Source of the DNA: Acidobacteriota bacterium | Lineage (GTDB): Bacteria; Acidobacteriota; JAAYUB01 | Direction of reading: 5' to 3' | DNA length: 64,000 nt | Assembly: GCA_029565065.1 (NCBI GenBank) | Contig: JAKQOW010000032.1 | Location: 52,102-116,101 of the forward strand | Shown here: positions 1 to 64,000 of the stretch, piece by piece | Numbering within the stretch: position 1 is the stretch's first letter | How the letters are laid out: each line of letters begins with the position of its first letter | Position numbers and translations under genes: made by a program | Notes under the pieces: generated by a model | The model's input: only the letters and a program-made list of their open reading frames with translations | Database searches by the model: none | What the model was told of the DNA's origin: nothing

Positions 1-133
1 GAAAATAGATCTCACCGTCGGAGAAGCGAGTCAGCCGGCATTCCCCTTTCGGCACTTTCAGATAGCGACAGATCTCCTCCGCCAACGGTACGTTGGCAGA
101 TCCGGAAAAGATGATCAAATCGCCCTTGACCAA
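1..133 (-). CDS. prs: ribose-phosphate pyrophosphokinase, N-terminal part (gene runs off the window start)
   Basis: Minus-strand translation from a TTG at 133 gives M-VKGDLIIFSGSANVPLAEEICRYLKVPKGECRLTRFSDGEIYF, the conserved Prs N-terminus. A GAGGAGG Shine-Dalgarno sits 6 nt upstream. Gene order prs / tRNA-Gln / ispE is conserved. Confidence 0.6.
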   Translation of the reverse strand, partial: MVKGDLIIFSGSANVPLAEEICRYLKVPKGECRLTRFSDGEIYF

Positions 134-193
134 AGAAAGCCTCCTCGCCGCCGGACGGCGCCCACGGGCGCGCCGGAATCCGCCGGAAAAAAT

Positions 194-268
194 TGGCTGG
201 GGAGGGAGGATTCGAACCTCCGAATGCAGGTTCCAAAGACCTGTGTCTTACCGCTTGACGACTCCCCA
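194..268 (-). tRNA. tRNA-Gln (anticodon TTG), CCA encoded
   Basis: The reverse complement folds as a cloverleaf. Acceptor stem is TGGGGAG/CTCCCCA, the D-loop is CAAGCGGTAAG, the anticodon stem-loop is CAGGT-CTTTGGA-ACCTG (anticodon UUG), and the T-arm is GGAGGTTCGAATCCTCC. It ends G-CCA and is nearly identical to E. coli tRNA-Gln. Confidence 0.9.
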
Positions 269-273
269 GCAGA

Positions 274-1173
274 TCAATTCCAGTGGGAAAACAGATTGCG
301 ACGGTACTCGTCTCGGCCGATGAACCGGGTGCGGATAATCCGACCCGGAACCGATTGGCGGCACAGGCTACGCTCCGCCTCCATGCACGCAGCCGCAGTG
401 TCAAAGAGCCCGTAAATCGAGGATCCGCTCCCACTCATCATCGTCCCGTCGGCGCCGCAATCCGCGATTTGTGATTTGATATGGAGCAACAGGGGAAAAT
501 CAGGAAAAACCGCCGCTTCAAAATCGTTCACGCCCCGGAATGCGTCCATTCGGCCGTCCGCGAGCACCCTGTGCAGGGGAGGGATTTTATTCACGAAACC
601 CTTTGTTGTCAACTGAAAATTCAGGCGTCCGTACGCCCACGCCGTGCTGACCGCCACCGGCGGGCACACCAGCACCACGTGACGGAACGGCGCGTCCGGC
701 AGCGGCACCAGCTCCTCGCCGCGACCCAACCCGAGTGCAGTGCCACCCATGAGAAAAAAGGGGACATCCGACCCCAGCCGCCCCCCCCATAGCAGCAGGT
801 CTTCCGAAGAGCACGTCAGCTCCCACAGCCGGCTCAATCCGACCAGTGTCGCCGCGGCATCCGCGCTCCCCCCGCCAAGCCCCGCCTGCATCGGAATCTG
901 CTTGCGCAGCGTGATGCGGGCGCCGCGTCGAACACCGGTCTCCACCTGAAGGAGCCGGACGGCTTTCAGGCACAGATTGTCCTCGCCCGTGGGCACGCCC
1001 GGCTGGTCGCAGCAAAACGCCAACTCCCCGTCGGCGGCAGGTTCCAGAACAACTTCGTCGGCCAGATCCACCGTCTGGAACACGGTTCGGATCTCATGGT
1101 ACCCGTCCGGGCGGGGGAACATGACCTGCAGGTGCAGGTTGATTTTCGCCCGGGCGGGTACGCGGAGCGTCAT
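274..1173 (-). CDS. ispE: 4-diphosphocytidyl-2-C-methyl-D-erythritol kinase
   Basis: N-terminal AKINLHLQV motif and the GHMP-kinase Gly-rich loop PMQAGLGGGSADAAA. Start chosen at MTLRVPARAKINL, since the ORF's upstream Met would overlap the neighbouring gene. About 300 aa. Confidence 0.85.
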   Translation of the reverse strand: MTLRVPARAKINLHLQVMFPRPDGYHEIRTVFQTVDLADEVVLEPAADGELAFCCDQPGVPTGEDNLCLKAVRLLQVETGVRRGARITLRKQIPMQAGLGGGSADAAATLVGLSRLWELTCSSEDLLLWGGRLGSDVPFFLMGGTALGLGRGEELVPLPDAPFRHVVLVCPPVAVSTAWAYGRLNFQLTTKGFVNKIPPLHRVLADGRMDAFRGVNDFEAAVFPDFPLLLHIKSQIADCGADGTMMSGSGSSIYGLFDTAAACMEAERSLCRQSVPGRIIRTRFIGRDEYRRNLFSHWN

Positions 1174-1180
1174 CGCCCGC

Positions 1181-2584
1181 TCACCAGAACAGCTCGAACT
1201 CATAGACACTGTCGCCGTTGGAGGCATCCTCGATCTCGACGATCAGCGTGTAGTTGTTGCCGCGGCCCGGCTGCTCCACGATCCGGACCGAGCCCCGGCC
1301 CGCGATCAAATTGAGGCTCACCGTCACGTCCTTGGCGGGCAGCGGATCGGAGAACGTGTGGCTGGCATCGCGGATCGGCTGGGCTGCCAGATGTTGCACG
1401 GTCAGGGTATTGCCCTTGAACATGAGCCGGTCTTTGCCGTCGACCCGACCGCGCCACCGAATCACCCCGCCGCTGCCGGCCGGCGTGGTGCCGGCCGGGG
1501 TGGTCCCGGCAGAGGTGGTGCCGGCCAAGGGCACGGTGTCGGCGGATCCATCCACTCCCCAGCGCAGGCCGAACCGGTAATCGGCGGCCCCGCTTCGGTT
1601 CGAATCATCCACCAGCACGCTCACCGCATACTTGTTGGACCAGCTGGGTTGTTCCGTGATCTTCACCGAGCCGCGCCCCGCGAACACGTGCAAGCTGACC
1701 GTCTGTTCCTGCTGGGGTAACGCCCGGCGCAACTGGCCCTTGACCCCTTCGGGCGGCTTGGACTGCAGGTGCTCCAGCGTCGCACTATTGCCGCGGATGA
1801 TCACGCGATCCACGCCGTCCACCCGTCCTTCCCAATAGAAATCCATTTCGTCGGGTGTGATCGCCTCTTCCGGGATCGTCTTCGGCCAATAGAGGTAGAT
1901 GTCGTACACGTCCGATCCGGAGAACTTCCCGTCGTCCACCCGGATGATGGCGGTGTAGCTGTTGGCGTAACTGGGCTGCTGGATGACCTCGACGGTTCCG
2001 CGCGCCCGTTCCGCGTAGAGCGCCGTCTCGACCCGGGCGGCCGGCAGGGCGGCGGTGTAGTCCACGCGCTGGTTCTTGATGGGCTGCGCGCGCACATGAT
2101 CGATGGTCACGGTGGTCCCCTGGATGCGGATCATGTCGGTGCCGTCCACCTCGCCGCGCCAATGAAAGTAATCGTGGATGTTCCGGTCCATGGTGGGGAA
2201 CAGGGCGGCCGACTGTTCCTCCCATTCGAGGCGGAGCCGGTATTTTTGGGGATAGAGCGATTCGTTGTCATTGTCGATGAGGACTTTCAGCGTGAAGTCG
2301 TTTCCCGTCGACGGCTGCTCCACAACAGTCACCGGCCCCGTTCCCTCCAACCGGGTCACGGTGACGGTCGCCGCCGCCGCGGGCAAGCCGGTCGTGGGAT
2401 CGAAGCGCACCTTCAGATTGGTGAGCGGTTCAAAATTGCGGTGCTCCACGCGAACATCAGCCCCGCGGATCAACAGATAATCCGATCCGTCGACGCTGAC
2501 TTCGACCACCGCAACGCCCGCCTGGATCGGGCTGGCGGCGATCAGGACGCCCAGCAACCATAGGCCCAGCATTGCCTTGCGCAT
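1181..2584 (-). CDS. secreted protein of four tandem ~95-aa repeats, unknown family
   Basis: Signal peptide MRKAMLGLWLLGVLIAASPIQAGVA. Then four repeats with the pattern W-G-VDG-D-IRG-T-EH-QP ... GRGSV-I-EQPS-N-Y ... DD-SG-Y-F-L-W. An AGTTPAGTTPAG linker precedes the last repeat. The antisense ORF 1769..2563 is Arg-rich junk. Confidence 0.7.
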   Translation of the reverse strand: MRKAMLGLWLLGVLIAASPIQAGVAVVEVSVDGSDYLLIRGADVRVEHRNFEPLTNLKVRFDPTTGLPAAAATVTVTRLEGTGPVTVVEQPSTGNDFTLKVLIDNDNESLYPQKYRLRLEWEEQSAALFPTMDRNIHDYFHWRGEVDGTDMIRIQGTTVTIDHVRAQPIKNQRVDYTAALPAARVETALYAERARGTVEVIQQPSYANSYTAIIRVDDGKFSGSDVYDIYLYWPKTIPEEAITPDEMDFYWEGRVDGVDRVIIRGNSATLEHLQSKPPEGVKGQLRRALPQQEQTVSLHVFAGRGSVKITEQPSWSNKYAVSVLVDDSNRSGAADYRFGLRWGVDGSADTVPLAGTTSAGTTPAGTTPAGSGGVIRWRGRVDGKDRLMFKGNTLTVQHLAAQPIRDASHTFSDPLPAKDVTVSLNLIAGRGSVRIVEQPGRGNNYTLIVEIEDASNGDSVYEFELFW

Positions 2585-2743
2585 ATCGTCCTCCTGGAAA
2601 ATACAGCGGCCATCATGTCCGCACCGGGATGACCACATAGTTATAGAGAAATGATAGCACATCTTGCCACCGGTTTCGGGCCGGACAGGATTTCCCGCTG
2701 GTGAACGACGCAGCGTGTATAATCAGGGCTCGCGGCTCAGGAG

Positions 2744-3175
2744 TTGTCAATGGAACGGGATCGTTTCTGCTTTTGTTGCGGGACGGACAATCCGCACGGT
2801 TTGCGGCTGCGGATCGAGCATGACGAGTCGACCGGCCGGGTCTTCACCGAGTGCGCGATGGCGGAGCGGTATCAAGGGTACCGGGGCACCGTGCACGGAG
2901 GCCTGCTGGCCACCCTGCTGGACGAGTTGATGGCCCACGCCGCGCTGCGCGCCGCCGACGGCCACGCGGCCACGGCCCGGATGGAGGTGGCTTTTCGCCG
3001 AGCGGTGCCGGTCGGCGAACCCCTCCGGGTGGAAGCTGAAGTGGACAAGGTCTCCGGCCGCAGGATCCAGACGCGGGGCTGGATCGTGAACAGCCGGGGG
3101 GAGCGTCTGGCCGAGGCATCCGCCTTGTTTCTAGCCGTGCCCGCCGGCGGATCTCCGACACCCGAAACCCGCTGA
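2744..3175 (+). CDS. PaaI/4HBT-family hotdog thioesterase
   Basis: GTVHGGLLATLLDE motif (the HGG signature of PaaI-type thioesterases). About 140 aa, hotdog-fold length. Confidence 0.75.
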   Translation: MSMERDRFCFCCGTDNPHGLRLRIEHDESTGRVFTECAMAERYQGYRGTVHGGLLATLLDELMAHAALRAADGHAATARMEVAFRRAVPVGEPLRVEAEVDKVSGRRIQTRGWIVNSRGERLAEASALFLAVPAGGSPTPETR

Positions 3176-3207
3176 AGCCGGCGGCCGCCGGTCGTCGTTA
3201 AAAATGC

Positions 3208-3236
3208 TTGCTTTCGGCACACTTCTTGGCTATGAT
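3208..3236 (+). promoter_or_regulatory. putative sigma70-type promoter for tRNA-Ala
   Basis: TTGCTT, 17 bp, then TATGAT, lying 17 nt upstream of the mature tRNA 5' end. Confidence 0.35.
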
Positions 3237-3253
3237 GCCGCCTTAAAATTTAT

Positions 3254-3329
3254 GGGGCAATAGCTCAGTTGGAAGAGCGCGGCGTTCGCAATGCCGAGGT
3301 CGGGGGTTCGAGACCCCCTTGCTCCACCA
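3254..3329 (+). tRNA. tRNA-Ala (anticodon CGC), CCA encoded
   Basis: GGGGCAATAGCTCAGTTGGAAGAGCGCGGCGTTCGCAATGCCGAGGTCGGGGGTTCGAGACCCCCTTGCTCCACCA. The G3:U70 Ala identity pair is present, the anticodon loop is TTCGCAA, and the T-loop is TTCGAGA. Confidence 0.9.
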
Positions 3330-3372
3330 TTTCTGGAACGGCCCGTCAGGGTCGTTTCTCATTTAGACCGAC

Positions 3373-4017
3373 ATGGTGACGCGGAAACCCAGAATCGAAA
3401 TCACCGGCTTCAAGGCCCGCCACTACGACCGACTGCTGGATCTGGCCAGCGCCGGCTATTACCGCCGTTTCCTCCGGCGGGTGCTGGCCGATCTGGCCAT
3501 CCAACCGGGCGAACGGATTCTCGATCTGGGCGCGGGAACCGGCCGGCCGGCCGCCCAGATGGCGCGGCGGACCGGCCCGGCGGGCCGGGTCGTCGGCGTC
3601 GAGATCGGCCCGGAAATGCAGGAACGCTTCCGGCGGCGGGCGGCACAGCTCCCCAACCTGACCCTGGTGGAGCGGCGCATCGACGCGCCGCTGGACCTCG
3701 GGGAGACATTCGACCGGATCCTGATCTCCTTCGTGATGCACGGCCTGGAGCAGCACCAGCGCATCCTGGTCATCCAGAATGCCAGCGAGCTGCTGGCCGA
3801 GGACGGCTGCCTGTGCATCCTCGACTGGAATGAACGCGACCTGGCCGACTTCAATCCGCTGGTGCGGCAATTGTTCCAACGGTTCGAGTGCGAGCAGGCG
3901 CAGGATTTCATCGCCCGCGACTGGCGCACCATTCTCGCCGATTACCGGTTCGCCGATTTCCGGGCGTGGTATTATATGCGGGGTTACATCCGCCTGCTGA
4001 CCGGGCGGAAGTACTGA
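3373..4017 (+). CDS. class I SAM-dependent methyltransferase (UbiE/COQ5-like)
   Basis: Motif I is ILDLGAGTGRPA and motif II is VVGVEI. About 214 aa. Confidence 0.8.
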   Translation: MVTRKPRIEITGFKARHYDRLLDLASAGYYRRFLRRVLADLAIQPGERILDLGAGTGRPAAQMARRTGPAGRVVGVEIGPEMQERFRRRAAQLPNLTLVERRIDAPLDLGETFDRILISFVMHGLEQHQRILVIQNASELLAEDGCLCILDWNERDLADFNPLVRQLFQRFECEQAQDFIARDWRTILADYRFADFRAWYYMRGYIRLLTGRKY

Positions 4018-4045
4018 CCGCGGAGTCGCCCGACGCGATAGACAG

Positions 4046-6082
4046 ATGAGAATCACGCATTACCTGGCAGTGTTCCTCGTCACCACCCTGTTCATGGTGG
4101 CGATTTTTCTGCTGCTCTACAGCGCTACGCTGGCGTTTTCCATTGCGCTCCTGAGAGACATCTTCGACTCCTTCCTCGGCATGCTCAGCCGGTCGGCGCT
4201 GGCCGACACCGCCCTCTGGCTCATCCGGTTGCGTGACTCGGTCCACCCGAGTCTGCTGTTCATCGGATCGTTGGGTCTGACGATGCTGTTCCTTTATCTC
4301 GAATATATCATCCTGTCGGGCCGGGACGAGCACCTCCGCCACCTGCCGCTCGAGCTGCAGGCGGACACGCTGATGCGGGAGGGCCGGCTCCGCCGCGCCC
4401 TGCGCCTGTACAAGCAAATCGGCCGGTGGGACCGGGCGGCGGAGATCTACCGCCAGCGCCGCCAGTATCCCCAGGCGGCGCGCATGCTGGAACACCTGGG
4501 CAACGAGAGCCTCACCCGCGCCGGCGAACTGTACGAGGAGATGGGCCGGCTGGACCAGGCGCGCCGGACTTACGCCGCGGCGGGCCAATACTTCTACCAG
4601 CGACAGGAATGGGAAAAGGCCGCCAAGTACTACCTGAAAGCCGAGGACAAGGCGAGCGCGCTGGCGTGCTATGAGACGCACCTGCGCGACCTCCGGAGCC
4701 TCTACCCGCCGGAGCAGCTCCGGGAACGCTGCCAGAAGATCGTCCAGCTGGCCGACCAGCTTGGACTCCCCCTGAAGGCGGCCGCTTTCTGCGAGACCGC
4801 CCAGGACATTCCCGGCGCGGTGCAATACTACACGCAGGGGGGCAACTTCATCCGGGCGGCGGAATTGCTGCTGGCCGGCGGGGAGACCGACCAGGCGCTG
4901 AAAGTCATGAACAAGATCACGCCGGATCACAAGCAGTACACCGACAGCCTGGTGCTCATGGCCCGGCTCCACTTCCGCGACGAGCGTTACCAGGAATCGT
5001 TGAAACACTACGTCGAGTACTTCAAGCGGGTGAAACCTTCCGATGCCACCCTGGAGGAGTTCTTCCAGATGGGCCTCTGCCTGGAGAAACTCGGCCGGCT
5101 CAAGCACGCCCGCGACGTGTATGCGCGGGTGCAGAGCATCCGGCCTTTTTTCATGAACGTGGACGAGCGCATCGACGCGATCGACCACAAGTCCAGCGAG
5201 CCGGACACGATGAAGGCGATGCTGGACCAGGATGCCGCCACCAAGGATGCCGGGCTGTCCGACGATTTTCTGATCCGGCTGGGGGAGCGCTACACGGAAC
5301 TGGAGGAAATCGGCCGCGGCGGCGCGGGGATCGTCTACAGCGCGCGGGACAAGATCCTCGACCGCACCGTCGCTTTGAAAAAACTGCCCACGTCGGTCAC
5401 CCAGGATCCGGCCCGCCTGCAGGCCTTTTTTTCGGAAGCCAAGGCGATCGCCAAGCTCAACCATCCCAACATCGTAGCCATCCACGACATCATCAAGGCG
5501 GATAACGCCTACTTCATCGTCATGGAGTTCATCCGGGGCACCACCGTCGAGCGGCTGCTGGAGGTCAAGGGCGCCCTGTCGCTGAAGCTGTCCCTCTACA
5601 TCGCCCGACACATGCTGCAGGCTCTGTCCTACGCCCACCGCAACGGCGTCATCCACCAGGACATCAAGCCGGCCAATATCATGCTCAGCGACGACAAGAT
5701 CGTCAAGCTCACCGACTTCGGAATCGCCCGCCTGTTCCACGAACTGCCCGGCCACTCATCCGACATCGTCATGGGCACTCCCAAGTACATCTCGCCGGAG
5801 CAGCTCCAGGGGGCCCCCGTTGACGAGCGCTGCGACATTTACTCGTTCGGGATCACCTTTCACGAGATGCTCACCGGCATGCTCCCTTACCCCCTGGACG
5901 GCATCCTCCACCACCACCTGGTCACTCCGCCCATGCCGATCCGGTCCCACAACCCCTCGCTCCCGGTCGAACTGGAGCAGATCGTCCTGAAGTGCCTTGA
6001 AAAGGACCGCCAGCTCCGCTATCCTTCCGCCGCCGCGCTGTTCGAGGAGTTGAAAGCCGCCACGACCCGTCCGCCGAACTGA
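4046..6082 (+). CDS. membrane-anchored TPR-repeat Ser/Thr protein kinase (Hanks-type), kinase domain C-terminal
   Basis: N-terminal transmembrane helices. The middle is a TPR-like helical repeat region. The C-terminus carries the kinase motifs [37 protein letters not shown] and YISPEQ. Confidence 0.85.
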
Positions 6083-6098
6083 TCCCCGGGAGACCGCC

Positions 6099-6518
6099 AT
6101 GCGCCACTACCGTCAGGAACTGACCTTCCAGACTCCGACCCGTTTCGCCCTCGTCAACATCACGCCGCAGGTGGCAGAAGCCGTCCGCGCCAGCGGCGTG
6201 CGGGAAGGGCTCTGTCTGGTCAATGCCATGCACATCACCGCCTCCGTTTTCATCAACGACGACGAGCCGGGCTTGCACCAGGATTATCAGGATTGGCTGG
6301 AGCAACTCGCGCCCCACAGCCCCACCACGCGCTACCGCCACAACCGGACGGGCGAGGACAACGGCGCCGCGCATCTCAAGCGCCAGATCATGGGGCGGGA
6401 AGTGGTCGTGGCCGTCAGCGGGGGTGCGCTCGACTTCGGCCCGTGGGAGCAGATCTTCTACGGCGAGTTCGACGGGCGCCGCCGCAAGCGGGTCCTGATC
6501 AAGATCATCGGGGAGTGA
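6099..6518 (+). CDS. YjbQ/UPF0047-family protein (secondary thiamine-phosphate synthase-like)
   Basis: 139 aa with the typical YjbQ length and conserved [15 protein letters not shown] / HLKRQ segments. Confidence 0.8.
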
Positions 6519-6557
6519 AATCCGGGCGCCGGCTCGCCACCGCCTCCGGCGCCGGAG

Positions 6558-9500
6558 TTACTCCGCCAGCCGGGCGGCCAGCAGGCGGCAATCCAGGGCA
6601 TCGAGCACGCCGGACCGGTTGAGGTCGCCCATGTCCGGCCGGAGACAGGGCGGCGCGCCGGGCGCCAGGTTGCCCACGACCAGGTGCAGCAACAGGCTCA
6701 GATCCCGGGCATCGGACCGTCCGTCGCCATCCAAGTCGCCGTCGGGCTCCAGGACACAGCGGAATTCGCGGCCGCTAATCCGGACATCGTCCACGTACCA
6801 GCCGCCCGATCCCACCAGCAGGTCGCAGCCCAGGCGGAAGCGGATCTGGACTCGCCGGCCGCCGTACGCGTCGAGATCCACCCGGGTCTGGATGAACCCC
6901 TGGCTATCGCCGGACCAGGCGGCGCGCCGGCCCAGCGGGTTGAGCAGGAAGAAATCCAGTTCGTGTGTGTAGCCACCGGTGCTCATCACCGGACCGAGAT
7001 CGGTCCACGGCTCCGTGGCGGTCCGGATCTCCAGGACGCCGCCGTCAGACTCTGTCTCCAGATCGTAATCGTGCCAGAAGGTCAACGCCGCACCTTCAGG
7101 CACCTCGAACCAGGGGCTCAGTAACGAGTTGTCTTTGACGTTGTCTTCCGCGGAGGTGAACCAGCTGGTCACCGGAGAGTGGCTCCACCCGGCGACCGTC
7201 GACCAGTCGGTCATTCCCTGGTCGAGTACGTGGCTCCACCCGCTCGCTCCCGCTTCCACGTCGTCCGCGAATGTGATCCGGTCCACCTCCTCGCCCGCAG
7301 TCAGCGTCATCGGCTGCTCCCACTGCAGCGCGTCGCCTGCTTCGTTCCAGCATTCGATGGTCAGCTGCCAATCCAGGTGCGCGCCGCAGGCCAGCGCATC
7401 ATCCAGGATGACGCCGAACTCGCAGGCCGCGACGGCGCCGACCGCCAGTGTGGAGTGATTACAGGCCGCGGGGTCTATCTGGACCTCCGGCATGACAGCG
7501 GCCAGACTGGCGGTGACGTCCATGGCGGGACTCGTGCCGATGTTCTGCAGCGTCAGCTGCATGGTCACCGTCTCGCCCGGTTCCGGGATCCCGTCACCGT
7601 CGCCGCCCCAAAATTGCCAGTCGGTCGGTACCACCACCGGCCCCACCACCGGCATGAAGCAGAGGCTGAACCCGGGTTCCACCACCGGTTCACGGCAGGC
7701 GAATTGAATCCCTTTCGTCCCGTTGTAATCCTCGATCCCCACCGTGGCGTCGGCGCCGAAGTCATAGGCCGGGTCGCCGAACTCGGTGTCCTGGTAATTG
7801 AGGTGGATCTTGTGGGTCGATTCTTCCAGCGCGATCTGGAACGTGACCGCCCCGACCTTGTTGTAATGCGCCACGTTCAGCCAGGAGACCACGAACAGCC
7901 GATGAGGCGGCTGCCCGTCGACTCGGTGGCGGATGACCGACCCCGGCTTGGTCAGGTCCAGGTCGGTCCAGAGCGCCGCAATGACTGCGTTGGGATTCTC
8001 CGGCCGGGGGATCTGCGCGTTGCCGGCGTCCCAATCGTAGGCGTCGGCGAAGCGGAGCAACCCGTTCGTGGAGATCAGCACCTGCTCATACGTCTTGCCA
8101 TAAAACTTGAACGGAAACCCGATCGGTACGACCGCGCCCGCGTCATCCTGGCCGGCCAGGACGGCCGTGCCGCCCGTCGGCTCGATCCAGGCCGGATCCT
8201 GCGTCAGCATCAGGTAGTCCATCCGCTCCACCACCTCGCCCGGGACCACCTCCTGGTCGGCGGTCAGACCGGGCGCGCTGGCGGAATACGTGATCTCTGC
8301 GCTGCTCGGACCCGTCGGCACCCACCGTCCGGTGAACATCCCGTCGTCCGCCAGGAGGTCGGCGCCCTCGCCGTTGTCGCGCAGGGTGTAAGTTCGTGTA
8401 CCCGCCGCATCCACCACCCGGGCGGTGACGTGCGGCTGGTCCACCGGCTCGGCGCAATCGGTGCCCACCACGGCGCGCAGGGTCACGTCATCACCGTCCA
8501 TGACGATGAATCCGCCTGCCGGCTGGTCGGGGGCAAGCCGGACGGCTGTCGGGGTGCAGGTCCAGTGCAGGGCGGTCTCGGGGCATCCGAAGAGGGTGGT
8601 TTCAAAATAGATCCAACGGTAACTGCCGTCGCCGGCCAGGCCGGCCAGGCGCTGACGGGATTCGTTCAGGGCGAGACCGAGATTGTGGCGGAACTGCTCG
8701 AACACGGACCGCATGTACTCGTGGTCGAACACGTTGGACGTGCCGTTGGTGCCGCCGGACGCATACCAGCCGTAGCGCGTGTTCATCACCACGGCGAACG
8801 CGGCGGCGGTGGTGCCCACGGTCATCCGCTCAGCGAAACAGACGTCGTAGACGAAATTCCCCGGGTAGCAACCCTGGCTGTACACAAAAAACGGGCGGGT
8901 GTTGGTGAGCCGGCTGATATCGGAGTTGTACAGCTTCAGGCAATAGGTGCTGTTGGCGTGCCCCAGGTGGTTGACGATGTGCGTGTCGTCGGTGTTGAAA
9001 CAGGTGTCGATCAGCGTGTCGGCCGACCACTCCGCACCCGGCGCGTCATACAGGCGCTCGGCGGGAATCCCGGCCATTGCTCCGTAGACGACATCCTTGC
9101 TGTCGCCGCCCCAGGTCTGGTCGTCCAGCTTCTCGCCCAACAGCAGCGCGCGGAAGGGCGGCGCGGAGTTCTCGTAGGCGATGATCTTCTGAATCTGGGT
9201 GGTCGCCTCCGTGGGGCTGGAGGCGGCGATGCGGCCCACCGCCACCTCCGCGAACAGGTCGGTTTCATCGGCGGGTTCGCCGTACAAACCGTTGCCGTTC
9301 GCGTTCCAGTCGCCATCGAGGGCGGCAAAATAGAGATCGGTGGGGATGGCGGCGTCCACGGTGTCGCCGACCTTGCCATAAGCGCCCCGCCACGGGATGA
9401 TCTCGCTGTCGCCGCCGAGCACCACCCAGCGGGTGCCGTGGCTCTGGTATCCGGTGGTGATAAACGTGCGGAGCTTGTGTGCGTTGTCGGTGCCCGGCGT

Positions 9501-10280
9501 GGCGGCAAGGATGTCCTCGATTCGGGCGAGATGGACATTCAGCCCCCGACCCGCCTTGTGATCAGCCAGTTCCTGGAAGCTGGCTTCCAGCGCCGCGTTC
9601 GTCACGATCAGGTACTCCCACGCCGTGTCCAGCGTTTTCGCCTCCGGCGGGGCGTAGCCGTCCAGCGCCGCGGGATTGTCCACGAGCGCGGCCACTTCCG
9701 CCCGGTCATCCGCCAGCGGGCGTCGCATCGGCGCGGCCTTGGCCCGCGGCTCCGGCGCCAGCGTGAGCACGAGCCGCATCCGGGGGATGAACTGCAGCTC
9801 GCCGGCGGCCGGGTAGTACACCACCGGATGCAGCGTGAAGAGGGCGACCGGATACCCCTTGAGCCACTGCACGCCGGCCGCCGCGGCGCGGGCGTCGGGA
9901 AACGGCCCGGGCGCGCCGTAGATCCGTGGATCGGGCGCCACCGGTTCGGCGCCGGCCCCCGCCGTGGGGAACAGGCCGGGACAATGGGAAACCCGGACCG
10001 GCCGACCCAATACTTCCGGCACCTCGGTCTTGAGGTCGAAGCTCACCAGGCGGTGTCCCGCGGGGAGGAGCACCCGCCCGGTAAACACCGGCAGCATGGG
10101 CTGGCCGGGTTCCAGCGAATCCGGGCAACCGGCGACCCGAACGTCCACCCGGCCGTCCGGGCGCCGCTCCAGCCGCGGCCTTTCGAAGCGGTATTCCAGC
10201 ACGAGTTCCTCCGCGGCCATCCAAGCCGCGGCGAGAAACAGCAGGACCAGCGCACCCGACATCCGTCTCATGGACACCAT
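6558..10280 (-). CDS. secreted gingipain-like cysteine peptidase (family C25) with a C-terminal dockerin-type domain
   Basis: Signal peptide, then a C25 propeptide-like region. The catalytic region has a His in IVNHLGHANSTY and a Cys in FFVYSQGCYPGNF. It is followed by about 600 aa of β-rich accessory domains. The C-terminal 60 aa contain two Ca-binding repeats, DLDGDGRSDARDLSLLLHLV and DLNRSGVLDALDCRLLAARL, of dockerin type. Confidence 0.75.
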   Translation of the reverse strand: MVSMRRMSGALVLLFLAAAWMAAEELVLEYRFERPRLERRPDGRVDVRVAGCPDSLEPGQPMLPVFTGRVLLPAGHRLVSFDLKTEVPEVLGRPVRVSHCPGLFPTAGAGAEPVAPDPRIYGAPGPFPDARAAAAGVQWLKGYPVALFTLHPVVYYPAAGELQFIPRMRLVLTLAPEPRAKAAPMRRPLADDRAEVAALVDNPAALDGYAPPEAKTLDTAWEYLIVTNAALEASFQELADHKAGRGLNVHLARIEDILAATPGTDNAHKLRTFITTGYQSHGTRWVVLGGDSEIIPWRGAYGKVGDTVDAAIPTDLYFAALDGDWNANGNGLYGEPADETDLFAEVAVGRIAASSPTEATTQIQKIIAYENSAPPFRALLLGEKLDDQTWGGDSKDVVYGAMAGIPAERLYDAPGAEWSADTLIDTCFNTDDTHIVNHLGHANSTYCLKLYNSDISRLTNTRPFFVYSQGCYPGNFVYDVCFAERMTVGTTAAAFAVVMNTRYGWYASGGTNGTSNVFDHEYMRSVFEQFRHNLGLALNESRQRLAGLAGDGSYRWIYFETTLFGCPETALHWTCTPTAVRLAPDQPAGGFIVMDGDDVTLRAVVGTDCAEPVDQPHVTARVVDAAGTRTYTLRDNGEGADLLADDGMFTGRWVPTGPSSAEITYSASAPGLTADQEVVPGEVVERMDYLMLTQDPAWIEPTGGTAVLAGQDDAGAVVPIGFPFKFYGKTYEQVLISTNGLLRFADAYDWDAGNAQIPRPENPNAVIAALWTDLDLTKPGSVIRHRVDGQPPHRLFVVSWLNVAHYNKVGAVTFQIALEESTHKIHLNYQDTEFGDPAYDFGADATVGIEDYNGTKGIQFACREPVVEPGFSLCFMPVVGPVVVPTDWQFWGGDGDGIPEPGETVTMQLTLQNIGTSPAMDVTASLAAVMPEVQIDPAACNHSTLAVGAVAACEFGVILDDALACGAHLDWQLTIECWNEAGDALQWEQPMTLTAGEEVDRITFADDVEAGASGWSHVLDQGMTDWSTVAGWSHSPVTSWFTSAEDNVKDNSLLSPWFEVPEGAALTFWHDYDLETESDGGVLEIRTATEPWTDLGPVMSTGGYTHELDFFLLNPLGRRAAWSGDSQGFIQTRVDLDAYGGRRVQIRFRLGCDLLVGSGGWYVDDVRISGREFRCVLEPDGDLDGDGRSDARDLSLLLHLVVGNLAPGAPPCLRPDMGDLNRSGVLDALDCRLLAARLAE

Positions 10281-10416
10281 CCTGTCGGCGACATGGCATC
10301 ATTGTAAGCCATACGCCGCCGGGGCGCACAACAATTCATGCCAGAGAAAACCGCGAGGAGGCGGGCGATTGCTCTCCGCGCCACCCCCACGCGCTGCCGT
10401 CGGTTGCGGCCGGCCG

Positions 10417-11772
10417 TCAGAACCGGTAGATGAACGTGCCCTGGGCGCGGACGCTCTGGCCCTCGTTCAAGTCGATGTAGCGGGTCCACCAGGGCGAGAC
10501 TTCCAGACCCACCTGGACCGCGCTGGTGATGCTGTAGTAGAAATTGCCGAACAGCGCCATGTTGCGCGAGCGGTTGCCGGAGGCCAGGTCGCGGTTGACC
10601 GGGTCGTCCACGGCGCCGCCCAGGTTGAACTTCCAACCCTTCCACGGACCGAAGCCCACAGCGGCCCAGCCGCCGATGCTGCGGATCTCGTTGAGCCGAG
10701 CCTTGTTGAAGCCCTGCCCCACCGCCGCCAGGTAGGTGTCGACATTGGCGCCGCGCCAGAACTCGCCCTGCAGCGTCACGCCCTTGGCCAGCGGCAGCTG
10801 GGCGTCCAGACCCCATGAATACGTGTCGAGGTCCACACTGTTGCCGGCGGCGTCCAGGTCGTACTCCTCCTGGCCCCAGTGGCCGTACACGCCCACCGTC
10901 GCCTTGCGCTTCTCGCCGAAGGGCAGCGTCAGCGCCAGCCGGCTCTGGACGGTAGGGAAGCCGGCGTCCTCGCCACCGTCGCCCGGATCGTAACCGGAGG
11001 TGTGGCCGATGGTCCGGACGAACGCGCCCTGGAGCTGCAGCTTGGTGTCGCCGCCCAGATCGAATCCCTTGGTCAGCCGGAACTGCGGCCGGCGGTAGCC
11101 CGGATTGCCGGTCCACCACATCACGGTGTAGTTGATGGTGTCGGGCAGTAGCGGCGCGATCACGTCCGAGGTCTGGCCGGCCAGCAGGCTGAAGTCATGC
11201 TCCGGCCACTCCAGCTTCACGAACGCGTGGCGCAGCATCGGCTGGGGCTTGTTCTCGCCGCCCTCCAGGCTGTAGAAGTCGATCTCGACGTTGCCGGTGG
11301 TCTTGATCGATCCGGTGGCCGGCCCGTTGATGTTGAGCCCCACCCGGGTCTGGTTGGCGGTCATGTTGAACTCGTCGTCCTTGCCGCCGGGGCCCTCGGG
11401 CAGCACCCACCGGGCGAAGTCGCCCACGTCGGTCCGGGCGGTGTCGTAGGCGGCGTCCAGCTTGACGAAGCCGTACAGCTCCACCGCCGGTTTCTTTTTG
11501 GCCGCCGCTTCGTCAGCTTTCGCGACGGCAGCCGGGGCCGGCGCCGGAGCGGGGGTCGGGGCGGGCGCGGGAGCCGGGGCGGCCGCCGGCTCGCGGAGCG
11601 CCAGCTGGCGCACCTCCGCAATCGCCACCTCGAGCTGGCGGATCTTTTCCCGCAGCTCCATGTTCTCTTTCTTGAGCGCCTGGAGCTCGTCCTGCACGGA
11701 GGCTCCCTGGCCCAGCACACAGCCGGCGGCGAGGCACAGCCACACTCCGGCGATGATGAGGGGATTACGCAT
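10417..11772 (-). CDS. outer-membrane porin with an N-terminal coiled-coil (DcaP-like)
   Basis: Signal peptide, then a heptad coiled-coil (LQALKKENMELREKIRQLEVAIAEVRQL), then a PAPAPAPTPAPAPAPA linker, then about 330 aa of alternating amphipathic β-strands ending GTFIYRF (C-terminal Phe). An AAGGAG Shine-Dalgarno precedes the ATG. Confidence 0.7.
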   Translation of the reverse strand: MRNPLIIAGVWLCLAAGCVLGQGASVQDELQALKKENMELREKIRQLEVAIAEVRQLALREPAAAPAPAPAPTPAPAPAPAAVAKADEAAAKKKPAVELYGFVKLDAAYDTARTDVGDFARWVLPEGPGGKDDEFNMTANQTRVGLNINGPATGSIKTTGNVEIDFYSLEGGENKPQPMLRHAFVKLEWPEHDFSLLAGQTSDVIAPLLPDTINYTVMWWTGNPGYRRPQFRLTKGFDLGGDTKLQLQGAFVRTIGHTSGYDPGDGGEDAGFPTVQSRLALTLPFGEKRKATVGVYGHWGQEEYDLDAAGNSVDLDTYSWGLDAQLPLAKGVTLQGEFWRGANVDTYLAAVGQGFNKARLNEIRSIGGWAAVGFGPWKGWKFNLGGAVDDPVNRDLASGNRSRNMALFGNFYYSITSAVQVGLEVSPWWTRYIDLNEGQSVRAQGTFIYRF

Positions 11773-12779
11773 GGCGGATACTCCTTATCGATATTTGAAT
11801 CTCTTCATTCCTGTCGTCGGCCCGTCCGAACAACATGGCGGAAGAACATTCCGATCGGTCACAATCGGAGGGTGCATTATGAGATCGTCTGCGGGTCCGA
11901 TATTCACTATCCAGAAGGCCGATGCCCTGACCGGCCAGCCACTCAGGGTCATGCTTGAACGCGCCATCGAGGACGGGCAAACCTCGGCATTGTAATCCAA
12001 CCGCAACCGGCGGGGTTCGGCAGCATCGAGCTTCGTCTGGTCGCGGATGACCGCCGTCCCGGTCCCGACCGCGATGACCGGGTGTTGACCTGCGGTGCGG
12101 GAGCCGGAGATGCAGAGGCCGCCGAGAGCGGGATCACCCGGATCGAATTGTCGGCGTCGATCGCCGCGTGCATGGATTTCTGCAGGAGGAGGTTTTCCTT
12201 ACGCGTGCACGCGGCCGAGGCAAACACCCTGGCATCATCAGGTCCGGGCTCTAACTGGAACCGTCCGGGTGCGCCGGCGACGCGGTCCGGCGCCTTGACT
12301 CCCACATGGCGGAAACCGATGCACCGTCTGTGCGGATCAGCGACTGAGCCGGGCGATCGGAACACTGGACGCAACTGAACCCGGACCGGCCCATGTCGCG
12401 CAGTTGCCCTTCGATGAGGCCGCCTGGAGTGTCCCCGGCTCTGATCATCTGGCCGTAGATGCGGTCATGATCCCTTTCCGCTAAGAATGCATTCAAAGAT
12501 CCCCCGGCGCATCGCCGCGATCCCCGGAGTCACCGTCACAAGCTGCAGCCCGACGGTTGCCACTTCAGCACAGGCAGTCTGGATCATCGTCTCGTTGACC
12601 CGGACCGGGCAGATGCGGCGGGCGCCCGTTCGGCGGAGCCGACGGCGGCAGCAAAGCACAGGCATACGCGCCCTCGGTGTCCGCGCCGCGGCGGAGATGG
12701 TCAGCCAGCGCTGGCTCGCCGCCTCCCGGCGGGTGCACGTGATTCTGATGGCTGGCATGGTCTGGCGCCATCATGGACG

Positions 12780-13166
12780 TCATTTCAAGATCTGACGGAC
12801 GGTTTCGATCAGCTTCTTGGGGGGAATCGGCTTTTCCAGAAAAATGTTCACCGGCCACGGCCGGTCGGTGATGTATTGGAACGTCTCCCCGTAATCGGGT
12901 GATTGGGACATCGCCGTCAGCATGACAATGGGGATTTCGCGCGTGGCCGGATCGCCCCGCAGCTCGTAGGCGAGGTCGAAGCCGTCGGTCTGGGTGTTCA
13001 TCATCACGTCCAGCAGGATCAGATCCGGGGGCTTCTGCAAGATTCGTTCCTTGGCCGCCTGCCGATTGCCGGCGGAACTGACTTCATATCCCTCGGCCTT
13101 GAGGGCGATCGAAACCACCGCCACCAGATCCGGATCGTCGTCGACAATCAGAATTTCTTGAGCCAT
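12780..13166 (-). CDS. single-domain response regulator (CheY-like receiver)
   Basis: ILIVDDDPD acidic pocket, a phospho-acceptor Asp in LILLDVMM, and a conserved Lys in EKPI. 128 aa with no output domain. Confidence 0.85.
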   Translation of the reverse strand: MAQEILIVDDDPDLVAVVSIALKAEGYEVSSAGNRQAAKERILQKPPDLILLDVMMNTQTDGFDLAYELRGDPATREIPIVMLTAMSQSPDYGETFQYITDRPWPVNIFLEKPIPPKKLIETVRQILK

Positions 13167-13229
13167 GACACAGCACGCTCCCGAAAAAAAATGACGGTGC
13201 CGGGCAGTGGGCCCGGCACCGTTCGATGA

Positions 13230-14624
13230 TCAGGCGGATTTCGGGGTTTCGGCGGCGGGCGTCAGCTTGGTGTCGTTGAGCAACAGCGAGAACACCAGGC
13301 CCACCGCAAGGAACGCGGCTCCGGTGTAGAACGAGTAGGTGGCTGCGTTCTCAGCGAACTTATCCTTGATGAGCGCGAAAATCTGCGGTCCGACGATGCC
13401 GGCAGCGGACCAGGCGGTCAGGATCACCCCGTAGACTTTGGGCATCAGCTTGGCGCCGTACACGTCCCCAACGAAGGCGGGCATGGTACCGAAGCCGCCA
13501 CCGTAGCACAGCAAGACGTAGCAGACCAGGATGCCGAAGATCCACGGATTGCTTGTGAACACCATGAAGATGAACGCAACGATCTGGGTGGCCAGCAGCA
13601 GGCGGAACACGTTGGTCCGGCCCAGCTTGTCGGACAGGCCGCCCCAGAGGAACCGGCCGAACCCGTTGAACAGCGAGCTGATGGCGATCAGAGTCGCACC
13701 GACGGCGGCCAGGGAGGCAACCGCTGCGGCGATGGTTTCGGCCGATGCGCCGGCGGCCTCCAGCGCCTTGACGTTGAGGGCGCTGTCCGCCTTCGCCACG
13801 ATGTCCTGCATGAGCGGCGACTGGAGCGAGATCACGGCGATGCCGGCGCAGATATTGCAGAAGAAGACGATCCACATCATGATGAACTTGCCCGAGAGCA
13901 GGTAGCGGGACAGGGGCGCGGTGGGCGCCGCAGCGTCGGCGGCGGCCTTGGCCGCGCCGCCCGGCGGATTGTAGCCCGCCGGCACAAAACCGGCCGGCGG
14001 ATTCTTCAGGAACGCCGCAAAGATCACGCACAGCACCAGGAACGCCACGCCCAGGTACAGGAAGACCTGGACCAGGTTGCCGCCGGTGAATCCCATCAGG
14101 AAGGGCGCGAACACCTTGGACATGATCAGGGCGCCGAAGCCGAAGCCCATGACCACCATGCCGGTCACCAGCCCCTTCTTGTCGGGAAACCACTTGGCCG
14201 CGGTGGCCACCGGCGTCACGTAGCCGAGGCCGAGACCGCTTCCGCCGATGACGCCGTAGCCCAGCAGCAGCAGCGGCAGTGAATGCTGGCTCAGGGCGAA
14301 CCCACCGATCAGGTACCCCAGGCCGAACAGGATACCGCCGGTGACAGCCAGCTTGGTGGGGCCGAACTTGGCCAGGTTGATGCCGCCCCAGGCGGCAGCC
14401 AGACCCAGGAAGCAGATGGCGAGATTGAACGCCCACATCACCTGGGAGTTGCTCCAGCTATAGGTGGCGACGAGCGGCTTTTGAAAAAAGCTCCAGGCAT
14501 AGACGGTGCCCAGCAGGACCATCAGCAGGGTGCCCATGATGGCCACCAGCCAGCGGTTGGGGGTGGATGCGGTTGTATTCAAGCTATTTCCCTCAAAGCA
14601 GAGATTGTTCCGGCTATTCGTCAT
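13230..14624 (-). CDS. MFS transporter, oxalate/formate antiporter (OFA) family
   Basis: Twelve predicted transmembrane helices. The N-terminus RWLVAIMGTLLMVLLGTVYAWSFF is typical of OFA-family MFS proteins. Confidence 0.85.
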   Translation of the reverse strand: MTNSRNNLCFEGNSLNTTASTPNRWLVAIMGTLLMVLLGTVYAWSFFQKPLVATYSWSNSQVMWAFNLAICFLGLAAAWGGINLAKFGPTKLAVTGGILFGLGYLIGGFALSQHSLPLLLLGYGVIGGSGLGLGYVTPVATAAKWFPDKKGLVTGMVVMGFGFGALIMSKVFAPFLMGFTGGNLVQVFLYLGVAFLVLCVIFAAFLKNPPAGFVPAGYNPPGGAAKAAADAAAPTAPLSRYLLSGKFIMMWIVFFCNICAGIAVISLQSPLMQDIVAKADSALNVKALEAAGASAETIAAAVASLAAVGATLIAISSLFNGFGRFLWGGLSDKLGRTNVFRLLLATQIVAFIFMVFTSNPWIFGILVCYVLLCYGGGFGTMPAFVGDVYGAKLMPKVYGVILTAWSAAGIVGPQIFALIKDKFAENAATYSFYTGAAFLAVGLVFSLLLNDTKLTPAAETPKSA

Positions 14625-14913
14625 CGCATTGTTGTTCGGAGCGCGCTATTTTATGAAATTAACGCCCGGGACACAAGCGGATTTGTGGAATATTCTACTT
14701 CTCATGTAAGGATCCAAATCTCGTGGCGACCGGGCGACGCGGCCAATGCACAGCTGCCGTTCAGGAGGTCACGGTTCAACCACAGTGTCACACACCCCCC
14801 GCCTCCTGATCCAAACGTCCCGCCTGCATGCGGCGATTGCCGGATTGCGCCCCGCGGGGAACGTTCCGCCCATGTTCAACGTTCGGCAGTGCGGGCGGAA
14901 GCGGGCAGGCTAT

Positions 14914-16674
14914 CTAAGGAAGAACAGGGGCGGATGGGGCGGACTCCGGCGGCTGGTTGGTCACCAGGCACAGCGGGTTGGCGTACATGCCGGGGATCAT
15001 GTCGCCCAGCGAACGGGCCCGGATCGACAAGAACGGCCGCTCCGCCAGAACCCGATAGGGGATGCCTGCCTGCTCCAGCACCGCCAGCTTGTCTTTGCGC
15101 ATGAGACAGTAGATGGGCTGTCGGCGACTGAAGAAATTGTGGATCTCGCCGTCATAAAACAACTCGAGGATGGGCCGGCGGGTGTAGTAACAGAGCGAGG
15201 GCAGCGCCGTGGCAAAATACGCCACGTAATCATCGGGCCGGGCGCGTTCGTTGATCATCGCGGCCAGTTGGGGCACCTGCCTGTATTTTTCCAGAGCTGG
15301 AATCACCTCGTACACCAGAAACAGGCAGGCTACATACATCCCGGCGATCGGCAGCGCCAGAGCCGCCCGCCACCGGCGGCCGCCCGCCCAGATCCAGCCG
15401 AGCGCCATGAGGCCCGCCATGACCGGCAGGGTGATGGTGAGCAGCAGGTGCCGGTCGAGAATCTGCCGGCCCACCACGTACGACAGCACCACGATGCCCA
15501 GGCCGAGCAGGAACACCCCCCGGAGCACCCACGGGACCCAAGCCGGCGGCCTGGCGGCTCCGGCCAGGCGACGCCCCAACCACGCCAGCGCGATCGCCGC
15601 CGCCGGATAGGAGGGCAGGATGTAATACTCCTGCTTGTTCTTGGACAGGCTGAAAAACAGGATCGGCACAGCGAACCAGATCAGGAGCAGCACGAGCCGG
15701 GACTTGTCCCACTCGTCTAGCTCCGGCCAGTGGCGGCGCCACGCCACCACTCCCGCCACGAACAGCAGGCTCCACGGCGCGAAATCAGCCATGAAAATGG
15801 GCAGGTAATAGAACGGCCCCCGCTGCGGCCCGAAATCTTCGACGGTGAAGCGGCCGAAATTCTCCACCACCAGCAGGCGGTAGATCGTCTCGACACTCAG
15901 CGTGCGGGCCAGGCCGACGTACCAGGGGAGCACGATCAGCGCGAAGGCGACGGCAGCCAGGACGACGGCGCCCCAGGGGGCCCGCGGCCACTCCCGGCGC
16001 CAGGCCAGGTACGCCGCGGCGATGATCAGGGGCAGGGCCGCCGCCACCGGTCCCTTGTCCATGAAGCCCAGGCCGAGGCAGACACCCATCCAGATCAGAT
16101 CGCGGGGACGCCGCTCCTCCAGATAGGCGTGCAGGTAGTACACCACGGCCGTCACGCAAAACAGCAGCACCATGTCGATGACGCTCCGCCGGCCCATCAC
16201 GAAAATCCGGGGGGTCAGCGCCGTGATGGCGGCGGCGGCCCAGGCGACAACCCGGCTCGCGGTCATTCGGAACGCCAGGTGCCACACCACGACCAGCGTC
16301 GCCAGGGCGAACGCGGCGATGACCAGCCGCTGCGACCATACGCTCACGCCGCCCAGGCGGTACGCGATCATCACCAGCCAGTAAGCCAGCGGCGGCTTGT
16401 TGAGGCGGGGTTGGTAGTTGAACGTGGGCACGAGGTGGGTGCCGTGCTCCATCATCTCGCGGGGCGTCTCGACGTAGAACGCCTCATTGGAATCCCAGAT
16501 ACTCGAGGTGCCCGCGTGGATCAGATAGAGGACCGCCAGCAGGGCCGCCAAGGCCAGTGCGACGGGTTTGCGCCCCAGAATATCCTCGATGTGCACGATG
16601 TGTCTCTCCACCTGGACCGGGCCGGCGGCTGTCCGGACCGGACGCCAGACCGCCACTCGTTCCGGCCGCGTCAT
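14914..16674 (-). CDS. glycosyltransferase family 39 (ArnT/PMT-like) membrane protein
   Basis: Multi-pass membrane protein. The first periplasmic loop WDSNEAFYVETPREM resembles the DE-motif region of GT39 enzymes. 586 aa. Confidence 0.75.
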   Translation of the reverse strand: MTRPERVAVWRPVRTAAGPVQVERHIVHIEDILGRKPVALALAALLAVLYLIHAGTSSIWDSNEAFYVETPREMMEHGTHLVPTFNYQPRLNKPPLAYWLVMIAYRLGGVSVWSQRLVIAAFALATLVVVWHLAFRMTASRVVAWAAAAITALTPRIFVMGRRSVIDMVLLFCVTAVVYYLHAYLEERRPRDLIWMGVCLGLGFMDKGPVAAALPLIIAAAYLAWRREWPRAPWGAVVLAAVAFALIVLPWYVGLARTLSVETIYRLLVVENFGRFTVEDFGPQRGPFYYLPIFMADFAPWSLLFVAGVVAWRRHWPELDEWDKSRLVLLLIWFAVPILFFSLSKNKQEYYILPSYPAAAIALAWLGRRLAGAARPPAWVPWVLRGVFLLGLGIVVLSYVVGRQILDRHLLLTITLPVMAGLMALGWIWAGGRRWRAALALPIAGMYVACLFLVYEVIPALEKYRQVPQLAAMINERARPDDYVAYFATALPSLCYYTRRPILELFYDGEIHNFFSRRQPIYCLMRKDKLAVLEQAGIPYRVLAERPFLSIRARSLGDMIPGMYANPLCLVTNQPPESAPSAPVLP

Positions 16675-16684
16675 ACGCCGCGGA

Positions 16685-17443
16685 TCAGAAGCTGCAGCTC
16701 AGCGTCACGCCCCCCCACAGGACATCCGCCTCGCCGTCCCAATTGATGCTGCGCAACGCCTCCTTGCTCTGCGTGGTCAGCGGAAACGAATACGCGATCT
16801 GGCCGCCCAGGCTGAACCGTTCGCCCAGGGGCACCGACAGGGCGGAGTAGAACTCCAGGTTGTAGAACTGGGTGAATGGCTCGCCGTCCGATCCGGACCC
16901 CATGACTTTGTGCCGGATGTTGAAACCCATATTGGCGCCCGTCGCCAGTTCCATATCCCGGGGCAGGGTCCAGACACGTTCCAGCGTGCCCTGCACGAAG
17001 GCGCCGTCCCCCTCATCGAAATCGTAGTAGACCGTCACCTTGGGTGACACCCACCCCTCGTGGCCGACACTGACGAACACCTCCTGGGTGGACGGATAAT
17101 TTGCGATCCAATACATGATGTAACCGGCTTCCAGCTGGAGACCCCGCCACTCCCACGCGCGTCCGACATTGAAATCGATTTCGTTGGAGTCACCACTCCC
17201 GGGTTCCAGGTTGGACCAGACGCCGGCATACCACCCGGACACATCGACCGTCACCTCCGGCTGCAGCACGACGCCCTCGCTCAGCAGTTGACCCCGCCAG
17301 AAGTAGCGGGAATAGAAGCCCATCGCGGCCTCACCCGTGACCTCGGCGGCGCTCACGACGCCGGTCGCGCCGGCGGTGAGGATCAGCGCAACGACTGCCC
17401 ATCGGGACCATGAACCCATCGTGCGTGCCGGGTGTCCGTCCAT
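16685..17443 (-). CDS. outer-membrane β-barrel protein, unknown family
   Basis: Signal peptide (cleavage near VSAAE), alternating β-strand pattern, C-terminal LSCSF (aromatic end). Start placed at the Met with an upstream GAGGTG; the alternative start is 17419. Confidence 0.6.
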   Translation of the reverse strand: MDGHPARTMGSWSRWAVVALILTAGATGVVSAAEVTGEAAMGFYSRYFWRGQLLSEGVVLQPEVTVDVSGWYAGVWSNLEPGSGDSNEIDFNVGRAWEWRGLQLEAGYIMYWIANYPSTQEVFVSVGHEGWVSPKVTVYYDFDEGDGAFVQGTLERVWTLPRDMELATGANMGFNIRHKVMGSGSDGEPFTQFYNLEFYSALSVPLGERFSLGGQIAYSFPLTTQSKEALRSINWDGEADVLWGGVTLSCSF

Positions 17444-17637
17444 GTGCACCTCGCTGTAGGGAATGCGCGCAGCATAACACCACCGGTCTATGCTGGCAAG
17501 GGTCAACGCAGCCGGCGGCCGGTGCCGATCGCGGCAACGACGCCTTTGGTCTATCGGTCCTTGCCTTCGCCGGCGCCAGTTTCTACAATACGATGACGAA
17601 TCGTCCCCGATTCAGCAATCGGCACGGAGTGTGCACC

Positions 17638-19374
17638 ATGCGACGCATCACCTGGTCGACCTGCCACCTGTCCCGCCGCGGAGCGCTGGTCGCCGGCCTT
17701 TGGCTGGGACTGGCTCTGGCGTCCACCGCCGCCGGCAAGGGCACCCTGCCACCACCCACGTCGGTGCTGGCTGAACTGACTGCCGCCGCCCGTTCGACCA
17801 AGCCGGCGGACGTGAAGCTCCGCCTGAACCGCGCGGACACCCTCCTGAACCGCGACGCCGCAGTCGACGAGCGGGACGACCTGGGCCGCAACGTCCTGCA
17901 CTGGGCGGTGATCACCGCGAGCACCGCCGCCCACCGGGCCGAGCAGGAACGCGGCATCGAGGTTCTGGAACATCTGCTGCGCCACGGCGCGGACCCCAAC
18001 TGTCGGGACGTGTTCGGGAATGTGCCGCTGGATTACGAAGGATTCGCGCCGTACGAGACCATCCAGGACCTGCTGCTGGAAAACGGGGCGGAAGGCCGGG
18101 AAGTCAACACGGTCGCCAACCGTCTGGCGGAACAGGTGGCGCAACTCGAGAGCGCCAGCGCCGCCGGCGACCTGGACCGGCTGCGCGCCTTGCTGGAGGC
18201 CGGCATTCCCATCGGGACCAGCCTCGACATCCGGTTGACATCCGCTGTCGGCAGCGCCCGGTCCCGTGCCGGCGATCTCGTCGAGGGCGTTATCTGCGCG
18301 CCGGTGACGGTGGCTGGCCGGGCCGTGATCGGCGCCGGGACCCGCATCCGCGGAACCGTGCTGCGCACCCAAAAATGCCGCAACGCCTACGACCGGGCCA
18401 ACCTCATGCTGGACCTGTGCGACGTGATCCTGCCGGACGGTGCCCATCTGTGCCTGACGACCCGGCTGCAGTCGGTGGACAACGCACGCGAGACGGTCCG
18501 CGACGGGCTGATCATCGGCATCGCCTACCCGCACAACACTGCCAGCCGCATTTCCATGGGATTCCACATGCTCGGCAAGCTGTACCCGGCGGTGGGTTAC
18601 GCCTTCGACAGCGCCATGTACGCTTTCGGCCTGACCTACCACCGCGAGATCGACTATCCGGCCGGCACCGAGCTCACCGTCCAGGTGCAGCTCCCCTGCC
18701 GGTTCGCGCCGCCCGCCGGTGTGGTGCCGTGGCCGGAACTGAACCTCGACGAGGCGACCGCCGCGCAGCTGTGCGGCAGCCCCACCCGCACCGAGTCCGC
18801 CGACGGCCGGCCCGGCGACTGTGTCAACATCGTGCTGCTCGGAACCGCCGCGCAACTGCGGCAGGGATTTGAAACCGCGGGCTGGACCCCGGCGGAGAAG
18901 ACGGGCATGGTCTCCGGCGCCAAAACGTTCCTCGCCGTCCTGCAACAGAAGGGCTACGCGACGGCGCCGGTGTCCACCTTCCTGATGGGCGACCGGGCGC
19001 CGGACTTGGTGTTCCAGAAGCAGCTCAACACCTTCGCCAAGCGGCATCATGTCCGGATCTGGCAGCTGCCTGACCCCGTCGGCGGCGAGACGGCCTGGCT
19101 GGCCGCCGCCACCCACGACGTGGGCATCGGCGCGGAGAAAGCCGGGCTGTCCTGGTACCACCGGATCGACTCTCATATCGACCGGGAGCGGGACAAGATC
19201 GCCGCCGATCTCATGTTCACGGGGCTGCCCCGGGGCGTCTGCTGGCTGGACCGGCCGGACTTACCACGCACCGCCAAGAACGCCACCGGGGATGATCTGA
19301 TCACCGACGGACGGATGCTGGTGCTCGCCTTCCCGGCGCGCGCGGCGACCGCCGACACCGATTCGGCCGATTAG
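17638..19374 (+). CDS. periplasmic ankyrin-repeat protein with a C-terminal LssY_C-like domain
   Basis: Start at MRRITW, with GGAG 8 nt upstream. The ORF-track start at 17410 would overlap the divergent outer-membrane gene. Signal peptide, then ankyrin repeats (GRNVLHWAV, LLRHGADPNCRDVFGNVPL), then a C-terminal region (NTFAKRHHVRIWQ...) resembling the LssY C-terminal domain. Confidence 0.6.
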   Translation: MRRITWSTCHLSRRGALVAGLWLGLALASTAAGKGTLPPPTSVLAELTAAARSTKPADVKLRLNRADTLLNRDAAVDERDDLGRNVLHWAVITASTAAHRAEQERGIEVLEHLLRHGADPNCRDVFGNVPLDYEGFAPYETIQDLLLENGAEGREVNTVANRLAEQVAQLESASAAGDLDRLRALLEAGIPIGTSLDIRLTSAVGSARSRAGDLVEGVICAPVTVAGRAVIGAGTRIRGTVLRTQKCRNAYDRANLMLDLCDVILPDGAHLCLTTRLQSVDNARETVRDGLIIGIAYPHNTASRISMGFHMLGKLYPAVGYAFDSAMYAFGLTYHREIDYPAGTELTVQVQLPCRFAPPAGVVPWPELNLDEATAAQLCGSPTRTESADGRPGDCVNIVLLGTAAQLRQGFETAGWTPAEKTGMVSGAKTFLAVLQQKGYATAPVSTFLMGDRAPDLVFQKQLNTFAKRHHVRIWQLPDPVGGETAWLAAATHDVGIGAEKAGLSWYHRIDSHIDRERDKIAADLMFTGLPRGVCWLDRPDLPRTAKNATGDDLITDGRMLVLAFPARAATADTDSAD

Positions 19375-20879
19375 TACCGCCGCTGGAAAAACGCCGGCGG
19401 CGGCGCCGCGGGATCGAAACCGGGCACCCAGCGCGCCACCTGATCCGCCCCCTGGCTGAGGCGCCGCACGCAACGGGCGCTGAAATCGTCCAGCAGCCGG
19501 CGGGCCTTGTCTTCCTTCCCCTGGCGCGCCAGCTCGGCGGCGCGGCGGCGGACCTGCCGCCACTCCTTCAACTCCTTTCGCTCCAGCCCGGCCCAGTGGG
19601 CGCGGATCCGTCGAATCACCTCGTCCGACTCGCCCCAGCGGGCTTCCAGGTTCCGCGACACCGCCGCCAGCCGCCACCACAGCGACTCCTTCTCATAAGC
19701 CCCCCCTGCTCGGGTCAGTTCCTCCGAGAGCCGGAGGTCCAGCGTCGGAAAGAACGGGACATACGCGTTGAGACACGGCACGTGCAGGCACGTCCACAGG
19801 GTGCCGCCCAGGCCGTCGGCCATACCGGGCTCGGAGACCGCGATCATCGAACCCACGGTGCCGCCATAGCAGATGGTGCGCACCGGAATCCCCTCCAGCA
19901 GGGAGCCAGGCAGGGAACAGTGCGGATCGACGCCCGGCGTGTGCGGCCGGATCGAGCGCCCGTCGTCGGTCCGGAAGGTCCAGGTCTCGAAGTGGTCCCG
20001 GAGCACGGCGGCGATCCCTTCCACCGTGACCCGGCCTTCGATCCGCCGCATCCGCTCCATGCCCCGGCGGTAACGCATCTCGTTATAGTGGGTGTTGTCC
20101 GGGCCGTGATAATCCTTGCTGTATGAGAGCCGGAAACTGAATCGCCCGTTCTCCTCACGGTACTGCCCCTGGGCGCGGGCGTGTTCGATGAGCTCGCGGC
20201 GGCGCAGCCGGAACCGGTCCGAATCGTCGGGCAGGTCGGGGTCGGTGATTTCGAACCGGTTGGCCCGCACACAGACGCCGTCGGTCACCCGGACGGCCGC
20301 CCAGCGGTTGCCGGTGGTCTCGATGATCCAGATCTCGGCGGGATCGGCGACGGTATAGATCTCGGGCACCCGGCTGTGATGGCGGGCGATGAGCGCGTCC
20401 ACCAGGTCCACCGCTTCCCGGGCGGTGCGGCAGCGCTCCAGAATCAGGCGGGTGATATCGTTGTCATGGAGGGCCGGCCCGTCGAAGGTGTCCCAGGTAT
20501 TGCCGTCGTTGTTGGCCACGCTCACCTGGTGGCGGTTCATGCCCATCCCCACGCCCCAGCGCCACAGCCGGTCGTCCCGGTTCCGTTCATCCATGGATTT
20601 GAAACCAAGCAGCTGCCAGGTCTGGCGGGCGGCGTCTATGGTGATGAACTGCATCGTCTGTGTGGCGTCCGCGATATTCTCCCCGTCCGGCTGGAAGTGG
20701 AGGATCTGGCCGGAGTTGACGGGGTAATCACGGTTTTTGCCCAGGATGGTCACGCCGTCGCGGGTGGCGCGCCCGGTGGCGCCCACCATGGTGCAGTCGG
20801 CGGCCGCGACCTGGGTCGCCAGCAAGACCGCCACCAGGAGGATCCAGCCGACAATGGTCCATACGGTGCTACGCTTCAT
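19371..20879 (-). CDS. secreted C69-family dipeptidase (Ntn hydrolase)
   Basis: A signal peptide is followed immediately by the nucleophile Cys in AADCTMVGATGRATRDGVTILGKNRD, the C69 hallmark. 502 aa. Confidence 0.8.
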   Translation of the reverse strand: MKRSTVWTIVGWILLVAVLLATQVAAADCTMVGATGRATRDGVTILGKNRDYPVNSGQILHFQPDGENIADATQTMQFITIDAARQTWQLLGFKSMDERNRDDRLWRWGVGMGMNRHQVSVANNDGNTWDTFDGPALHDNDITRLILERCRTAREAVDLVDALIARHHSRVPEIYTVADPAEIWIIETTGNRWAAVRVTDGVCVRANRFEITDPDLPDDSDRFRLRRRELIEHARAQGQYREENGRFSFRLSYSKDYHGPDNTHYNEMRYRRGMERMRRIEGRVTVEGIAAVLRDHFETWTFRTDDGRSIRPHTPGVDPHCSLPGSLLEGIPVRTICYGGTVGSMIAVSEPGMADGLGGTLWTCLHVPCLNAYVPFFPTLDLRLSEELTRAGGAYEKESLWWRLAAVSRNLEARWGESDEVIRRIRAHWAGLERKELKEWRQVRRRAAELARQGKEDKARRLLDDFSARCVRRLSQGADQVARWVPGFDPAAPPPAFFQRRY

Positions 20880-20968
20880 GGTTCCGCCTCAGGTTGTATT
20901 GACTGGGGTGACGGCCGCGCGGCATCGGCGCGTCGCGCGGAGCCGCCCGCCGAGAGATCGTATCCGGA

Positions 20969-23110
20969 TCAGTAACCGTAAGCCGCCACCACCGCCTCGG
21001 GGCCGATGTCATTGCCGTTCTGATCGATGTGGGCAAAGTTGTAGTTGTTCCCGTTCGTGAGTTTGATATGGAACGCCCGGTACATGCCGATGGGCAACCG
21101 GTTGGTCTTGAATTCCTTGATGGCCGAGCGCGGCACTTCAAAGTCGTCCGAGCGGCCGTCGATGGAGCGGGCGGTCCGGTACACCACCCGGTCGGGAAAG
21201 ATGGACAACTGTCCGACGCAGAACAGCGTGAAGTCCCCGCTGTGGTCGTGACCCACGAGGAACGTTTGCGCCTGACTCATGACGGCGGCCTGCTGCTCCG
21301 CATTCTCCAGATTGCTCATCAGCTGCCGGTAGTCACCGTTGGCGGGGAAAAACTGCATCAACAGCCGACACAGGCGCTTCGCGGACGCCAGGTCGCCCGA
21401 GTTGATCTGCGACTGCATCTGGCTGTGGACCATGGAGACCGCGTCCTGCTGCAACTGCAAAGCGTACGCGTGGCCGGGATCGCGCCGGAGAATCTCCCCG
21501 GTGAGCTGCAGCACGTTGTTCCCGGGTGGTTCGATGAACCGTCCCGCGGAATACGCCTGGTAGGCCTGGGTGGACAAGGCCTGCAGCGGATCTTCCACGG
21601 GTGTTTCTCCACCCGAGCCGGGCTGGTCGCCTTTGTTCGCCCATTTGCCGGAGTCGGGCGGCTCCTCCGACGGCGGTGGCGGCGGGACCGGTGTCGGTTG
21701 CGGCTTGGCATCTTTCCGCCCCTTGTCCGACTGCGCCGCGCCGCCGGGAAGCACGGGGAGCGTGAGCGTGCCGGTCGGCTGGCTCGATGACGGGCTGGCG
21801 GCCGGCAGGGACGCGGGGGTTGTCACGGGCGGAGTCTGGGTGCCGCCGGAGCTGCCGCCGGCCACCGTGGTGGAGGCGGTCGGCGTCTTGGGTGACGGTT
21901 TGAGTAACACCGCCAGCACCACGACCGCCAGAGTCACGATGATCAATCCGGCGGCGGCAACACCTCCGATTATCAGCACCTTCTTCTTGCTGGTGTCGGG
22001 CCGCGCGGCGGGGAAACCGGTGCCCAGCCGCGAGTCAAACACGGTGGCGCCGGGAATCTGGACACCCTGGGTGCCCGGCGGATACGCCTGGGTGCCACCC
22101 GGATATGCCTGCGTCCCGGCAGGATATGCCTGCGTCCCGGCAGGGTACGCCTGGGTGCCCGGCGGGTAAGCCTGTGTTCCGGCAGCGTACGCCTGGGTGC
22201 CCGGCGGCGGCGGGGGCGTTCCCGCCGGGCGGGCCGGGGCGGCGCCCGTGGCGGCATAGGCGGCGGTGGCGCGGGGCGGCGGCGCCGTGCGGAGGGCCTC
22301 CTGCAACGCCGCGCCGAGCGCCTGCGAGAATTCCTCAACGGTCTGGTAACGGGTGCGCGGGTCCTTCTCCAAAGCGTGCAGAACCGCCCGGTCGAACACC
22401 TTGGGCAGTTGCGGCAGGACCTTGGAGGGCGAGGGTGGCGGCGTGCGCACGTGGGCCTGCATGATCTCGAAGTCGGTGCTCCCCCGGAACGGCACCGTGC
22501 CGGTGAGCAACTCGAAGAGCGTGATGCCCAGCGCGTAGATGTCACACCGGTAATCGGTCTCCTTGCCCTGGATCTGCTCCGGCGACATGTAGTACAGAGT
22601 GCCCACCTGCAAACCGGTCTGGGTGAGGCGTGACTGGCCCATCACCCGGGCGATGCCGAAGTCCATGACCTTGACGATGCCTTGCCGGTTCACGATCATG
22701 TTCGACGGCTTGATGTCCCGGTGCAGGATGCCCATCCGGTGGGCCTGGCTCAGGCCGAACAGGGCCTGCTGGAACAGCGGCACGGCCTCATGAAAGGGGA
22801 CGGCACCGCGCTGCCGGATCATCTGCTCCAGGTTCATCCCTTCGACGTACTCCATCACCATGAACAATTGGTCCTGGTGGCGGAAGAAATTGTAGAGGGT
22901 GCACACGTTGGGGTGGTTGAGCTGGGCCTGGGTCTTGGCCTCGGCGAGAAAGCGCTGGATCAGGCTGGCTTCCTGCGACAGCTCTTTCGACAACACCTTG
23001 ATGGCGACGATGCGGTCCAGGTTGATGTCCACCGCCTTGTACACCGTGCCCATGCCGCCCTGGCCGATTTTTTCCAGGATTTTATAGTGGTCGATGACTT
23101 GACCGATCAT
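20969..23110 (-). CDS. transmembrane Ser/Thr protein kinase (Hanks-type) with an extracytoplasmic C-terminal domain
   Basis: N-terminal kinase motifs GQGGMGTVYKAVD, VAIKVL, HRMGILHRDIKPSN, DFGIA and YMSPEQ. Then a Pro-rich linker with 7-aa repeats, one transmembrane helix, and an extracytoplasmic domain of about 330 aa. Confidence 0.85.
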   Translation of the reverse strand: MIGQVIDHYKILEKIGQGGMGTVYKAVDINLDRIVAIKVLSKELSQEASLIQRFLAEAKTQAQLNHPNVCTLYNFFRHQDQLFMVMEYVEGMNLEQMIRQRGAVPFHEAVPLFQQALFGLSQAHRMGILHRDIKPSNMIVNRQGIVKVMDFGIARVMGQSRLTQTGLQVGTLYYMSPEQIQGKETDYRCDIYALGITLFELLTGTVPFRGSTDFEIMQAHVRTPPPSPSKVLPQLPKVFDRAVLHALEKDPRTRYQTVEEFSQALGAALQEALRTAPPPRATAAYAATGAAPARPAGTPPPPPGTQAYAAGTQAYPPGTQAYPAGTQAYPAGTQAYPGGTQAYPPGTQGVQIPGATVFDSRLGTGFPAARPDTSKKKVLIIGGVAAAGLIIVTLAVVVLAVLLKPSPKTPTASTTVAGGSSGGTQTPPVTTPASLPAASPSSSQPTGTLTLPVLPGGAAQSDKGRKDAKPQPTPVPPPPPSEEPPDSGKWANKGDQPGSGGETPVEDPLQALSTQAYQAYSAGRFIEPPGNNVLQLTGEILRRDPGHAYALQLQQDAVSMVHSQMQSQINSGDLASAKRLCRLLMQFFPANGDYRQLMSNLENAEQQAAVMSQAQTFLVGHDHSGDFTLFCVGQLSIFPDRVVYRTARSIDGRSDDFEVPRSAIKEFKTNRLPIGMYRAFHIKLTNGNNYNFAHIDQNGNDIGPEAVVAAYGY
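22065..22215 (-). repeat. seven tandem 21-nt repeats (encoding AGTQAYP units) inside the kinase linker
   Basis: Repeated ggatatgcctgcgtcccggca-like units can be seen directly. They translate to PGTQAYPAGTQAYPAGTQAYPGGTQAYPPGTQ. Confidence 0.6.
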
Positions 23111-23123
23111 GAGTTGCCCCCGA

Positions 23124-23714
23124 TCACAATCTCCGGAATTTCAGATAGACGCCGCCGATCCGGATCAGGTCCTCGTCCGCCAGCAGATGGCGGGGCGACG
23201 GTTGGGTCCCGTTATTAACGAACACGGGCCCCTCCATCCCTTCCAAGTACAGGCCGTCCCGCTCTTTCACCACGCGCGCATGGCTCGGAGCCACCCCCGT
23301 TTCCTCGAGCCGCAGACCGGCGCCGTGACCCGAGCCGACCACCAGCTGCTCGCGGTCGAGGCGGACATCCGCAAACTTGGCGGCACCGCTCATGACCACC
23401 AGCCAGCCCAGCAGGGGCAGACCGCCGGACGGGCGCGCGGGGGACGGCGTGAGCGGCAGCGTGGGCATCGCGCCGGCGGACGCGCCGTCCGCCACCGTCG
23501 CGCCCGGCGGCGTTCGGTAGTGGGCGGTGTAGCCGTCCACCACCGTCGCCCGCAGTGGTGAAGCGGGGCCCAGTTCGGTGGGTGGGGCCACCGGCAGCGG
23601 CGGGGGAGTGGAGCTGCCCAGCGGCTTCTGCACCCCGTCCTCGGTTCGGGCGCAGTACGGGCACTCGTTCATCCACTCTTCCATCGGGTGTCCGTGCGCA
23701 CAGAACTTCAGCAT
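23124..23714 (-). CDS. FHA-domain protein with an N-terminal zinc-ribbon
   Basis: The N-terminus has CAHGHPMEEWMNECPYC (a C/H-x-C ... C-x2-C Zn ribbon). The C-terminal FHA core is LVVGSGHGAGLRLEETGVAPSHARV...DGLYLEGMEGPVFVNN. Start taken at MLKFCAHG. Confidence 0.7.
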   Translation of the reverse strand: MLKFCAHGHPMEEWMNECPYCARTEDGVQKPLGSSTPPPLPVAPPTELGPASPLRATVVDGYTAHYRTPPGATVADGASAGAMPTLPLTPSPARPSGGLPLLGWLVVMSGAAKFADVRLDREQLVVGSGHGAGLRLEETGVAPSHARVVKERDGLYLEGMEGPVFVNNGTQPSPRHLLADEDLIRIGGVYLKFRRL

Positions 23715-23747
23715 CGCTCCACTCCGGCTCCGCGCCCGCACCGCGGA

Positions 23748-25397
23748 TCATTCCACCCGGAAGATCGCCGCCTGCTTGCTCCCCAGGATGATCCGGTCGC
23801 CGCTCTTGACGAAGTTCTGCTGGACCCGCGGCGAGTTGATGTCGTTGATGAACGTCCCGTTCGTCGATCCCCGATCCTCCAGCAGGAGACCTTTGGGGCT
23901 CGGGGTGAGCAGCGCGTGCACCTTGGACACGTGGTCGTCCGGAACGACCACCGTGCATTGGGACGGATCGCGGCCGAAGATCAGGCCCTTGGACGGTATC
24001 TCCATCACTTTACCGGCACTGGGGCCCTTCTCGCAGACCAGCCGGCCGAAGCTGCCCACCTGCTGGCGCTGCGACTGGACATCCACGACCGTGGCCCGCA
24101 TCTCCGGGGTGCCGGCGGCCGGCCGCGGGGGCGGCGGAGCGGCTTTCTTCCCGCGCGCCGCCAGGATCCCCACCACGCCGACGATCACCAGCAACAGCAA
24201 CCCGCCTCCCACGATCGCCAGGATCGTGCCGTACCGGCTGAAGAAGGTGGGCGGATGGGCGGTGAGCCATTCCTGGCATTTGACCTGGATTCGTTTGGCA
24301 TCCGGCTGGTTGGGCATCAGGCGGAGAATCTCGTCGCACTTGACGATCGCTTCCTCGTAATCCTCGTCGAAGTAGAGATCCAGCGCCTGTTGCCACAGGC
24401 TGTCGATCAACCCGCGTTTTGACTGGATGCCGGCGGCGCTGATGAATTCCTTGGCCGTGTTGATGGGGACGGCGAAATTGAATCCCTGGATGGGAATGGC
24501 GCTCTGGGCGCCCGTGGGGGCCAGGCTGATGAACGTGGCGATGCCGATCACCTCGCCGCTGTCGTTGAAGACCGGGCCGCCCGAGTTGCCCCACGTGACC
24601 GGTGCGTCAAACTGGATGACCGGCGTGCCCTTCACGTCCAGCTTCAGGCTGGACACGTGGCCCGAGGTGATGGAGGCTTCGAGCATCGAGGACTGGCTCA
24701 GGTAATCGTGCTGGCTCACCACGCCGGGGTAGCCGGCGGGGAACACCGCCGCCTGGAGCGAAACCGCGGCGGAGTCACCCAGCGGCACCGTGGGCAGGTT
24801 GCCCTGCTCGATCTTGAGCACCGCGATATCCTTGCCCGACTCTTCCTCCTCGTAGCTGAAGATGCCTTCGGTCTTGCCGGCAACGGGGGTGATCGGCGGG
24901 CTGTACTGCTTGATCTCGGCGGGGAAGTACTGCCAGTTCGACAGGAACACGAACAGCTGCTTGGACACCTGAAACACCGCCGCGGCCGCGAGCTGCTGGA
25001 AGACCGACACCTTCTCCTCCTGGGTCAGGGGCGCGCCTTTCCGCTGCTCCAGCGCGGGAAAGATGTGCTGCTCGAGGATCTGCACCAGTGCCTGAGACTT
25101 GAGCGAGTTGTTCTCCTTGCTGTGGTACTCTTTCACTACATGGCCATTGGTCACGATGTAGCCGTCCGGATTGACGATGAATCCGGAGCCGGATCCACTC
25201 ATGTCCATGGGATCGAACTCCTGCAGGCCTTCATCCGTCCGGATCGCCACCTTGACCTGTATCCGCGAGTAGACCATGACCACGCCCGGCTTGACGGTGA
25301 GGATGTTCTTTTCGCGCGCCCGCTCATCGGCGGCGGTCAACGACGCACCGAGAGCCAGCACCAACAGAAGGGCGAGAACGCACCCGCGCTGCGACAT
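23748..25397 (-). CDS. trypsin-like serine protease (S1C/DegP-like) fused across the membrane to a C-terminal FHA domain
   Basis: Signal peptide, then a protease domain with His in TNGHVV and Ser in TWGNSGGPVF. One transmembrane helix (ILAIVGGGLLLLVIVGVVGILAA). The cytoplasmic tail has an FHA core (LIFGRDPSQCTVVVPDDHVSKVHALL...GSTNGTFIND). Confidence 0.8.
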   Translation of the reverse strand: MSQRGCVLALLLVLALGASLTAADERAREKNILTVKPGVVMVYSRIQVKVAIRTDEGLQEFDPMDMSGSGSGFIVNPDGYIVTNGHVVKEYHSKENNSLKSQALVQILEQHIFPALEQRKGAPLTQEEKVSVFQQLAAAAVFQVSKQLFVFLSNWQYFPAEIKQYSPPITPVAGKTEGIFSYEEEESGKDIAVLKIEQGNLPTVPLGDSAAVSLQAAVFPAGYPGVVSQHDYLSQSSMLEASITSGHVSSLKLDVKGTPVIQFDAPVTWGNSGGPVFNDSGEVIGIATFISLAPTGAQSAIPIQGFNFAVPINTAKEFISAAGIQSKRGLIDSLWQQALDLYFDEDYEEAIVKCDEILRLMPNQPDAKRIQVKCQEWLTAHPPTFFSRYGTILAIVGGGLLLLVIVGVVGILAARGKKAAPPPPRPAAGTPEMRATVVDVQSQRQQVGSFGRLVCEKGPSAGKVMEIPSKGLIFGRDPSQCTVVVPDDHVSKVHALLTPSPKGLLLEDRGSTNGTFINDINSPRVQQNFVKSGDRIILGSKQAAIFRVE

Positions 25398-25546
25398 ATG
25401 GCCTCCTTAATCGGTCCTGAATGCATGTCTACCGGCGTTTTGATCTCATTGTAGCACAGGCGCAAAGGCCCGCAATCGATTTTGCTTGGGCGCGGATTCC
25501 GGGCATGTTATAGATGCCGCATGCCCCCAAGCGGAAACGTTCGGCT

Positions 25547-26350
25547 ATGACGCGCTGCCGACTCACCCTGACGAACGACCTGCACCTGGATCTGATCCAC
25601 CTGTGGGACCACCCCTTGTCGCATTTCCTCGACCGCCTGGCCCGGGAGGGCGTCCAACGGCTGGTCCTGGCCGGCGACCTGATTTCGTTCGCCGAGCAAA
25701 ACCTGGACAAGGCCTTCCGGGCGCTCGCCCCTTTCGCCGGGCAGATCTTGTACACGCCCGGCAACCACGACCTGTGGACACGCTTCGGCGATTCCCTGCA
25801 GCTCTACGAGGACTACATCCCGGCTGTGTGCGCCCGCCACGGCGTGCACTACCTGGACGCCGCCCCGCACATCGAGGGTGCGGTGGCCGTTGTCGGCAAC
25901 GTGGGCTGGTACGATTATGCTTTCCGGGATGAATCGCTGGGCTACCCCGACGACTGGTACCGACAACGCTGGATACCCGGACGCTTTCAATGGATGGACC
26001 GGCATTACATTCGCTGGCCGCTGACAGATCCGGAATTCGTCGACCGCTGCTGCCGGCGCCTGGACACCCAGCTCGACGGACTGCCGGACACGGTGGACAC
26101 GGTGGTCGTCGTCACCCACCACGTCCCGTTTCACGAATTGCTCGTCCGCAAATCCGATCCGGTCTGGCGGTTCGGAAACGCTTTCATGGGCAGCCCGCGG
26201 CTCGGTGAGGTCATCCGGAGGCATCCGCGGGTGACCCACGTTTTCTGCGGCCATTCGCATGCCGGAGTGCGCCTCACCACGGAAGGGCGCACCGCCGTCT
26301 GCCTGGGCGGCAACTACAACAAGAAAGTGCTGGAAACCATCGAGCTGTGA
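25547..26350 (+). CDS. calcineurin-like metallophosphoesterase
   Basis: Motifs DLHLD, GDLIS, GNHD and GHSH. Confidence 0.75.
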   Translation: MTRCRLTLTNDLHLDLIHLWDHPLSHFLDRLAREGVQRLVLAGDLISFAEQNLDKAFRALAPFAGQILYTPGNHDLWTRFGDSLQLYEDYIPAVCARHGVHYLDAAPHIEGAVAVVGNVGWYDYAFRDESLGYPDDWYRQRWIPGRFQWMDRHYIRWPLTDPEFVDRCCRRLDTQLDGLPDTVDTVVVVTHHVPFHELLVRKSDPVWRFGNAFMGSPRLGEVIRRHPRVTHVFCGHSHAGVRLTTEGRTAVCLGGNYNKKVLETIEL

Positions 26351-26362
26351 ATGACCGCCGGT

Positions 26363-29020
26363 TCAGCGATCCGGCGCCGACGGCTTCTCCCCGGCCGGGT
26401 CACCCGTTGGGGCGGCTTCGGCGCTCTCTGCGCCGGCGGCAGTCGGCGCCACCATCTGTTCCAGGCGCCGGATCCGGTCCGCCATCTGTTGCCGCTCTTC
26501 CCGCCACGCCGCCGCCCGCGCGGACCGGCGGTGGCGAGCCGTCACGATCGCCACGACGGCGAAGGTGATCAGCATCAGGCCCGCGGTCCACCGGAACGGT
26601 GCGGTCCGCCAGAAGGGCGCCCGGACCTCCACGCTGACCGTCAGCGGCCTGGGGCTCCAGATCCCGGCATGATTGCGAGCCAGAACCTTCAGGGTGTAGG
26701 TGCCGGGCGGCGGGAACGTCAGCCGGAAACCGTGTTCACGGGTGGGCTCAGTCCAATCGGGGTAGAGACCATCCAGCAGGTAGCGGTACCGGACACCCTG
26801 CTCATCTCGATAGCTCAAACCCACCCAGTCGAATGCGACGGTGCGGACCGAGTCCGGCAGCACGCACCGTCCGTTCACGACCGGAACCGGCTGCCCGTCC
26901 GCTTTCAGCTCCGTCAGATGGATCATGGGCGGAGAAAGATTGGGGATGTCGCCCTCGGGATTGTGCCGGCAGGCGCCACGGTTGGTGCCGAACCAGAGCC
27001 GCCCGTCGGCATCCAGCGTCCATGCTCCCCGCAGGACAATCTGCCCGAAAAAACCGGCGAACACTCCGTATGATTCCACCGCCTGACCGTTGAAACGCCC
27101 CAGCCCGCGGTTGGTCAACAGCCAGATCCCGCCCTGCCGATCCTGCAGGATCTCGTACACGGCTTCACCTGCCAGCCCGTCCTGCGGTGAGTAGCGGCGG
27201 AGCTCCTCTCCGCTGAAACAGTTCAGTCCCAGGTCGGTGCCGATCCAGACGTTCTTTTCCGTGTCTTCATGCCAGCTCAGCACCGCCTTGCCCAGCAAGC
27301 CGTTGGCCTCGTTGTAGTTGACGATTCGGCCCTGCCAAAAGACGCTGAGCCCCTCGTCGGTGGCGATCCAGATCCGGCCCATGGAGTCCTCGCGGAAGAA
27401 CCGGATCGAGTCGCTGACCAGGCCCGTCGCCCGGGTGATGTTGCGGAAGTAGTCGTAGCGGTACACCATCAGCCCCGCCCGGGAGCCGAACCACAACTGG
27501 TTTCGGGAATCCTGAAAGATCTGCCGCACCTGGTTGTGGAGCAGCCCGTCGGTTTCGGTGTACACCCGGACGGCGCCGTTCCGGTCGATGGCCGCCAGTC
27601 CTTTTCGGGTGCCGCACCAGATGGTGCCGCGGCGGTCCTGGAGGAGCGCCTGGACCTCGGTGTCCGGCAAGCCCTCCACCGCGTCGTACACGCGGCGGAC
27701 GGCGAGTCCCTCGATCATCGCCAGTCCGCCCGCCATGGCCACCCAGATCCGGCCATCCCGGTCCTCCATCATGCTGGCCACGGGACCGCCCGGCAGTCTG
27801 TGGCCGCGGCCCAGCCGGGTGATCCGGCGGCCGTCGACACAGAGCACTTCCTGATCCGCTCCCAGCCACGCCCGCCCGCGCGAATCCACCAGGGCGAGTT
27901 GCAGCCGGTTGGTCGGCAGGCCGGGTCCCGGATCCAGGCGGATGAAGCCGCGGCCGTCCCAATGGCTGAGGCCGCCGTCGAGGGACGTCAGCCAGAGTCC
28001 ACCCCGCCCGTCCGGTCGGATCTCGTTGATGGATCCCTCGCAGAGACCGTCCCGGCGGTCGTAGAGCACGAACTGTTCACCCATGAATCGCGACAGCCCC
28101 CCTTCGCGGGTGGCGATCCAGAGGTTATGCTCCCGGTCCAGGCACAGACTGGTGACGAATGGACACCCGAGCCCTTCACGGGTGCCGAACGGAGTGAACG
28201 TCCGTCCGTCGTACCGGATGACACCCGCGCCCCAGGTACCGATCCAGAGGCAGTCCCGACGGTCGTCCCGCACAATCTTGTTCACCTCGGGACACGGCAG
28301 GCCGTCGGCGCCGGTGAAGACGCGGATTTTATCGCCGTCGATCCGGAGCAGACCCGCGGAGGTGCCCGCCCAGACAACGCCGCGAGCATCCTCCATGAAA
28401 CCGTACACCGTCCGCCGCGGCGTGGCGGTTTCCCGGACCAGGGTACGGAATGACTCGCCCTCCCGGACGCTGATCCCCCGCATGGTACCCACCCACAGCC
28501 GCCCCGCCCGGTCGAAGAACAGGCTGCGGACCGCGTTGTCCACCAGGCCGTCAGCTACCGTCCAGAGCGTGAACTTCCCGTCCTTCAGGCGGGCGACACC
28601 CTCGTCCGTGCCCACCCACGGGCAGCCGTCGCCGGCGATGACAATGGCGCGGATCGTCCGGCTCCGCAAGCCGTCGGGTTTGACAGCGTGAAACCGGCCA
28701 TCCCGGCGGACGGTCAGTCCCAGTCCGGTACCGATCCAGAGATTCCCCCGGCCGTCTTCCACCAGGCTGATGACCGTGCCGAAGGACAGGCCGTCGGCGG
28801 TGGTGAACGTGGTGAACTCGCGGCCGTCATACCGCACGAGGCCGCCGGAGGTCCCCAGCCAGATGAACCCCCGGCTGTCCTGGATCACCGACCAGACGCG
28901 GGGGCTGGGCAGTCCTTCGAGCGACGAGTACTGCCGAAAAGGCCACATCTCGGCCAGCAACGGAAGGCACGCCAAACCGATCAGGAGCAGGCAAAGGATG
29001 CGCCGCACGACAACCCCCAC
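26363..29020 (-). CDS. Reg_prop (two-component regulator propeller) / Y_Y_Y sensor-domain protein with no output domain
   Basis: Signal peptide, then more than 12 Reg_prop blades (G-L-x-x-D/G-R-G-x-LW-GT) and a Y_Y_Y domain (YRYLLDGLYPDWTEPT). One transmembrane helix (LMLITFAVVAIVTA) and a 60-aa tail. No kinase, HATPase or DNA-binding domain. Confidence 0.8.
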   Translation of the reverse strand: MGVVVRRILCLLLIGLACLPLLAEMWPFRQYSSLEGLPSPRVWSVIQDSRGFIWLGTSGGLVRYDGREFTTFTTADGLSFGTVISLVEDGRGNLWIGTGLGLTVRRDGRFHAVKPDGLRSRTIRAIVIAGDGCPWVGTDEGVARLKDGKFTLWTVADGLVDNAVRSLFFDRAGRLWVGTMRGISVREGESFRTLVRETATPRRTVYGFMEDARGVVWAGTSAGLLRIDGDKIRVFTGADGLPCPEVNKIVRDDRRDCLWIGTWGAGVIRYDGRTFTPFGTREGLGCPFVTSLCLDREHNLWIATREGGLSRFMGEQFVLYDRRDGLCEGSINEIRPDGRGGLWLTSLDGGLSHWDGRGFIRLDPGPGLPTNRLQLALVDSRGRAWLGADQEVLCVDGRRITRLGRGHRLPGGPVASMMEDRDGRIWVAMAGGLAMIEGLAVRRVYDAVEGLPDTEVQALLQDRRGTIWCGTRKGLAAIDRNGAVRVYTETDGLLHNQVRQIFQDSRNQLWFGSRAGLMVYRYDYFRNITRATGLVSDSIRFFREDSMGRIWIATDEGLSVFWQGRIVNYNEANGLLGKAVLSWHEDTEKNVWIGTDLGLNCFSGEELRRYSPQDGLAGEAVYEILQDRQGGIWLLTNRGLGRFNGQAVESYGVFAGFFGQIVLRGAWTLDADGRLWFGTNRGACRHNPEGDIPNLSPPMIHLTELKADGQPVPVVNGRCVLPDSVRTVAFDWVGLSYRDEQGVRYRYLLDGLYPDWTEPTREHGFRLTFPPPGTYTLKVLARNHAGIWSPRPLTVSVEVRAPFWRTAPFRWTAGLMLITFAVVAIVTARHRRSARAAAWREERQQMADRIRRLEQMVAPTAAGAESAEAAPTGDPAGEKPSAPDR

Positions 29021-29193
29021 ACCGGTAAGTGTGGTTTCATCTTAGCCCAACCGGGGGCAAAACTCAGCACAATTCCGTCCGGTGGCGCCACCGGCGGCCG
29101 CCACCCGGCGCCCCGGCAGGCGGGCGGATTGAAGCTTGCATTGGCGGGGTTCCTGGGGTATTTAGTAGTCCACATTTCATTACAGGGAATCGC

Positions 29194-31125
29194 ATGAGAC
29201 AAAAGATAAAACTCAAGGAACAGACCGCACTCAAGCAGTGGTCCATTGACGAGGCCCGGGAGCTTTACAACATCCTGAATTGGGGCAAGGGATTCTTCGA
29301 CATCAATACCCGCGGCGACGTCGTCGTCCGGCCGGAGAAAACCTCGGATAAATACCTCGACATCAAGGAGCTCGTCGACGAGCTGCGCCTGCGGGAGATC
29401 AGTCCGCCGGTGCTGATCCGGTTCACCGACATCCTGAAGAAACGGATCGAGGAGATTCAAAAATCGTTCCAGGCCGCCATCAAGGAATACGGCTACCAAG
29501 GCGATTACATCGGCGTCTATCCCATCAAGGTCAACCAAAGCAAGCAGGTGGTCGAAGACATCATCGAGTTCGGCCGGCCGTATCGGTTCGGGCTCGAAGC
29601 CGGGAGCAAGCCCGAACTGCTCATCGTGGTCGCCAGCCTGGACACCAAAGGCGCGCCCATCATCTGCAATGGGTACAAGGACACGGAGTTCATCGAGATC
29701 GCCCTCTGGGCCTTGAAGCTGGGGCGCAAGGTGTTCATCGTCGTCGAGAAGCCGTCGGAGCTGGACACGATCATCAAGGTGTCCGCCCGACTCAAGGTGA
29801 AACCGCTCATCGGCATCCGGGCCAAGCTGGCCGCCCGCGGGCGGGGCAAATGGGAGGGGTCCGGCGGCGACCGATCCAAGTTCGGCCTTCTGCCGGAGGA
29901 GATGCTGGACGCGGTCCAGAAACTGAAGAAGCACGGCATGCTGGATTCGCTCCAACTGCTCCACTTCCACCTCGGCTCCCAGATCACCTCGATCCAGAGC
30001 ATCAAGGAAGCGTTGCGGGAAAGCACACGCCTGTTCGTGGAGCTGTCCCGCCTGGGCGTCAACATCCGCTACTTTGACGTGGGGGGCGGGCTGGCCGTGG
30101 ACTACGACGGCAGCATGACCAACTTTTCATCGAGCGCCAACTACACGTTGCAGGAGTACGCGGCTGACATCGTGTCCGCCCTGGCCGAGATCTGCCAGGA
30201 AAACGGCATCGCGCACCCCACCATCATCTCGGAGAGCGGCCGGGCCCTGGTCGCCTATCACTCCATCCTGGTTTTTAACATCCTCGGCATCAGCGAATTC
30301 AGCACCGACATGGAGATGCCGACTCTGCCGAAAGAAGCCCCCGAGTCGCTCACCAGTATGAAGCAGCTGCTGGACCATTTGTCCGTGAAAAATTTTCAGG
30401 AGTCATACCACGACGCCATCCAGATTCGCGATGAGACGCTCACCCTGTTCAACGTGGGCATCCTGTCCCTGGAGCACCGCGCCGTCGTCGAGAAGCTCTT
30501 CTGGCTCATCTGCCACAAGATCGCCAAGATCATCGACGGCCTGGACTACGTCCCCGACGAACTGGAGAACCTCCAGGCCTTCATCTCCGACACCTACTAC
30601 GGCAACCTGTCGGTGTTCCAGAGCCTGCCCGATCACTGGGCCGTCAAGCAACTGTTCCCCATGATGCCCATCCATCGCCACACCGAGCGCCCCGTCCGCA
30701 AGGCCACGCTGGCGGACATCACCTGCGACTCCGACGGCAAGGTGGACCAGTTCATCGACCTGCGCGACGTCAAGAGCACCATCGACTTGCATGAGCTGCA
30801 ACCCAACCAGCCGTACTATCTCGGCGCCTTCCTGGTCGGCGCCTACCAGGAGATTCTCGGCGACCTCCACAACCTGTTCGGCGACACGCACACCGTGCAC
30901 GTCTCGGTCACCGGCAAGAACAAGTACCGGATCGACAAGATCGTGGAGGGGGACACCGTCCGCGACGTGCTGGCCTACATGCAGTACCAGAAGCGCGATC
31001 TCATGGTGATGATCAGGCAGGCGGTGGAGGAAAGCATCGAAAAACGGCGGCTCTCCATCAAGGAGTCCGCCCGGATTCAGCGCTTCCTCGAGGAAGGCAT
31101 CGAAGGTTACACGTATCTCGAGTAA
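29194..31125 (+). CDS. speA: biosynthetic arginine decarboxylase
   Basis: 644 aa. The PLP-Lys is in VYPIKVNQ. It has a fold-III decarboxylase N-terminus and the SpeA-specific C-terminal domain. Start at MRQKIK with AGGGA upstream. Confidence 0.9.
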   Translation: MRQKIKLKEQTALKQWSIDEARELYNILNWGKGFFDINTRGDVVVRPEKTSDKYLDIKELVDELRLREISPPVLIRFTDILKKRIEEIQKSFQAAIKEYGYQGDYIGVYPIKVNQSKQVVEDIIEFGRPYRFGLEAGSKPELLIVVASLDTKGAPIICNGYKDTEFIEIALWALKLGRKVFIVVEKPSELDTIIKVSARLKVKPLIGIRAKLAARGRGKWEGSGGDRSKFGLLPEEMLDAVQKLKKHGMLDSLQLLHFHLGSQITSIQSIKEALRESTRLFVELSRLGVNIRYFDVGGGLAVDYDGSMTNFSSSANYTLQEYAADIVSALAEICQENGIAHPTIISESGRALVAYHSILVFNILGISEFSTDMEMPTLPKEAPESLTSMKQLLDHLSVKNFQESYHDAIQIRDETLTLFNVGILSLEHRAVVEKLFWLICHKIAKIIDGLDYVPDELENLQAFISDTYYGNLSVFQSLPDHWAVKQLFPMMPIHRHTERPVRKATLADITCDSDGKVDQFIDLRDVKSTIDLHELQPNQPYYLGAFLVGAYQEILGDLHNLFGDTHTVHVSVTGKNKYRIDKIVEGDTVRDVLAYMQYQKRDLMVMIRQAVEESIEKRRLSIKESARIQRFLEEGIEGYTYLE

Positions 31126-31143
31126 TCCGCGTTCGCCGCAATC

Positions 31144-31176
31144 AAAAGCCCGCGGCGGTCGCCGCGGGCTTTCATA
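31144..31176. terminator. bidirectional rho-independent terminator between convergent speA and the flotillin gene
   Basis: The GC hairpin gcccgcggcg-gt-cgccgcgggc is flanked by AAAA upstream and TTT downstream, so it reads as a U-tailed hairpin on either strand. Confidence 0.55.
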
Positions 31177-31234
31177 TTAATGATCACCGTCACGTCCGCT
31201 CCGGCGGAGCGCCGGAGGGGACGGCGGCCGGACG

Positions 31235-32767
31235 TCATTCCGCCGCCGGCTTGTCCTGCTTTGCCGCGATCATCTCACCCAGGTACTTGGGCAGCTCCAC
31301 GCCGGCCATCTCGGCGATCTCGTGCAGGGGGGGCAGGCTCTTGATCAGGCCGGAGAGAAAGTTGGCGGTCGTGGTGGAACCGCCGGCCGACGTGCCGGAG
31401 TCCCAGACGGTGAGCTTGTCGATCTTGAGGTTCTTGATCGCCTCCACCTGCTTGCCGACGATGTCGTGCAGCTTTTCGATGAGCAGCAGGGTGGCCACGG
31501 ACTTGGCGTCACCCCGGCAGCCTTCCAACAACTTGAGGTAGCCGGCGGCCTTGCTTTCCAGCACCTGCCGGAGACCCTTCGCCTCGGCCTCGTACTTGAG
31601 CAGGATCGCGTCGGCTTCGCCCTTGGCCAGGCGACGGGCCCGCTCGGCGGCGGCCTCCGCGGCGATCTCGACTTTCCGTTTCTCGATCTCCTGCCGGACC
31701 ACCTCCTCGGCCACCAGGCGTTCCTGCTCGGCCAGGTACTGCGCCTTGTTGATCTCCACCTGGGCGGCCAGCCGGGCCAGCTCCCCGCGCTGGCGGGCCT
31801 CGGCCTGGCGCACCGCCAGTTCGGCTTCGGCGGTGGCGATGTCGGCCTGGGCCTTGTTTTCACCGGCAATGGCTTCGGCTTCGCGTTCGCGGACGTAGAT
31901 GCGCCGATCGGCTTCCGCCTGCTTCTTGCCTTTGTCGGAGGAGGCTTTGTTCTCGGCCAGCTTGATCTCTTTCTCCCGCTCGGCCTCCGCCTCGCCGACG
32001 GCGGCCAACGTTTCCTGCTGTTGGACGAACACGCGGCGGCCGGCTTCGGCCTGCTTCTTGCCCTTGTCGGAGGCGGCCACATTCTCGGCGACCTTGATCT
32101 CCTTTTCCATCGTGGCCTGGGCATGGCCGATGGAGCCGTGACGGTCCTGTTCCGCCACGTCGATCCGGGCCTGGTTGATGGCTTCGGCGGCGGCCTTTTT
32201 GCCGATGCTCTCAATGTAGTCGCTCTCGTCGGTGATGTCGGTGATGTTGACGTTGATCAGGTAGAGGCCGATCTTGTTCAGCTCCGGTGACACGTTCTTG
32301 CGGATCGCCTCCAGGAAGCTCTCCCGATCCTGGTTGATCTGCTCGATGGTCAGGGAGGCCACGGTGAGGCGGAGCTGGCCGAAGATGATCTCCTTGGCCA
32401 TCTCCTCGATGTCGCCCCGATCCAGGTTCAGCAGGCGCTCGGCGGCGTTATGCATCACCCCGGGCTCCGTGCTGATGCCCACGGTGAAGGTGCTGGGCAC
32501 GTTGATGCGGATGTTCTGCAGCGACAGGGCCCGCTGCAGGGGAATGCCGATGGTCATGGGCGTCAGGCTCATGTAGGCGTAGTCCTGGATGAGCGGCCAG
32601 ACGAAGACACCGCCGCCGTGGATGCAGCGCGCCGTCTGCCCCTCGCCCACCTTGCCGTACACCACGAGAATCTTGTCCGACGGACACCGCTTGTAGCGCG
32701 ACGCGATCAGCAGCACCGTGAACAGAAAGACGAACGCAAATCCGACGATGGTCAAAAACCATTCCAT
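31235..32767 (-). CDS. flotillin-like SPFH/band-7 protein
   Basis: N-terminal transmembrane helix, an SPFH domain, then a long EA-rich coiled-coil (repeated AEAEREKEIKLAENKASSDKGKKQAEA). 510 aa. Confidence 0.85.
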   Translation of the reverse strand: MEWFLTIVGFAFVFLFTVLLIASRYKRCPSDKILVVYGKVGEGQTARCIHGGGVFVWPLIQDYAYMSLTPMTIGIPLQRALSLQNIRINVPSTFTVGISTEPGVMHNAAERLLNLDRGDIEEMAKEIIFGQLRLTVASLTIEQINQDRESFLEAIRKNVSPELNKIGLYLINVNITDITDESDYIESIGKKAAAEAINQARIDVAEQDRHGSIGHAQATMEKEIKVAENVAASDKGKKQAEAGRRVFVQQQETLAAVGEAEAEREKEIKLAENKASSDKGKKQAEADRRIYVREREAEAIAGENKAQADIATAEAELAVRQAEARQRGELARLAAQVEINKAQYLAEQERLVAEEVVRQEIEKRKVEIAAEAAAERARRLAKGEADAILLKYEAEAKGLRQVLESKAAGYLKLLEGCRGDAKSVATLLLIEKLHDIVGKQVEAIKNLKIDKLTVWDSGTSAGGSTTTANFLSGLIKSLPPLHEIAEMAGVELPKYLGEMIAAKQDKPAAE

Positions 32768-32789
32768 GATGCCTTCTCCTCTATGTCAA

Positions 32790-33416
32790 TCAGTCTTGAA
32801 CACGTTCCACCACCAGGCTGTCACCCTGGGTCCAGACCACGCGGACCCGCTCGCCCGTCCGGATCTCCTGGCCGTCCTGCGCGGTCGCGTCGAACTCCCG
32901 CAGGTGGTCCTGCACCTTCACCTGGACCTGGCCCGTGCCCCCGGCGGGGATGGTCAGGTACACCGTGCCCTCGCAGCCCACGGCGTTGTCCATGCGCAAC
33001 GTGCCGCTGGACTGCAGACGGCCCAGGGCGCCGAACACCCGCGCGATGAGCCACATGGTGATCATGCCCGCGACCGAGGCCCCGGCCAGGGCGGCGAGCA
33101 GCCCCCAGCTCGTCTGGCGCGACAACGCCAGGCCAACCAGCCCGAACATGAGCAGGAACGCCGTCAGGCCGTGGATGGTGAACAGCTTGAATCCGGCATC
33201 GGCGCTCTCGTGATGGTGGCCGTCGGCGTGGGCATCGCCGCCGTGGAAATCGCCGCCGTGGTCCGCCGCCAGGTCCGGGCCGGAGTCCGCCCCGTCATGA
33301 CCGCCGATCCCCAGGAGCAGAAGGGCCAGGCGGCACAGGAGCATCACCCCGCCCACCGTCGCGCAGGTCAGGAAGATGATCTCAAAGCTGGAGAGGCCGT
33401 GCATGTAGGCTTCCAT
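32790..33416 (-). CDS. NfeD-family membrane protein (flotillin partner)
   Basis: N-terminal transmembrane helices and a C-terminal OB-fold segment (TVYLTIPAGGTGQVQVKV...GERVRVVW). The nfeD–flotillin operon arrangement is conserved. Confidence 0.75.
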   Translation of the reverse strand: MEAYMHGLSSFEIIFLTCATVGGVMLLCRLALLLLGIGGHDGADSGPDLAADHGGDFHGGDAHADGHHHESADAGFKLFTIHGLTAFLLMFGLVGLALSRQTSWGLLAALAGASVAGMITMWLIARVFGALGRLQSSGTLRMDNAVGCEGTVYLTIPAGGTGQVQVKVQDHLREFDATAQDGQEIRTGERVRVVWTQGDSLVVERVQD

Positions 33417-33506
33417 CGTCTATCCGCACTCCATGCCGAGGTTCGGGTCGCGTGTTCTCTGAGGATTTGTTTTCACTCTAATTCCGTTTATAGCACCTGT
33501 CAACGC

Positions 33507-34412
33507 TCATTCGGACCGGACGGTCCGGTCGATCAGGCCACATACCCCCGCAAACAGCCGCTGGATCTCACGGATCCCGCCGCAGGCGGCCGCATCGGCC
33601 GCCAGGCGGTCCAGCCGTTTGTCCAGACGAACTCGCCCCGCCGGCCGTCCCGGGATTGTGACAGCCAGGGACCGGAGCAACCCCACGGCCGCCGCCAGTT
33701 GGGTTCGCAGCAGCGGCAGGGTGGCGGCCTGCGTCTCGTCCACCCGGCGGATCAGCTCTTCCAGGTTGGCGGCGGCCGCCGCCAGCAGGGCCCGGCGATG
33801 GACGAGCAGCGCGTGGTGATGGCGGAGCTCGAACAACCGCCGGCCCAACGCGGCTCCGAACTCTCCGGCGGCGGCGCGCACCGCCTCGCCCGCCGCCAGT
33901 GCGTCATCGAGTTCCTGTTGACAGCCGTCGCACGCCCGGCGATGGACTTCGAGCTGGCGCCGCTCCTCCCCCAGCCGCTCCCGGTCGGTCGCCAACGCCT
34001 CGTGCGCGTGAATCAGCGCGGCCCCCAGCCGGCGGAATTCCAGCAGAAACCGTCCCGCGGGATGCGATGAGCGTCCCGCGCGAGGCAGGCCCAGCAACGG
34101 ATCCCATCCCTCCGCGGGGATTTCGGTCCGGCGGACTGCCTCCATGAGCCCGGTCAACCGGTCCAGACTGGCGCCCACCGGATCGCGGCCCGAAGCGTCC
34201 GGGAGCCGGGGGGCGGCATCGGCCAGCTCCGCCAGCCGCGCCAAGGCGTCCGCGGCAAAGCACCGTGCTGAGGCCTCGTCGGCCGGATCCAGCGTGCGCA
34301 TCCAGGCGGCAATCCGCCGGGCGGCCCGCACCGGCGAATCGTCCGACACGGGCGGATCCGCGCCGTCGGCATCGGCCCGGCCGGATTGACGGTCGGAATG
34401 ACAGGCAGGCAC
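33507..34412 (-). CDS. hypothetical all-α protein (no recognisable motif)
   Basis: Ala/Arg/Leu-rich ORF. It is tightly placed between selA (gap 3 nt) and nfeD on the same strand. No antisense competitor carries motifs. Confidence 0.45.
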   Translation of the reverse strand: MPACHSDRQSGRADADGADPPVSDDSPVRAARRIAAWMRTLDPADEASARCFAADALARLAELADAAPRLPDASGRDPVGASLDRLTGLMEAVRRTEIPAEGWDPLLGLPRAGRSSHPAGRFLLEFRRLGAALIHAHEALATDRERLGEERRQLEVHRRACDGCQQELDDALAAGEAVRAAAGEFGAALGRRLFELRHHHALLVHRRALLAAAAANLEELIRRVDETQAATLPLLRTQLAAAVGLLRSLAVTIPGRPAGRVRLDKRLDRLAADAAACGGIREIQRLFAGVCGLIDRTVRSE

Positions 34413-34415
34413 CGG

Positions 34416-35855
34416 TCACACACTCCGTTCGGGTGAATCGTCCCCGTCGTTCGCCGCGGCCGCCGCCAGGGCGGCAATGAGCACGGGTTCCTCCCCCCGC
34501 AGCACCGTTCGCGGATCCACCCAGATGCGGTCCGCGCCTGTCCGTACGAGGATCGGCGGATCCCAGTTCCGCAAGCGTCGTTCGCAGGCGCCGATCCGGT
34601 CAGCCGGCAGACGCACGCCGAGGCACGGCCCATGGATCACCTGGCCGGGTGTGGAGCCGCCGCCGATGAGAGATTCCCCGTCGGCGACCGTCACCGCCCC
34701 GGCCAGGGCCGGCGCCGCCCGCTCCAGCCGGCGCCGCAGACTCAGGCAGCGCCGGCGCAGCGTGGCGGCATCGGTGGTGATCATGGCCCAATGCGGAAAT
34801 CCGGCCCCCGGGTCGTTCCGGAAATAGAGCTTCAGCGTCTCGGCCAAAAGGTAGAGGGTCACCTTGTCCAGACGCAACGCGCGCATGAGAGGGTGGCGTC
34901 GGATGCGGCCCACCAGGTCTGCGCGGCCGAGAATCAGGCCGGCCTGCGGCCCCCCCATCAACTTGTCGCCGCTGAAGCATACCAGCGGCACTCCCTGGGC
35001 CAACAGCGGCGCGACTACTGGCTCGCCCGCCGCGGGCATCCCCGGCTGGGGGAACAGGTAGCCGCTGCCGGCGTCCATCACCAGGGGCACGCCGCTGCGG
35101 TTCGACAATTCGAGCAGCTCGGCGGTCGCCGGCGTCTCGGCGAAACCGACGATCTCGAAGTTGCTCCGATGCACCTGCAGAATGAGCCGCGTATCCCCGC
35201 CGAGCGCCGCCGCATAGTCTGCGGCGCGCGTCCGGTTGGTGGTGCCTACCTCCCGCAGGCGGGCGCCGCTCAAGGCCATGATCTCGGGAATGCGGAACGA
35301 CCCGCCGATCTCCACCAGCTCGCCCCGGGAGACCAGAACTTCACCCCCCTGGGCCAGGGCGGTGAGGATCAGCAGCAGCGCACCGGCATTGTTGTTGACC
35401 GCGGTGGCGTCCTCGCACGGCAGCAGTTCGCGGCAGAGACGGGCCACCGCCGTGTCACGGTGGCCGCGCGCACCGACCGCCAGGTCGTACTCCAGGTCAG
35501 CATAGCCGCCCAGCGCGTCCGGCACGCCCGCCAACACACTCGCGGGCAGCGGTGCGCGCCCCAGATTGGTGTGGATGATGACGCCGGTGGCGTTGATCAC
35601 GCGGCGGATCCCCAGTCCCGCCAGGTGCCGGCGCCTGCCCTCAACCTGGCGCAGGACCAGCTCCACCAGTTTCTCCCGGGAGGTCTCGTCCGGCAGCTGC
35701 CCGGCGCTGATGGCCCGCCGCAGCTCCGCCAGCGCCGCCGTGAGCCAGCCGGTGACCGTCTCCCGCCGGTACTCCGCCAGCAGGCGCTCGATCTCGGGGA
35801 GCTGCACAAGGCGCCCAACTGCCGGAAGCAGCGACAGCAACGCGTTTTCACTCAT
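34416..35855 (-). CDS. selA: L-seryl-tRNA(Sec) selenium transferase
   Basis: VINATGVIIHTNLGRAPL and the PLP-Lys in FSGDKLMGGPQAGLILGR. 480 aa from MSENALLS, with GAGGG upstream. Confidence 0.85.
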   Translation of the reverse strand: MSENALLSLLPAVGRLVQLPEIERLLAEYRRETVTGWLTAALAELRRAISAGQLPDETSREKLVELVLRQVEGRRRHLAGLGIRRVINATGVIIHTNLGRAPLPASVLAGVPDALGGYADLEYDLAVGARGHRDTAVARLCRELLPCEDATAVNNNAGALLLILTALAQGGEVLVSRGELVEIGGSFRIPEIMALSGARLREVGTTNRTRAADYAAALGGDTRLILQVHRSNFEIVGFAETPATAELLELSNRSGVPLVMDAGSGYLFPQPGMPAAGEPVVAPLLAQGVPLVCFSGDKLMGGPQAGLILGRADLVGRIRRHPLMRALRLDKVTLYLLAETLKLYFRNDPGAGFPHWAMITTDAATLRRRCLSLRRRLERAAPALAGAVTVADGESLIGGGSTPGQVIHGPCLGVRLPADRIGACERRLRNWDPPILVRTGADRIWVDPRTVLRGEEPVLIAALAAAAANDGDDSPERSV

Positions 35856-36075
35856 CAGATACCCTCGGCGGGCCGGGATGGATGCCGTCCCAATTGTAGC
35901 ACACGCGGCAGGACGGGCGGACGGCACCGTCCGCCAGCGATACGATCTGTCCATGCCTCCAGATCTGCTGTATGCATTGGCAGGAATCTCTTGATTCGGC
36001 TCAGCCGTTCGTCTATCCTGCCACTGTCCCCGAAGGAGAAGGACCATTAATCTGACGCCTTACATCTTCTTTGGC

Positions 36076-36438
36076 TTGGCTCCACTGCACAGCTCGTCCC
36101 CTCTCACCGTCTTTCTGGCGGCTTTCGCCGCCGGGATCCTGTTCTGGACCACCGTATCCGGACGGTACGAAGGCGACCGGCTGGAGCGGTCATTGCGGTT
36201 ACCGATCGGATCCCGTTATCTGCACGTGCATCATTGGCTCTATTGCTCGGTTCTGCAGGTGGTGCTTCACCTTGCGGGTCTTTCCAACCCATTCACCTGC
36301 GGATTCCTCATCGGATCGGTGGTGCAGGGGCTGACGTACCGCGACTGGTCGCTGCTGTGGTACGAGAAGAGCCAGGTCAACATCATCTACGCCAAATGGC
36401 GCTCCGGCCGTCCGACCGTCCGCGGGATCGACGCATGA
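36076..36438 (+). CDS. small hypothetical membrane protein
   Basis: Two to three predicted transmembrane helices. Its stop overlaps the next gene's start in an ATGA arrangement. Confidence 0.45.
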   Translation: MAPLHSSSPLTVFLAAFAAGILFWTTVSGRYEGDRLERSLRLPIGSRYLHVHHWLYCSVLQVVLHLAGLSNPFTCGFLIGSVVQGLTYRDWSLLWYEKSQVNIIYAKWRSGRPTVRGIDA

Positions 36439-37316
36439 TCCGGCGATGGCTCCGCCGCCTCGCGGCCACGACACTGTTGCTGTGTCTGGGCGTCGTGACC
36501 GGCTGGGCTGCGAGTCCGGATCCCGCGCCGTCGTCCGAGACGCCCATTGATCAGGCGTTCCGGCATCTGTACAACTTCGACTTCGCGGGCAGCCTCGCCG
36601 TTCTATACGACGCCGAACGAGCTCAATCCGACAACCCCCTGGTGTACTCGGTGCGGGCCGGAACCTATTTGTTCATGGAAATGGACCGGCTCAAAATCCT
36701 GGAGACCCGCTTTTTCCTCAACGATGACAATATGGTGGACGGGACCGGCAAACCGGAACCCGATCCGGCCGTCCGGAACAAGCTGTTCGCCACTCTGGAG
36801 CGCTGCCGCCAGGTCGCCGGCCAGCGGCTGAAGGCGGACCCTGACGACGTGGACGCCCTCTTCGCCATGTGCATGGCCGCCGGTGTCGAAACCGACTACG
36901 CCGCGCTGGTGGAACGGCGCACCTGGCGGAGCCTGCGGTTGGCGCCCACCATGCTGGTGCACGCGAAGAAGCTGCTGGCGAGGACGCCGCCCTTTTACGA
37001 TGCCTACCTCAACTTCGGCTCGCTGGAGTATGTGGTGGGCGACCTCCCCTTCTTCATCCGCTGGTTCATCCGCTACGACGGGGTCAAGGGGAGCAAGCAG
37101 CGGGGGATCGAGCAGCTGAAACTGACCGCCAGCCAGGGCCGCTACTATGGTCCCTACGCCCGGATCCTGCTCGCGGTGGTCTATCTGAGGGAGAACCGGC
37201 CGGACGAATCCAGCCGGCTGCTGGAAGGGCTGAGCCGGGAGTTTCCGGAAAACCACCTGTTCCGCGACGAGCTGGCCCGGATCCGCCAGCAGGTCGAGCA
37301 GCACCGAAACAAATAA
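36435..37316 (+). CDS. secreted hypothetical α-helical protein
   Basis: Signal peptide MIRRWLRRLAATTLLLCLGVVTGWAAS. 293 aa. Translationally coupled to the upstream small membrane gene. Confidence 0.6.
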   Translation: MIRRWLRRLAATTLLLCLGVVTGWAASPDPAPSSETPIDQAFRHLYNFDFAGSLAVLYDAERAQSDNPLVYSVRAGTYLFMEMDRLKILETRFFLNDDNMVDGTGKPEPDPAVRNKLFATLERCRQVAGQRLKADPDDVDALFAMCMAAGVETDYAALVERRTWRSLRLAPTMLVHAKKLLARTPPFYDAYLNFGSLEYVVGDLPFFIRWFIRYDGVKGSKQRGIEQLKLTASQGRYYGPYARILLAVVYLRENRPDESSRLLEGLSREFPENHLFRDELARIRQQVEQHRNK

Positions 37317-37381
37317 ATACAAAGGAACATCCGGGTGAGGAAAGGGCGGATGCCGGAGCGCTCCGCCCCGGCATCCGACGG

Positions 37382-37411
37382 CCCCGGCTGGCGCCGGGTT
37401 TACTTTTTCTG
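37382..37411 (+). terminator. putative rho-independent terminator
   Basis: The hairpin ccccggc-tggc-gccgggt is followed by TTTACTTTTTCT. It overlaps the 3' end of convergent sdhB. Confidence 0.45.
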
Positions 37412-38278
37412 ATCCACGGTGAACGCGGGCGTGGCCGGAACGTTCGGCGCCTTCACCGCGTTGTCCTGCTGCGCCGGCATCAGACCGGCGCTTTCCGGTG
37501 TCCGGCAGCCCATGATGGCGCGCTTCACGATTTCCTTCTTCAGGAGCTGGATGGCGAACGCCGGATCGATCCCCTTGGGGCAGGCCTCGGAGCAGGCACC
37601 GGCGAAGTGGCAACGGAAGATGCCGAACTTGTTGTCAATCTCCTGCAGCCGTTCGGCAAATCCCTCGTCGCGGGTGTCGTAGACGTACCGCAGCGCCTGG
37701 CCCAGCGGCTGCGGCCCCGGAAACTCCTGCAGCGACGCCACCGTCGGGCACGCCGACATGCACAGTCCGCACTTCAAGCAATAGGAGAACTGAAGGTACC
37801 GGACCAGTTCCTCTTCGGTCTGATGGAATTCGCCGGCGATGGCCTCCGGCGGCGTCTCGGTGCGGATGATGTACGGTTTAATCCGGGTGTGCGCGTCGAT
37901 CATCCGGCTCTGGTCGGTGACCAGGTCCTTGACGATGGGATAATTGGGCAGCGGCCGGATCTCGATCACATCGGCATGCAGCTTCAGAACCTGAGTCTGG
38001 CAGGCCAGCAGCGGCTTGCCGTGAATGAACATGCCGCAGGAGCCGCACACGCCCATCCGGCACGCCGCGCGCCATGACAGGGTATGGTCCAGGTTGGCCT
38101 TGATCCAGATCAGCGCGTCGAGGATGGTCATCCCGGACGGGACCGGCACCTTGTAATCGACCAGCCGGCCGTCCTCGCCCCAGGTGCCGGAGCTGTCCCA
38201 GCGGTAGATCCGGAGGATCACGTCCTGCACGGCTTTGGTGACGTCAATGACCTTGTTGGGATCGCTGCACATGCTCAA
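37400..38278 (-). CDS. sdhB: succinate dehydrogenase/fumarate reductase iron-sulfur subunit
   Basis: 2Fe-2S CRMGVCGSCGM. 4Fe-4S CLKCGLCMSACP. 3Fe-4S CHFAGACSEACP. Confidence 0.9.
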   Translation of the reverse strand: MSMCSDPNKVIDVTKAVQDVILRIYRWDSSGTWGEDGRLVDYKVPVPSGMTILDALIWIKANLDHTLSWRAACRMGVCGSCGMFIHGKPLLACQTQVLKLHADVIEIRPLPNYPIVKDLVTDQSRMIDAHTRIKPYIIRTETPPEAIAGEFHQTEEELVRYLQFSYCLKCGLCMSACPTVASLQEFPGPQPLGQALRYVYDTRDEGFAERLQEIDNKFGIFRCHFAGACSEACPKGIDPAFAIQLLKKEIVKRAIMGCRTPESAGLMPAQQDNAVKAPNVPATPAFTVDQKK

Positions 38279-38685
38279 CCTCCCAGGGGCGGATTCAGGT
38301 GACCGGCCAGGACCGTGTACACCCCGTACACGGCGGCGGCGATGCCGATGCTGAGGATGATCACGCCAACCACCTGTTTGGCCTTGGCGGAGAACTTAAG
38401 CTCGTAAATCATGGACCGGAGCCCGTACAGCCCGTGGAACAGGCCGAACACCACCAGCAGGAGATAGACGGCGGTCATGGATACGGACTGCATCCGGGGC
38501 AGCACGGCGTGCTGAAAATTCAGCGATCCCACCAGATGGCCGCCCGACTGCCAGGCGGCCTGGGGGATGAAGCCCAGCCAGGTCAGGATGGAATCAAAAT
38601 GTTGGATGACCGTGTGAACGCCCAACAGCAGGATGAGGGCCAAGCCCGAAATCAGATGCCAGAACCAGAGTCGTGATTCTTTCAT
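38275..38685 (-). CDS. sdhD: succinate dehydrogenase hydrophobic anchor subunit (SdhD-like)
   Basis: Three transmembrane helices with a conserved His (GVHTVIQHF). Its end overlaps the sdhB start in an ATGA coupling. Confidence 0.65.
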   Translation of the reverse strand: MKESRLWFWHLISGLALILLLGVHTVIQHFDSILTWLGFIPQAAWQSGGHLVGSLNFQHAVLPRMQSVSMTAVYLLLVVFGLFHGLYGLRSMIYELKFSAKAKQVVGVIILSIGIAAAVYGVYTVLAGHLNPPLGG

Positions 38686-38694
38686 GGCGCCCTC

Positions 38695-39126
38695 CTACAA
38701 CACCCGGATCAGGTTGAAGAAGTCGGCCGTTCCCACGACCGCCAGCACGAACACCACGGCCAGGATCGCGTAGAAGAAAATCCGGTTGCGGTCCAGGCAG
38801 GTCTGATAGGGATAGACGTTTTTGATGGGGCGTCCGAGGCCGAGACCGAACTCCGCCCAGACCAAGCGGAAGCCGTTGCAGGCGTGGATGATGATCGCGA
38901 GGAAGAGAAAGTACTCGCCGATGTGCAGGGGCTGCACCGCGTCCATGGCGCCGGCCCAAGCCGCCTCGCCGGCGTTTTTCTGGGCCGTCACATAGAGGTG
39001 GATCAGCAGGTACAGGATGATTCCCAGCCCGGTGATCCGCTGCAGGGTGTACGCGTACCGCTGGAGGCTATACCGCCCGGCATAGACCCAGCCCCTGATC
39101 CCCAGATCGTTGTCCTTTGCTGCCAT
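38695..39126 (-). CDS. sdhC: succinate dehydrogenase cytochrome b subunit (SdhC-like)
   Basis: Three transmembrane helices and a heme-ligand His in IIIHACNGFRLVW. Confidence 0.65.
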   Translation of the reverse strand: MAAKDNDLGIRGWVYAGRYSLQRYAYTLQRITGLGIILYLLIHLYVTAQKNAGEAAWAGAMDAVQPLHIGEYFLFLAIIIHACNGFRLVWAEFGLGLGRPIKNVYPYQTCLDRNRIFFYAILAVVFVLAVVGTADFFNLIRVL

Positions 39127-39135
39127 GGTGGCCTC

Positions 39136-40854
39136 CTAGTATTTCCGCTCCACCGGTTTCCAGTGGGTGATGGTGACCGGGATGTAATCCAGGCGCATGC
39201 CATCGCCGTCCTGGTAAACCATGGTGTGCTTCAGGAAGTTCTCGTCATCCCGCGTCGCAAAGTCGCGCCGGGCGTGACCGCCCCGCGACTCCCGGCGCGC
39301 CAACGCGCCGTGCACGGCGGCTTCGGCGCAGATCAGCAGGTACTCCATCTCCAGCGCCGTCAGCAGGTCGGTGTTGTAAACGCGCTGCTTGTCGGCAATG
39401 CCCGACCGGGCGAAACGGGCCTTGAGCTCGGCGATGCCATCCTTGGCCTTCTGGATCGATTCGCCGGTCCGGAACACGCCCATGTTGAGGTCCATGAGGT
39501 TCCGCAGGTCGTCCCGGATGGCGTACATGTTCTCCTCGCCGCCGCGGCCGAGCAGGTCGACGAACACCCGCTTCTCCTCTTCGGCCACCCTGGCCTGGCT
39601 CAGTTCCGCAAAGGCCGCTTCCCTGGCGCAGTAAGCCGCGGCCAACGCCCCGGTGATCTTGCCCCAGACCAGGCACTCGGCCGTGGAGTTGGAGCCCAGG
39701 CGGTTGGCGCCGTGCATGCTCACGCAGGCGGCCTCGCCCGCCGACCAGATTCCGGGCGTCGGCGTGGCGCCGTCGATGTCGGTGTGAATGCCGCCCATGG
39801 AGTAATGCGCCACCGGCCGGATGGGGATGGGCGCGTCGGTCGGATCGACGCCGATGAACTTCATGCAGATCTCGCGGATCAGCGGCAGGCGGTCCTTGAT
39901 CCGCTCGGCCCCGAGATGGCGCAGGTCCAGGTGGATGTAGTCCAGGCCGCGGGGGCCCTGATAGCCCTTGCCGGCCTCCAACTCCTTGATGATGGAGCGC
40001 GACACCAGATCGCGCGGCGCCAGCTCCATCTTCTCGGGCGCGTACCGTTTCAGGAACCGCTCGCCCTCGCTGTTGACCAGATAGCCGCCCTCGCCCCGGC
40101 AGGCCTCAGTCATCAGGATGCCGGACGGGATCAGGCCGGTCGGATGGAACTGGAGGAACTCCATGTCCTTCAGCGGCAGGCCGGCCTTGAACGCCAGCGC
40201 CATGCCGTCCCCGGTGACGGTGTGGGCATACGTGGTGAATCCGAACATCCGCCCCGTGCCGCCGGTAGCGATGATGAGCGCCTTGCCCTGGAAGGCCAGC
40301 AGCTCGCCGGTGGTCATGTCAATCGCCGTCAGACCGGCGAACCGGCCGTCCGCTGTCTGGATCGAGGTGACGAAGGTCTCGTCATACCGGCTGAAATTGT
40401 TGTACTTCAGCAGCGTGTCATAGAGGGTCTGCATCTCGAAGAAGCCGGTCTTGTCCGCGGCGTAGACCGCCCGGTTGAAGGAGTGCCCGCCGAACGGCCG
40501 CTGGGCGATCCGGCCGTCGGGGCGCCGGGACCACGGGATTCCCCATTTGTCCAGCAGCTGGATCTCGGCCGGCATCATTTCCACGAAACGAAAGACCGCA
40601 TCCTGGTCGGCCAGAAAGTCGGAGCCTTTGACCGTATCCCACGCGTGCAGCTCCAGAGAGTCGCCCTCCTCCGGTCGAAGCACGGCGGCGGTACCGCCTT
40701 CGGCGGCCACGGAGTGGGAACGCATCAACTGCACCTTGGAGATCAGGCCGATGTTCAACCGTCCCTGAGTGACAATGGACGCCTCCAGCGCGGCCCGAAG
40801 CCCGGCCAGGCCCGAACCCAAGATCAGCAGATCATGACGAATGGTTCTAGCCAT
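39136..40854 (-). CDS. sdhA: succinate dehydrogenase/fumarate reductase flavoprotein subunit
   Basis: FAD-binding [10 protein letters not shown], the covalent-FAD His in [10 protein letters not shown], and HYSMGG. 572 aa. Confidence 0.9.
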
Positions 40855-40961
40855 CGCGCGCCTTCCTTGTTGAGATTTTCTCGAATCTTAAGTGGAACGG
40901 CAGCGCCAAGTCAAGGCCTTCCCGTTTTCGCTCATCGAAAAAATCAGGTGCGTGCCGGAAG

Positions 40962-41612
40962 GTGAGCGGCTATAATCGGGCCACACGATTCTGGCTGGAC
41001 ACTGAGGGACCATCCGACGCTATGCCGACCCTGGACGAAGAATTGGCGGAACTCGAAAAGCGGATCCGCCAGCTGAAAATCGAGTACGACATCTTCCTCA
41101 TCGGCGGGAAGAAGACCCCGCCCCGCAACCTCCAGAGCTCGGTGGACACGATGATCCAGCGCCTGCTCGAGGAGAAGCGGTTCGCGTTCGCGCAGAAATT
41201 CAAGTTCCAAACTCTGGTCGCCCGTTACAGCAGCTACCGCGAGCTCTGGCGCAAGAAGAACCAGGAACGCGAGGAGAAGGGCATCCTGCGCAGCGAGGAA
41301 GAGCTGCAGTCCATGATCGAGCACGGACTCACCCGGCCGCTGGAGACCACCCCTCCCGACAAATATGTATTTGTCACCGACAATCCCGCCGCCGAACCCC
41401 AGCAGCTCCAGGCCATGTTCGATTTCCTGAACGAGGCTCATCGCCGGGTCGGCGACAACCCGCCGAACATGGACTTTGACAAATTCCGGAAACTGATCGA
41501 AACCCGGACCGAGGAGATCCGAAAAAAATACAAGTGCCGGTATGTCGAGTTCTCCGTGTCCGTGGACAGCGACGAGAACAAGGTGAAATTTGCAGCCAAA
41601 CTGAAAAAGTAA
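40962..41612 (+). CDS. hypothetical highly charged protein
   Basis: Lys/Glu-rich ORF with no motif I recognise. The likely start is the internal MPTLDEE at about 41022. Confidence 0.5.
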   Translation: MSGYNRATRFWLDTEGPSDAMPTLDEELAELEKRIRQLKIEYDIFLIGGKKTPPRNLQSSVDTMIQRLLEEKRFAFAQKFKFQTLVARYSSYRELWRKKNQEREEKGILRSEEELQSMIEHGLTRPLETTPPDKYVFVTDNPAAEPQQLQAMFDFLNEAHRRVGDNPPNMDFDKFRKLIETRTEEIRKKYKCRYVEFSVSVDSDENKVKFAAKLKK

Positions 41613-41740
41613 GACGGCCGCAGCGAAAAGGGTTGCAACCCAACCGTCCGGTGCGGTATCAATAATATCCTCCGACACGATAGTTGTTGTGCTAATATGT
41701 TTTTACTGTTTTCTGATTGATCTAGGTTGAGGGTATTACC

Positions 41741-43666
41741 ATGAAGAAATTTATGCTGACTCTGACAATCCTCGCCGCACTCGGTGCCGGAGTGGCGGCC
41801 CAGGGCGGACCGTTTTCCGGCAACGCCGAGGTCTACCTCCAGCTCACCCCGGCGACACCCGCCATCAACAGCACGTTCGAGGTGGACGTGTACGTGGACT
41901 TGACCGGGATCACCGGTTCCGGATCCACCGCGGCAGCGCTGGGCGGATTCGCCATCCCGGTTGCCTTCGACAACTCCCGGCTGACTTTGACATCCGTCGA
42001 GGCGGGCACCAGCGGCTCCTTCACTCCCGGCGACCTGGTGTTCACCGACCTGCCCCGCGCCAACGCCCGCGGATTCGTCACCGTGGTGAACACGCAGACG
42101 GCCTCGGGCACGCCGACCGGCATCGTCCACGTGGCCACCCTGACCTTCCAGACGGGTCCCCAGGGGGGCCGGGTCCGGTTCAACGTCAACTCCGCCCGCA
42201 CCATCCACGAGGGATCGCTGGCTTCGACCTACACCGCCGCCAACGGTGGGCCGGATGAGATTCCTTACGACGATGAGGCCGCCCTGGTCACCATCGCGAC
42301 CGGAGGCACATCCTACAGCATCTATTATCCGGTTTTCATCTCCGGCGACGCCGACTTCATGGGCGTCACCGTGGTCAACGAGGGCGTCGCCACGGAGAAC
42401 CTGAACTTCCGGGCTTACAATCCCGCCGGTCAACTCATCACCCAGGCCGGCATGACCAACCCCAACGTGAGCGACGGCCCCCTGGCGCCGCTGCAGCAGT
42501 ATGTCCGTATGAGCCACAACCTCTTCGGCAGCTCCGGCGCGCTGGACATCGAACATGGCTGGATCGAAGTGACCGCCAACGAGCACAACCTGAGCGGCTT
42601 CTTCCTGATCGGCCACTTTGAGGGCGCGGACATCACCCAGATGGACGGCGCCGAAGTGGGACACCAGGTCGCCTCCCGGGTGATCTTCCCGATCCTGGGC
42701 AAGGACGCCGCCCGCGACACCGACTTGTACGCGATCAATCCCGGCACGACGGCCGCCGCCGGCAACTTGCTGATGAAAGACAATCTCGGCAATACCGTCC
42801 AGACCATTCCCGTCAACATCCCGGCGCACGGCGTATACGAGGGCACCTTCACCGCGAACACCCTGGACCGCTACTTCGACCTCACCCTGACCTCCGGCGA
42901 GGTGCTCGGCTTCCAGTTCTTCGGCAACGCCAACGCCCTGGCCGGCCTCAACGCCCAGGCGGCGGCGGACACAACGGCCAACATTCTGTACGACGCCCAC
43001 TTCGCCTCCGGCAACTACGGGATCCGCTATTTCACGGAAATCAATGTGATCAACGCCTCCGCCCAGGTGGCCAACCTCACCTTGCACCTGATCAACGACG
43101 CGGGGAGCGAGATCGTCACTCCCGTCGCCCGCACCCTCAATCCCGGCGCCCAACTCCGGGTGATGGGACACACCCTGTTCGGCTTGCCCGATCCACTGAC
43201 CGCCGCGGATGGCGTGAGCGGTTCCGTCATGATCGAGAGCGATCAGGGTGTGGTCGGATCCATCACCTTCGGTGACGCTCAGAACGGCCTCTTCCTGGCC
43301 AGCTTGCCGTTGCTCTCCACCTCGGCCGCCAAGCGCGAAATCTACCTGGACCACGTGGCGATCGGCCTGATCGGCACGGTCAACTACTGGACGGGCATCG
43401 CGCTGGTCAATCCCAGCCGGACTCGCACCGCCTCCATCAACCTTCAGCTATACGATCAGAACGGCAACCTGACGGCTCAAACCGCCACGCCGGTCGAGTT
43501 GGCTCCCGGTCAGCGCACGTCGCGCATGCTCCCCAACTTCTTCCCGGGATTCAGCGGCAGCCAGTTCGGCGGCTTCGTCCGGCTGACTTCGGACGTCGAA
43601 GTGTTCTCCTTCATGCTCTTCGGCGACGTCAGCCTGAATTTCCTCGCGGCGGTGCCGGTTCGGTAA
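41741..43666 (+). CDS. secreted protein with an N-terminal cohesin-like domain and C-terminal β-sandwich repeats
   Basis: Preceded by an AT-rich region. Signal peptide MKKFMLTLTILAALGAGVAAQG. The segment FEVDVYVDLTGITGSGSTAAALGGFAIPVAFDNSRLTLTSVEAG...GIVHVATLTFQT follows the cohesin pattern. The antisense 638-aa ORF is Gly/Val/Asp-rich junk. Confidence 0.7.
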   Translation: MKKFMLTLTILAALGAGVAAQGGPFSGNAEVYLQLTPATPAINSTFEVDVYVDLTGITGSGSTAAALGGFAIPVAFDNSRLTLTSVEAGTSGSFTPGDLVFTDLPRANARGFVTVVNTQTASGTPTGIVHVATLTFQTGPQGGRVRFNVNSARTIHEGSLASTYTAANGGPDEIPYDDEAALVTIATGGTSYSIYYPVFISGDADFMGVTVVNEGVATENLNFRAYNPAGQLITQAGMTNPNVSDGPLAPLQQYVRMSHNLFGSSGALDIEHGWIEVTANEHNLSGFFLIGHFEGADITQMDGAEVGHQVASRVIFPILGKDAARDTDLYAINPGTTAAAGNLLMKDNLGNTVQTIPVNIPAHGVYEGTFTANTLDRYFDLTLTSGEVLGFQFFGNANALAGLNAQAAADTTANILYDAHFASGNYGIRYFTEINVINASAQVANLTLHLINDAGSEIVTPVARTLNPGAQLRVMGHTLFGLPDPLTAADGVSGSVMIESDQGVVGSITFGDAQNGLFLASLPLLSTSAAKREIYLDHVAIGLIGTVNYWTGIALVNPSRTRTASINLQLYDQNGNLTAQTATPVELAPGQRTSRMLPNFFPGFSGSQFGGFVRLTSDVEVFSFMLFGDVSLNFLAAVPVR

Positions 43667-43721
43667 TCCGTCCGCGTGACGCACTGAGAATCCCCAAACC
43701 CCCTGGGCCCGCCCAGGGGGT

Positions 43722-45482
43722 TTGTGTTATCCGGCAGGCGACATGCGATCCAACCGGGAATGGACAATCTTCCAACGCAAGCAGGCGGACGACTGTCTGG
43801 TGGGCGTGGTCTACCCGGCCGCCTACGCGGTGGGGATGAGCAACCTCGGCTTCCAATGGGTGCTTCGGCAGCTGGACATCACCCCGGGATTCTTCGGCGA
43901 ACGGTTTTTCCACACACCCGGTGCCGCGGCGCCCCGGTCGCTGGAGGGTCGCCGGCGCCCGGGCGACTGCCACCTACTGGCCTTTTCCGTGTCGTTCGAG
44001 ACCGACTACCTCGCCGTGCTGCAGTTCCTGGCGGCTGCCGGGCTGCCGCTCCAGTCCGCCCAGCGGGACCGGCGGCATCCGCTCGTGGTGGCCGGCGGCG
44101 CCGCCCTGCAGGTGAATCCGGAGCCGCTGGCGTTGTTCGTGGACCTCGTCGTGGTGGGCGAGGCGGAAGCCGCCTGGGCCGAGCTCTTGGCGGTGTACCG
44201 CGACACCGCCGACCGCCAGGAACTGCTGGTCCGCCTCGCCGGGAGGCCGGGATTCTATGTCCCCTCGTGGTGGGAGATCCGCTATGGCGACGACGGGGCG
44301 ATCGTGCAGCAGGAGCGGACCGCCGACGCGCCGGCCGGCGCCGAACCGGTGGTCCGCCTGCCGGTGCTCACCGCCGATGATCTGGCTGCGTTGGAACCGC
44401 CGTTCACCAATCTGCTGAGCACCGGCACCGAGTTCGCCCGGACCCTGCTGGTGGAGGTCGCCCGCGGCTGTCCCACCGGCTGCCGGTACTGCTGGGCCGG
44501 TTACCGCTATCGGCCGGTGCGGCCCTTCGCCGAGAGCCGGATCCTCGCGATCGCCGATGCCGCCCGCGGCCACACGGACAAGATCGGCCTCGTCTCGACG
44601 GCCGTCGGCCAGTACCCCGATCTGGCCCGCCTGATGGCCGACCTGCACCGCCGCGGATTCCACCTCGGTCTGTCGTCGATGCGGCTGGCGGATCTCACTC
44701 CGGAGTTGCTGCGCATCCTCGCCGAAGGCGGCGAGGACACGCTCACCCTGGCGCCGGAGACGGGCGCCGATTCTATGCGCGCCCGGCTCAACAAGCCGTT
44801 CACCAACGAGCAGCTCCTGGACGGCTGTCGCACGGCCCGGGCTGCGGGGATCCGCCGCGTCCGCCTCTATTTCATGGCGGGACTCCCCGGCGAGGAACCG
44901 GCGGACGCCGACGCGGCCGCCGCGCTAGCCGAAGCGGCCGGCCGGGCCCTGACCGGCCGCACCGGGGATGGCCGATTGCCGGTGACGGTGTCGCTCTCCC
45001 CGTTTGTGCCCAAGCCCAACACCCCCTTTCAATATGCGGCGATGCCCCCCCTCCCCGAGCTGCGGGCGACGCTGCGCCGATACGCCGCCGCGTTTCGCCG
45101 CCGCGGAATCGACGCGCAGATCGGTTCCGCCCGGGAGGCCCACCTCCAGTGGCGCCTGGCCACCGGCAGCCGGGTGACGGGTCAACAGCTGGTGGCGGTG
45201 GCGGAAGGCACGGCTGATCCCGCCGATCTGATCGCTGAACACAGCGCCGTCGCGGCGCGCCCGTTCGTCGCCACGCCGGGCCGCCGCCCGCCGTGGGCAA
45301 TGACCACGTGGGGTTTGTCGGAGAACCATATCCTCGAAGAATGGCGCCGGTTCCGGTCGGGCGACCTCACCCCTCCTTGCCCCAGTCTCGCCGGATGCAC
45401 GCGGTGCGGGATCTGCGGAAGCACGGATCCGTCACCCGACGCTCCCCCATCTCGGCCCGACGATCCTGAATCCACCCGTTGA
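43722..45482 (+). CDS. B12-binding-domain radical SAM protein with a long C-terminal extension
   Basis: CPTGCRYC (a C-x3-C-x2-C radical-SAM cluster) follows a B12-binding-like N-terminal region. The C-terminal part is about 200 aa and Ala/Arg-rich, ending in the Cys cluster CPSLAGCTRCGICGS. Confidence 0.75.
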   Translation: MCYPAGDMRSNREWTIFQRKQADDCLVGVVYPAAYAVGMSNLGFQWVLRQLDITPGFFGERFFHTPGAAAPRSLEGRRRPGDCHLLAFSVSFETDYLAVLQFLAAAGLPLQSAQRDRRHPLVVAGGAALQVNPEPLALFVDLVVVGEAEAAWAELLAVYRDTADRQELLVRLAGRPGFYVPSWWEIRYGDDGAIVQQERTADAPAGAEPVVRLPVLTADDLAALEPPFTNLLSTGTEFARTLLVEVARGCPTGCRYCWAGYRYRPVRPFAESRILAIADAARGHTDKIGLVSTAVGQYPDLARLMADLHRRGFHLGLSSMRLADLTPELLRILAEGGEDTLTLAPETGADSMRARLNKPFTNEQLLDGCRTARAAGIRRVRLYFMAGLPGEEPADADAAAALAEAAGRALTGRTGDGRLPVTVSLSPFVPKPNTPFQYAAMPPLPELRATLRRYAAAFRRRGIDAQIGSAREAHLQWRLATGSRVTGQQLVAVAEGTADPADLIAEHSAVAARPFVATPGRRPPWAMTTWGLSENHILEEWRRFRSGDLTPPCPSLAGCTRCGICGSTDPSPDAPPSRPDDPESTR

Positions 45483-45587
45483 GTGCCCGCGTCTCGACTA
45501 TTCCTCGTCAGCCACAGGCATAGTCCCCCTCATCCCCCCTGTTTACTGTTCACTGTTCACCGTTCGCCCGCCGCTGTTCTTTGTCAT

Positions 45588-46244
45588 CTATGGCAGCCCC
45601 AGATGTTTGTGGAGTTGGATCTGGAGTCGCACCGGCAGGTGGTCCTCCAGGATCCAGCGGGCCAAGTCTGCCGGCGGAAGCCCGGGGGTGGCGGGCGCGA
45701 ACAGCACTTCCACACCGGCCGGCAGCGGATGGGCCATGAGGTATTCCCGCGCCCATTCGTAGTCCGCGCGGTCGGTCAGCACGAACTTCAGCTGGTCCGG
45801 CGGCCGCAGCTGGTCCAGATTCTCCGCCCGCATCCGGTGGGCCATGCCGGATCCGGGCGTCTTGATGTCCATGATCCGGACGACGCGGCCGTCCACGACG
45901 TCCAGCGGCAGCGACCCGTTGGTCTCCAGCAGCACCCGGCGGCCATCGGCCAGCAGCCGGCGGCACAGCTCGGGCACGCCGGCCTGGAGCAGCGGCTCGC
46001 CGCCGGTGATCTCCACCAGCGGGCAGCCGAAGGCGGCAACCGCCGCGATCACTTCATCCACGGACATCGCTCGGCCGTCTGTCCGCGCGGCGGGCGTGTC
46101 GCAATAGCGGCAGTCCAGGTTGCATCCGGCGAGGCGGACAAAGGCGCAGGGACGCCCGGCGAACGTGGATTCTCCCTGGATGCTGAAGAAGATTTCCGCG
46201 ACAGCCAGCTTCACAACAACCTCCCGAGCCGGCGGGTCGGACAA
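45588..46244 (-). CDS. queE: 7-carboxy-7-deazaguanine synthase
   Basis: EIFFSIQGE N-terminal motif and a CNLDCRYC radical-SAM cluster. 218 aa. Confidence 0.85.
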   Translation of the reverse strand: MSDPPAREVVVKLAVAEIFFSIQGESTFAGRPCAFVRLAGCNLDCRYCDTPAARTDGRAMSVDEVIAAVAAFGCPLVEITGGEPLLQAGVPELCRRLLADGRRVLLETNGSLPLDVVDGRVVRIMDIKTPGSGMAHRMRAENLDQLRPPDQLKFVLTDRADYEWAREYLMAHPLPAGVEVLFAPATPGLPPADLARWILEDHLPVRLQIQLHKHLGLP

Positions 46245-46274
46245 AAAAGGCCTGCGTGATGCAGGCCGTTTATC

Positions 46275-46367
<93 letters not shown>

Positions 46368-46463
46368 TCGAAAGATCGCTCTCGGGCTCCCCCTTATAGC
46401 ACAACCCCCCGGACGCTTCAACCGAAAACACGCCCGGACACGGCTCCGGCCACGCCGCACCCG

Positions 46464-47555
46464 TCACCGCGCCGCGGCGGCGCCGGCCGGCGGTTCGATG
46501 ATTTCGTGGCGGTTGTTGCGGCGGGCGGGTGTGAAGCCGGCGTCGCGGATGAGGCGGCGGAGCTCCGCCTCGTTGGTGCGGTTGACGGTGCCGGTGGCGG
46601 CCACGACGTTCTCCTCCAGCATCACCGAACCGATGTCATTGGCCCCGAACGCCAGCGCCACCTGGGCGATCTTCAGCCCCTGCGTCACCCACGACGACTG
46701 CACCGACCGAAAGTTGTCCAAGTAGATCCGGCTCAAGGCGAGGAAGCGCAGATACTCGACGGCGGTCGCCTCCAACCCGCCCTCGTCCCCCAGGTCCGTC
46801 CGGGCGCTCTGAAACGTCCACGGAATGAACGCGACGAACCCGCCGGTCCGGTCCTGCAGCCGCCGCAGCGACTCCAGGTGGTTCATGCGGCTGGCCAGGT
46901 TTTCACCGCAGCCGAACATCATGGTGGCGGTGGTGCAAAGCCCCAGCCCATGGGCGGTTTCCATGACGAGCAGCCACTCGGCGGCGGAGCACTTGCGCGG
47001 ACTGATGCGGCCGCGCACGGTGTCATCAAGGATCTCGGCGCCGCCGCCCGGCAGGGAGCCCAGGCCGGCGGCCATGAGCCGGCTCAGGCACTCCGTCAGG
47101 GTGATGCCCGAAACGGTCGCGATGTGGACGATCTCCGGCGGGGAGAAGCAGTGCAGGTCGACGGCGTAGCGCTCGCGGATACCGCGCAGCAGCGTCTCAA
47201 AGAAACGGATGTCGAGACCGGGATGCAGGCCGCCCTGCATGAGGATGCCCGTCCCGCCCACGGCGAGCGTCTCCTCGATTTTCCGATGGACGGCCGCCGG
47301 CTCCAGGACATAGGCATCCGCCGCGTCGGGATCGCGGTAAAACGCGCAGAACCGGCACTTCGAGGAGCAAACGTTGGTATAGTTGATGTTCCGGTCCACC
47401 ACGTAGGTGATGGGCCGGTCGCCCAGCAGCCGCCGGCGCGTGCAGTCAGCCAGGTAGCCCAGCTCGTGCAGGGACGCTCCCTCCGCCAGCCGGATGGCGG
47501 CGGCGCGTTCGAGTCGCTCCCCGCGCTCGATGGCGGCGAACACGTCAGCCGGCAT
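46464..47555 (-). CDS. mqnC: radical SAM menaquinone-biosynthesis enzyme of the futalosine pathway (MqnC/MqnE family)
   Basis: ITYVVDRNINYTNVCSSKCRFCAFYR, characteristic of MqnC/MqnE. Start at MPADVFAAIE with GGAGA upstream. 364 aa. Confidence 0.8.
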   Translation of the reverse strand: MPADVFAAIERGERLERAAAIRLAEGASLHELGYLADCTRRRLLGDRPITYVVDRNINYTNVCSSKCRFCAFYRDPDAADAYVLEPAAVHRKIEETLAVGGTGILMQGGLHPGLDIRFFETLLRGIRERYAVDLHCFSPPEIVHIATVSGITLTECLSRLMAAGLGSLPGGGAEILDDTVRGRISPRKCSAAEWLLVMETAHGLGLCTTATMMFGCGENLASRMNHLESLRRLQDRTGGFVAFIPWTFQSARTDLGDEGGLEATAVEYLRFLALSRIYLDNFRSVQSSWVTQGLKIAQVALAFGANDIGSVMLEENVVAATGTVNRTNEAELRRLIRDAGFTPARRNNRHEIIEPPAGAAAAR

Positions 47556-48384
47556 GGGCCATCTCCAGGTCGGAGTCGGCCGCCACCAGGCCGTCCTCCC
47601 GACACAATTGCAGGAACCGCCGAATCGAATCCAGTTCGGATTCACCCAGATGATAGGACAGGTTTTCACCCAGATAGCGTCGCAGCTCCGCCGCCGGCCG
47701 GCCGAGCCGCGCGCTGAACTCGGCGGCGATTTCGTCCAGCCGGCGCAGCCCCTCGGCCATGCTCGACGCCAGGAAGCGGGCCAACTCCGGGTGGCAGGCC
47801 TCCCGGCGCACCGCCCAGACGGCGAAAACGAAGGGGCTGCCGGTGAACTCGCGCCACAAGGTGGCCAAGTCATAAACTTCGACCCCGGCCGTCTCGTCCG
47901 TCAGCGCCTGGTCGCCGATGATCAGCGCCGCCTCGCGCCGGCCAAGCGCCGCGGGGCGCAGTTCACGGACCGCCGTGGCGGGCATCGCCGCCAGCCGCCG
48001 CTTCAGCAGGACGTGCAGCAGCGCCACGGACGTGCGGGAGTGGGGGCTCAGCCAAATCCGCTCGATCTCCCGCAGCGGCGATCGGCTGGCCAACACGACG
48101 CTGCGCACCGGTCCCGGCGAGGCGATGGCGATACCCGGCAGGACGACCAGGTCCGGGATGCGCACGCACTCCACCACCGGCAGCAGGCCGCCGTCCGATT
48201 CGCCCCGCCGCACGGCGTCGGCACAGCGAGCCGGCTCCTGGAAGCTGACACTCAGCCAGGACGGAAGCGTCCCGTGGCGCAGTCCGTAGACAAGCGGCGC
48301 CGCATTGAGGAACGATACGGCCGAGAGGCGGGTGTGGGGGGGACCAGGCATCGGGTAACCGTCCGCACGAAATCCAGTCCGCAT
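47545..48384 (-). CDS. mqnA: chorismate dehydratase (futalosine pathway)
   Basis: The N-terminus RLSAVSFLNAAPLVYGL and periplasmic-binding-protein-like fold length fit MqnA. It overlaps the mqnC start by 11 nt. The start is 48384 (GGAGG upstream) or 48351. Confidence 0.8.
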   Translation of the reverse strand: MRTGFRADGYPMPGPPHTRLSAVSFLNAAPLVYGLRHGTLPSWLSVSFQEPARCADAVRRGESDGGLLPVVECVRIPDLVVLPGIAIASPGPVRSVVLASRSPLREIERIWLSPHSRTSVALLHVLLKRRLAAMPATAVRELRPAALGRREAALIIGDQALTDETAGVEVYDLATLWREFTGSPFVFAVWAVRREACHPELARFLASSMAEGLRRLDEIAAEFSARLGRPAAELRRYLGENLSYHLGESELDSIRRFLQLCREDGLVAADSDLEMAHAG

Positions 48385-48463
48385 TGTAGCCCCGCCTCCG
48401 CCCCAAAGGCAAACGGCAAACTTTTTTCGAACACCCGCCGACTCATCCGTTATTAATTAATGA

Positions 48464-49648
48464 ATGCCGCTTCGCTCCGGAGTCACGATGCACCCCGACC
48501 CGTCGCCTGCGGCTCCCGTGGTGGAACCGCGCAATTTACTGCTCCTGCATGCCCTGCCCGGTGCCGGGCCGCGCAAGCTGATGGAGCTGGTCCAGCGGGC
48601 GCCTTTCCTCCTGGCCGAGCCGGTGGACAAAAACTTCTGGCTGTTTGTGCAGCGGGAATCGGGCATCGCCGTCACCCGCGCCGAACAACGCGCGCTGGAA
48701 CACCGCGCGGGCGGCACTCTGGACCGTGCCGCCCGCGGCGAGTTCGCCCTGCTCCATTGGTTCGAGGCGGGCTACCCGGAGCTGCTCCGCCACATCTACG
48801 ATCCCCCGCTGGCGCTGTTTGTGCGGGGCGATCCCACGCACCTGAGCGGCGACTGCCTGGCTGTGGTGGGCGCCCGGCACGCGTCGGACTACGGCGTGGC
48901 GGTGGCGCAGGAATTCGCCTGCCGGCTGGCCAACGCCGGCCTGGTGATCGTCAGCGGCCTGGCCCTGGGTATCGACTCCGCCGCCCACCTGGGCGCGCTG
49001 CAGGCTGCGGGCGGCACCATCGCCGTGCTCGGCTGCGGGATCGACATCGTCTATCCCAAGCAATCCGCCGCCCTGCACCGGCGGATCGTGGAGCACGGGT
49101 GCCTCGTCAGCGAGTTCCCGCCCGGGCAGTACCCCTCGCCGCAGAATTTCCCCATCCGCAACCGTATCATCAGCGGTCTGGCCCTGGGCACCCTCATCGT
49201 CGAGGCGACCCAGCGCAGCGGCTCGCTCATCACCGCCCGCCTGGCGTTGGAGCACGGCCGGGAGTTGTTCGCCGTGCCCGGTCCCGTGCACAGTCCCCTG
49301 AGCGTGGGTCCCAATTACCTGATCAAACAAGGAGCCAAGCTGGTGCAACTCTGGCCGGACGTCCTCGACGAACTGCCCCGGCCGGTGCGGGAGCGGCTCC
49401 GCCCGGCCGCCGGCGACCCGCCGGCGGCGGAGCGCCCTCTCGGCGGCGGCGCGGAAAATCTCCGTTTGACAAACGACGAAGAGGCGGTATATAAACACGT
49501 GCTTTTTGACCGGAAGGTCCACCTGGATGACCTGTTGCACCGCACGGGTCTATCCATGGGGAAACTGGGAGCCGCCCTGCTGCAACTCCAGTTCAACAAC
49601 CTGATCCAGGAACTTCCCGGGCAGTATTATCTCCGGAATGTGAGGTAG
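48464..49648 (+). CDS. dprA: DNA-processing protein DprA (Smf)
   Basis: Rossmann-like core LAVVGARHASDYG...VIVSGLALGIDSAAH...LIVEATQRSGSLITARLALEHGRELFAVPG. Confidence 0.85.
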   Translation: MPLRSGVTMHPDPSPAAPVVEPRNLLLLHALPGAGPRKLMELVQRAPFLLAEPVDKNFWLFVQRESGIAVTRAEQRALEHRAGGTLDRAARGEFALLHWFEAGYPELLRHIYDPPLALFVRGDPTHLSGDCLAVVGARHASDYGVAVAQEFACRLANAGLVIVSGLALGIDSAAHLGALQAAGGTIAVLGCGIDIVYPKQSAALHRRIVEHGCLVSEFPPGQYPSPQNFPIRNRIISGLALGTLIVEATQRSGSLITARLALEHGRELFAVPGPVHSPLSVGPNYLIKQGAKLVQLWPDVLDELPRPVRERLRPAAGDPPAAERPLGGGAENLRLTNDEEAVYKHVLFDRKVHLDDLLHRTGLSMGKLGAALLQLQFNNLIQELPGQYYLRNVR

Positions 49649-49651
49649 CGC

Positions 49652-51955
49652 TTGAAACCCAAGTCCCTTGTCATAGTCGAATCCCCCGCCAAGGCCCGGA
49701 CCATCGAACGGTACCTCGGCGGCGAGTACACGGTGCTCGCGTCCGTGGGCCACATCAAGGACCTGCCCAAGAAGCGGCTCGGCGTCGACCCCGCCCACGG
49801 CTTCAAAACCGACTACGAGATCATCCCGGGCAAGGAAGCGATCGTCAAAAACTTGCGCAAGGCCGCGGACAAGGCCGACGTCATCTACCTTGCGGCGGAC
49901 CCCGACCGCGAGGGGGAGGCAATCTGCCAGCACATTTTCGAGGAAATCGAGGCGGCCAACGACAAGGTCTTCCGGGTCATGTTCAACGAGATCACTCGCG
50001 ACGCCATCCGCCAGGCGTTCCAGTCGCCGGGCCGGATTGACGAAAACCTGGTCAAGTCGCAGAACACGCGGCGCATTCTCGACCGGCTGGTCGGCTACAA
50101 GATCAGCCCGCTCCTGTGGCGAAAGGTCCGGCGGGGGCTGTCGGCGGGGCGCGTCCAGACGGTCGCCCTGCGCCTCATCGTGGACCGCGAGCGCGAGATC
50201 GGCGCGTTCCAGAAAGAGGAATACTGGGTGTTCACCGCCCAACTGGAGGCCGCCCTGCCGCCGCCGTTCCGCGCCAAGGCGATCAAGTTGGACGGCCAGA
50301 AGTTCGTCGTGCGCACCGCCGACGAAGCTCGGGCGCTCCGCGGCGAACTGGAGGCGGGCGCCTTCGTCGTCGAGTCGGTCCGCGCCACCACCCGCAAGCA
50401 GCACCCGCAGCCGCCGTTCACCACCAGCAAGCTGCAGCAGGAGGCCAACCGCCGCTTCAAGCTTCCGGCGGCCAAGACCATGCAGATCGCCCAGCGGCTC
50501 TACGAGGGCATCGACCTCGGCGATGGCAGCGTGGGTCTCATCACTTACATGCGCACGGATTCCACCCGCGTCGCTCCGTCGGCGCTGGAAACGATCCGGT
50601 CCTACATTCAGGACACCTACGGCAACGAGTACCTCCCCGAGAAGCCCCGCAGCTTTTCCAAGGCCGACCTGGCGCAGGATGCCCACGAGGCGATCCGGCC
50701 CACCGACATCGCCCGCACCCCGGCCTCCGTGCGCACCCACCTGAAGGCGGACGAGTACAAGATCTACACGCTGATTTGGCAGCGCTGCGTGGCTTCGCAG
50801 ATGGAACCGGCCCTCTTCCGCCACACCGACATCAAGATCGCCGCCGGCCGCTGCCTCTTCCAGGCCACCGGCGACGTGCCGCAGTTCGCCGGTTTCTTGA
50901 AGGTCTACCAGGAGTCGGCCGACGAGGACGTCGCAGAGTCCGACCCGGCCAATCCCAACCTGCCGCCGGTGGAGGCGGGCCAGGTGCTGCGCCTGCAGCA
51001 GCTCCAGACCGAGCAGCAGTTCACCCAGCCGCCCCCCCGCTATACCGAAGCCACGCTCATCAAAGCATTGGAGGAGAAAGGCATCGGACGGCCCAGCACC
51101 TATGCCCAAATCGTGACGGTGATTCAGAACCGTCAGTACGTGATCAAGGAGGACGGACGGTTCCGATCCACCGAGACGGGTGAGATCGTCATCGATCTGC
51201 TGACCCGCAGCTTCCCCGACTTGTTCGACTACAACTACACCGCCACCATGGAACAGAGTCTCGACCTCATCGAGGCGGGGAAGCAGAACTGGCTGGTGGA
51301 ACTGCAGCGGTTCTACGGCGCCTTCGACGGCACGCTGCAGAAGGCCGAGGCCGAGATGTCCAACCTGAAGCGGGAAAAAATCCCCACCGACGAGCGCTGT
51401 CCCAACTGCGGCGCCGGCATGGTGATCCGTTGGGGCCGGTTCGGCAAGTTCATGGCCTGCGAACGCTACCCGGAATGCCGCACCAGCAAGCCGGTCACCA
51501 ACGGCAACGGCAACGGCGACGCGGCCACCACCCCGACCGCCAAGGCCCCGGCCCGGGTGCTGGACGAACAGTGCCCCGACTGCGGCAAGCACCTGGTGGA
51601 GCGGTCCGGCCGGTTCGGCAAGTTCATCGCCTGCAGCGGCTATCCCAAATGCCATTTCAAGAAGAAGCCCGGCATCAACATGCCGTGTCCGCAACCCGGT
51701 TGCAGCGGCGAGATCGTCATGCTCAAGAACAAGCGGGGGCGCATCTTCTACGGCTGCTCCAAGTATCCCGCCTGCACCTTCACCAGCTGGCAGCGGCCGG
51801 TCCCGCGGGCCTGCCCCGCCTGCGGCAATGCCTACATGGTGCAGAAGCAGACGAAGAAGGACGGCCCCTTCCAGGAATGTCCCCGGCCCGAGTGCCGGCA
51901 CCGGCTACCGGGCGAAACCAACGGGTCGGACGCGCCGCCCAACGGCAACTCCTGA
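49652..51955 (+). CDS. topA: DNA topoisomerase I
   Basis: TTG start. The TOPRIM N-terminus is LVIVESPAKARTIERYLG. There are C-terminal Zn ribbons (CPNCGAGMV, CPDCGKHLV, CPQPGC..., CPACGNAYM). dprA–topA linkage is conserved. Confidence 0.9.
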   Translation: MKPKSLVIVESPAKARTIERYLGGEYTVLASVGHIKDLPKKRLGVDPAHGFKTDYEIIPGKEAIVKNLRKAADKADVIYLAADPDREGEAICQHIFEEIEAANDKVFRVMFNEITRDAIRQAFQSPGRIDENLVKSQNTRRILDRLVGYKISPLLWRKVRRGLSAGRVQTVALRLIVDREREIGAFQKEEYWVFTAQLEAALPPPFRAKAIKLDGQKFVVRTADEARALRGELEAGAFVVESVRATTRKQHPQPPFTTSKLQQEANRRFKLPAAKTMQIAQRLYEGIDLGDGSVGLITYMRTDSTRVAPSALETIRSYIQDTYGNEYLPEKPRSFSKADLAQDAHEAIRPTDIARTPASVRTHLKADEYKIYTLIWQRCVASQMEPALFRHTDIKIAAGRCLFQATGDVPQFAGFLKVYQESADEDVAESDPANPNLPPVEAGQVLRLQQLQTEQQFTQPPPRYTEATLIKALEEKGIGRPSTYAQIVTVIQNRQYVIKEDGRFRSTETGEIVIDLLTRSFPDLFDYNYTATMEQSLDLIEAGKQNWLVELQRFYGAFDGTLQKAEAEMSNLKREKIPTDERCPNCGAGMVIRWGRFGKFMACERYPECRTSKPVTNGNGNGDAATTPTAKAPARVLDEQCPDCGKHLVERSGRFGKFIACSGYPKCHFKKKPGINMPCPQPGCSGEIVMLKNKRGRIFYGCSKYPACTFTSWQRPVPRACPACGNAYMVQKQTKKDGPFQECPRPECRHRLPGETNGSDAPPNGNS

Positions 51956-52032
51956 GGGCCTCCGCCTTGTCAGCCGGCGTGGATCCATGATATAACGAGG
52001 CTGATAATCCGGCGAGATTCACCCATTCACGC

Positions 52033-53304
52033 ATGAGCACGGACATCGTTGCACTGGTTACCTGGGCGCTGCTGGCCGCCACACTGGCAGCCCTGGCGCT
52101 GTATTCCGTCATCGAGAACGTGCTGTCGCGTCTCACCCGCGTGGACATCAAGCTGCTCATGGACCGGCGCAAGGGGTTGGGCGAGGACCGGTTCGTCACC
52201 CAGTTGCACCGGGGGAAGTACCGCGTCCAGATCCCCCTGCAGCTCTTCGTCCAGTCCATCCGCGTCGCCACCGGCCTGCTCATCCTGATCCTGTTGAACC
52301 TGCACCAGGCGCCGTACGCCGCGCCGCTGGCGCTGCTGGCAACGGTCGCCGGGCTGTTCTTCCTGTCCCACTGGCTGCCGTGGGCCGTCACCGGAACGGA
52401 GCCGGAGCGCGCCCTGCTGGTGCTGTTGCCGTTCCTGCGGCCGGTGCTTTTCATCGGCATCCCGCTCACCTACCCCATCATCCTCCTGGCGGCCCGGCGG
52501 CACGCCGCCTCGGCCGACAACGAAGCGGGCGAGGACGAAATCACCGACGAGGAGGTCCAGGCCTTCCTGGACGTCGGCGAAGAAGAGGGCATCTTCGAAC
52601 AGGAGGAAAGCCGGATCATCCAGCAGGTCGTCGAACTGGGCGACACGATCGCCCGCGAGATCATGGTCCCGCGCACCGAAATCGTCGCCATTCCCGTCGG
52701 CGCCACGCAGGAGGATCTGCGGGCGCTGATCGTCAAGTCGCGCCACAGCCGGATCCCGGTCTATGAGGGCACCATCGACGCCATCGTCGGCGTCATATAT
52801 GTCCGACACCTGCTGGCCAGCTACTCGGCCGGAGATTCGGGCACATCGTTCAAAGGCCTGATCCGCCCCGCCCTTTTCGTGCCGGAAACGAAACGGGTGG
52901 CCGAGCTGCTCCGCGAGATGCAGGCCAAGGGCGAACAGATGTGCATCGTGGTGGACGAGTACGGGGGCGTGGCGGGGCTGGTCACCCTCGAGGACATCCT
53001 GGAGGAGATCGTCGGCGAGATCCGGGACGAGGATCAGCCGGTGGAGGTGGACATCCACCCCGACGGGGACGGTGCCTACACCATGTACGGCGACACCGAC
53101 CTGTGGGACGTCCAGGAGACCCTGGGCGTGGACCTGGATGAGGAGGGATACAACACCATCGCCGGCCTTATCATCAAGGAACTCGGTCGTCTGCCGAAGT
53201 CCGACGAGACGCTCCGGATCGACGGCCTGGAGATCCGGGTGCTCGAAGTCGACAGCCGCAAAATCCACCGCGTCCGCGTCCGCAAGCTCGATGCCGGCCG
53301 CTAG
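52033..53304 (+). CDS. CNNM/CorC-family transporter-associated protein (DUF21 + CBS pair + CorC_HlyC)
   Basis: N-terminal four-transmembrane DUF21, two CBS motifs, and a C-terminal CorC_HlyC domain (LRIDGLEIRVLEVDSRKIHRVRV). Confidence 0.85.
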   Translation: MSTDIVALVTWALLAATLAALALYSVIENVLSRLTRVDIKLLMDRRKGLGEDRFVTQLHRGKYRVQIPLQLFVQSIRVATGLLILILLNLHQAPYAAPLALLATVAGLFFLSHWLPWAVTGTEPERALLVLLPFLRPVLFIGIPLTYPIILLAARRHAASADNEAGEDEITDEEVQAFLDVGEEEGIFEQEESRIIQQVVELGDTIAREIMVPRTEIVAIPVGATQEDLRALIVKSRHSRIPVYEGTIDAIVGVIYVRHLLASYSAGDSGTSFKGLIRPALFVPETKRVAELLREMQAKGEQMCIVVDEYGGVAGLVTLEDILEEIVGEIRDEDQPVEVDIHPDGDGAYTMYGDTDLWDVQETLGVDLDEEGYNTIAGLIIKELGRLPKSDETLRIDGLEIRVLEVDSRKIHRVRVRKLDAGR

Positions 53305-54427
53305 CCACCATATGCGGCGCGCCCTGCGCCTCGCCCGGCTGGGAACCGGGCGCACCGGTCCCAATCCCATGGTGGGCGCCGTGGTGGTTCGCGACGGGGC
53401 CGTTGTCGGGTCGGGCTATCACGTCTATTCCCAACTCTGGCACGCCGAGCGGGTAGCCCTTGATTCGGCCGGACCCGCGGCGCGCGGGGCCGACCTGTAC
53501 GTTACCCTGGAACCGTGCTGTCACCATGGCCGCACGCCGCCGTGCACCGACGCGATCCTGGCGGCCGGGATCCGCCGGGTGTTCTGCGGCATGGTGGACT
53601 CCAATCCCCTTGTGGCGGGCGGCGGGATCGAGCGCCTGCGGCGTGCCGGAATCGATGTGATCGTGGCCGACAACCCGGAGCCGTTCCGGTCCATCAACTG
53701 CGGCTTTATCAGCCGCGTGACCCGGGGCCGGCCCTGGGTGACGCTCAAGGCCGCCGCCACCCTCGACGGCCGCATCGCGCCCCTGTCGGGCCGCTCCCGC
53801 TGGATCAGCGGCGAGCAGTCCCGCCGCCACGCCCACTGGCTGCGCTTTCGTCACGATGCCATCCTCACCGGCATCGGCACCGTGCTGGCCGACAATCCGT
53901 TGCTGACCTGCCGGCACAAGCGGCCGCGGGAGCAGCCGCCGTTGCGGCTCGTGATCGACCCGACCCTCCGGCTGCCACCGGAATCGCGGCTGACCGCCAC
54001 TGCCGCCGAGGCGCCGGTCTGGGTGTTCTGCGGGCCGTCGGCGCCGCCGGCGGCCCGCGATGCCCTGGCCGCCCGCGGTGTGACGGTAGTCCCCATCACA
54101 ACGGCAGATGATGGGGGACTGGAACTGGCGGCCGCGCTCCGCCGTCTGGCTGACGTCGGCGTGTCCTCGGTGCTGGTGGAGGGCGGCAGCCGCACCCTGG
54201 CCGGCTTCATCCGGGCGGGGCTGGCCGACGAGTTCTGCTTCTATTTCGCGCCGATAATTCTGGGCGAGCGAGCGCTCCCGCTGGCGGGCGACCTGGGGGT
54301 GTTGGAACTGGACGGCTGCCCCCGGCTGGACATCCGTCGCGTCCGACCGCTGCCGCCCGACTGGCTGTTCGAGGGATTTTTCGGCGTCCCGCCCGGCGGC
54401 CCGCCACCCGCTCTCCCAATCCGCTGA
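53291..54427 (+). CDS. ribD: bifunctional riboflavin-biosynthesis deaminase/reductase
   Basis: Deaminase motifs HAERVAL and LEPCCHHGRTPPC. C-terminal reductase domain. The start overlaps the upstream stop; the alternative ATG is at 53312. Confidence 0.85.
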   Translation: MPAASHHMRRALRLARLGTGRTGPNPMVGAVVVRDGAVVGSGYHVYSQLWHAERVALDSAGPAARGADLYVTLEPCCHHGRTPPCTDAILAAGIRRVFCGMVDSNPLVAGGGIERLRRAGIDVIVADNPEPFRSINCGFISRVTRGRPWVTLKAAATLDGRIAPLSGRSRWISGEQSRRHAHWLRFRHDAILTGIGTVLADNPLLTCRHKRPREQPPLRLVIDPTLRLPPESRLTATAAEAPVWVFCGPSAPPAARDALAARGVTVVPITTADDGGLELAAALRRLADVGVSSVLVEGGSRTLAGFIRAGLADEFCFYFAPIILGERALPLAGDLGVLELDGCPRLDIRRVRPLPPDWLFEGFFGVPPGGPPPALPIR

Positions 54428-54479
54428 AGCCAGGCGGACGGTCGGGTCCCGGGCAGACATTCCGCAGGGGAAACAAACG

Positions 54480-54932
54480 ATGAACACGGTCTATTTCAAG
54501 AATCTTCAGCGCCAACACCGGATCGACATCAAGGCGTCCCGCCGGCTGCTCCTCAACGCCATGCGCCGGCTGGACGTCTCCGGATCCCTGCTGACGGTGG
54601 TGTTCTGCCGCTCGGAGCGGATCCGGGAGCTGAACCGGTTGTATCGCAACCTCAATGAACCGACGGATGTTCTCTCGTTCCCCACCGCCGATTCCGGCGA
54701 AGACGGGCGAACCTATCTGGGGGACATTTTCATCGCGCCGGAAGTGGCGGCCGAGTATGCGCGCCGAGGCGGGATCGAGCTGGCCGACGAGCTGGCCGTC
54801 CTGCATCTCCACGGCCTGCTGCACCTGCTCGGATATGACCACGAGACCGACACCGGCCAAATGCTGGCGCTGCAGGCCGCGCTGGAGCGGGAGCTCAGAC
54901 CACGAGGACCGGCACGGTCGACCGCCGGATGA
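54480..54932 (+). CDS. ybeY: rRNA maturation endoribonuclease YbeY
   Basis: HGLLHLLGYDH metal-binding motif. 150 aa. Confidence 0.85.
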   Translation: MNTVYFKNLQRQHRIDIKASRRLLLNAMRRLDVSGSLLTVVFCRSERIRELNRLYRNLNEPTDVLSFPTADSGEDGRTYLGDIFIAPEVAAEYARRGGIELADELAVLHLHGLLHLLGYDHETDTGQMLALQAALERELRPRGPARSTAG

Positions 54933-55803
54933 CCCGCTCCGTGGTGCTCCCCACCACGTAATCCTCGACTTCGTCGTAACCGTTGTTGGACAGAATGACC
55001 AGGTCGATGCCCGCCTCCGTGGTGTAATCCACGATGGTCGCCGGCGGCGCGCCTTCCCGCAACGCGATGGTGACTCCGGGTGCACCCTCATCCGGCAGGG
55101 CAAACAACCGGCGGACCTTCGCCTCCATTCGGCCCTTCGCCTCGGGGTCCAGCTCAAAGACGGACTCGACGCCACCGGCATAGTAAGCAGGGTGGAACCG
55201 TGCCTCCACCGCATGCAGGAGATGGACGTGGGGGTCGCTGTTCCCCCGAATGAGGGGCAGCCAGCTCATGGGCCGAACGGAGTTGGATGAGAAATCGGTG
55301 GGGATGAGGACGTGGTCCAGGTGCAGGTCCCGCCCGTCGGACGTCAGGCACGGCCGCATGCCTTGTCGCACCAGCCAGGCCGGGCAGGGGCAGCGGCGCA
55401 GCACCGCCTCGGCGACACTCCCGAACACCACCTGCTCGAGGCTGCGCCGGCCGTGGGTGGACATCACCATCAGGTCGATCGCCTGTTCGGTGACGTAATC
55501 CATGATCATGGACGGAACGCTGAATCCCCGGCGTGTTGCCTGGATGGTCCGGACGCGGCCGCCGGCCGCGGCGCCGGCGAGCTTGTCTCGGGCCTGGTCC
55601 TCCGCGACGTCAAAGAACCGCGCCAGGGAGGCGAATTCTTCGGCGACACGCTGCGGATCGTAGGCATGGGGTGTCACCGCATGGAACAGGTGAAGGGTGG
55701 CTCCGGACCGGGCGGCCAGCGCCGAGGCATAGGGCATGGCCGCCTCGGCCGCTTCGGAAAAATCGGTGGTGAACAGAATGTTCCGGAGTTGGGGATCGCT
55801 CAT
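54895..55803 (-). CDS. tandem universal stress protein (two UspA domains)
   Basis: Two Usp domains: NILFTTDFSE...LVMSTHGRRSL and HVLIPTDFS...LVILSNNGY. Start at MSDPQLRN. A TATAAT-like −10 lies about 20 nt upstream. The ORF-track start at 56094 would run into fabH. Confidence 0.75.
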   Translation of the reverse strand: MSDPQLRNILFTTDFSEAAEAAMPYASALAARSGATLHLFHAVTPHAYDPQRVAEEFASLARFFDVAEDQARDKLAGAAAGGRVRTIQATRRGFSVPSMIMDYVTEQAIDLMVMSTHGRRSLEQVVFGSVAEAVLRRCPCPAWLVRQGMRPCLTSDGRDLHLDHVLIPTDFSSNSVRPMSWLPLIRGNSDPHVHLLHAVEARFHPAYYAGGVESVFELDPEAKGRMEAKVRRLFALPDEGAPGVTIALREGAPPATIVDYTTEAGIDLVILSNNGYDEVEDYVVGSTTERVIRRSTVPVLVV

Positions 55804-55892
55804 TTGGCACCGCCTGCTGTTTTTCAGCATTATAGCGGAGCCCGGGCCCAACGACAACGGCAGCGTCCGTCGGTCGCCCGGATCAGAGACGA

Positions 55893-56888
55893 TCAGATTT
55901 CCCAGCGCAGCAGGGAACTGCCCCAGGTGAACCCGGCGCCGAAACTGGCCAGGACGATCCAGTCGCCTTTCCGGATGCGGCCGTCCCGGGCGGCTTCGTA
56001 CAGGCAGATGGGAATCGTGGCGGAGGTCGTGTTGCCGTAGCGATCGATGTTGACGATCACCTGGTCGTCGCGCAAACCCAGGCGTTCGGCGCACGCTGAG
56101 ATTATCCGCAGGTTGGCCTGGTGGGGAACAAACAGTTTAAGCTGCTCCGGGGCCAGGTTGTTCCGCCGCAGGATTTCCTCAGAGGCGCTGGCCATCTCGG
56201 TGACGGCAAATTTGTAAACCTGGCGGCCCTCCTGGTGGATGACATGCATCTTCTTGTCCACAGTCTCGTGGCTGGGCGGGTTGAGGCTGCCGCCGCCCGG
56301 CATGTAGAGGAACTTGCCGCCCGACCCGTCGGTGCGGAGCACGAAATCCTTCAACCCGACCTCGCCTTCGCCCGCCGGCTCCAGGAGCGCGGCGCCGGCG
56401 CCGTCGCCGAACAGCACGCAGGTGGCCCGGTCGGTGTAATCGACGATCGAGGACATCGTCTCGGCGCCGACGACGACCACCCGCCGGTGAACGCCGGTCC
56501 GGATGAACTTCTCGCCGACGGCCAGGGCGAAGATGAATCCGGAGCATGCGCCCGACAAGTCGAATCCCCAGGCGTTCTTGGCGCCGATTTTTTCCTGGAC
56601 CACGCAGGCGGTCGAGGGGAAGAACATGTCGGGGGTCACCGACGGGATGATGATCAGGTCAATGTCCGCGGGCTCGATGCCCTGGGAGTTGCACAAGCGG
56701 AGGATGGCCTGGGCGGCCAGATCGGAGGTGGCCTGGCCCTTCTCCACGATGTGCCGCTCGTGGATGCCGGTGCGCTCCAGGATCCAATCGTTGGTGGTGT
56801 CGACCATTTTCTCCAGATCCGCGTTCGTCAGGACGCGCTCCGGAACGTACATGCTGATGCCGGAAATTTTGACCTTATATTCGCTCAC
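55893..56888 (-). CDS. fabH: 3-oxoacyl-ACP synthase III
   Basis: Active-site Cys in GACSGFIFAL, plus HQAN and GAGFTWGS. GTG start at VSEYKVKISGISMYVP with AAGGCGG upstream. 332 aa. Confidence 0.85.
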   Translation of the reverse strand: MSEYKVKISGISMYVPERVLTNADLEKMVDTTNDWILERTGIHERHIVEKGQATSDLAAQAILRLCNSQGIEPADIDLIIIPSVTPDMFFPSTACVVQEKIGAKNAWGFDLSGACSGFIFALAVGEKFIRTGVHRRVVVVGAETMSSIVDYTDRATCVLFGDGAGAALLEPAGEGEVGLKDFVLRTDGSGGKFLYMPGGGSLNPPSHETVDKKMHVIHQEGRQVYKFAVTEMASASEEILRRNNLAPEQLKLFVPHQANLRIISACAERLGLRDDQVIVNIDRYGNTTSATIPICLYEAARDGRIRKGDWIVLASFGAGFTWGSSLLRWEI

Positions 56889-57113
56889 GATGGCCCGCCT
56901 TTCGGGTGAATTTTTGAAAACCCAGTTTGTATCAGAATCGACGGAGCATTTCAACCCCGAATTTCCGGCGCGGCCGTGCTCCCGCCTCGACGCCGCAGGC
57001 TCAGTGCGGCCCGCCGCGGGAGGAACGGCTCACCCGGATCGCCAGAAAAGTAAAGTCCTTTCGCCTTTTTTTGATAGAATGACATCTTTCATCTTGGCCC
57101 CGGGACTGTTCGG

Positions 57114-57698
57114 ATGAGCAGCGACGAAGCGGAAGAGATCCGGCGGTTTTTGGCAGGCGACGAGGGTGCGTTCCAGGCGATCATGGATCGCTGGCGTCGA
57201 CCCATCGTCAACTTCCTGTACCGGTGCACCGGCAGCCAGGATGACGCCGCCGAGTTGGCTCAGGAAACCTTCCAGACCGTCGCCCGGCGGCTTGGCGATT
57301 TGAAGGATCCCGCCCGGTTCTCCTCGTGGATCTACAAGATCGCCCTGAACCACTGCCGGATGCGGATGCGCAAGCAGCGCAACCGGCAGATGGAGTCGCT
57401 GGATGCCCAGACCTTTGATAACAACGAACTGAAGGACAGTTACCAATCGCTCACGCTCAACACGTCACTCTCCCCGGAAGAGCGCCTGTCCAAGCAGGAA
57501 ATGGCCCGGGTGGTTCGCCGGGCGCTCGACCGGATCGAGCCGAAACAGCGCGAGGTGATCGTATTGAAGGAGTATTCCGGATTGCGGTTCCATGAGATCG
57601 CCGAGGTGCTCGATGCCCCGATCTCGACGATCAAGTCCCGGATGTACCTGGGACTGGAGAGCCTTCGGCGGGAAATCATCAAAATCATTCGGCCATAG
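57114..57698 (+). CDS. ECF-type RNA polymerase sigma-70 factor
   Basis: Region 2 (IVNFLYRCTGSQDDAAELAQETF) and region 4 (VIVLKEYSGLRFHEIAEVLDAPISTIKSR). Confidence 0.85.
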   Translation: MSSDEAEEIRRFLAGDEGAFQAIMDRWRRPIVNFLYRCTGSQDDAAELAQETFQTVARRLGDLKDPARFSSWIYKIALNHCRMRMRKQRNRQMESLDAQTFDNNELKDSYQSLTLNTSLSPEERLSKQEMARVVRRALDRIEPKQREVIVLKEYSGLRFHEIAEVLDAPISTIKSRMYLGLESLRREIIKIIRP

Positions 57699-57705
57699 GT
57701 GCGCC

Positions 57706-58341
57706 ATGAATTGCGATCAAGCCAGAGAGCAGTTGCTGGATCTGATGTACGACGAGATGCCCCCGGGCGCCGACCATGACGCTCTGGATGCCCATCTGAG
57801 CGGCTGCCCCCGCTGTCGGGCCGAACGGGACGAACTGGGCATCACCCGACGGTTTCTGGCCGCCTGGGACGACACCATACCGGCGGCTCCCCGCAGCCCG
57901 CTCGCCCCAGCCGCCACGGCCGGCCGCCCGGTGCTTCATTTTCCACGGGTCTCCTGGCTCACGGCCGCCGCCGCCCTGCTCGTGATCGCCGCCGGCGTCC
58001 TGGTGGCCGTCACCCCGGTGCAGATCCGCTACCACGACAACGCGGTGGAGATCCGTCTGGGCAGCACACCGGCAACACCGACCGCCGCCGACTCGGAATG
58101 GCTGCGCACGGTGGACCAGATGATCGCCGAGAGCGAAACCCGCCAGATGGGCCGGTTCATGGACGCCATGCAGAATGTCCATTTCCGGCTCGAGGATGAG
58201 CGCAACCGCGACCGTCAGGCCATTCAGCAAGGTTTCGATCTGGTGAAGGAGATTTACATGGACCAGATCGAGCGCAACAACCAGCTGCTGGAACTGTCTC
58301 TCCAGCAGGCGGACTACCGCACTCGAATCCAGCCCCGTTGA
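57706..58341 (+). CDS. anti-sigma factor (zf-HC2 type) with one transmembrane helix
   Basis: HLSGCPRCRAE zinc-finger motif 8 nt downstream of the sigma gene. A transmembrane helix LTAAAALLVIAAGVLVAV. Start at MNCDQAREQLLDLMYDE. Confidence 0.7.
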   Translation: MNCDQAREQLLDLMYDEMPPGADHDALDAHLSGCPRCRAERDELGITRRFLAAWDDTIPAAPRSPLAPAATAGRPVLHFPRVSWLTAAAALLVIAAGVLVAVTPVQIRYHDNAVEIRLGSTPATPTAADSEWLRTVDQMIAESETRQMGRFMDAMQNVHFRLEDERNRDRQAIQQGFDLVKEIYMDQIERNNQLLELSLQQADYRTRIQPR

Positions 58342-58348
58342 GGTCGTC

Positions 58349-58921
58349 ATGATCCGCAGAAGCCATCTGCCCGCTGTATTCTGCCTGATCGTCGGGCTGT
58401 CCGGCACCGCCAGCCTCTTTGGCGCCGGCACGCCGGCCGTCGATTTGAACCAGTTGCGGCGGGAGTGCGAGCTGTTTGAGAACATTCTCAACACTTCCCT
58501 GCGCCAGAATATCCAGAATCCCCTGTTCATCGCCGAGAAGGTGCGCGGCGCGTACTTGGAAGGCTACGGCATCACCTTCACGTACACCGTCAACCTGAAC
58601 CGCTCGATGATCCTGTTCCCCAGATCCGCCCAAACCGGCGCAACCCAGGCCAGCAACGAACCCGATCTCGGCAAGACGGTTCAGATCCTGCGGCGGTGTG
58701 CCGCGGAGGTGCTGAGCCAGTATGGATCAGCCTTCCGGCAGTTGCCGACCCAGCACAAAATCAGTATAATCGCCCACGTTCTTTCCCGCTCGGTGGATCC
58801 GAATGTGCAATCCGGGCACGTCCTGGTCGTCACGGCCACCCGGAACGATCTGGACCAGCTCCAGCGGGCCCGGATCAACACCGATGAATTCAAAAAGAGG
58901 ATCGTCTACCTTGAGTATTAA
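58349..58921 (+). CDS. hypothetical periplasmic protein
   Basis: Signal peptide MIRRSHLPAVFCLIVGLSGTASLFGA. 7 nt downstream of the anti-sigma gene. Its end overlaps the gspE start. Confidence 0.55.
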   Translation: MIRRSHLPAVFCLIVGLSGTASLFGAGTPAVDLNQLRRECELFENILNTSLRQNIQNPLFIAEKVRGAYLEGYGITFTYTVNLNRSMILFPRSAQTGATQASNEPDLGKTVQILRRCAAEVLSQYGSAFRQLPTQHKISIIAHVLSRSVDPNVQSGHVLVVTATRNDLDQLQRARINTDEFKKRIVYLEY

Positions 58922-60617
58922 ACTGTCCGACATCAAGCAGAAGAAAAAGATCGGCGATATCCTGGTAGAAAAAGCGCTGGTCAGCGCCGACGAACTCAAA
59001 ACCGCGCTCAACCTGCAGAAGGAGTCGCGGGAGAAAATTGGGCGGATCCTCTGCGAACTGGGCTACATCTCCGAGAAGGACCTGTTGCAGGAGCTGAGCC
59101 TGCAGCTGGAGATCCCCATTCTGACCCCCGAGATGATCCCGCCGGTTCCGGTCATCGAGAACACCTTCAGCATCAATTTCATGAAGTTCAATCGGTTTCT
59201 CCCGGTCCATTTTGAGGGTGGTCTGCTGAGCATCGCCTGTGTCTACCCCAACGACTACGCCTTGGTCAACACCATCCGCCAGCTCACCCAGCACGAGATT
59301 AAAACCTACCTGGCGGTCGAGTCGGAGATCATGGACCTCATCGACCGGCTGTACGGGGGCGCCGCATCCGACATGGAACGAATCATCGAGGGGATCGGCG
59401 ACGGCGAGATGGCCGGTCTCGAGGATGTCGAGGATATCGAACACCTCAAGGATCTGGCCTCGGAGGCGCCGGTTATCCGTCTGGTGAACCTGTTCCTCCA
59501 GAAAGCCGTGGAGAGCCGCTCCAGCGACATCCACGTGGAACCCTTCGAGAAGGAGTTCAAGGTCCGGTTCCGCATCGACGGCATCCTCCACGATATCGAG
59601 TCGCCGCCGAAGCATCTCAAGGCGGCGATCATCTCCCGCATCAAGCTCATGGCCAAGCTGAACATCGCCGAACGGCGGCTTCCCCAGGACGGTCGCATCA
59701 AGCTCCGGGTGCTGGGCAAAGAGATCGACCTGCGCGTCTCGACCCTGCCCACGCTGTTCGGCGAAAGCGTCGTGCTCCGCATTCTGGACAAAGGTTCGGC
59801 CGCCCACTACGACCTGGCCAAGCTCGGTTTCCTGAGCGACACCATGAACGCGATCCACATGATCATCCGCCGCCCCTACGGCATGTTCCTGGTGACGGGC
59901 CCCACCGGCAGCGGCAAGTCCACCACCCTCTACGGCTCACTCAAGAAGATCAACCTGCCCGACAAGAAGATCATCACCATCGAGGACCCGGTGGAGTACC
60001 AGATCGAGGGGGTGAACCAGATCCACGTGAATCCCCAGATCGGCCTCACGTTCGCCAGCGGCCTGCGCCACATCGTGCGCCAGGACCCGGATGTGATCAT
60101 GGTGGGCGAAATCCGCGACCTCGAGACCGCGGAGATCGCCATCCGGGCGGCCCTCACGGGTCACCTCGTGTTCTCCACCCTGCACACGAACGACGCGCCG
60201 GGCGCCATCGCCCGCCTCATCGACATGGGCGCGGAAGACTACCTGCTGGCGTCCTCGATCCTGGGCATCCTGGCCCAGCGTCTGGTCCGGGTCATCTGCG
60301 ACGAATGCAAGCAGCCGGTCCGGCCCGAGTCGGCCCTGCTCAAACAGTTCAATTTCCCGAACGACACCATGTTCTTTGAGGGAAAGGGATGCCCCAGCTG
60401 CGCCGGTACCGGCTACCACGGACGGATCGGGATCTTCGAGCTGATGAATATGACCGAAGAAGTCAAACACCTGACCATCAGCCGTGCGCCGGCGTCCGAG
60501 ATTCGCAAGATGGCCATTCAGCAGGGTATGCGCACGCTGCAGGAGGACGGTTTTCTGAAAGTCAGCCGGGGGATGACCACCCTCGCCGAAGTGCTGCGCG
60601 TCACGCAGGACGTGTAG
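58911..60617 (+). CDS. gspE: type II secretion system ATPase GspE
   Basis: The N-terminal T2SSE_N domain is KKKIGDILVEKALVSADELKTALNLQ. Walker A is GPTGSGKST. There is a tetra-Cys motif CDECKQ...CPSCAGTG. TTG start with GAGGA 9 nt upstream; an alternative ATG is at 58884. Confidence 0.85.
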   Translation: MSIKLSDIKQKKKIGDILVEKALVSADELKTALNLQKESREKIGRILCELGYISEKDLLQELSLQLEIPILTPEMIPPVPVIENTFSINFMKFNRFLPVHFEGGLLSIACVYPNDYALVNTIRQLTQHEIKTYLAVESEIMDLIDRLYGGAASDMERIIEGIGDGEMAGLEDVEDIEHLKDLASEAPVIRLVNLFLQKAVESRSSDIHVEPFEKEFKVRFRIDGILHDIESPPKHLKAAIISRIKLMAKLNIAERRLPQDGRIKLRVLGKEIDLRVSTLPTLFGESVVLRILDKGSAAHYDLAKLGFLSDTMNAIHMIIRRPYGMFLVTGPTGSGKSTTLYGSLKKINLPDKKIITIEDPVEYQIEGVNQIHVNPQIGLTFASGLRHIVRQDPDVIMVGEIRDLETAEIAIRAALTGHLVFSTLHTNDAPGAIARLIDMGAEDYLLASSILGILAQRLVRVICDECKQPVRPESALLKQFNFPNDTMFFEGKGCPSCAGTGYHGRIGIFELMNMTEEVKHLTISRAPASEIRKMAIQQGMRTLQEDGFLKVSRGMTTLAEVLRVTQDV

Positions 60618-60636
60618 GCGAACCGCACGAGGGATC

Positions 60637-61860
60637 ATGACGGCATTCTCCTACAAAGCCACCACCCGCGACGGCAAGGTCGTCGAAGGCCTGATCGAGG
60701 CCGAGAGCGAGCGTGCCGTCCTGGTCAAACTGCAGGACTTGGGCTACCTGCCGCTGCGGATCACGACCGGATCGAAAGGCGGCTCCTCCATGTTCGCCTT
60801 CAATTTTTCCGCCCAGCGCCGGCGTAAGGTCCGGGCCAAGGATCTGCTGATGTTCACTCAGGAGCTCAAGACCCTGCTCCGGGCCGGACTGCCGCTGGAC
60901 CGCAGCCTGATGATCCTCGAGCAGCTCGCGGAGAAGGGCGTGTTCCAGGAGATCATCCACGACGTCATCGGCAAGATCAAGGGCGGCAAAACGCTGGCCG
61001 ACGCCATGGCCGATCATCCCGACGTGTTCCCCAAGGTCTACCTGAATATGATCCGGGCGGGCGAATCCGGCGGCGTGGTGCCGCAGGTCCTGGAGGAAGT
61101 CAGCGCCTACCTCGAACGGAGCGTCGAGCTCAGGACCTACCTGGCGACCTCGCTGATCTACCCGGTCATCGTTTCTTCGATGATGATCGTGTCGCTGCTG
61201 GTGATGTTCCTCTTCGTCATCCCCAAGTTTGCGCAGATCTTCGAAAGCTCGCGGGCGCCGATCCCGCTGCCCATGCAGGTGCTGATGACGATCAGCGATT
61301 TCTTCACCGGCTGGTGGTGGGCGATCGCGGCTGTCCTGATCCTCGCCGTCGTGGGCTTTGTCCGCTGGCGCCAGACGCCCCGGGGCCGGCGGGTTTGGGA
61401 CGAGCGGCTGCTCCAGACGCCGGTCCTCGGCCGACTGGTCAGTCTGGTGGAAGTCGCCCGGTTCAACCGGACCCTGGGCACCCTGTTGCAGAGCGCCGTC
61501 CCGCTAGTCCAGGCGCTCACACTGGTCAAGGAAATCATCAACAACCAGGTTATCGCCGAGACCATCGAGCCCATCAAGAATGGCGTCAAGAAAGGCGACG
61601 GGCTGGTGGGCCCCATGCGGAAAACCGGCGTCTTTCCGCCACTGTCCCTGCACCTGATCGAGGTGGGCGAAGAGACCGGCAACCTGGCCGCCATGCTCAC
61701 CCAGGCCGCCGACGTGTTCGAGAACGATGCCCGGGTAGAGGTCAAGCGGCTGATCGGCCTGTTCGAACCCGCCATGATCCTCCTGATGGGCGTGGTGGTG
61801 GGCCTGATCGTCATCACCATGGTGTTTTCGATATTCAGCATCAGTGAGATTCCGATGTAG
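60637..61860 (+). CDS. gspF: type II secretion system inner-membrane platform protein GspF
   Basis: 407 aa. Two T2SSF repeats and three transmembrane helices. Confidence 0.85.
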   Translation: MTAFSYKATTRDGKVVEGLIEAESERAVLVKLQDLGYLPLRITTGSKGGSSMFAFNFSAQRRRKVRAKDLLMFTQELKTLLRAGLPLDRSLMILEQLAEKGVFQEIIHDVIGKIKGGKTLADAMADHPDVFPKVYLNMIRAGESGGVVPQVLEEVSAYLERSVELRTYLATSLIYPVIVSSMMIVSLLVMFLFVIPKFAQIFESSRAPIPLPMQVLMTISDFFTGWWWAIAAVLILAVVGFVRWRQTPRGRRVWDERLLQTPVLGRLVSLVEVARFNRTLGTLLQSAVPLVQALTLVKEIINNQVIAETIEPIKNGVKKGDGLVGPMRKTGVFPPLSLHLIEVGEETGNLAAMLTQAADVFENDARVEVKRLIGLFEPAMILLMGVVVGLIVITMVFSIFSISEIPM

Positions 61861-61868
61861 GAGTAGCT

Positions 61869-62300
61869 ATGAGCGAGAAACGGGAACGTCGTCGGCAGCA
61901 CCCCAGGGGCTTCAGCTTGATCGAGCTGATGGTGGTGCTTGTCATTCTGGGTCTGATTGTCGGCATCGTGGGCCCGAGCGCCTGGCGCAGACTGACCCAG
62001 GGCCAGAAGATTGCGGCCAAAACCCAGATTCAGCAACTGGAAGCGTCCCTGCTCAGTTTCAGCACCGACATGGGCCGCCTGCCCTCCACCGAGGAGGGAC
62101 TCAAGGCGCTTGTCGAGAACCCGGACGGCTCGGAACTATGGGCCGGCCCCTATCTGAACAAGATGAAGGTGCCCAAGGATCCCTGGCAGGCGGACTACGT
62201 GTACACCTTCCCGGGTTCCCACAACAATGAATTCGACCTCTATTCCAAGGGGCAGGACGGCCAGGCGGGGACCGCCGACGATATCACCAATTGGGAATGA
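61869..62300 (+). CDS. gspG: type II secretion major pseudopilin GspG
   Basis: Prepilin signal ...RGFSLIELMVVLVILGLI, the GspG core QKIAAKTQIQQLEASL, and the C-terminal DPWQADY. 143 aa. Confidence 0.85.
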   Translation: MSEKRERRRQHPRGFSLIELMVVLVILGLIVGIVGPSAWRRLTQGQKIAAKTQIQQLEASLLSFSTDMGRLPSTEEGLKALVENPDGSELWAGPYLNKMKVPKDPWQADYVYTFPGSHNNEFDLYSKGQDGQAGTADDITNWE

Positions 62301-62303
62301 TCC

Positions 62304-62801
62304 ATGAACCGGCGTCGCGGCGGATTCACGTATGTGGAGGTGGTGGTGGTGTTGGCCATCCTGGCCGTCACCGGTCTCGTCGCCTATCCGCCCCTGCGCG
62401 CCACGCTGGAAAAAACCCGGATGGAGAGCGCCGTCCGGGAGCTGGCGGCTCTGTTGAAGTACGCCCGGGAAAAGTCCATGGCCGAACAGGAAACCGTGGC
62501 CGTGGTGCTGCGCAAACAGGAAGGCGATCTGACAATCTTCAATCGCCGCGGCCAATCCATCAAATACTACCGCCTGTACGACAAAATTGCGTTCACCCGC
62601 CTCATCCTGGACGGATTCGACGTGGCGGACAACCGGACGGTGGTGTGGTTCTACCCCGACGGACGCAGCACCGGTGTCGCCATGGTCGTCCGTCATGAGA
62701 GCGGCCGCCAGCTCCGGCTGAAAACCGACATTCTCACCGGCAACACGCGGATTTACGCGCCCGGGGAAAGCGGGTTCGATGATGAAATGTTCAATCCCTG
62801 A
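62304..62801 (+). CDS. gspH: minor pseudopilin, GspH-like
   Basis: Prepilin motif GGFTYVEVVVVLAIL. 165 aa. Its position after gspG fits GspH. Confidence 0.65.
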   Translation: MNRRRGGFTYVEVVVVLAILAVTGLVAYPPLRATLEKTRMESAVRELAALLKYAREKSMAEQETVAVVLRKQEGDLTIFNRRGQSIKYYRLYDKIAFTRLILDGFDVADNRTVVWFYPDGRSTGVAMVVRHESGRQLRLKTDILTGNTRIYAPGESGFDDEMFNP

Positions 62802-63279
62802 CAACCGGGAGACCGGACGCCGCCTCCGCCGCCGACGCACCGACGCCGGTTTCTCCCTGCTGGAGGTGGTGATCGCGGTGGTGCTGGTCGGGGTGATCTT
62901 CGGCGCCATCATCCAGGCGTTCTCATCCTCACTGCGAAACATCAGCCAGATCAACGTGTATCAGATCGCCCTGCAGTTGGCGCAGAACAAGATGAACGAG
63001 CTGCTCATCGACGAGAGCATCATCGAGGACGGCGCGCTGGAAGGATCGTGGGACGACAATTACAGCTGGCGCGCCGTAATGGAAACCCATGAGGTGGACG
63101 ATCTGACCATCGACAAGAACCGGCTGACGACCCGGTTGCTTCACATCCGACTCACCGTCACGTACGCCAGCGAAGGCCGCCGCCGGGAGGTCCGGCTGTT
63201 CACCATCAAGCTCGTCCCCAAGCCGAGCGTGGGCGAACCCGGCCGGCTGTCGGGGAGGAGGACGCCCTATGACCGCTAG
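62779..63279 (+). CDS. gspI: minor pseudopilin, GspI-like
   Basis: Prepilin motif AGFSLLEVVIAVVLVGVI after a long basic leader. 166 aa. Confidence 0.6.
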   Translation: MMKCSIPDNRETGRRLRRRRTDAGFSLLEVVIAVVLVGVIFGAIIQAFSSSLRNISQINVYQIALQLAQNKMNELLIDESIIEDGALEGSWDDNYSWRAVMETHEVDDLTIDKNRLTTRLLHIRLTVTYASEGRRREVRLFTIKLVPKPSVGEPGRLSGRRTPYDR

Positions 63280-64000
63280 GCGCGGGCTCTCCCCCAGAGG
63301 ATTCAGCTTGCTGGAAGTGCTGGTGGCCGTGACACTGTTCGCCATCATCTGTTCCGTGCTCTACTCCGGCTTTGACATGGTCACCCGCAGCTGGCGCCGC
63401 GGCCACGAGAACATCCAGCAGAGCGAGCGACTGCGCAGCGTGTTCGAGCTGATCCGGCGGCAGGTCATCTCCATCTACCCGGTGGTGCCGGTGGAGGAGG
63501 ACACCGAGGCTGATCTGGCCCAGCCGGGGCCGCAGCGCATGATCGCCGCCAAGATCCCCTACTTCGTGGGCAGCGACCAGCAGGTTGCCTTCGTCACCCT
63601 GTTTTCACTCCGGCTCAATGCCATTCCCGGCCTCTGCTTCGTGGCTTATGGTGTTGAGCCGTCCCCGGACGGCGATGGACTGGCGCTGGTGGAACTGGAG
63701 AAGCCTTACACCGGCATCAGTCCGCTGGCGGCCGGCGGGGTGTCGTCGGCGCCGGAGGACATGTATCGCTATACCCTGCTTGACCGACTGGAAGAAGTCA
63801 CGTTCGAGTTCTACGGCCTCGACCTGTCCCAGGCCGGCGTCGTGCCGGAGGAGGAGCAGACCAAGCAGTGGTACTCCACTTGGAAGGTCGAGGAGATGGG
63901 CGACCTGCCGGAAGCGGTCCGCATCCGCTATCGGTTCATGCCCGAAGCCAAGATGCGGTTCCCGGAGGGCGAAATCCTGGTCCCGATCCGGAGCAAAGGC
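63269..64000 (+). CDS. gspJ: minor pseudopilin, GspJ-like (runs off the window end)
   Basis: ATG with GGAGGA upstream. Prepilin motif RGFSLLEVLVAVTLFAII. More than 244 aa with no stop inside the window, so it is absent from the ORF track. Confidence 0.6.
   Translation, partial: MTARRGLSPRGFSLLEVLVAVTLFAIICSVLYSGFDMVTRSWRRGHENIQQSERLRSVFELIRRQVISIYPVVPVEEDTEADLAQPGPQRMIAAKIPYFVGSDQQVAFVTLFSLRLNAIPGLCFVAYGVEPSPDGDGLALVELEKPYTGISPLAAGGVSSAPEDMYRYTLLDRLEEVTFEFYGLDLSQAGVVPEEEQTKQWYSTWKVEEMGDLPEAVRIRYRFMPEAKMRFPEGEILVPIRSKG

Follow-up and report, generated by a model that had tools for sequence, protein, structure and literature searches.

Results

A four-repeat gene next to ispE

The window, by which we mean the whole 64-kb stretch of DNA that was analysed, contains on its minus strand a gene for a protein with four tandem copies of a ~95-aa domain, followed closely by ispE. 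The coding sequence lies inside a longer open reading frame (1181..2662, minus strand), and its product comprises 467 aa, with the TGA at 1181-1183. We place the start at the ATG at 2584, which has an AGGAGG 5 nt upstream and an equivalent methionine in an alignment of 19 orthologs, the single exception being P0013. The features of the locus are:

2590..2595, minus strand: Shine-Dalgarno-like AGGAGG, 5 nt before the start codon, read from the sequence
1181..2584, minus strand: coding sequence of the four-repeat protein, 467 aa (open reading frame, ortholog starts, dN/dS)
2519..2584, minus strand: signal peptide (aa 1-22, MRKAMLGLWLLGVLIAASPIQA), assigned by reading the sequence; cleavage predicted ahead of G23
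2222..2518, minus strand: repeat 1, aa 23-121, a divergent copy
2174..2221, minus strand: linker 1, aa 122-137, with pLDDT below 50 at aa 124-128
1886..2173, minus strand: repeat 2, aa 138-233 (alignment, HMM, shuffle test)
1844..1885, minus strand: linker 2, aa 234-247, between repeats 2 and 3
1559..1843, minus strand: repeat 3, aa 248-342, the sole basic copy (pI 9.2)
1469..1558, minus strand: linker 3, aa 343-372, rich in Thr, Pro, Gly and Ala, predicted disordered (pLDDT below 50 at aa 345-370)
1184..1468, minus strand: repeat 4, aa 373-467, nearest to the family consensus (AF2 pLDDT 97.7)
274..1173, minus strand: ispE (CDP-ME kinase), TIGR00154 at 211.6 bits vs. a cut-off of 138.7

The nearest genomic matches are in Acidobacteriota MAGs, at 95% identity in JAGOHA01 (sludge digester) and at 84% identity in JAXGLX01 (anaerobic membrane bioreactor). 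The dN/dS of the gene is 0.16 vs. L001 (84% identical) and 0.09 vs. L007 (95% identical); by region, the domains yielded 0.10-0.15 vs. 0.39 for the three linkers pooled. Our first homolog search returned 35 relatives of the protein, with four-copy orthologs traced down to 37-41% identity in which every repeat position retains its own peculiarities, suggesting that the four-domain architecture is old and not the result of a recent expansion. An earlier reading of this DNA, made from the sequence only, had left conservation of the ORF in relatives as a question; the 35 homologs and the dN/dS of 0.09-0.16 settle it, and the four-repeat ORF is a real gene.

The sequence-only reading had also proposed a signal peptide ahead of the repeats, and an N-terminal signal sequence is indeed readable at aa 1-22, with the make-up of a typical Sec signal: positively charged residues, a hydrophobic core and, at -1, a small residue. 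A comparable hydrophobic N-terminus is found in most of the full-length orthologs aligned, and domain 1 begins straight after it. The mature protein would comprise 445 aa (49 kDa, pI 5.2) with zero cysteines, and hence has no lipobox and is not a lipoprotein. We infer from these sequence features that the four-repeat protein is exported by the Sec route.

The TGA of the four-repeat gene and the ATG of ispE (1173) are separated by 7 nt on the same strand, so the adjacency to ispE claimed earlier holds, with ispE itself identified by its TIGR00154 score of 211.6 bits. This 7-nt gap is our sole ground for regarding the two genes as likely co-transcribed. Downstream of ispE lies a tRNA-Gln, joined in relatives by prs, rplY and pth, as part of a conserved housekeeping run of ispE, (tRNA-Gln), prs, rplY, pth, rpsF, rpsR, rplI and dnaB (194-1173 in the window; L001/L003/L004). 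Divergent genes for a hotdog thioesterase, a tRNA-Ala, a methyltransferase and a TPR Ser/Thr kinase lie upstream of the four-repeat gene. Orthologs in L001, L007, L008, L009 and L004/L010 retain the position upstream of ispE, with a gap of ~7-20 nt, and this synteny holds in Acidobacteriota MAGs from 95% down to 50% identity; it is lost in the 38%-identical four-copy homolog P0023. In L006:1-5985, three PMT_2 (ArnT/PMT-type) glycosyltransferase genes in a row immediately precede the gene for P0023, and an ABC-2 transporter gene follows it, which may point to glycan export as the context in that lineage. When the neighbourhoods of six family members were compared, we found no shared partner gene and no conserved carbohydrate-related neighbor.

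The four repeats and their linkers

BLASTP comparison of the protein with itself returned the identity match alone and no internal repeats, so alignment, profile and shuffling methods were needed to establish them. That the four repeats are real is evidenced by: 1) an alignment in which repeats 1-4 are mutually 30-35% identical with 17 invariant columns; 2) pairwise local scores of 125-200 vs. 24+-4 for shuffled sequences (z = 22-41, 500 shuffles each); 3) matches of 4e-25 to 2e-32 for each repeat to an HMM built solely from copies in other proteins. The four tandem ~95-aa repeats of the sequence-only reading therefore stand, and the skeleton proposed for them (W-G-VDG-D ... H ... P ... LP ... 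GRG-V ... EQPS-N-Y ... DD..G..Y-F-L-W) agrees with the consensus that we derived from 73 non-redundant copies. Repeat 1 is the divergent copy: it lacks W5 and G7, GRG is replaced by EGTGP and DD..G by DNDNE..YPQ, and all of these deviations recur in the orthologs. In repeat 4, the final Trp of the domain is the last residue of the protein. No further copies of the domain were detected elsewhere in the 64-kb window.

The linker noticed earlier inside the protein was located at aa ~355-371, between repeats 3 and 4 (AGTTSAGTTPAGTTPAG), and is encoded by a tandem repeat of 15 nt x 3.5 at 1474-1526. Linker 3 is also the site of most of the length difference among the closer orthologs, with P0003 being shorter there by 10 residues. 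The tandem repeat encoding this TTPAG linker coincides with the 10-residue difference between the 467- and 457-aa orthologs, which suggests that linker length varies by slippage at the 15-nt unit.

Predicted fold of the repeat

An AF2 model of the single domain, based on a 73-sequence alignment of single copies, is all-β with a pLDDT of 97.7 and a pTM of 0.88, and starts with two long strands (2-18 and 21-39), after which come four short ones. The full-length model (pLDDT 81, pTM 0.49) displays well folded domains with disorder at aa 124-128 and 345-370. The combination of folded domains, a low pTM and disordered linkers argues for beads on a string and against a solenoid; between the β-solenoid and the β-sandwich beads offered as options in the sequence-only reading, AF2 thus favors the beads, and the β-rich character assigned there to the repeats is reproduced as four all-β units in the models. 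An outer-membrane β-barrel was considered in view of the C-terminal Y-x-F-x-L-x-W and was rejected, given that the same aromatic motif ends every internal repeat too and that the AF2 models are of separate soluble sandwiches.

Foldseek comparison of the domain model with the PDB returned zero matches, and the best neighbors by fold, all of them weak, were mostly sugar-binding proteins and lectins. Against BFVD, there was one match, the viral protein A0A7D3QNP9 (1,150 aa; E 2.3e-4, TM 0.74, 17% identity), which was also the sole significant Foldseek match among the structure-library entries compared. As modelled, the repeat is a small β-sandwich to which no solved structure is closely related. 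Its conserved polar residues are D10, D13, H26, R58, E65/Q66, N71 and D81, and the signature motifs of the family are VDG.D, GRG, EQPS..N.YT and the terminal Trp.

Search for a named family

The sequence-only reading could not match the repeat to a named family, nor could we with Pfam, NCBIfam, PDB sequence and profile searches or Foldseek against the PDB. Scanning of the four-repeat protein against Pfam (24,736 models, E<=10) yielded DUF4873, Transthyretin and P2_GpR only, all below cut-off, so the clean Pfam match that had been raised as a possible outcome did not emerge; NCBIfam gave one spurious 22-bit match only. Likewise, there was no Pfam match on the domain in 145 family representatives, no domain match for P0020, P0021 and P0022 at E<=10, and no match in PDB sequences to either the four-repeat protein or the 73-copy domain profile. 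In the Pfam and NCBIfam searches of the four-repeat protein and the Pfam-scanned 145 representatives, models for T9SS CTD, SLH, LysM and PEP-CTERM were without matches, and Pfam H_lectin gave no significant match in the four-repeat protein or the representatives. A literature search on the motif WRGRVDG found no paper. The JGI label DUF971 (GBBH-like_N) attached to the P0021 cluster was not borne out, with no such match in P0020-P0022 or in the four-repeat protein at E<=10. As judged by these sequence comparisons, the repeat domain belongs to none of the families tested and is a widespread family without a name.

Size and spread of the family

Searching 1.84 billion representative proteins with the domain profile produced 2,149 clusters (50% identity) at E<=1e-3, and 945 at the stricter cut-off of E<=1e-10. 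Among 204 members retrieved, a sample ranked by total score that thereby favors multi-copy proteins, the domain occurs once in 14, twice in 116, three times in 39, four times in 34 and five times in 1. The last Trp of the domain lies within 5 residues of the protein end in 180 of these 204, and by a crude hydrophobicity score, 152 of the 187 family proteins with an initial Met have a hydrophobic N-terminus. In a genome scan with a 14-sequence domain alignment, matches were mainly from Acidobacteriota, with others from KSB1, Planctomycetales, Hydrogenedentota and one Deferribacteres-labelled MAG. A second homolog search, with the domain alignment, found 10 small single-domain proteins only, and a metagenome scan revealed no architectures beyond those already found. 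With the domain consensus in tblastn, phages gave only marginal partial matches (E >= 0.01) and plasmids nothing; a scan of viral contigs did not find the domain.

Fusion partners of the domain

In all fusions that we identified, the domain is C-terminal to the other module. In P0034 and P0035, a single copy follows two β-trefoil lectin domains of the ricin-B type. In P0079, the N-terminus resembles the PA-IL/LecA galactophilic lectins (E 1.2e-4, residues 28-134 vs. 6-111 of 125) and is followed by two copies; P0069 is alike by alignment. P0030 unites one copy with a helical region and a Gly-zipper (PF13441), a feature typically found in outer-membrane lipoproteins; this architecture points to an envelope location of the domain.

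Two additional N-terminal modules were observed. Single-copy Acidobacteriota proteins of 260-300 aa (P0028-P0032; L012-L016; L034-L043) begin with a helical module (…IARDLSDKAQDAWN…LYVAL.GFA…), and the two-copy proteins P0026, P0027, P0083, P0089, P0105 and P0111 with a Cys/Tyr-rich module bearing the motif C..P..CGYY.EGY.DG…Y.RY…FY..GY..G; neither the helical nor the Cys/Tyr-rich module has a match in Pfam or the PDB.

Outside the Acidobacteriota, in KSB1, Planctomycetota, Hydrogenedentota, Deferribacteres-labelled and other MAGs, one copy adjoins the C-terminus of a family of ~810-aa proteins (~800-846 aa). The domain is present in all 120 listed members and is followed by a conserved tail of ~15 residues (SP..LGL..PW). 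This family yielded 231 matches, from KSB1, Pirellulales/Planctomycetales, Hydrogenedentota, Omnitrophica and Bacteroidetes MAGs. Representative genes are:

L017:5880-8333, ~810-aa family member
L018:5799-8339, ~810-aa family member
L019:213-2705, ~810-aa family member
L021:5910-8327, ~810-aa family member
L022:2286-4793, ~810-aa family member

Others are found in L045-L048, and the members are annotated as hypothetical proteins. Against the PDB, the profile of this family matched GH67 α-glucuronidases (E 4.5e-8), mainly over the non-catalytic N-terminal domain, and GH84 NagJ (1.2e-4). Individual members have sub-threshold Pfam matches to the GH67 N- and C-terminal domains and, in part, to DUF4838, and about 20 of the 120 listed members have a precomputed match to PF16126. 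Encoded near these genes are, among others, a GH78 rhamnosidase, a GH28, β-helix proteins and an esterase. In GH163 and GH185, DUF4838 serves as the catalytic domain, and a putative CBM, an F5/F8 domain, makes up the C-terminus of the GH163 enzyme BT1035 (PMC10570127). Based on these profile matches, the ~810-aa proteins are likely a glycoside-hydrolase family without prior characterization.

Discussion

Functional evidence proper comes, in this analysis, from the domain fusions only. Recognizing that the domain is recurrently joined to lectins of two unrelated families and to a family of GH-like proteins, that its position is C-terminal, that its size and fold are those expected of a CBM and that its weak structural neighbors are biased towards lectins, we surmise that it serves in non-catalytic glycan recognition and that the four-repeat protein is a multivalent binder of a repeating extracytoplasmic glycan, a reading to which we would assign a probability just short of even. 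The guess of a carbohydrate binder in the sequence-only reading thus receives indirect support from the lectin and GH-like fusions and the weak lectin fold matches, while nothing specific favors the adhesin and peptidoglycan-binder variants of that guess. In the mechanism that we propose, the protein would be a Sec-exported, soluble non-lipoprotein with four rigid β-sandwich modules of ~95 residues on flexible linkers; each module would be a new lectin or carbohydrate-binding-module-like domain that recognizes a carbohydrate polymer, and four copies per chain would confer multivalent, avidity-based binding. The target may be a repeating glycan of the cell envelope or the extracellular matrix, be it the own EPS, LPS or capsule of the cell or an environmental polysaccharide. 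The location of the gene directly upstream of ispE-prs-rplY-pth, with which it is probably co-transcribed, suggests that a core component of the envelope is expressed steadily and in step with growth. A more comprehensive proposal, which we advance tentatively and hold to be somewhat less than evenly probable, is that the repeat founds a new lectin/CBM family whose variant of the β-sandwich is peculiar to it, with ~2,000 clusters at 50% identity centred on the Acidobacteriota, and that the domain also serves as the C-terminal module of GH67/DUF4838-like enzymes in Planctomycetota, KSB1 and Hydrogenedentota, and that the four-copy version is a core constitutive envelope or matrix lectin co-transcribed with ispE.

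The same fusions fit tethering equally well as they fit glycan recognition, and we have therefore weighed the possibility that the domain is a cell-surface anchor holding lectin or GH-like passengers on an envelope polymer or outer-membrane component, in the manner of SLH, LysM or CWB2 repeats, in which case the four-copy protein would be a scaffold or spacer of the envelope and not a lectin for external glycans. We judge this to be rather unlikely, albeit with several observations on its side: proteins nearly always end with the domain, 180 of 204 of them no more than 5 residues past its final Trp, and it is C-terminal to the partner in all fusions; the copy number ranges from 1 to 5, as with known wall-binding repeats; P0030 carries a Gly-zipper typical of outer-membrane lipoproteins; and the four-repeat gene is a syntenic core gene beside housekeeping genes. 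What tells against an anchor is that no match to known anchoring repeats was obtained and that the evidence at hand identifies no envelope ligand. If the ligand of such an anchor were itself a glycan, this account would overlap with glycan binding, and the main difference would reside in which glycan or surface is bound.

An account with no glycan ligand, in which the domain is a module for protein-protein contacts or oligomerization, e.g. a trimerizing knob as in phage fibers and H-type lectins, and the four-copy protein forms a lattice, a periplasmic scaffold or something chaperone-like, appears improbable to us: AF2 folds the single copy confidently as a monomer, the full-length pTM of 0.49 shows no fixed packing between repeats, and the recurrent fusion partners are sugar-related and not structural. 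As for the slot upstream of ispE, it is held in E. coli by lolB, in a lolB-ispE-prs operon. The retention of that slot by the four-repeat gene, with a gap of ~7-20 nt from 95% to 50% identity, might be taken to indicate an envelope-biogenesis factor tied to ispE, such as an analog of LolB, and yet the protein has no lipobox Cys, its fold is unlike that of LolB and the synteny is lost in P0023, so that we give this idea hardly any weight. Membership in LolB itself was rejected, since we found neither a lipobox Cys nor the open β-barrel with helical lid of the LolA/LolB type; the resemblance is positional only.

Several known systems bear comparison with glycan recognition as the preferred reading. 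H-type lectins bind sugar at the protomer interfaces of trimers, unlike the copies of our repeat, which are strung in one chain on flexible linkers. Identity of the repeat to members of that family (2ccv, Helix pomatia agglutinin; 3wmp, SLL-2; 2w94, the discoidin I C-terminal domain) is only 7-9%; there is no Pfam match to it at E<=10 and no Foldseek match in the PDB, and the signature motifs of the repeat are its own. Both SusE and SusF are lipoproteins whose genes lie in polysaccharide-utilisation loci. In common with binders of the SusE/SusF type and with multi-CBM or multi-lectin proteins, the four-repeat protein has serial β-sandwich modules behind an export signal, with multivalency as the presumed point; unlike SusE and SusF, it has no lipobox and is encoded beside housekeeping genes. 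Compared with the CBMs of glycoside hydrolases (the F5/F8 domain of GH163 BT1035, PMC10570127; CBM3 of GH9, 8u49 and 2xfg), the domain is without sequence relation to Pfam CBMs, and the four-repeat protein is without any catalytic module. Knobs of R-type pyocin fibers and phage tailspikes (6cxb, 4ru4, 7eea, 4y9v) work as trimers at fiber tips. Our domain is absent from the phage, plasmid and viral-contig sequences searched. What is new here is the domain family; the four-repeat protein falls into an already familiar class, the extracytoplasmic binders built of tandem repeats, and does not represent a biological system of a new type.

With ~2,000 clusters that Pfam, NCBIfam and the PDB all miss, the domain represents a sizeable family without a name. 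Acidobacteriota are abundant in soils, sediments and digesters, are poorly characterized and are known for exopolysaccharide production. If the domain binds glycans, it would define a new CBM/lectin family with a likely matrix or envelope lectin in Acidobacteriota, and would flag the ~810-aa proteins as a candidate glycoside-hydrolase family; if it does not, it would still be a well-defined and highly foldable module (pLDDT 98) deserving a Pfam entry and a structure. Single genomes can harbor more than one version of the protein. Several MAGs (CAYPNP01, CAVZBT01) have two family members differing in architecture, and in L026 two paralogs, one of 366 aa with three copies (6001-7101) and one of 548 aa with four copies (7656-9302), lie 0.5 kb apart.

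Follow-up and report, generated by a model that had tools for sequence, protein, structure and literature searches.

The gingipains RgpB and Kgp of P. gingivalis carry a C-terminal T9SS domain and become attached to the outer membrane through the T9SS pathway, while OlpA and OlpC of C. thermocellum are anchored to the cell wall through SLH modules. A survey of cohesins and dockerins outside cellulosomes appeared in 2009 (Peer et al., cited in PMC8542988 and PMC6487960). Dockerin-bearing S8 and cysteine peptidases have been described in clostridia and ruminococci, and for the double dockerin dDoc_0689 it was proposed that the protease dockerin anchors the protease to a cell-bound cohesin, and not to an enzyme scaffoldin (PMC12484212). 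In Ca. Stygibacter (Cloacimonadota) a dockerin-bearing, gingipain-like C25 peptidase occurs together with dockerin-bearing GH18 and GH57 enzymes and a scaffoldin of 3,755 amino acids that has tandem cohesins and CBM2/CBM3 domains; the conserved C-terminal domain of the scaffoldin was inferred to attach to the cell surface, and the system was read as a cellulosome-like complex that degrades polypeptides too (PMC8542988). Non-cellulosomal cohesin-dockerin pairs and dockerin-tagged proteases are therefore an established idea, and published cases of dockerin-bearing proteases already extend to C25 peptidases from outside the clostridia. An earlier note on the present DNA had treated a dockerin on a protease as unusual, and in the light of these clostridial, ruminococcal and cloacimonadotal cases that was overstated.

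The window analysed here is a 64-kb stretch of an Acidobacteriota metagenome-assembled genome (MAG). An open reading frame of 1240 codons for amino acids lies on its minus strand, exactly where it had been placed before, with the following features.

6558..10280, minus strand: coding sequence (open reading frame listing) of the 1240-residue secreted C25 peptidase with C-terminal dockerin
10212..10280, minus strand: probable Sec signal peptide, residues 1 to ~23, MVSMRRMSGALVLLFLAAAWMAA, assigned by eye
9681..10211, minus strand: N-terminal prodomain-like region, residues ~24-200, weak Propeptide_C25 match
8574..9614, minus strand: Peptidase C25 catalytic domain, residues 223-569, Pfam PF01364
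8958..8960, minus strand: catalytic His441 (NHLGHAN), aligned to RgpB His211 in 1cvr
8868..8870, minus strand: catalytic Cys471 (YSQGCYPGN), aligned to RgpB Cys244
7791..8081, minus strand: NIDO-like beta domain, residues 734-830, Pfam NIDO 23.9 bits (cutoff 25)
6768..7607, minus strand: beta-rich accessory region including a MAM / choice-of-anchor-J-like domain, residues 892-1171
6561..6740, minus strand: dockerin module, residues 1181-1240, Dockerin_1 profile positions 2-56 of 57
6702..6737, minus strand: Ca-binding loop 1, DLDGDGRSDARD, residues 1182-1193, predicted from sequence
6591..6626, minus strand: Ca-binding loop 2, DLNRSGVLDALD, residues 1219-1230, predicted from sequence

The product is a gingipain-family C25 cysteine peptidase with its catalytic dyad intact. 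The Peptidase_C25 match (173.5 bits, E 9.9e-51) bears out the family assignment made earlier, and the domain also matches the solved gingipains RgpB and Kgp (E 1e-7). The His441/Cys471 dyad is kept in 12/12 aligned relatives. Full-length relatives are of equal length and 39-92% identical, and no exact match of the protein is on record in the assembly collection. A T9SS sortase of the PorU type was considered and rejected, as the score with the NCBIfam PorU model, 35.9 bits, is below its cutoff of 420. At the N-terminus MVSMRRMSGALVLLFLAAAWMAA has a basic n-region, a hydrophobic core and small residues ahead of the predicted cut, features of the sequence that make it a probable Sec signal peptide. 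The C25 propeptide proposed previously is weakly detectable in the protein itself (residues 121-176, 11.3 bits, cutoff 22), but several relatives have a precomputed Propeptide_C25 (PF08126) match (e.g. P0008-P0010 and P0012).

The β-rich accessory domains that had been proposed are likewise visible in part. The NIDO-like domain is below its cutoff, and close relatives carry a precomputed NIDO (PF06119) match. InhA-like_MAM gives 25.4 bits at residues 1038-1168 (cutoff 26.9) and choice_anch_J matches weakly in the beta-rich region; the NCBIfam choice-of-anchor X model exceeds its cutoff, with 26.6 bits against 25. The NCBIfam model myxo_dep_M36 matches in part over residues 892-1171 (E 2.4e-30).

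The last 60 residues contain two 12-residue Ca-loops. A Leu-rich helix comes after each loop, and the linker is 15 residues long. Both loops are as quoted in the earlier note. Loop 1 has aspartate at positions 1, 3, 5, 9 and 12, where D, N, S, D and D stand in loop 2, so that each presents the oxygen donors of a type I dockerin (PF00404). We aligned the C-terminal tails of the window protein and 13 relatives (n = 14). The first aspartate of each loop and that at position 12 are invariant in 14/14, and a pair of cysteines (PC...DC; C1212 and C1231) is kept in most. The Pfam Dockerin_1 scan, suggested previously as a check, gives 17.8 bits on the full-length protein, below the gathering threshold of 22.9, and 26.2 and 25.9 bits on the last 65 or 68 residues alone. 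Dockerin_1 matches all 14 tails at E <= 0.1 (best E 5.7e-9), while EF-hand_1 and EF-hand_6 match at most six (best 3e-4). FG-GAP Ca-loop models match some tails as well, and TSP_3 returned no match in Pfam scans of the tail and the 14 aligned tails.

Compared with solved structures, the tail profile finds dockerins at 1e-12 to 1e-6, far above troponin C (0.02) and calmodulin. The best match is the S8 protease double dockerin dDoc_0689 of C. thermocellum (8X39/8X3A; E 1.4e-12), and DocCel5 of A. cellulolyticus (5NRK) and the Xyn10B dockerin of C. thermocellum (1OHZ/2CCL) fall between 6e-10 and 1e-7. With Dockerin_1 found in 14/14 tails and solved dockerins outranking troponin C, we reject a generic EF-hand or thrombospondin type 3 repeat; the comparison of sequences supports the assignment of the tail as dockerin-like, and the choice made previously between these folds stands. 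Read by eye, the two segments diverge at residues that in dockerins commonly touch the cohesin, which makes a single mode of binding likelier than a dual one.

How widespread is the module? It is retained in C25 relatives down to 39% identity. Within the 64-kb window, a regular expression for EF-hand and dockerin loops run over six frames matches solely at the two loops, and an HMM built from the tails of the relatives matches the C25 reading frame alone (E 4e-29; next best E 2.1). When the dockerin profile was used in a word-indexed search, eight proteins were returned, of which the two best are fragments of C25 relatives, so that other dockerin carriers could not be listed. In Eisenbacteria, C25+MAM proteins that are more distantly related but equal in size have FlgD_ig-type C-termini and are named as T9SS type A sorting-domain proteins. 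They have this sorting-type C-terminus where the dockerin lies here, which suggests that the tail of C25+MAM proteins is a swappable localisation module. The T9SS C-terminal sorting domain (PF18962) returned no match for the window protein in Pfam and NCBIfam scans.

The candidate receptor for the dockerin is encoded on the opposite strand.

41741..43666, plus strand: coding sequence (open reading frame listing) of the candidate dockerin receptor, a secreted protein of 641 residues whose N-terminal domain has a predicted cohesin fold
41801..42340, plus strand: cohesin-fold domain, residues 21-200
42341..43663, plus strand: C-terminal beta-rich region of ~440 residues ending ...AVPVR, weak DUF5719 match

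That this protein is cohesin-like had been a guess, and it now has support. Residues 21-200 are predicted to fold as a cohesin, a nine-stranded flattened beta-sandwich (jelly-roll) of ~140 residues. The Pfam Cohesin model (PF00963; threshold 24.1 bits) gives no match to the window protein at E <= 1, and matches weakly in 2/26 members of the family (best E 1.4e-4). Yet there is an indirect link, for proteins found with a profile of the domain exceed the PF00963 threshold, at 26-105 bits. A PDB search with the sequence alone matched nothing; with the family profiles the sole near-match is a cohesin, at E 0.14 and then 0.017. The single-sequence AlphaFold model of the whole protein has a pLDDT of 37 and is unusable. 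There are 27 full-length relatives with 38-97% identity, the named ones all from Acidobacteriota MAGs. DUF5719 matches weakly in 16/26 family members, and the last five residues (AVPVR) are invariant or nearly so.

In the window there is a single dockerin and a single cohesin module. Housekeeping genes surround the two genes that encode them, which are separated by 31 kb and do not form an operon. Both genes lie on a single 5.0-Mb contig of a related MAG, ~37 kb apart and in the same order. A conserved operon around the C25 gene is rejected, the neighbours being housekeeping genes that differ between lineages. The earlier note had also remarked on the lack of glycoside hydrolase or CBM genes nearby; indeed none was found among the 25 largest reading frames scanned, and no carbohydrate-active genes are detectable near the C25 gene. 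With one cohesin, one dockerin and no such families in these 25, a cellulosome is rejected. A T2SS cluster is present in the window, and no T9SS genes were seen there. The Rfam scan of the window found three tRNAs and nothing else.

The association of the two modules is seen in relatives. Dockerin-bearing genes immediately adjoin cohesin-family genes in L012, L033 and L028 (an amidohydrolase with an N-terminal dockerin), in L019 (an FG-GAP protein) and in L038 and L039, and lie less than 8 kb away in L020 and L026. The carriers include an amidohydrolase, an FG-GAP protein and a DUF11-repeat protein. No dockerin gene is found within 10 kb of the cohesin gene in the clade of the window itself, in L016 or in L013. 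Among more distant relatives there is no overlap between the assemblies that hold the C25-dockerin protein (GCA_054037515.1, GCA_053992795.1 and GCA_054001555.1) and those that hold the cohesin (GCA_036704725.1, GCA_964436005.1 and JAFGRT01), which is uninformative because these MAGs are fragmentary.

A non-cellulosomal cohesin-dockerin system in this Acidobacteriota bacterium, as proposed from the first reading of the DNA, is well supported, the more so as the cohesin family adjoins dockerin-bearing genes in several related lineages. The display on the cell surface that the same reading suggested is a possibility; no anchoring motif was recognised in the cohesin protein. With a dockerin-tailed protease and a cohesin-fold protein in one window, it is probable that the plug-and-socket arrangement of cellulosomes serves here to organise enzymes that do not act on carbohydrates. 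On balance we think that the C25 endopeptidase is exported by Sec and plugs through its dockerin into the cohesin of another secreted protein, for which the protein at 41741-43666 is the best candidate in view. The exported chain would comprise the prodomain-like region, the catalytic domain, several beta-sandwich accessory domains and the dockerin, whose paired loop-helix segments would fold around calcium before engaging, most likely, a cohesin such as the N-terminal domain of the 641-residue protein. We infer that this binding depends on calcium and that the resulting two-component, non-cellulosomal complex is located outside the cytoplasm, where the carrier protein would position the protease, as well as other enzymes not acting on carbohydrates in the case of relatives.

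The dockerin may instead be functional with another cohesin elsewhere in the genome, such as a multi-cohesin scaffoldin, leaving the 41741-43666 protein to serve other dockerin enzymes. This is the strongest of the alternatives, if still rather unlikely. Relatives of the cohesin domain include proteins with three to seven tandem cohesin modules, the C25 and cohesin genes are separated by 31-37 kb, and in the loci of relatives examined the dockerin gene adjoining the cohesin gene encodes an amidohydrolase, an FG-GAP protein or others, never a C25 peptidase. However, a single cohesin and a single dockerin are visible in 64 kb, and no scaffoldin of this lineage occurs in any locus examined. It is less probable again that the tail binds Ca2+ as an orphan module, lacking any cohesin partner, and stabilises the enzyme or attaches to a non-protein component of the envelope or matrix, and that the cohesin-fold protein is unrelated. 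The sub-threshold Dockerin_1 score of the whole protein and the EF-hand and FG-GAP matches in some tails would fit such a module, and Peer et al. in 2009 reportedly found many dockerin-like modules without matching cohesins in non-cellulosomal genomes. Yet both helices and the linker fit the dockerin profile beyond the loops, the module is conserved across a long divergence, and the same genomes encode a cohesin-fold protein whose family repeatedly neighbours dockerin genes. Lastly, it is very improbable that the tail serves mainly in export or sorting and is cleaved off once the protein is secreted, as with the T9SS domain of gingipains, and is not a stable tether. It occupies the position of the sorting-type C-termini of related C25+MAM proteins, but its sequence does not resemble T9SS C-terminal domains, the window has T2SS and not T9SS genes in view, and dockerins are not known to serve as secretion signals.

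If the C25 tail does bind the 641-residue protein, the pair would constitute a compact two-protein cohesin-dockerin assembly in a Gram-negative, non-cellulolytic phylum, centred on proteolysis and not on plant cell-wall breakdown, and would add a divergent cohesin family missed by current domain models. Cohesin counts in metagenomes may in that case be underestimated, and with them the apparent surplus of 'orphan' dockerins. Orthogonal cohesin-dockerin pairs are useful as parts for designer enzyme complexes. A bolder reading, possible but on the doubtful side, makes the Pfam-invisible, single-cohesin, 640-residue DUF5719-like/AVPVR protein the centre of a 'peptidosome' for breaking down proteins and amides in this Acidobacteriota lineage, recruiting the C25 protease, the amidohydrolase and the FG-GAP or DUF11 proteins via their dockerins after type II secretion. 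It would mean that a diderm bacterium directs a cohesin-dockerin system at non-carbohydrate substrates, using a novel type of carrier or anchor and a cohesin family not described before. The lineage is so far mostly from digester and sediment samples.

How does the pair compare with known systems? Like RgpB and Kgp (MEROPS C25), the protease has a His/Cys-dyad catalytic domain, an N-terminal prodomain and downstream beta-sandwich domains, but similarity to the solved gingipains is low (E 1e-7) and the protein ends in a dockerin in place of the T9SS C-terminal domain. The cohesin was compared with single or non-cellulosomal cohesins, those of C. thermocellum OlpA/OlpC (3UL4/4DH2), A. fulgidus (2XDH) and C. 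perfringens (2VO8/2JH2). Its identity to any solved cohesin is <= 17%, and it escapes the Pfam Cohesin model; in contrast to OlpA and OlpC it is followed by ~440 residues of DUF5719-like beta domains ending AVPVR. The tail shares with clostridial type I dockerins two tandem loop-helix segments of ~22 residues, D/N/S at positions 1, 3, 5, 9 and 12, and a C-terminal location on a secreted enzyme. It differs in its carrier, a protease and not a glycoside hydrolase, in the conserved cysteine pair of most tails, and in its setting, an Acidobacteriota MAG where no GH or CBM genes turned up in the vicinity. Like dDoc_0689 it is carried by a protease, but that is a tandem double dockerin on a serine protease of a cellulosome producer, whereas here a single dockerin is joined to a cysteine peptidase of family C25 whose gene surroundings are non-cellulolytic. 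In place of the scaffoldin of Ca. Stygibacter there is one divergent cohesin on a 641-residue protein, with no CBM and no recognised cell-surface anchoring motif; yet the fusion of Peptidase_C25 to a C-terminal dockerin, in an uncultured bacterium outside the Firmicutes, is common to both (PMC8542988).

The C25 gene lies at exactly 6558-10280 on the reverse strand in the ORF listing of the window and encodes 1240 aa, as the earlier note had described. The gingipain-like catalytic domain is clear in the Pfam scan. Of the other parts that had been proposed, the propeptide gives only a weak match to Propeptide_C25, and the accessory region finds NIDO and InhA-like MAM below threshold and an NCBIfam choice-of-anchor X domain above its cutoff (26.6 bits; cutoff 25). 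The domain matches in the protein are:

Residues 223-569 (-), Peptidase_C25 (Pfam, E 9.9e-51)
Residues 734-830 (-), NIDO (Pfam, sub-threshold)
Residues 1038-1168 (-), InhA-like MAM (Pfam, sub-threshold)
Residues 1181-1238 (-), Dockerin_1 (Pfam, profile positions 2-56 of 57, 17.8 bits)

There is in addition a weak NCBIfam match to choice-of-anchor J, and part of the protein matches the accessory region of the myxosortase-dependent M36 peptidases. Alignment to the solved gingipain RgpB places His441 (NHLGHAN) at RgpB His211 and Cys471 (YSQGCYPGN) at RgpB Cys244, and both are kept in 12 of 12 aligned full-length relatives. The N-terminus, read by eye, is a predicted Sec signal peptide. This and the conserved dyad suggest a C25 cysteine peptidase that is exported and active; a sortase of the PorU type is ruled out by a score of 35.9 bits against an NCBIfam cutoff of 420.

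The two loops of the C-terminal tail are real, at residues 1182-1193 (nt 6702-6737) and 1219-1230 (nt 6591-6626). A regular expression for the loop finds these two and nothing else in all six frames of the window, and the C25 ORF is the sole match when an HMM of the tail is run against the window ORFs; thus the feature is not a chance pattern. Positions 1, 3, 5, 9 and 12 are D/D/D/D/D in loop 1 and D/N/S/D/D in loop 2. In the full-length protein Dockerin_1 falls below the 22.9-bit cutoff, and the last 65 aa taken alone score 26.2 bits, above threshold. The same terminal module recurs in relatives: twelve are full-length (1224-1272 aa, at 39-92% identity), and a few are shorter. Dockerin_1 matches 14 of 14 aligned tails (best E 5.7e-9), whereas EF-hand models match at most six (best 3e-4), and the domain-model scan of these tails gave no thrombospondin repeat. 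Among solved structures the tail profile finds dockerins with E-values from 1.4e-12 to about 1e-6, led by a serine protease's double dockerin from C. thermocellum (8X39); troponin C and calmodulin score 0.02 and worse. The tail is therefore better described as a dockerin than as an EF-hand or a thrombospondin repeat, and the assignment of the earlier note stands. Most aligned tails share a family-specific pair of cysteines (PC...DC; C1212 in the linker and C1231 in the last helix), and one may speculate that these form a disulfide clasp within the module. A further cysteine, C1175, lies just N-terminal to it.

The candidate partner is the 641-aa product of 41741-43666, which the earlier note had called cohesin-like. 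This holds at the level of fold and through indirect sequence links; the direct Pfam test failed, giving no cohesin and a weak DUF5719 match alone, and a PDB search with the plain sequence returned nothing. When the PDB is searched in full with a profile of the 27-member family, the sole near-match is a cohesin, at E 0.14, or at E 0.017 with the profile of the N-terminal domain. An exhaustive search of 1.84 billion representatives with the cohesin-domain profile gave 176 relatives. These include the 770-aa three-copy protein of locus L039 described below, and others that carry 4 to 7 tandem copies and, with 26-105 bits, exceed the Pfam threshold for Cohesin. Within the family itself Pfam Cohesin matches 2 of 26 members, weakly. 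Taking structure and these indirect links together, we assign the N-terminal domain, despite the Pfam result, to the cohesin fold family as a true though divergent member. The C-terminal 440 aa match DUF5719 weakly in 16 of 26 family members, and the family terminates in a near-invariant ...AVPVR. No known anchor or sorting signal was recognized in this region, the AVPVR end matching none, so that surface display is putative. By eye, the 440 aa past the cohesin domain (42341-43663, forward strand) resemble about four repeated beta-sandwich units, and a paralogue of this region that lacks the cohesin domain is encoded at 2208-3551 of a relative's locus, L033.

The decisive added evidence for an association of cohesin and dockerin comes from gene neighbourhoods in relatives. 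At L012, at L033 and at the truncated end of L028, where the cohesin proteins are 61-65% identical among themselves, the product of the gene directly downstream of the cohesin gene is an amidohydrolase with a signal peptide and an N-terminal dockerin (30.9 bits, Pfam). At L019 an FG-GAP repeat protein with a terminal dockerin (37.5 bits) is directly upstream, and at L038 the gene for a single-cohesin protein of 176 aa precedes one for a 1091-aa protein whose dockerin is N-terminal. L039, from an SRA assembly, encodes a 1322-aa protein with a dockerin-like C-terminal segment and then a three-cohesin protein (P0183, 4368-6680, 770 aa); the latter, whose three modules belong to this family and which has a dockerin at its C-terminus, resembles an adaptor scaffoldin. 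A dockerin ORF lies 8 kb from the cohesin gene at L020 and L026, and at L011 a DUF11-repeat protein beside the C25-dockerin relative also has a terminal dockerin. Elsewhere in these sequences dockerins are sparse, with one in the 64-kb window, so that on a rough estimate chance is unlikely to have placed them directly beside a cohesin gene in at least four independent cases. None of the dockerin carriers at these loci is a carbohydrate-active enzyme, and no GH or CBM was found among the 25 largest window ORFs scanned, in agreement with the earlier note.

How might the system operate? The protease would be exported by Sec and possibly cross the outer membrane through a type II secretion system, a plausible route for the cohesin protein as well, of which the window encodes a cluster:

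58803-63279 (+), type II secretion cluster (GspE, GspF, pseudopilins)
58803-60617 (+), GspE-like ATPase (T2SSE plus MshEN)
60637-61860 (+), GspF
61869-62300 (+), GspG-like major pseudopilin with a KDPWQADYVY motif
62304-62801 and 62779-63279 (+), two minor pseudopilin-like ORFs

The dockerin would then fold on binding Ca2+ and dock on a cohesin, for which the single one of the 641-aa protein is the likeliest candidate. The strongest rival is a different cohesin encoded elsewhere in the genome. In the window's own clade 31 kb separate the C25 and cohesin genes, and on the related 5.0-Mb MAG contig JAXGLX010000002.1 (GCA_040768985.1) they lie about 37 kb apart in the same order. Both have housekeeping neighbours: the cohesin gene is flanked by succinate dehydrogenase, radical-SAM, menaquinone-related and topoisomerase I genes, the C25 gene by ribosomal protein genes and those for a Ser/Thr kinase and a YjbQ-family protein. 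Within 10 kb of the cohesin gene, neither this clade nor the relatives' loci L016 and L013 have a dockerin gene, and co-occurrence of the two families was not seen in distant MAGs, which are fragmentary. The tail could otherwise be an orphan calcium-binding module, a reading that sits poorly with the adjacencies in relatives. Distant Eisenbacteria relatives of the same C25 and MAM architecture and size have T9SS sorting-type C-termini where this clade has the dockerin, which supports a role of the tail in localization. The accessory domains, moreover, are of the choice-of-anchor families, named for their occurrence with interchangeable C-terminal anchors. A cleaved sorting signal would share that position, but is the least likely reading.

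Relatives at 44% and 83% identity (L003, L010, L040, L041 and L001/L004) have the C25-dockerin gene close to the S6-S18-L9 ribosomal protein genes, a retained site that points to vertical inheritance within the clade and not to recent transfer. The gene directly upstream of the C25 gene in the window (10417-11772, reverse strand) encodes a secreted protein of 451 aa, which has a coiled coil at the N-terminus, then a linker rich in Ala and Pro, and matches the DcaP outer-membrane protein weakly; the adjacency is kept in the close relatives L001 and L004-L006 and absent in the distant L003, L010 and L040. Between this porin-like gene and a response-regulator gene, 11780-12780 is about 1 kb with no convincing ORF and no match to Rfam families. 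Here L001 and L004 have about 5 kb that includes genes like those of formate dehydrogenase and NADH dehydrogenase, and after it a gene for rubrerythrin; this is a difference in gene content among close relatives. Elsewhere the window encodes a C69 dipeptidase (19371-20879, reverse), a trypsin-like protease-FHA fusion (23748-25397, reverse) and two Ser/Thr protein kinases (4046-6082, forward; 20969-23110, reverse); the kinase that carries TPR repeats lies near the C25 gene, with the small YjbQ-family gene between them. The additional peptidases are consistent with a protein-degrading lifestyle. All named relatives but one are Acidobacteriota MAGs, with isolate names that point to an anaerobic bioreactor or sludge digester, and one metagenome match is labelled sediment metagenome. 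The exception, a 2.4-kb contig (JAKQDQ010000059.1) with a cohesin domain 97% identical to that of the window, is in a MAG binned as Verrucomicrobiota, probably in error given the assignment of all the others.

How novel is this arrangement? The earlier note had regarded a dockerin on a protease as unusual, but such proteins are already published. Cellulosome producers are known to have dockerin-bearing proteases, among them a cysteine peptidase of R. flavefaciens, and the double dockerin of an S8 protease has been suggested to tether that enzyme to a cohesin bound to the cell (PMC12484212). From Cloacimonadota MAGs a gingipain-like C25 peptidase that ends in a dockerin has been reported, along with a cohesin scaffoldin (PMC8542988), and in a rumen metagenome 12 of 56 dockerin-bearing proteins with non-carbohydrate annotation were related to protein catabolism (PMC6487960). 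Peer et al. [quoted passage not shown] Thus the system is already known in kind. What is new here is the phylum, a cohesin family missed by Pfam on an unusual single-cohesin carrier, and a set of dockerin carriers that is purely non-carbohydrate.

Follow-up and report, generated by a model that had tools for sequence, protein, structure and literature searches.

Operon organization

Can a protease outside the cytoplasmic membrane be governed by a phosphorylation-reading domain inside it? This question is raised by three genes in an Acidobacteriota contig, of which a 64,000-nucleotide stretch was analyzed (the window). The genes are co-directional ORFs on the minus strand with intergenic gaps of 33 and 13 nt (Table 1), and an ORF check agreed with a preliminary description of this DNA in their number, coordinates, shared direction and spacing. 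Gene 1 has a strong ribosome-binding site (AAGGAGG) 5 nt upstream of its ATG. The longest ORF for gene 2 starts with a GTG at 23741, while its 196 aa are counted from an ATG. The gene 1 product is identical to NCBI HOB52639.1/HQM62431.1, with the same protein found in several independent assemblies, and the gene order is kept in orthologues at 72-97% identity. Judged from these sequences, the three are real genes, not chance ORFs of GC-rich DNA. The neighbourhood in the window is housekeeping-like, with genes for a C69 dipeptidase and an arginine decarboxylase.

Table 1 Features of the three-gene operon (positions are those of the window)
Feature	Position	Strand	Basis
Gene 1, 549-aa bitopic protease-FHA protein	23748..25397	-	ORF, Pfam, AlphaFold model, NCBI HOB52639.1
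Sec-type signal peptide or uncleaved N-terminal anchor, aa 1-24	25326..25397	-	hydropathy
HtrA-like (S1C-type) chymotrypsin-fold protease domain, aa 39-321	24435..25283	-	Pfam, conservation, Foldseek
Family-specific His-Asp region, aa 96-188	24834..25112	-	split PDB matches, conservation, model pLDDT
Three TPR-like helices in place of a PDZ domain, aa 330-380	24258..24410	-	weak TPR_2 match, conservation, model
Single TM helix, aa 388-412, then RGKK	24162..24236	-	hydropathy, charge bias, AlphaFold model
Disordered Pro-rich cytoplasmic linker, aa 413-451	24045..24161	-	model, motif analysis
RATVVD in linker, aa 434-439	24081-24098	-	candidate phospho-acceptor and FHA ligand
Canonical FHA domain, aa 452-548 (Gly475-Arg476, Ser491, His494, Asn513)	23754..24044	-	Pfam, conservation
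Gene 2, 196-aa small FHA-like partner	23124..23714	-	ORF from ATG
Gene 3, 713-aa single-pass Hanks-type Ser/Thr kinase	20969..23110	-	ORF, Pfam
Juxtamembrane 21-nt tandem repeat, 6.8 copies, encoding aa 304-352	22066..22207	-	
Kinase TM helix, aa 384-402, preceded by KKK	21905..21961	-	hydropathy
TPR-like helical bundle of ectodomain, aa 508-612, after spacer	21275..21589	-	
PH/PTB-like beta-sandwich of ectodomain, aa 615-713	20972..21268	-	

The protease-FHA protein

Gene 1 matches the Pfam models Trypsin_2 at aa 70-286 (E-value: 1e-24; 88 bits, cut-off 27.6) and FHA at aa 473-539 (E-value: 2e-13; 50.9 bits, cut-off 20.7). The catalytic residues His86, Asp190 and Ser272, located in the motifs TNGHV (aa 83), DIAVLK (aa 190) and GNSGGP (aa 270), are invariant across 30 relatives down to 33% identity. 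Foldseek matches the protease domain to Deg1, HtrA1, DegS and MucD (E-values of about 1e-16). The label "DegP-like" in the preliminary description goes too far for this HtrA-like domain: no PDZ domain was found in gene 1, it scores far below all HtrA, DegP and DegS NCBIfam cut-offs (for DegS, 67.7 against 423), and the region between the catalytic His and Asp runs some 75 residues beyond HtrA's length. This region, made up of two helices plus strands, has no counterpart in solved HtrA structures, and PDB matches split around it, covering profile positions 62-95 and 191-320; family members conserve it (AEIKxYSPP is kept), and the model gives a block pLDDT of 92-97 over aa 91-170. The helices in the PDZ position match TPR_2 below its cut-off (E-value: 0.006), and their Pro365 and Asp366 are near-invariant.

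By hydropathy, the N-terminus is hydrophobic at aa 5-23, followed by TAA|DE, and the protease domain lies outside the membrane whether this segment is read as a signal peptide or as an uncleaved anchor. The TM helix (aa 392-410 by hydropathy) is preceded by 15 residues with one Lys/Arg and has four on its other flank, and the corresponding values over 30 family members are about 1.6 and 3.6. An AlphaFold model (pLDDT 85.8) lays out the protein as protease (aa 39-321), helices (330-380), TM helix (385-415), disordered segment (416-447) and FHA domain (452-548). Pfam, hydropathy, charge bias and the model together bear out the Trypsin_2-TM-FHA architecture proposed earlier, with the protease outside and the FHA domain inside. 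The signature component of the operon is predicted to be a bitopic protein that places a PDZ-less, active HtrA-like protease on the periplasmic side and its canonical FHA domain on the cytoplasmic side. Within the FHA pocket, Gly475, Ser491 and Asn513 are invariant among 30 relatives while 90% or more keep Arg476 and His494, and this conservation supports a domain competent for phosphothreonine binding.

The kinase and the small FHA-like protein

Gene 3 encodes, as described previously, a Ser/Thr kinase with a large extracytoplasmic C-terminal part (Pfam Pkinase, E-value: 9e-59; 311 residues after the TM helix). Its kinase domain (aa 9-256) contains VAIK, HRDIKPSN and DFG, with an activation loop LTQTG at aa 162. 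The cytoplasmic juxtamembrane repeat encodes six GTQAYxx heptads and a partial seventh, followed by GATVFD (aa 354-359); close relatives have one copy fewer. Outside, a Pro/Thr/Ser-rich spacer of ~100 aa separates the TM helix from the folded ectodomain. In the PH/PTB-like sandwich, kinases with the same ectodomain always carry His623 and His681 and almost always His621.

Gene 2 had been described as a zinc-ribbon/FHA protein. A Cys/His knuckle (aa 5-21) with a C-x3-H-x8-C-x2-C motif common to orthologues is indeed present, as is an FHA-like domain (aa about 107-194), but no Pfam zinc-ribbon model matches gene 2, and the FHA-like domain lacks the pocket Arg and scores 19.9-20.0 bits, just under the Pfam cut-off of 20.7. 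That match is outscored by Yop-YscD_cpl (29.3, cut-off 33.2), a model that matches the FHA-type domains of both gene 1 and gene 2. The Pro-rich linker of gene 2 carries ATVVD (aa 56-60) and ATVAD (aa 72-76).

Across cassettes, the phosphate-contacting Arg of the pocket is kept in 42/53 protease FHA domains (Thr replaces it in the other 11) versus 0/37 small partners. The two FHA types appear to divide labour, with protease FHA domains keeping the phosphothreonine pocket and small partners dropping its Arg. The gene 2 domain is of this degenerate type; rather than reading phosphothreonine a second time, the protein more probably serves as substrate or adaptor.

Three places share a Thr-Val/Gln-hydrophobic motif: the juxtamembrane region of the kinase, the small protein and the protease linker, of which the last two also have the hexapeptide RATVVD in common. 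Defined after inspection of the sequences and counted in kinase orthologues that are mutually related, T-[VIQ]-[AVIFL] occurs 28 times in kinase juxtamembrane regions versus 5.4 expected, a count reached in 0/2000 shuffles; in the extracellular spacer of these kinases, which is just as rich in Thr, there are 3 versus 3.45 expected by shuffling. By the same procedure, protease linkers have 10 versus 1.7 expected, with only about a third of linkers carrying the motif, and small partners have 22 versus 4.2 expected for a similar motif. Homologues of gene 1 with as little as 48% identity retain the linker motif in the form [KR]-x-T-[VIT]-VDV.

Distribution and gene neighbourhood

At E ≤ 1e-30, the protease-FHA family comprises 374 clusters formed at 50% identity, from at least five phyla. 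Nearly all of the best 120 homologues are full-length (about 500-610 aa), and both domains are found in all but one of 419 aa. No description of a protease-TM-FHA design was found in the literature searched, and the only combination of FHA and trypsin fold found mentioned there is Bacteroides thetaiotaomicron NP_811686 (FHA-FHA-Trypsin), which a survey of serine proteases in prokaryotes listed in 2008 (PMC2605481). Its domain order is the reverse of that in gene 1, and the survey catalogues it as one entry, analyzing neither function nor context. The fusion had been thought not to be a standard architecture; with hundreds of clusters in several phyla, already auto-annotated under generic names (e.g. 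"trypsin-like peptidase / FHA domain-containing protein"), it is not rare in sequence space, and what it lacks is characterization. Some relatives share the protease core and TM helix but carry, instead of the single FHA domain, a cNMP-binding module, a rhodanese module or two FHA domains.

Seven distant loci (from Eisenbacteria, Geobacteraceae, Gemmatimonadota and metagenome contigs) were examined gene by gene, and in 7/7 the protease-FHA gene has all three neighbours: Hanks kinase, small FHA gene and PP2C. In a census of 80 metagenome loci, FHA-bearing relatives with at least 4 kb of flank on one side (n = 30) had a Hanks kinase beside them in 22, a small FHA gene in 21, PP2C in 19 and all three in 17, versus 0/24 FHA-less relatives with any of these. 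Three well-flanked FHA-bearing loci have no kinase nearby (L076, L079 and L092). Lipoprotein-like or outer-membrane barrel genes accompany some cassettes. This neighbourhood, conserved across phyla, argues strongly for a functional tie between the protease FHA domain and the Hanks kinase, a link that the preliminary description had put forward. PP2C is missing from the cassette of the window's clade: the operon lacks it in the window and in close relatives, and no PP2C gene was found anywhere within the 64 kb.

Proposed mechanism and alternatives

We consider it probable (roughly 0.6) that the trio is the acidobacterial form of a widespread, uncharacterized Hanks-kinase/FHA cassette, usually with PP2C, that controls a protease from the inside out. 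The kinase would sense an external signal via its TPR-like and PH-like ectodomain and phosphorylate Thr-(Val/Gln)-hydrophobic motifs at three sites: the kinase's juxtamembrane repeats, the small Arg-less partner and the protease linker. The protease FHA domain would then dock on these phosphothreonines, recruiting or clustering the protease, and proteolysis outside the membrane would therefore be controlled in place and strength. Clustering would be the only simple route by which docking in the cytoplasm could affect, across a single TM helix, an active site in the periplasm. PP2C would reset the system in most lineages; since none was found in the window, this step is unaccounted for in its cassette. 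Of the preliminary interpretation, the architecture, FHA competence and kinase link stand, while rarity does not, the DegP comparison goes too far and gene 2 is less likely to be a reader; the direction of signalling and the protease's substrate are matters of inference. Cassette kinase ectodomains vary while the protease-FHA protein is constant, and variable input with conserved output is the usual signalling pattern.

Signalling could instead run from the outside in, with the protease as sensor or co-receptor whose oligomeric state changes on engaging unfolded or specific envelope proteins and whose FHA tail presents substrates to the kinase or holds it, so that the kinase would be told of the envelope's state. 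HtrA proteases such as DegS are established envelope-stress sensors, an FHA tether would work equally well this way round, and three cassette kinases (L007, L009 and L012) extend outside the membrane only as a short basic tail that lacks a folded sensor domain, so that another component must sense the outside. However, two of these cassettes (L007 and L009) carry a lipoprotein-like gene as a possible sensor, the kinase in the window itself carries a well-folded ectodomain, FHA domains normally act downstream of kinases because they read phosphorylation, and relatives place a cNMP-binding domain, a ligand-input module, where the FHA domain would be. We regard this direction as possible but unlikely. 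Still less likely is a feedback in which the protease, docked by an active kinase, cuts the kinase spacer or ectodomain, an accessory lipoprotein or an outer-membrane protein, thereby ending or maturing the signal. The exposed spacer would be reachable from a protease docked on juxtamembrane phosphothreonines, and the lipoprotein-like and barrel genes of some cassettes would offer targets; the ectodomains, however, are unconserved and in some kinases nearly absent, and therefore the kinase is not the universal substrate.

An anti-phage or conflict system with kinase-triggered proteolysis as effector was suggested by a bacterial gasdermin gene after the L012 cassette, nSTAND1-TPR and patatin genes after the L008 cassette, and PADLOC matches for the kinase and protease domains. 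These matches are to generic domains (the kinase models PD-T4-6 and mad6; protease segments of RT-protease and LmuA), PADLOC gives no match for the small FHA protein, defence-type neighbours occur at only 2/7 distant cassettes, an extracytoplasmic protease domain could not cut a cytoplasmic gasdermin, and the window has housekeeping-like surroundings; such a role is very improbable. That a frameshift, assembly error or chance adjacency joined protease and FHA genes is hardly credible: nothing was found in its favour, and it is contradicted by the full-length two-domain homologues, the identical protein in independent assemblies and the confident full-length model.

Relationship to characterized systems and significance

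The proposed inside-out control has a parallel in PknF/Rv1747 of M. tuberculosis, where a Hanks kinase is co-transcribed with a cross-membrane protein bearing cytoplasmic FHA domains. PknF phosphorylates Thr150/Thr208 of this ABC transporter, which activates it, and the phosphorylated threonines of Rv1747's own disordered linker are bound by its FHA domains (PMC3138270). The ABC exporter that forms the output there carries its FHA domains at the N-terminus, whereas the output here would be a periplasmic serine protease whose single FHA domain is C-terminal; the small Arg-less partner and the usual PP2C are extras of the present cassette. The kinase StkP is reported to be phosphorylated in its juxtamembrane domain (PMC12077195).

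DegS and AlgW/MucD of the sigma-E envelope stress response, among the best Foldseek matches (E-values of about 1e-15 to 1e-14), are likewise inner-membrane-tethered HtrA-fold proteases of the periplasm, where they perform signalling proteolysis. DegS, however, has an N-terminal anchor, a PDZ domain sensing outer-membrane-protein C-termini and no cytoplasmic domain, while gene 1 has the His-Asp insertion and a C-terminal TM helix and FHA domain. In GarA/OdhI, the FHA domain is the input of a regulator and takes an own-tail phosphothreonine as ligand. The FHA domain of the Bdellovibrio cyclase DgcB (FHA-GGDEF) is similarly a sensory input, and a phosphopeptide derived from the N-terminus of DgcB itself activates it (PMC6733907). 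RATVVD of gene 1, 13 residues upstream of the FHA domain, could act as an own-tail ligand of this type, although those regulators are soluble and cytoplasmic and the enzyme regulated here would lie across the membrane.

FhaB/FipA (Rv0019c) shares with gene 1 the order TM helix, Pro-rich linker and FHA domain (aa 400-520 against NCBIfam NF049868, E-value: 8e-16; score 58.5, under the cut-off of 125) but has no extracytoplasmic domain; because one functional FipA paper is marked retracted (PMC2797604), we draw no functional inference from it. The actinobacterial fhaA-fhaB-pstP-pknA-pknB cluster also combines Hanks kinase, PP2C and two FHA proteins. T6SS PpkA/PppA/Fha comprises a transmembrane Hanks kinase with periplasmic sensor, PP2C and an FHA protein that, by binding phosphothreonine, turns on a machine spanning the envelope (PMC3953482); the output of this pathway is secretion-apparatus assembly, its FHA protein is soluble and no T6SS genes are present here. 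The T3SS inner-membrane ring proteins YscD/EscD/MxiG are also single-pass with a cytoplasmic FHA fold and a periplasmic domain, but in reversed orientation (N-terminal FHA), as ring-building scaffolds rather than enzymes and with no kinase linkage.

Such a design probably gives the cell control, from inside, over an external protease.

Operon organization

The three genes of the operon were confirmed to be co-directional and separated by 33 and 13 nt, as the preliminary description had claimed, and their coordinates proved correct (see table). The G+C content of the window is 63-70%, and long spurious ORFs are frequent on both strands. Despite this GC-rich background, the operon is real: the three ORFs can be accepted as genes because the gene 1 protein is identical at every residue to HOB52639.1/HQM62431.1 (NCBI, Acidobacteriota MAGs) and because the same gene order is found in loci at 72-97% identity.

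Three neighbouring genes were compared with those of related loci. The ankyrin-repeat/LssY_C gene accompanies the operon in close relatives only. The C69 dipeptidase gene is conserved only in relatives with at least 72% identity and is not a core component, as it is absent from distant cassettes. The divergent Metallophos gene was considered as a possible phosphatase of the system; its product scores below the cut-off of the TIGR03729-type putative phosphoesterases, which it resembles, and lacks PPP-type signatures on motif reading, and the gene is kept only in close relatives, so that it was not counted as part of the system. Beyond it lies a gene for an 885-aa protein with many Reg_prop beta-propeller repeats and Y_Y_Y; a hydrophobic helix and then a short tail come after these, and Pfam detects no output domain of the histidine-kinase, GGDEF or DNA-binding type. 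A promoter and terminator scan gave counts no higher than in shuffled sequence, and an Rfam search of the window gave three tRNAs as its only matches, none of them at the operon locus.

Positions of the operon genes, their neighbours and features of related loci (L numbers)
Feature	Sequence	Position	Strand	Details
Gene 1	window	23748-25397	-	549-aa ORF; protease-TM-FHA protein
Gene 2	window	23124-23714	-	196 aa from ATG; GTG at 23741 would give 205 aa; small FHA-like partner
Gene 3	window	20969-23110	-	713-aa ORF; Hanks kinase
PH/PTB-like region of gene 3	window	20972-21268		aa 615-713
21-nt tandem repeat in gene 3	window	22066-22207		6.8 copies
Ankyrin-repeat/LssY_C gene	window	17410-19374	+	flanks operon
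C69 dipeptidase gene	window	19371-20879	-	89-nt gap downstream of operon, same strand
Metallophos gene	window	25514-26350		divergent
Reg_prop/Y_Y_Y gene	window	26363-29020	-	885 aa
tRNA gene	window	197-268	-	Rfam
tRNA gene	window	3254-3326	+	Rfam
tRNA gene	window	46278-46367	-	Rfam
Outer-membrane barrel gene	L006	8582-9520		Phenol_MetA_deg; directly after protease
Outer-membrane barrel gene	L008	8623-9474		Phenol_MetA_deg; directly after protease
Lipobox gene	L007	9887-10435		~180 aa; between kinase and small FHA genes
Lipobox gene	L009	10175-10714		~180 aa; between kinase and small FHA genes
Gasdermin gene	L012	5771-6565		Bact_GSDM; directly after cassette
nSTAND1-TPR gene	L008	10461-14381		after cassette
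Patatin gene	L008	15051-15623		after cassette

Topology and protease domain of gene 1

All three elements of the proposed fusion were found in the 549-aa protein: Pfam identifies Trypsin_2 at aa 70-286 (E-value: 1e-24) and FHA at aa 473-539 (E-value: 2e-13), and a hydrophobic helix (aa 392-410) lies between them. The N-terminus carries a Sec-type hydrophobic segment (aa 5-23) followed by TAA|DE; whether this segment is cleaved or kept as an anchor, the protease is outside and the FHA domain inside. Only one Lys/Arg occurs in the 15 residues preceding the second helix, versus four (RGKK...) after it, and a tally of the same counts in 30 relatives gave means of ~1.6 before and ~3.6 after. An AlphaFold model based on a 30-sequence alignment (mean pLDDT 85.8) consists of the protease (39-321), three TPR-like helices (330-380), a long helix including the TM segment (385-415), a disordered linker (416-447) and an FHA beta-sandwich (452-548). 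Hydropathy, charge bias and model thus bear out the placement of protease and FHA on opposite sides of the membrane. Two outcomes had been set beforehand as counting against the proposal, an FHA region failing its models and a topology with both domains on one side; neither was found.

The catalytic motifs are where they had been reported, with His86 in TNGHV and Ser272 in GNSGGP, and Asp190 (DIAVLK) completes the triad. Neither the triad nor GNSGGP varies among 30 sequences, the most distant of them at 33% identity, and gene 1 is predicted from these residues to encode an active enzyme and not a pseudo-protease. The nearest solved structures by profile and fold are HtrA-type (MucD, DegP, DegQ, DegS, HtrA1/2 and plant Deg1), and all PDB profile and Foldseek matches of the protease are to HtrA-type proteases. 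HtrA enzymes act as trimers and higher oligomers. Gene 1 shares the chymotrypsin fold, His-Asp-Ser and GNSGGP with HtrA/DegP/DegQ/DegS but differs in having no PDZ domain in Pfam; in the model the three TPR-like helices (TPR_2 E-value: 0.006; Pro365 and Asp366 near-invariant) occupy the PDZ position. Its scores are far below the cut-offs of degP_htrA_DO (95.2 vs 416.2), DegS (67.7 vs 423), MarP (48 vs 250) and MamE (50 vs 800). The S1C/DegP-like label therefore holds for fold, triad and GNSGGP but not for PDZ or family membership, and by profile comparison the protein is HtrA-like in fold while belonging to no curated HtrA family. A conserved, family-specific extra segment between His and Asp (aa ~96-188) makes this region roughly 75 residues longer than in HtrA; PDB matches cover only profile positions 62-95 and 191-320 and so leave it out, and Pfam finds nothing significant in the insertion.

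Prevalence and modular tails of the protease family

The fusion had been described as not a standard architecture. Our searches do not agree with this: Trypsin_2 with FHA is widespread across several phyla, and an exhaustive search of 1.84 billion representatives returned 374 clusters at E ≤ 1e-30, so that the apt word is uncharacterised, not rare. A word-indexed search gave 5778 matches, of which the best 120 are nearly all full-length (~500-610 aa, a few shorter or partial) and, at identities as low as 35%, combine Trypsin_2 with FHA, with the sole exception of P0016 (419 aa, Trypsin domains only). A metagenome scan added at least 498 confirmed relatives among the first 600 pattern matches; a search of genome contigs with the single gene 1 protein as query found only two near relatives. 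Named sources include Acidobacteriota, Candidatus Eisenbacteria, Geobacteraceae, "Deltaproteobacteria", Gemmatimonadota and Hydrogenobacter thermophilus/bacterium HR13. Database names are generic ("trypsin-like peptidase domain-containing protein", "FHA domain-containing protein", "serine protease Do"). Full-text searching of an open-access collection found no paper on a trypsin/HtrA-TM-FHA architecture and no characterisation of the family, the nearest mention being a line in a 2008 catalogue on an FHA-FHA-Trypsin protein of Bacteroides thetaiotaomicron (PMC2605481).

The relatives compared agree in protease core, in the TPR-like helices and in the TM segment but differ at their C-terminal ends. 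After the TM segment there are two FHA domains in P0140 and P0181, FHA and DUF4328 in P0182, a rhodanese domain in P0146, rhodanese and cyclic-nucleotide-binding domains in P0203 (where RRWWRNRFR follows the TM) and nothing in P0178, P0196 and P0237. Judged from these architectures, the family looks like a set of modular bitopic proteases with interchangeable cytoplasmic sensor domains.

Kinase and small FHA protein

Gene 3 encodes a Hanks-type Ser/Thr kinase, with a Pkinase domain (E-value: 9e-59, 199 bits), VAIK, HRD and DFG at aa 35, 130 and 150, and invariant Lys38, Asp132, Asn137 and Asp150. Its layout mirrors that of gene 1: a catalytic domain, KKK, a TM segment (384-402) and 311 residues outside. 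The activation loop (LTQTG) shows a T-x-T pattern common to the cassette kinases, except for the divergent L008a kinase and the two L011 kinases. Against the PknB/Stk1 PASTA kinase model (NF033483), gene 3 scores 353.8 bits over the kinase domain only (cut-off 450), and while PASTA kinases have extracellular PASTA repeats, the gene 3 ectodomain is TPR-like and PH/PTB-like, with no significant match to any Pfam family. In the PH/PTB-like sandwich, His623 and His681 show no variation among kinases sharing this ectodomain and His621 hardly any, and the pattern (H-D/R-H ... H) may bind a metal or ligand. In more distant versions, Cys pairs are present in addition. Ectodomains differ widely among cassettes, and some kinases have a short basic tail only; the short-tailed kinases of L007 and L009 come with a lipoprotein-like gene.

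The cassettes contain two kinds of FHA domain. The gene 1 FHA scores 50.9 bits (cut-off 20.7) with Arg476, Ser491, His494 and Asn513 present and conserved, and protease FHAs keep the canonical pocket (Gly-Arg, Ser-x-x-His, Asn). The phosphate-contacting position is Arg in 42 of 53 protease FHAs and Thr in the other 11; in this Gly-Thr sub-clade, which includes P0073 and P0120, dependence on phosphothreonine may be altered or lost. The small partners have Arg in 0/37 (30 Ser, 3 Thr, 2 Gly, 1 Ala and 1 Lys), though most keep Ser, His and Asn; in gene 2 Ser replaces Arg, and the pocket Ser and Asn positions are changed too. Since the Arg pocket is kept in the protease FHAs and absent from the partners, the protease carries the canonical phosphothreonine reader of the cassette. 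FhaB/FipA (NF049868) matches gene 1 over aa 400-520 (58.5 bits, cut-off 125), but FhaB/FipA is a small TM and FHA protein only, whereas gene 1 also has a 390-aa extracytoplasmic part.

Gene 2 had been called a zinc-ribbon/FHA protein. The FHA-type likeness stands, but below the Pfam cut-offs (FHA 19.9-20.0 bits vs 20.7; Yop-YscD_cpl 29 vs 33), and the canonical pocket does not; the fold is probably FHA-like, and the protein is not a canonical phosphothreonine reader. The N-terminus has no Pfam match and carries a C-x3-H-x8-C-x2-C pattern conserved in four related loci (L005, L006, L010 and L011B), while small partners of other cassettes have CxxC...CxxC with matches to Zn_Ribbon_1. Gene 2 rather has the look of a putative adaptor or substrate, its FHA fold being degenerate and YscD-like.

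Linkage of the protease FHA to the kinase

Each of the seven homologues examined at 35-42% identity has a PP2C as well as a Hanks kinase and a small FHA protein beside it, and the small protein often bears a zinc ribbon. HMMs made from these cassettes were used to annotate 80 loci from metagenomes. Where at least 4 kb was available on one side of an FHA-bearing relative (n = 30), a kinase was found within 6 kb in 22, a small FHA in 21, a PP2C in 19 and all three in 17; where both flanks reached 4 kb or more, a kinase was present in 10/13. None of the 24 relatives classed as FHA-less (12 with a flank of at least 4 kb, and some only provisionally so classed, as their protease ORF runs off the contig end) had a kinase, small FHA or PP2C. 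The protease FHA is thus strongly tied to the kinase by gene neighbourhood, in keeping with the functional tie suggested in the preliminary description. Gene 1 is no one-off oddity but a member of a large multi-phylum family with a conserved kinase/FHA/PP2C context.

The commonest order, on a single strand, is protease-FHA, small FHA, PP2C and kinase. The window clade has a reduced cassette of protease-FHA, small FHA and kinase: a tblastn search with four cassette PP2Cs found nothing in 64 kb, and therefore the operon of this clade consists of three genes. At some loci the protease-FHA gene occurs in two or three tandem copies; such paralogues are found in L006 and L011 and also in the FHA-less L063 and L064, and this hints at hetero-oligomers or substrate diversification. 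An outer-membrane barrel gene (L006, L008) and a lipobox gene (L007, L009), both absent from the window, encode candidate substrates or co-sensors. The gasdermin gene beside the L012 cassette and the nSTAND1-TPR and patatin genes beside that of L008 may stand there by chance, or cassettes of this kind may at times be linked to conflict systems.

Candidate phospho-motif

Disordered cytoplasmic segments of all three proteins share a motif of Thr, then Val/Ile/Gln, then an aliphatic or aromatic residue. The gene 3 juxtamembrane region has six GTQAYxx heptads and a partial seventh (aa 304-352), encoded by the 21-nt tandem repeat and followed by GATVFD; orthologous kinases (37-61% identity) instead have KTVAF, KPTVIF, GATVFA, RTVAY, RTVVQ and RMTVLE. 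Gene 2 contains RATVVD and GATVAD, and distant partners GKTVVF, GRTVVY, AKTVRV and similar motifs. The gene 1 linker has RATVVD (aa 434-439), which relatives with as little as 48% identity retain in the form [KR]-x-T-[VIT]-VDV.

Motif counts were compared with composition-preserving shuffles. For T-[VIQ]-[AVIFL], a pattern defined after inspection and counted in related sequences, 28 occurrences were observed in 13 kinase juxtamembrane regions (7/28 from the window repeats) against 5.4 expected, a value reached by 0/2000 shuffles; the extracellular spacer of these kinases, which is just as rich in Thr, gave 3 against 3.45. Protease linkers gave 10 against 1.7, and small partners, with T-[VIKR]-[VILRFAM], 22 against 4.2. 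GTQ units number seven in the window and six in the P0264/P0265 kinases (90-96% identical) and the L001 kinase, which points to a recent gain or loss of units in what may be a phospho-docking platform.

Proposed mechanism and significance

To our knowledge, few outputs of the abundant bacterial Hanks kinases have been described, and nearly all of these are cytoplasmic. The earlier reading, which ties the protease to the kinase through the FHA domain, is reasonable at its core: architecture, FHA pocket and kinase linkage favour it. The analysis establishes anatomy, conservation, linkage and motif enrichment; phosphorylation, binding, an effect on activity and the substrates are inferred. In our model, to which we assign a probability of about 0.6, the kinase, activated via its ectodomain, would phosphorylate T-V/Q-hydrophobic motifs on itself, the small partner and the protease linker. 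The protease FHA would dock on these motifs, and docking would recruit or cluster the protease, with the six- to seven-fold repeat as a multivalent platform. Recruitment or clustering would set proteolysis outside the membrane, and PP2C would reset the system in most lineages.

The reverse arrangement, in which the protease is a sensor reporting to the kinase, is unlikely. That FHA can be exchanged for cyclic-nucleotide-binding domains, which are cytoplasmic ligand-input modules, points to the tail as input and the protease as output. Less likely again is a protease that, once brought close, sheds the kinase ectodomain or an accessory envelope protein, and a role of the cassette in defence is very improbable: the gasdermin and STAND/patatin neighbours prompted this idea, but the protease lies outside the membrane, the wrong side for such a role, and PADLOC gave only generic kinase-domain and protease-domain matches, with none for the small FHA protein or neighbouring genes and no set of system-specific models matching all components. 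That the fusion is an artefact is hardly credible.

Each step of the model has a precedent, as has the principle of an FHA-coupled membrane machine, and proteins of this architecture can already be seen in databases. PknF/Rv1747 is a case of FHA-dependent activation of a membrane transporter via phosphothreonines in the transporter's own linker (PMC3138270), DgcB uses an FHA as enzyme input with a self-derived phosphopeptide as ligand (PMC6733907), Fha of the T6SS binds phosphothreonine on TssL (PMC3953482), and juxtamembrane phosphorylation is described for StkP (PMC12077195). Rv1747 and the T6SS are FHA-regulated membrane machines under Hanks-kinase control; here the proposed output is a protease. 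More tentatively, and with the odds somewhat against it, there may be a general, so far undescribed "inside-out" output class, in which the activity of a bitopic HtrA-like protease is set by a swappable FHA, cNMP-binding or rhodanese domain; in its FHA form, multivalent phosphothreonine repeats of the kinase would nucleate protease clusters. Regulated proteolysis of the DegS/RseP type follows the opposite logic.

The cassette is conserved and mechanistically suggestive, and the hypothesis is directly testable because the family is large and multi-phylum and the predictions are at residue level (specific threonines, Arg476 and Ser272). If it is correct, a transmembrane protease would join the short list of FHA-regulated membrane machines such as Rv1747 and the T6SS, and the cell would gain control of periplasmic or envelope proteolysis from within.
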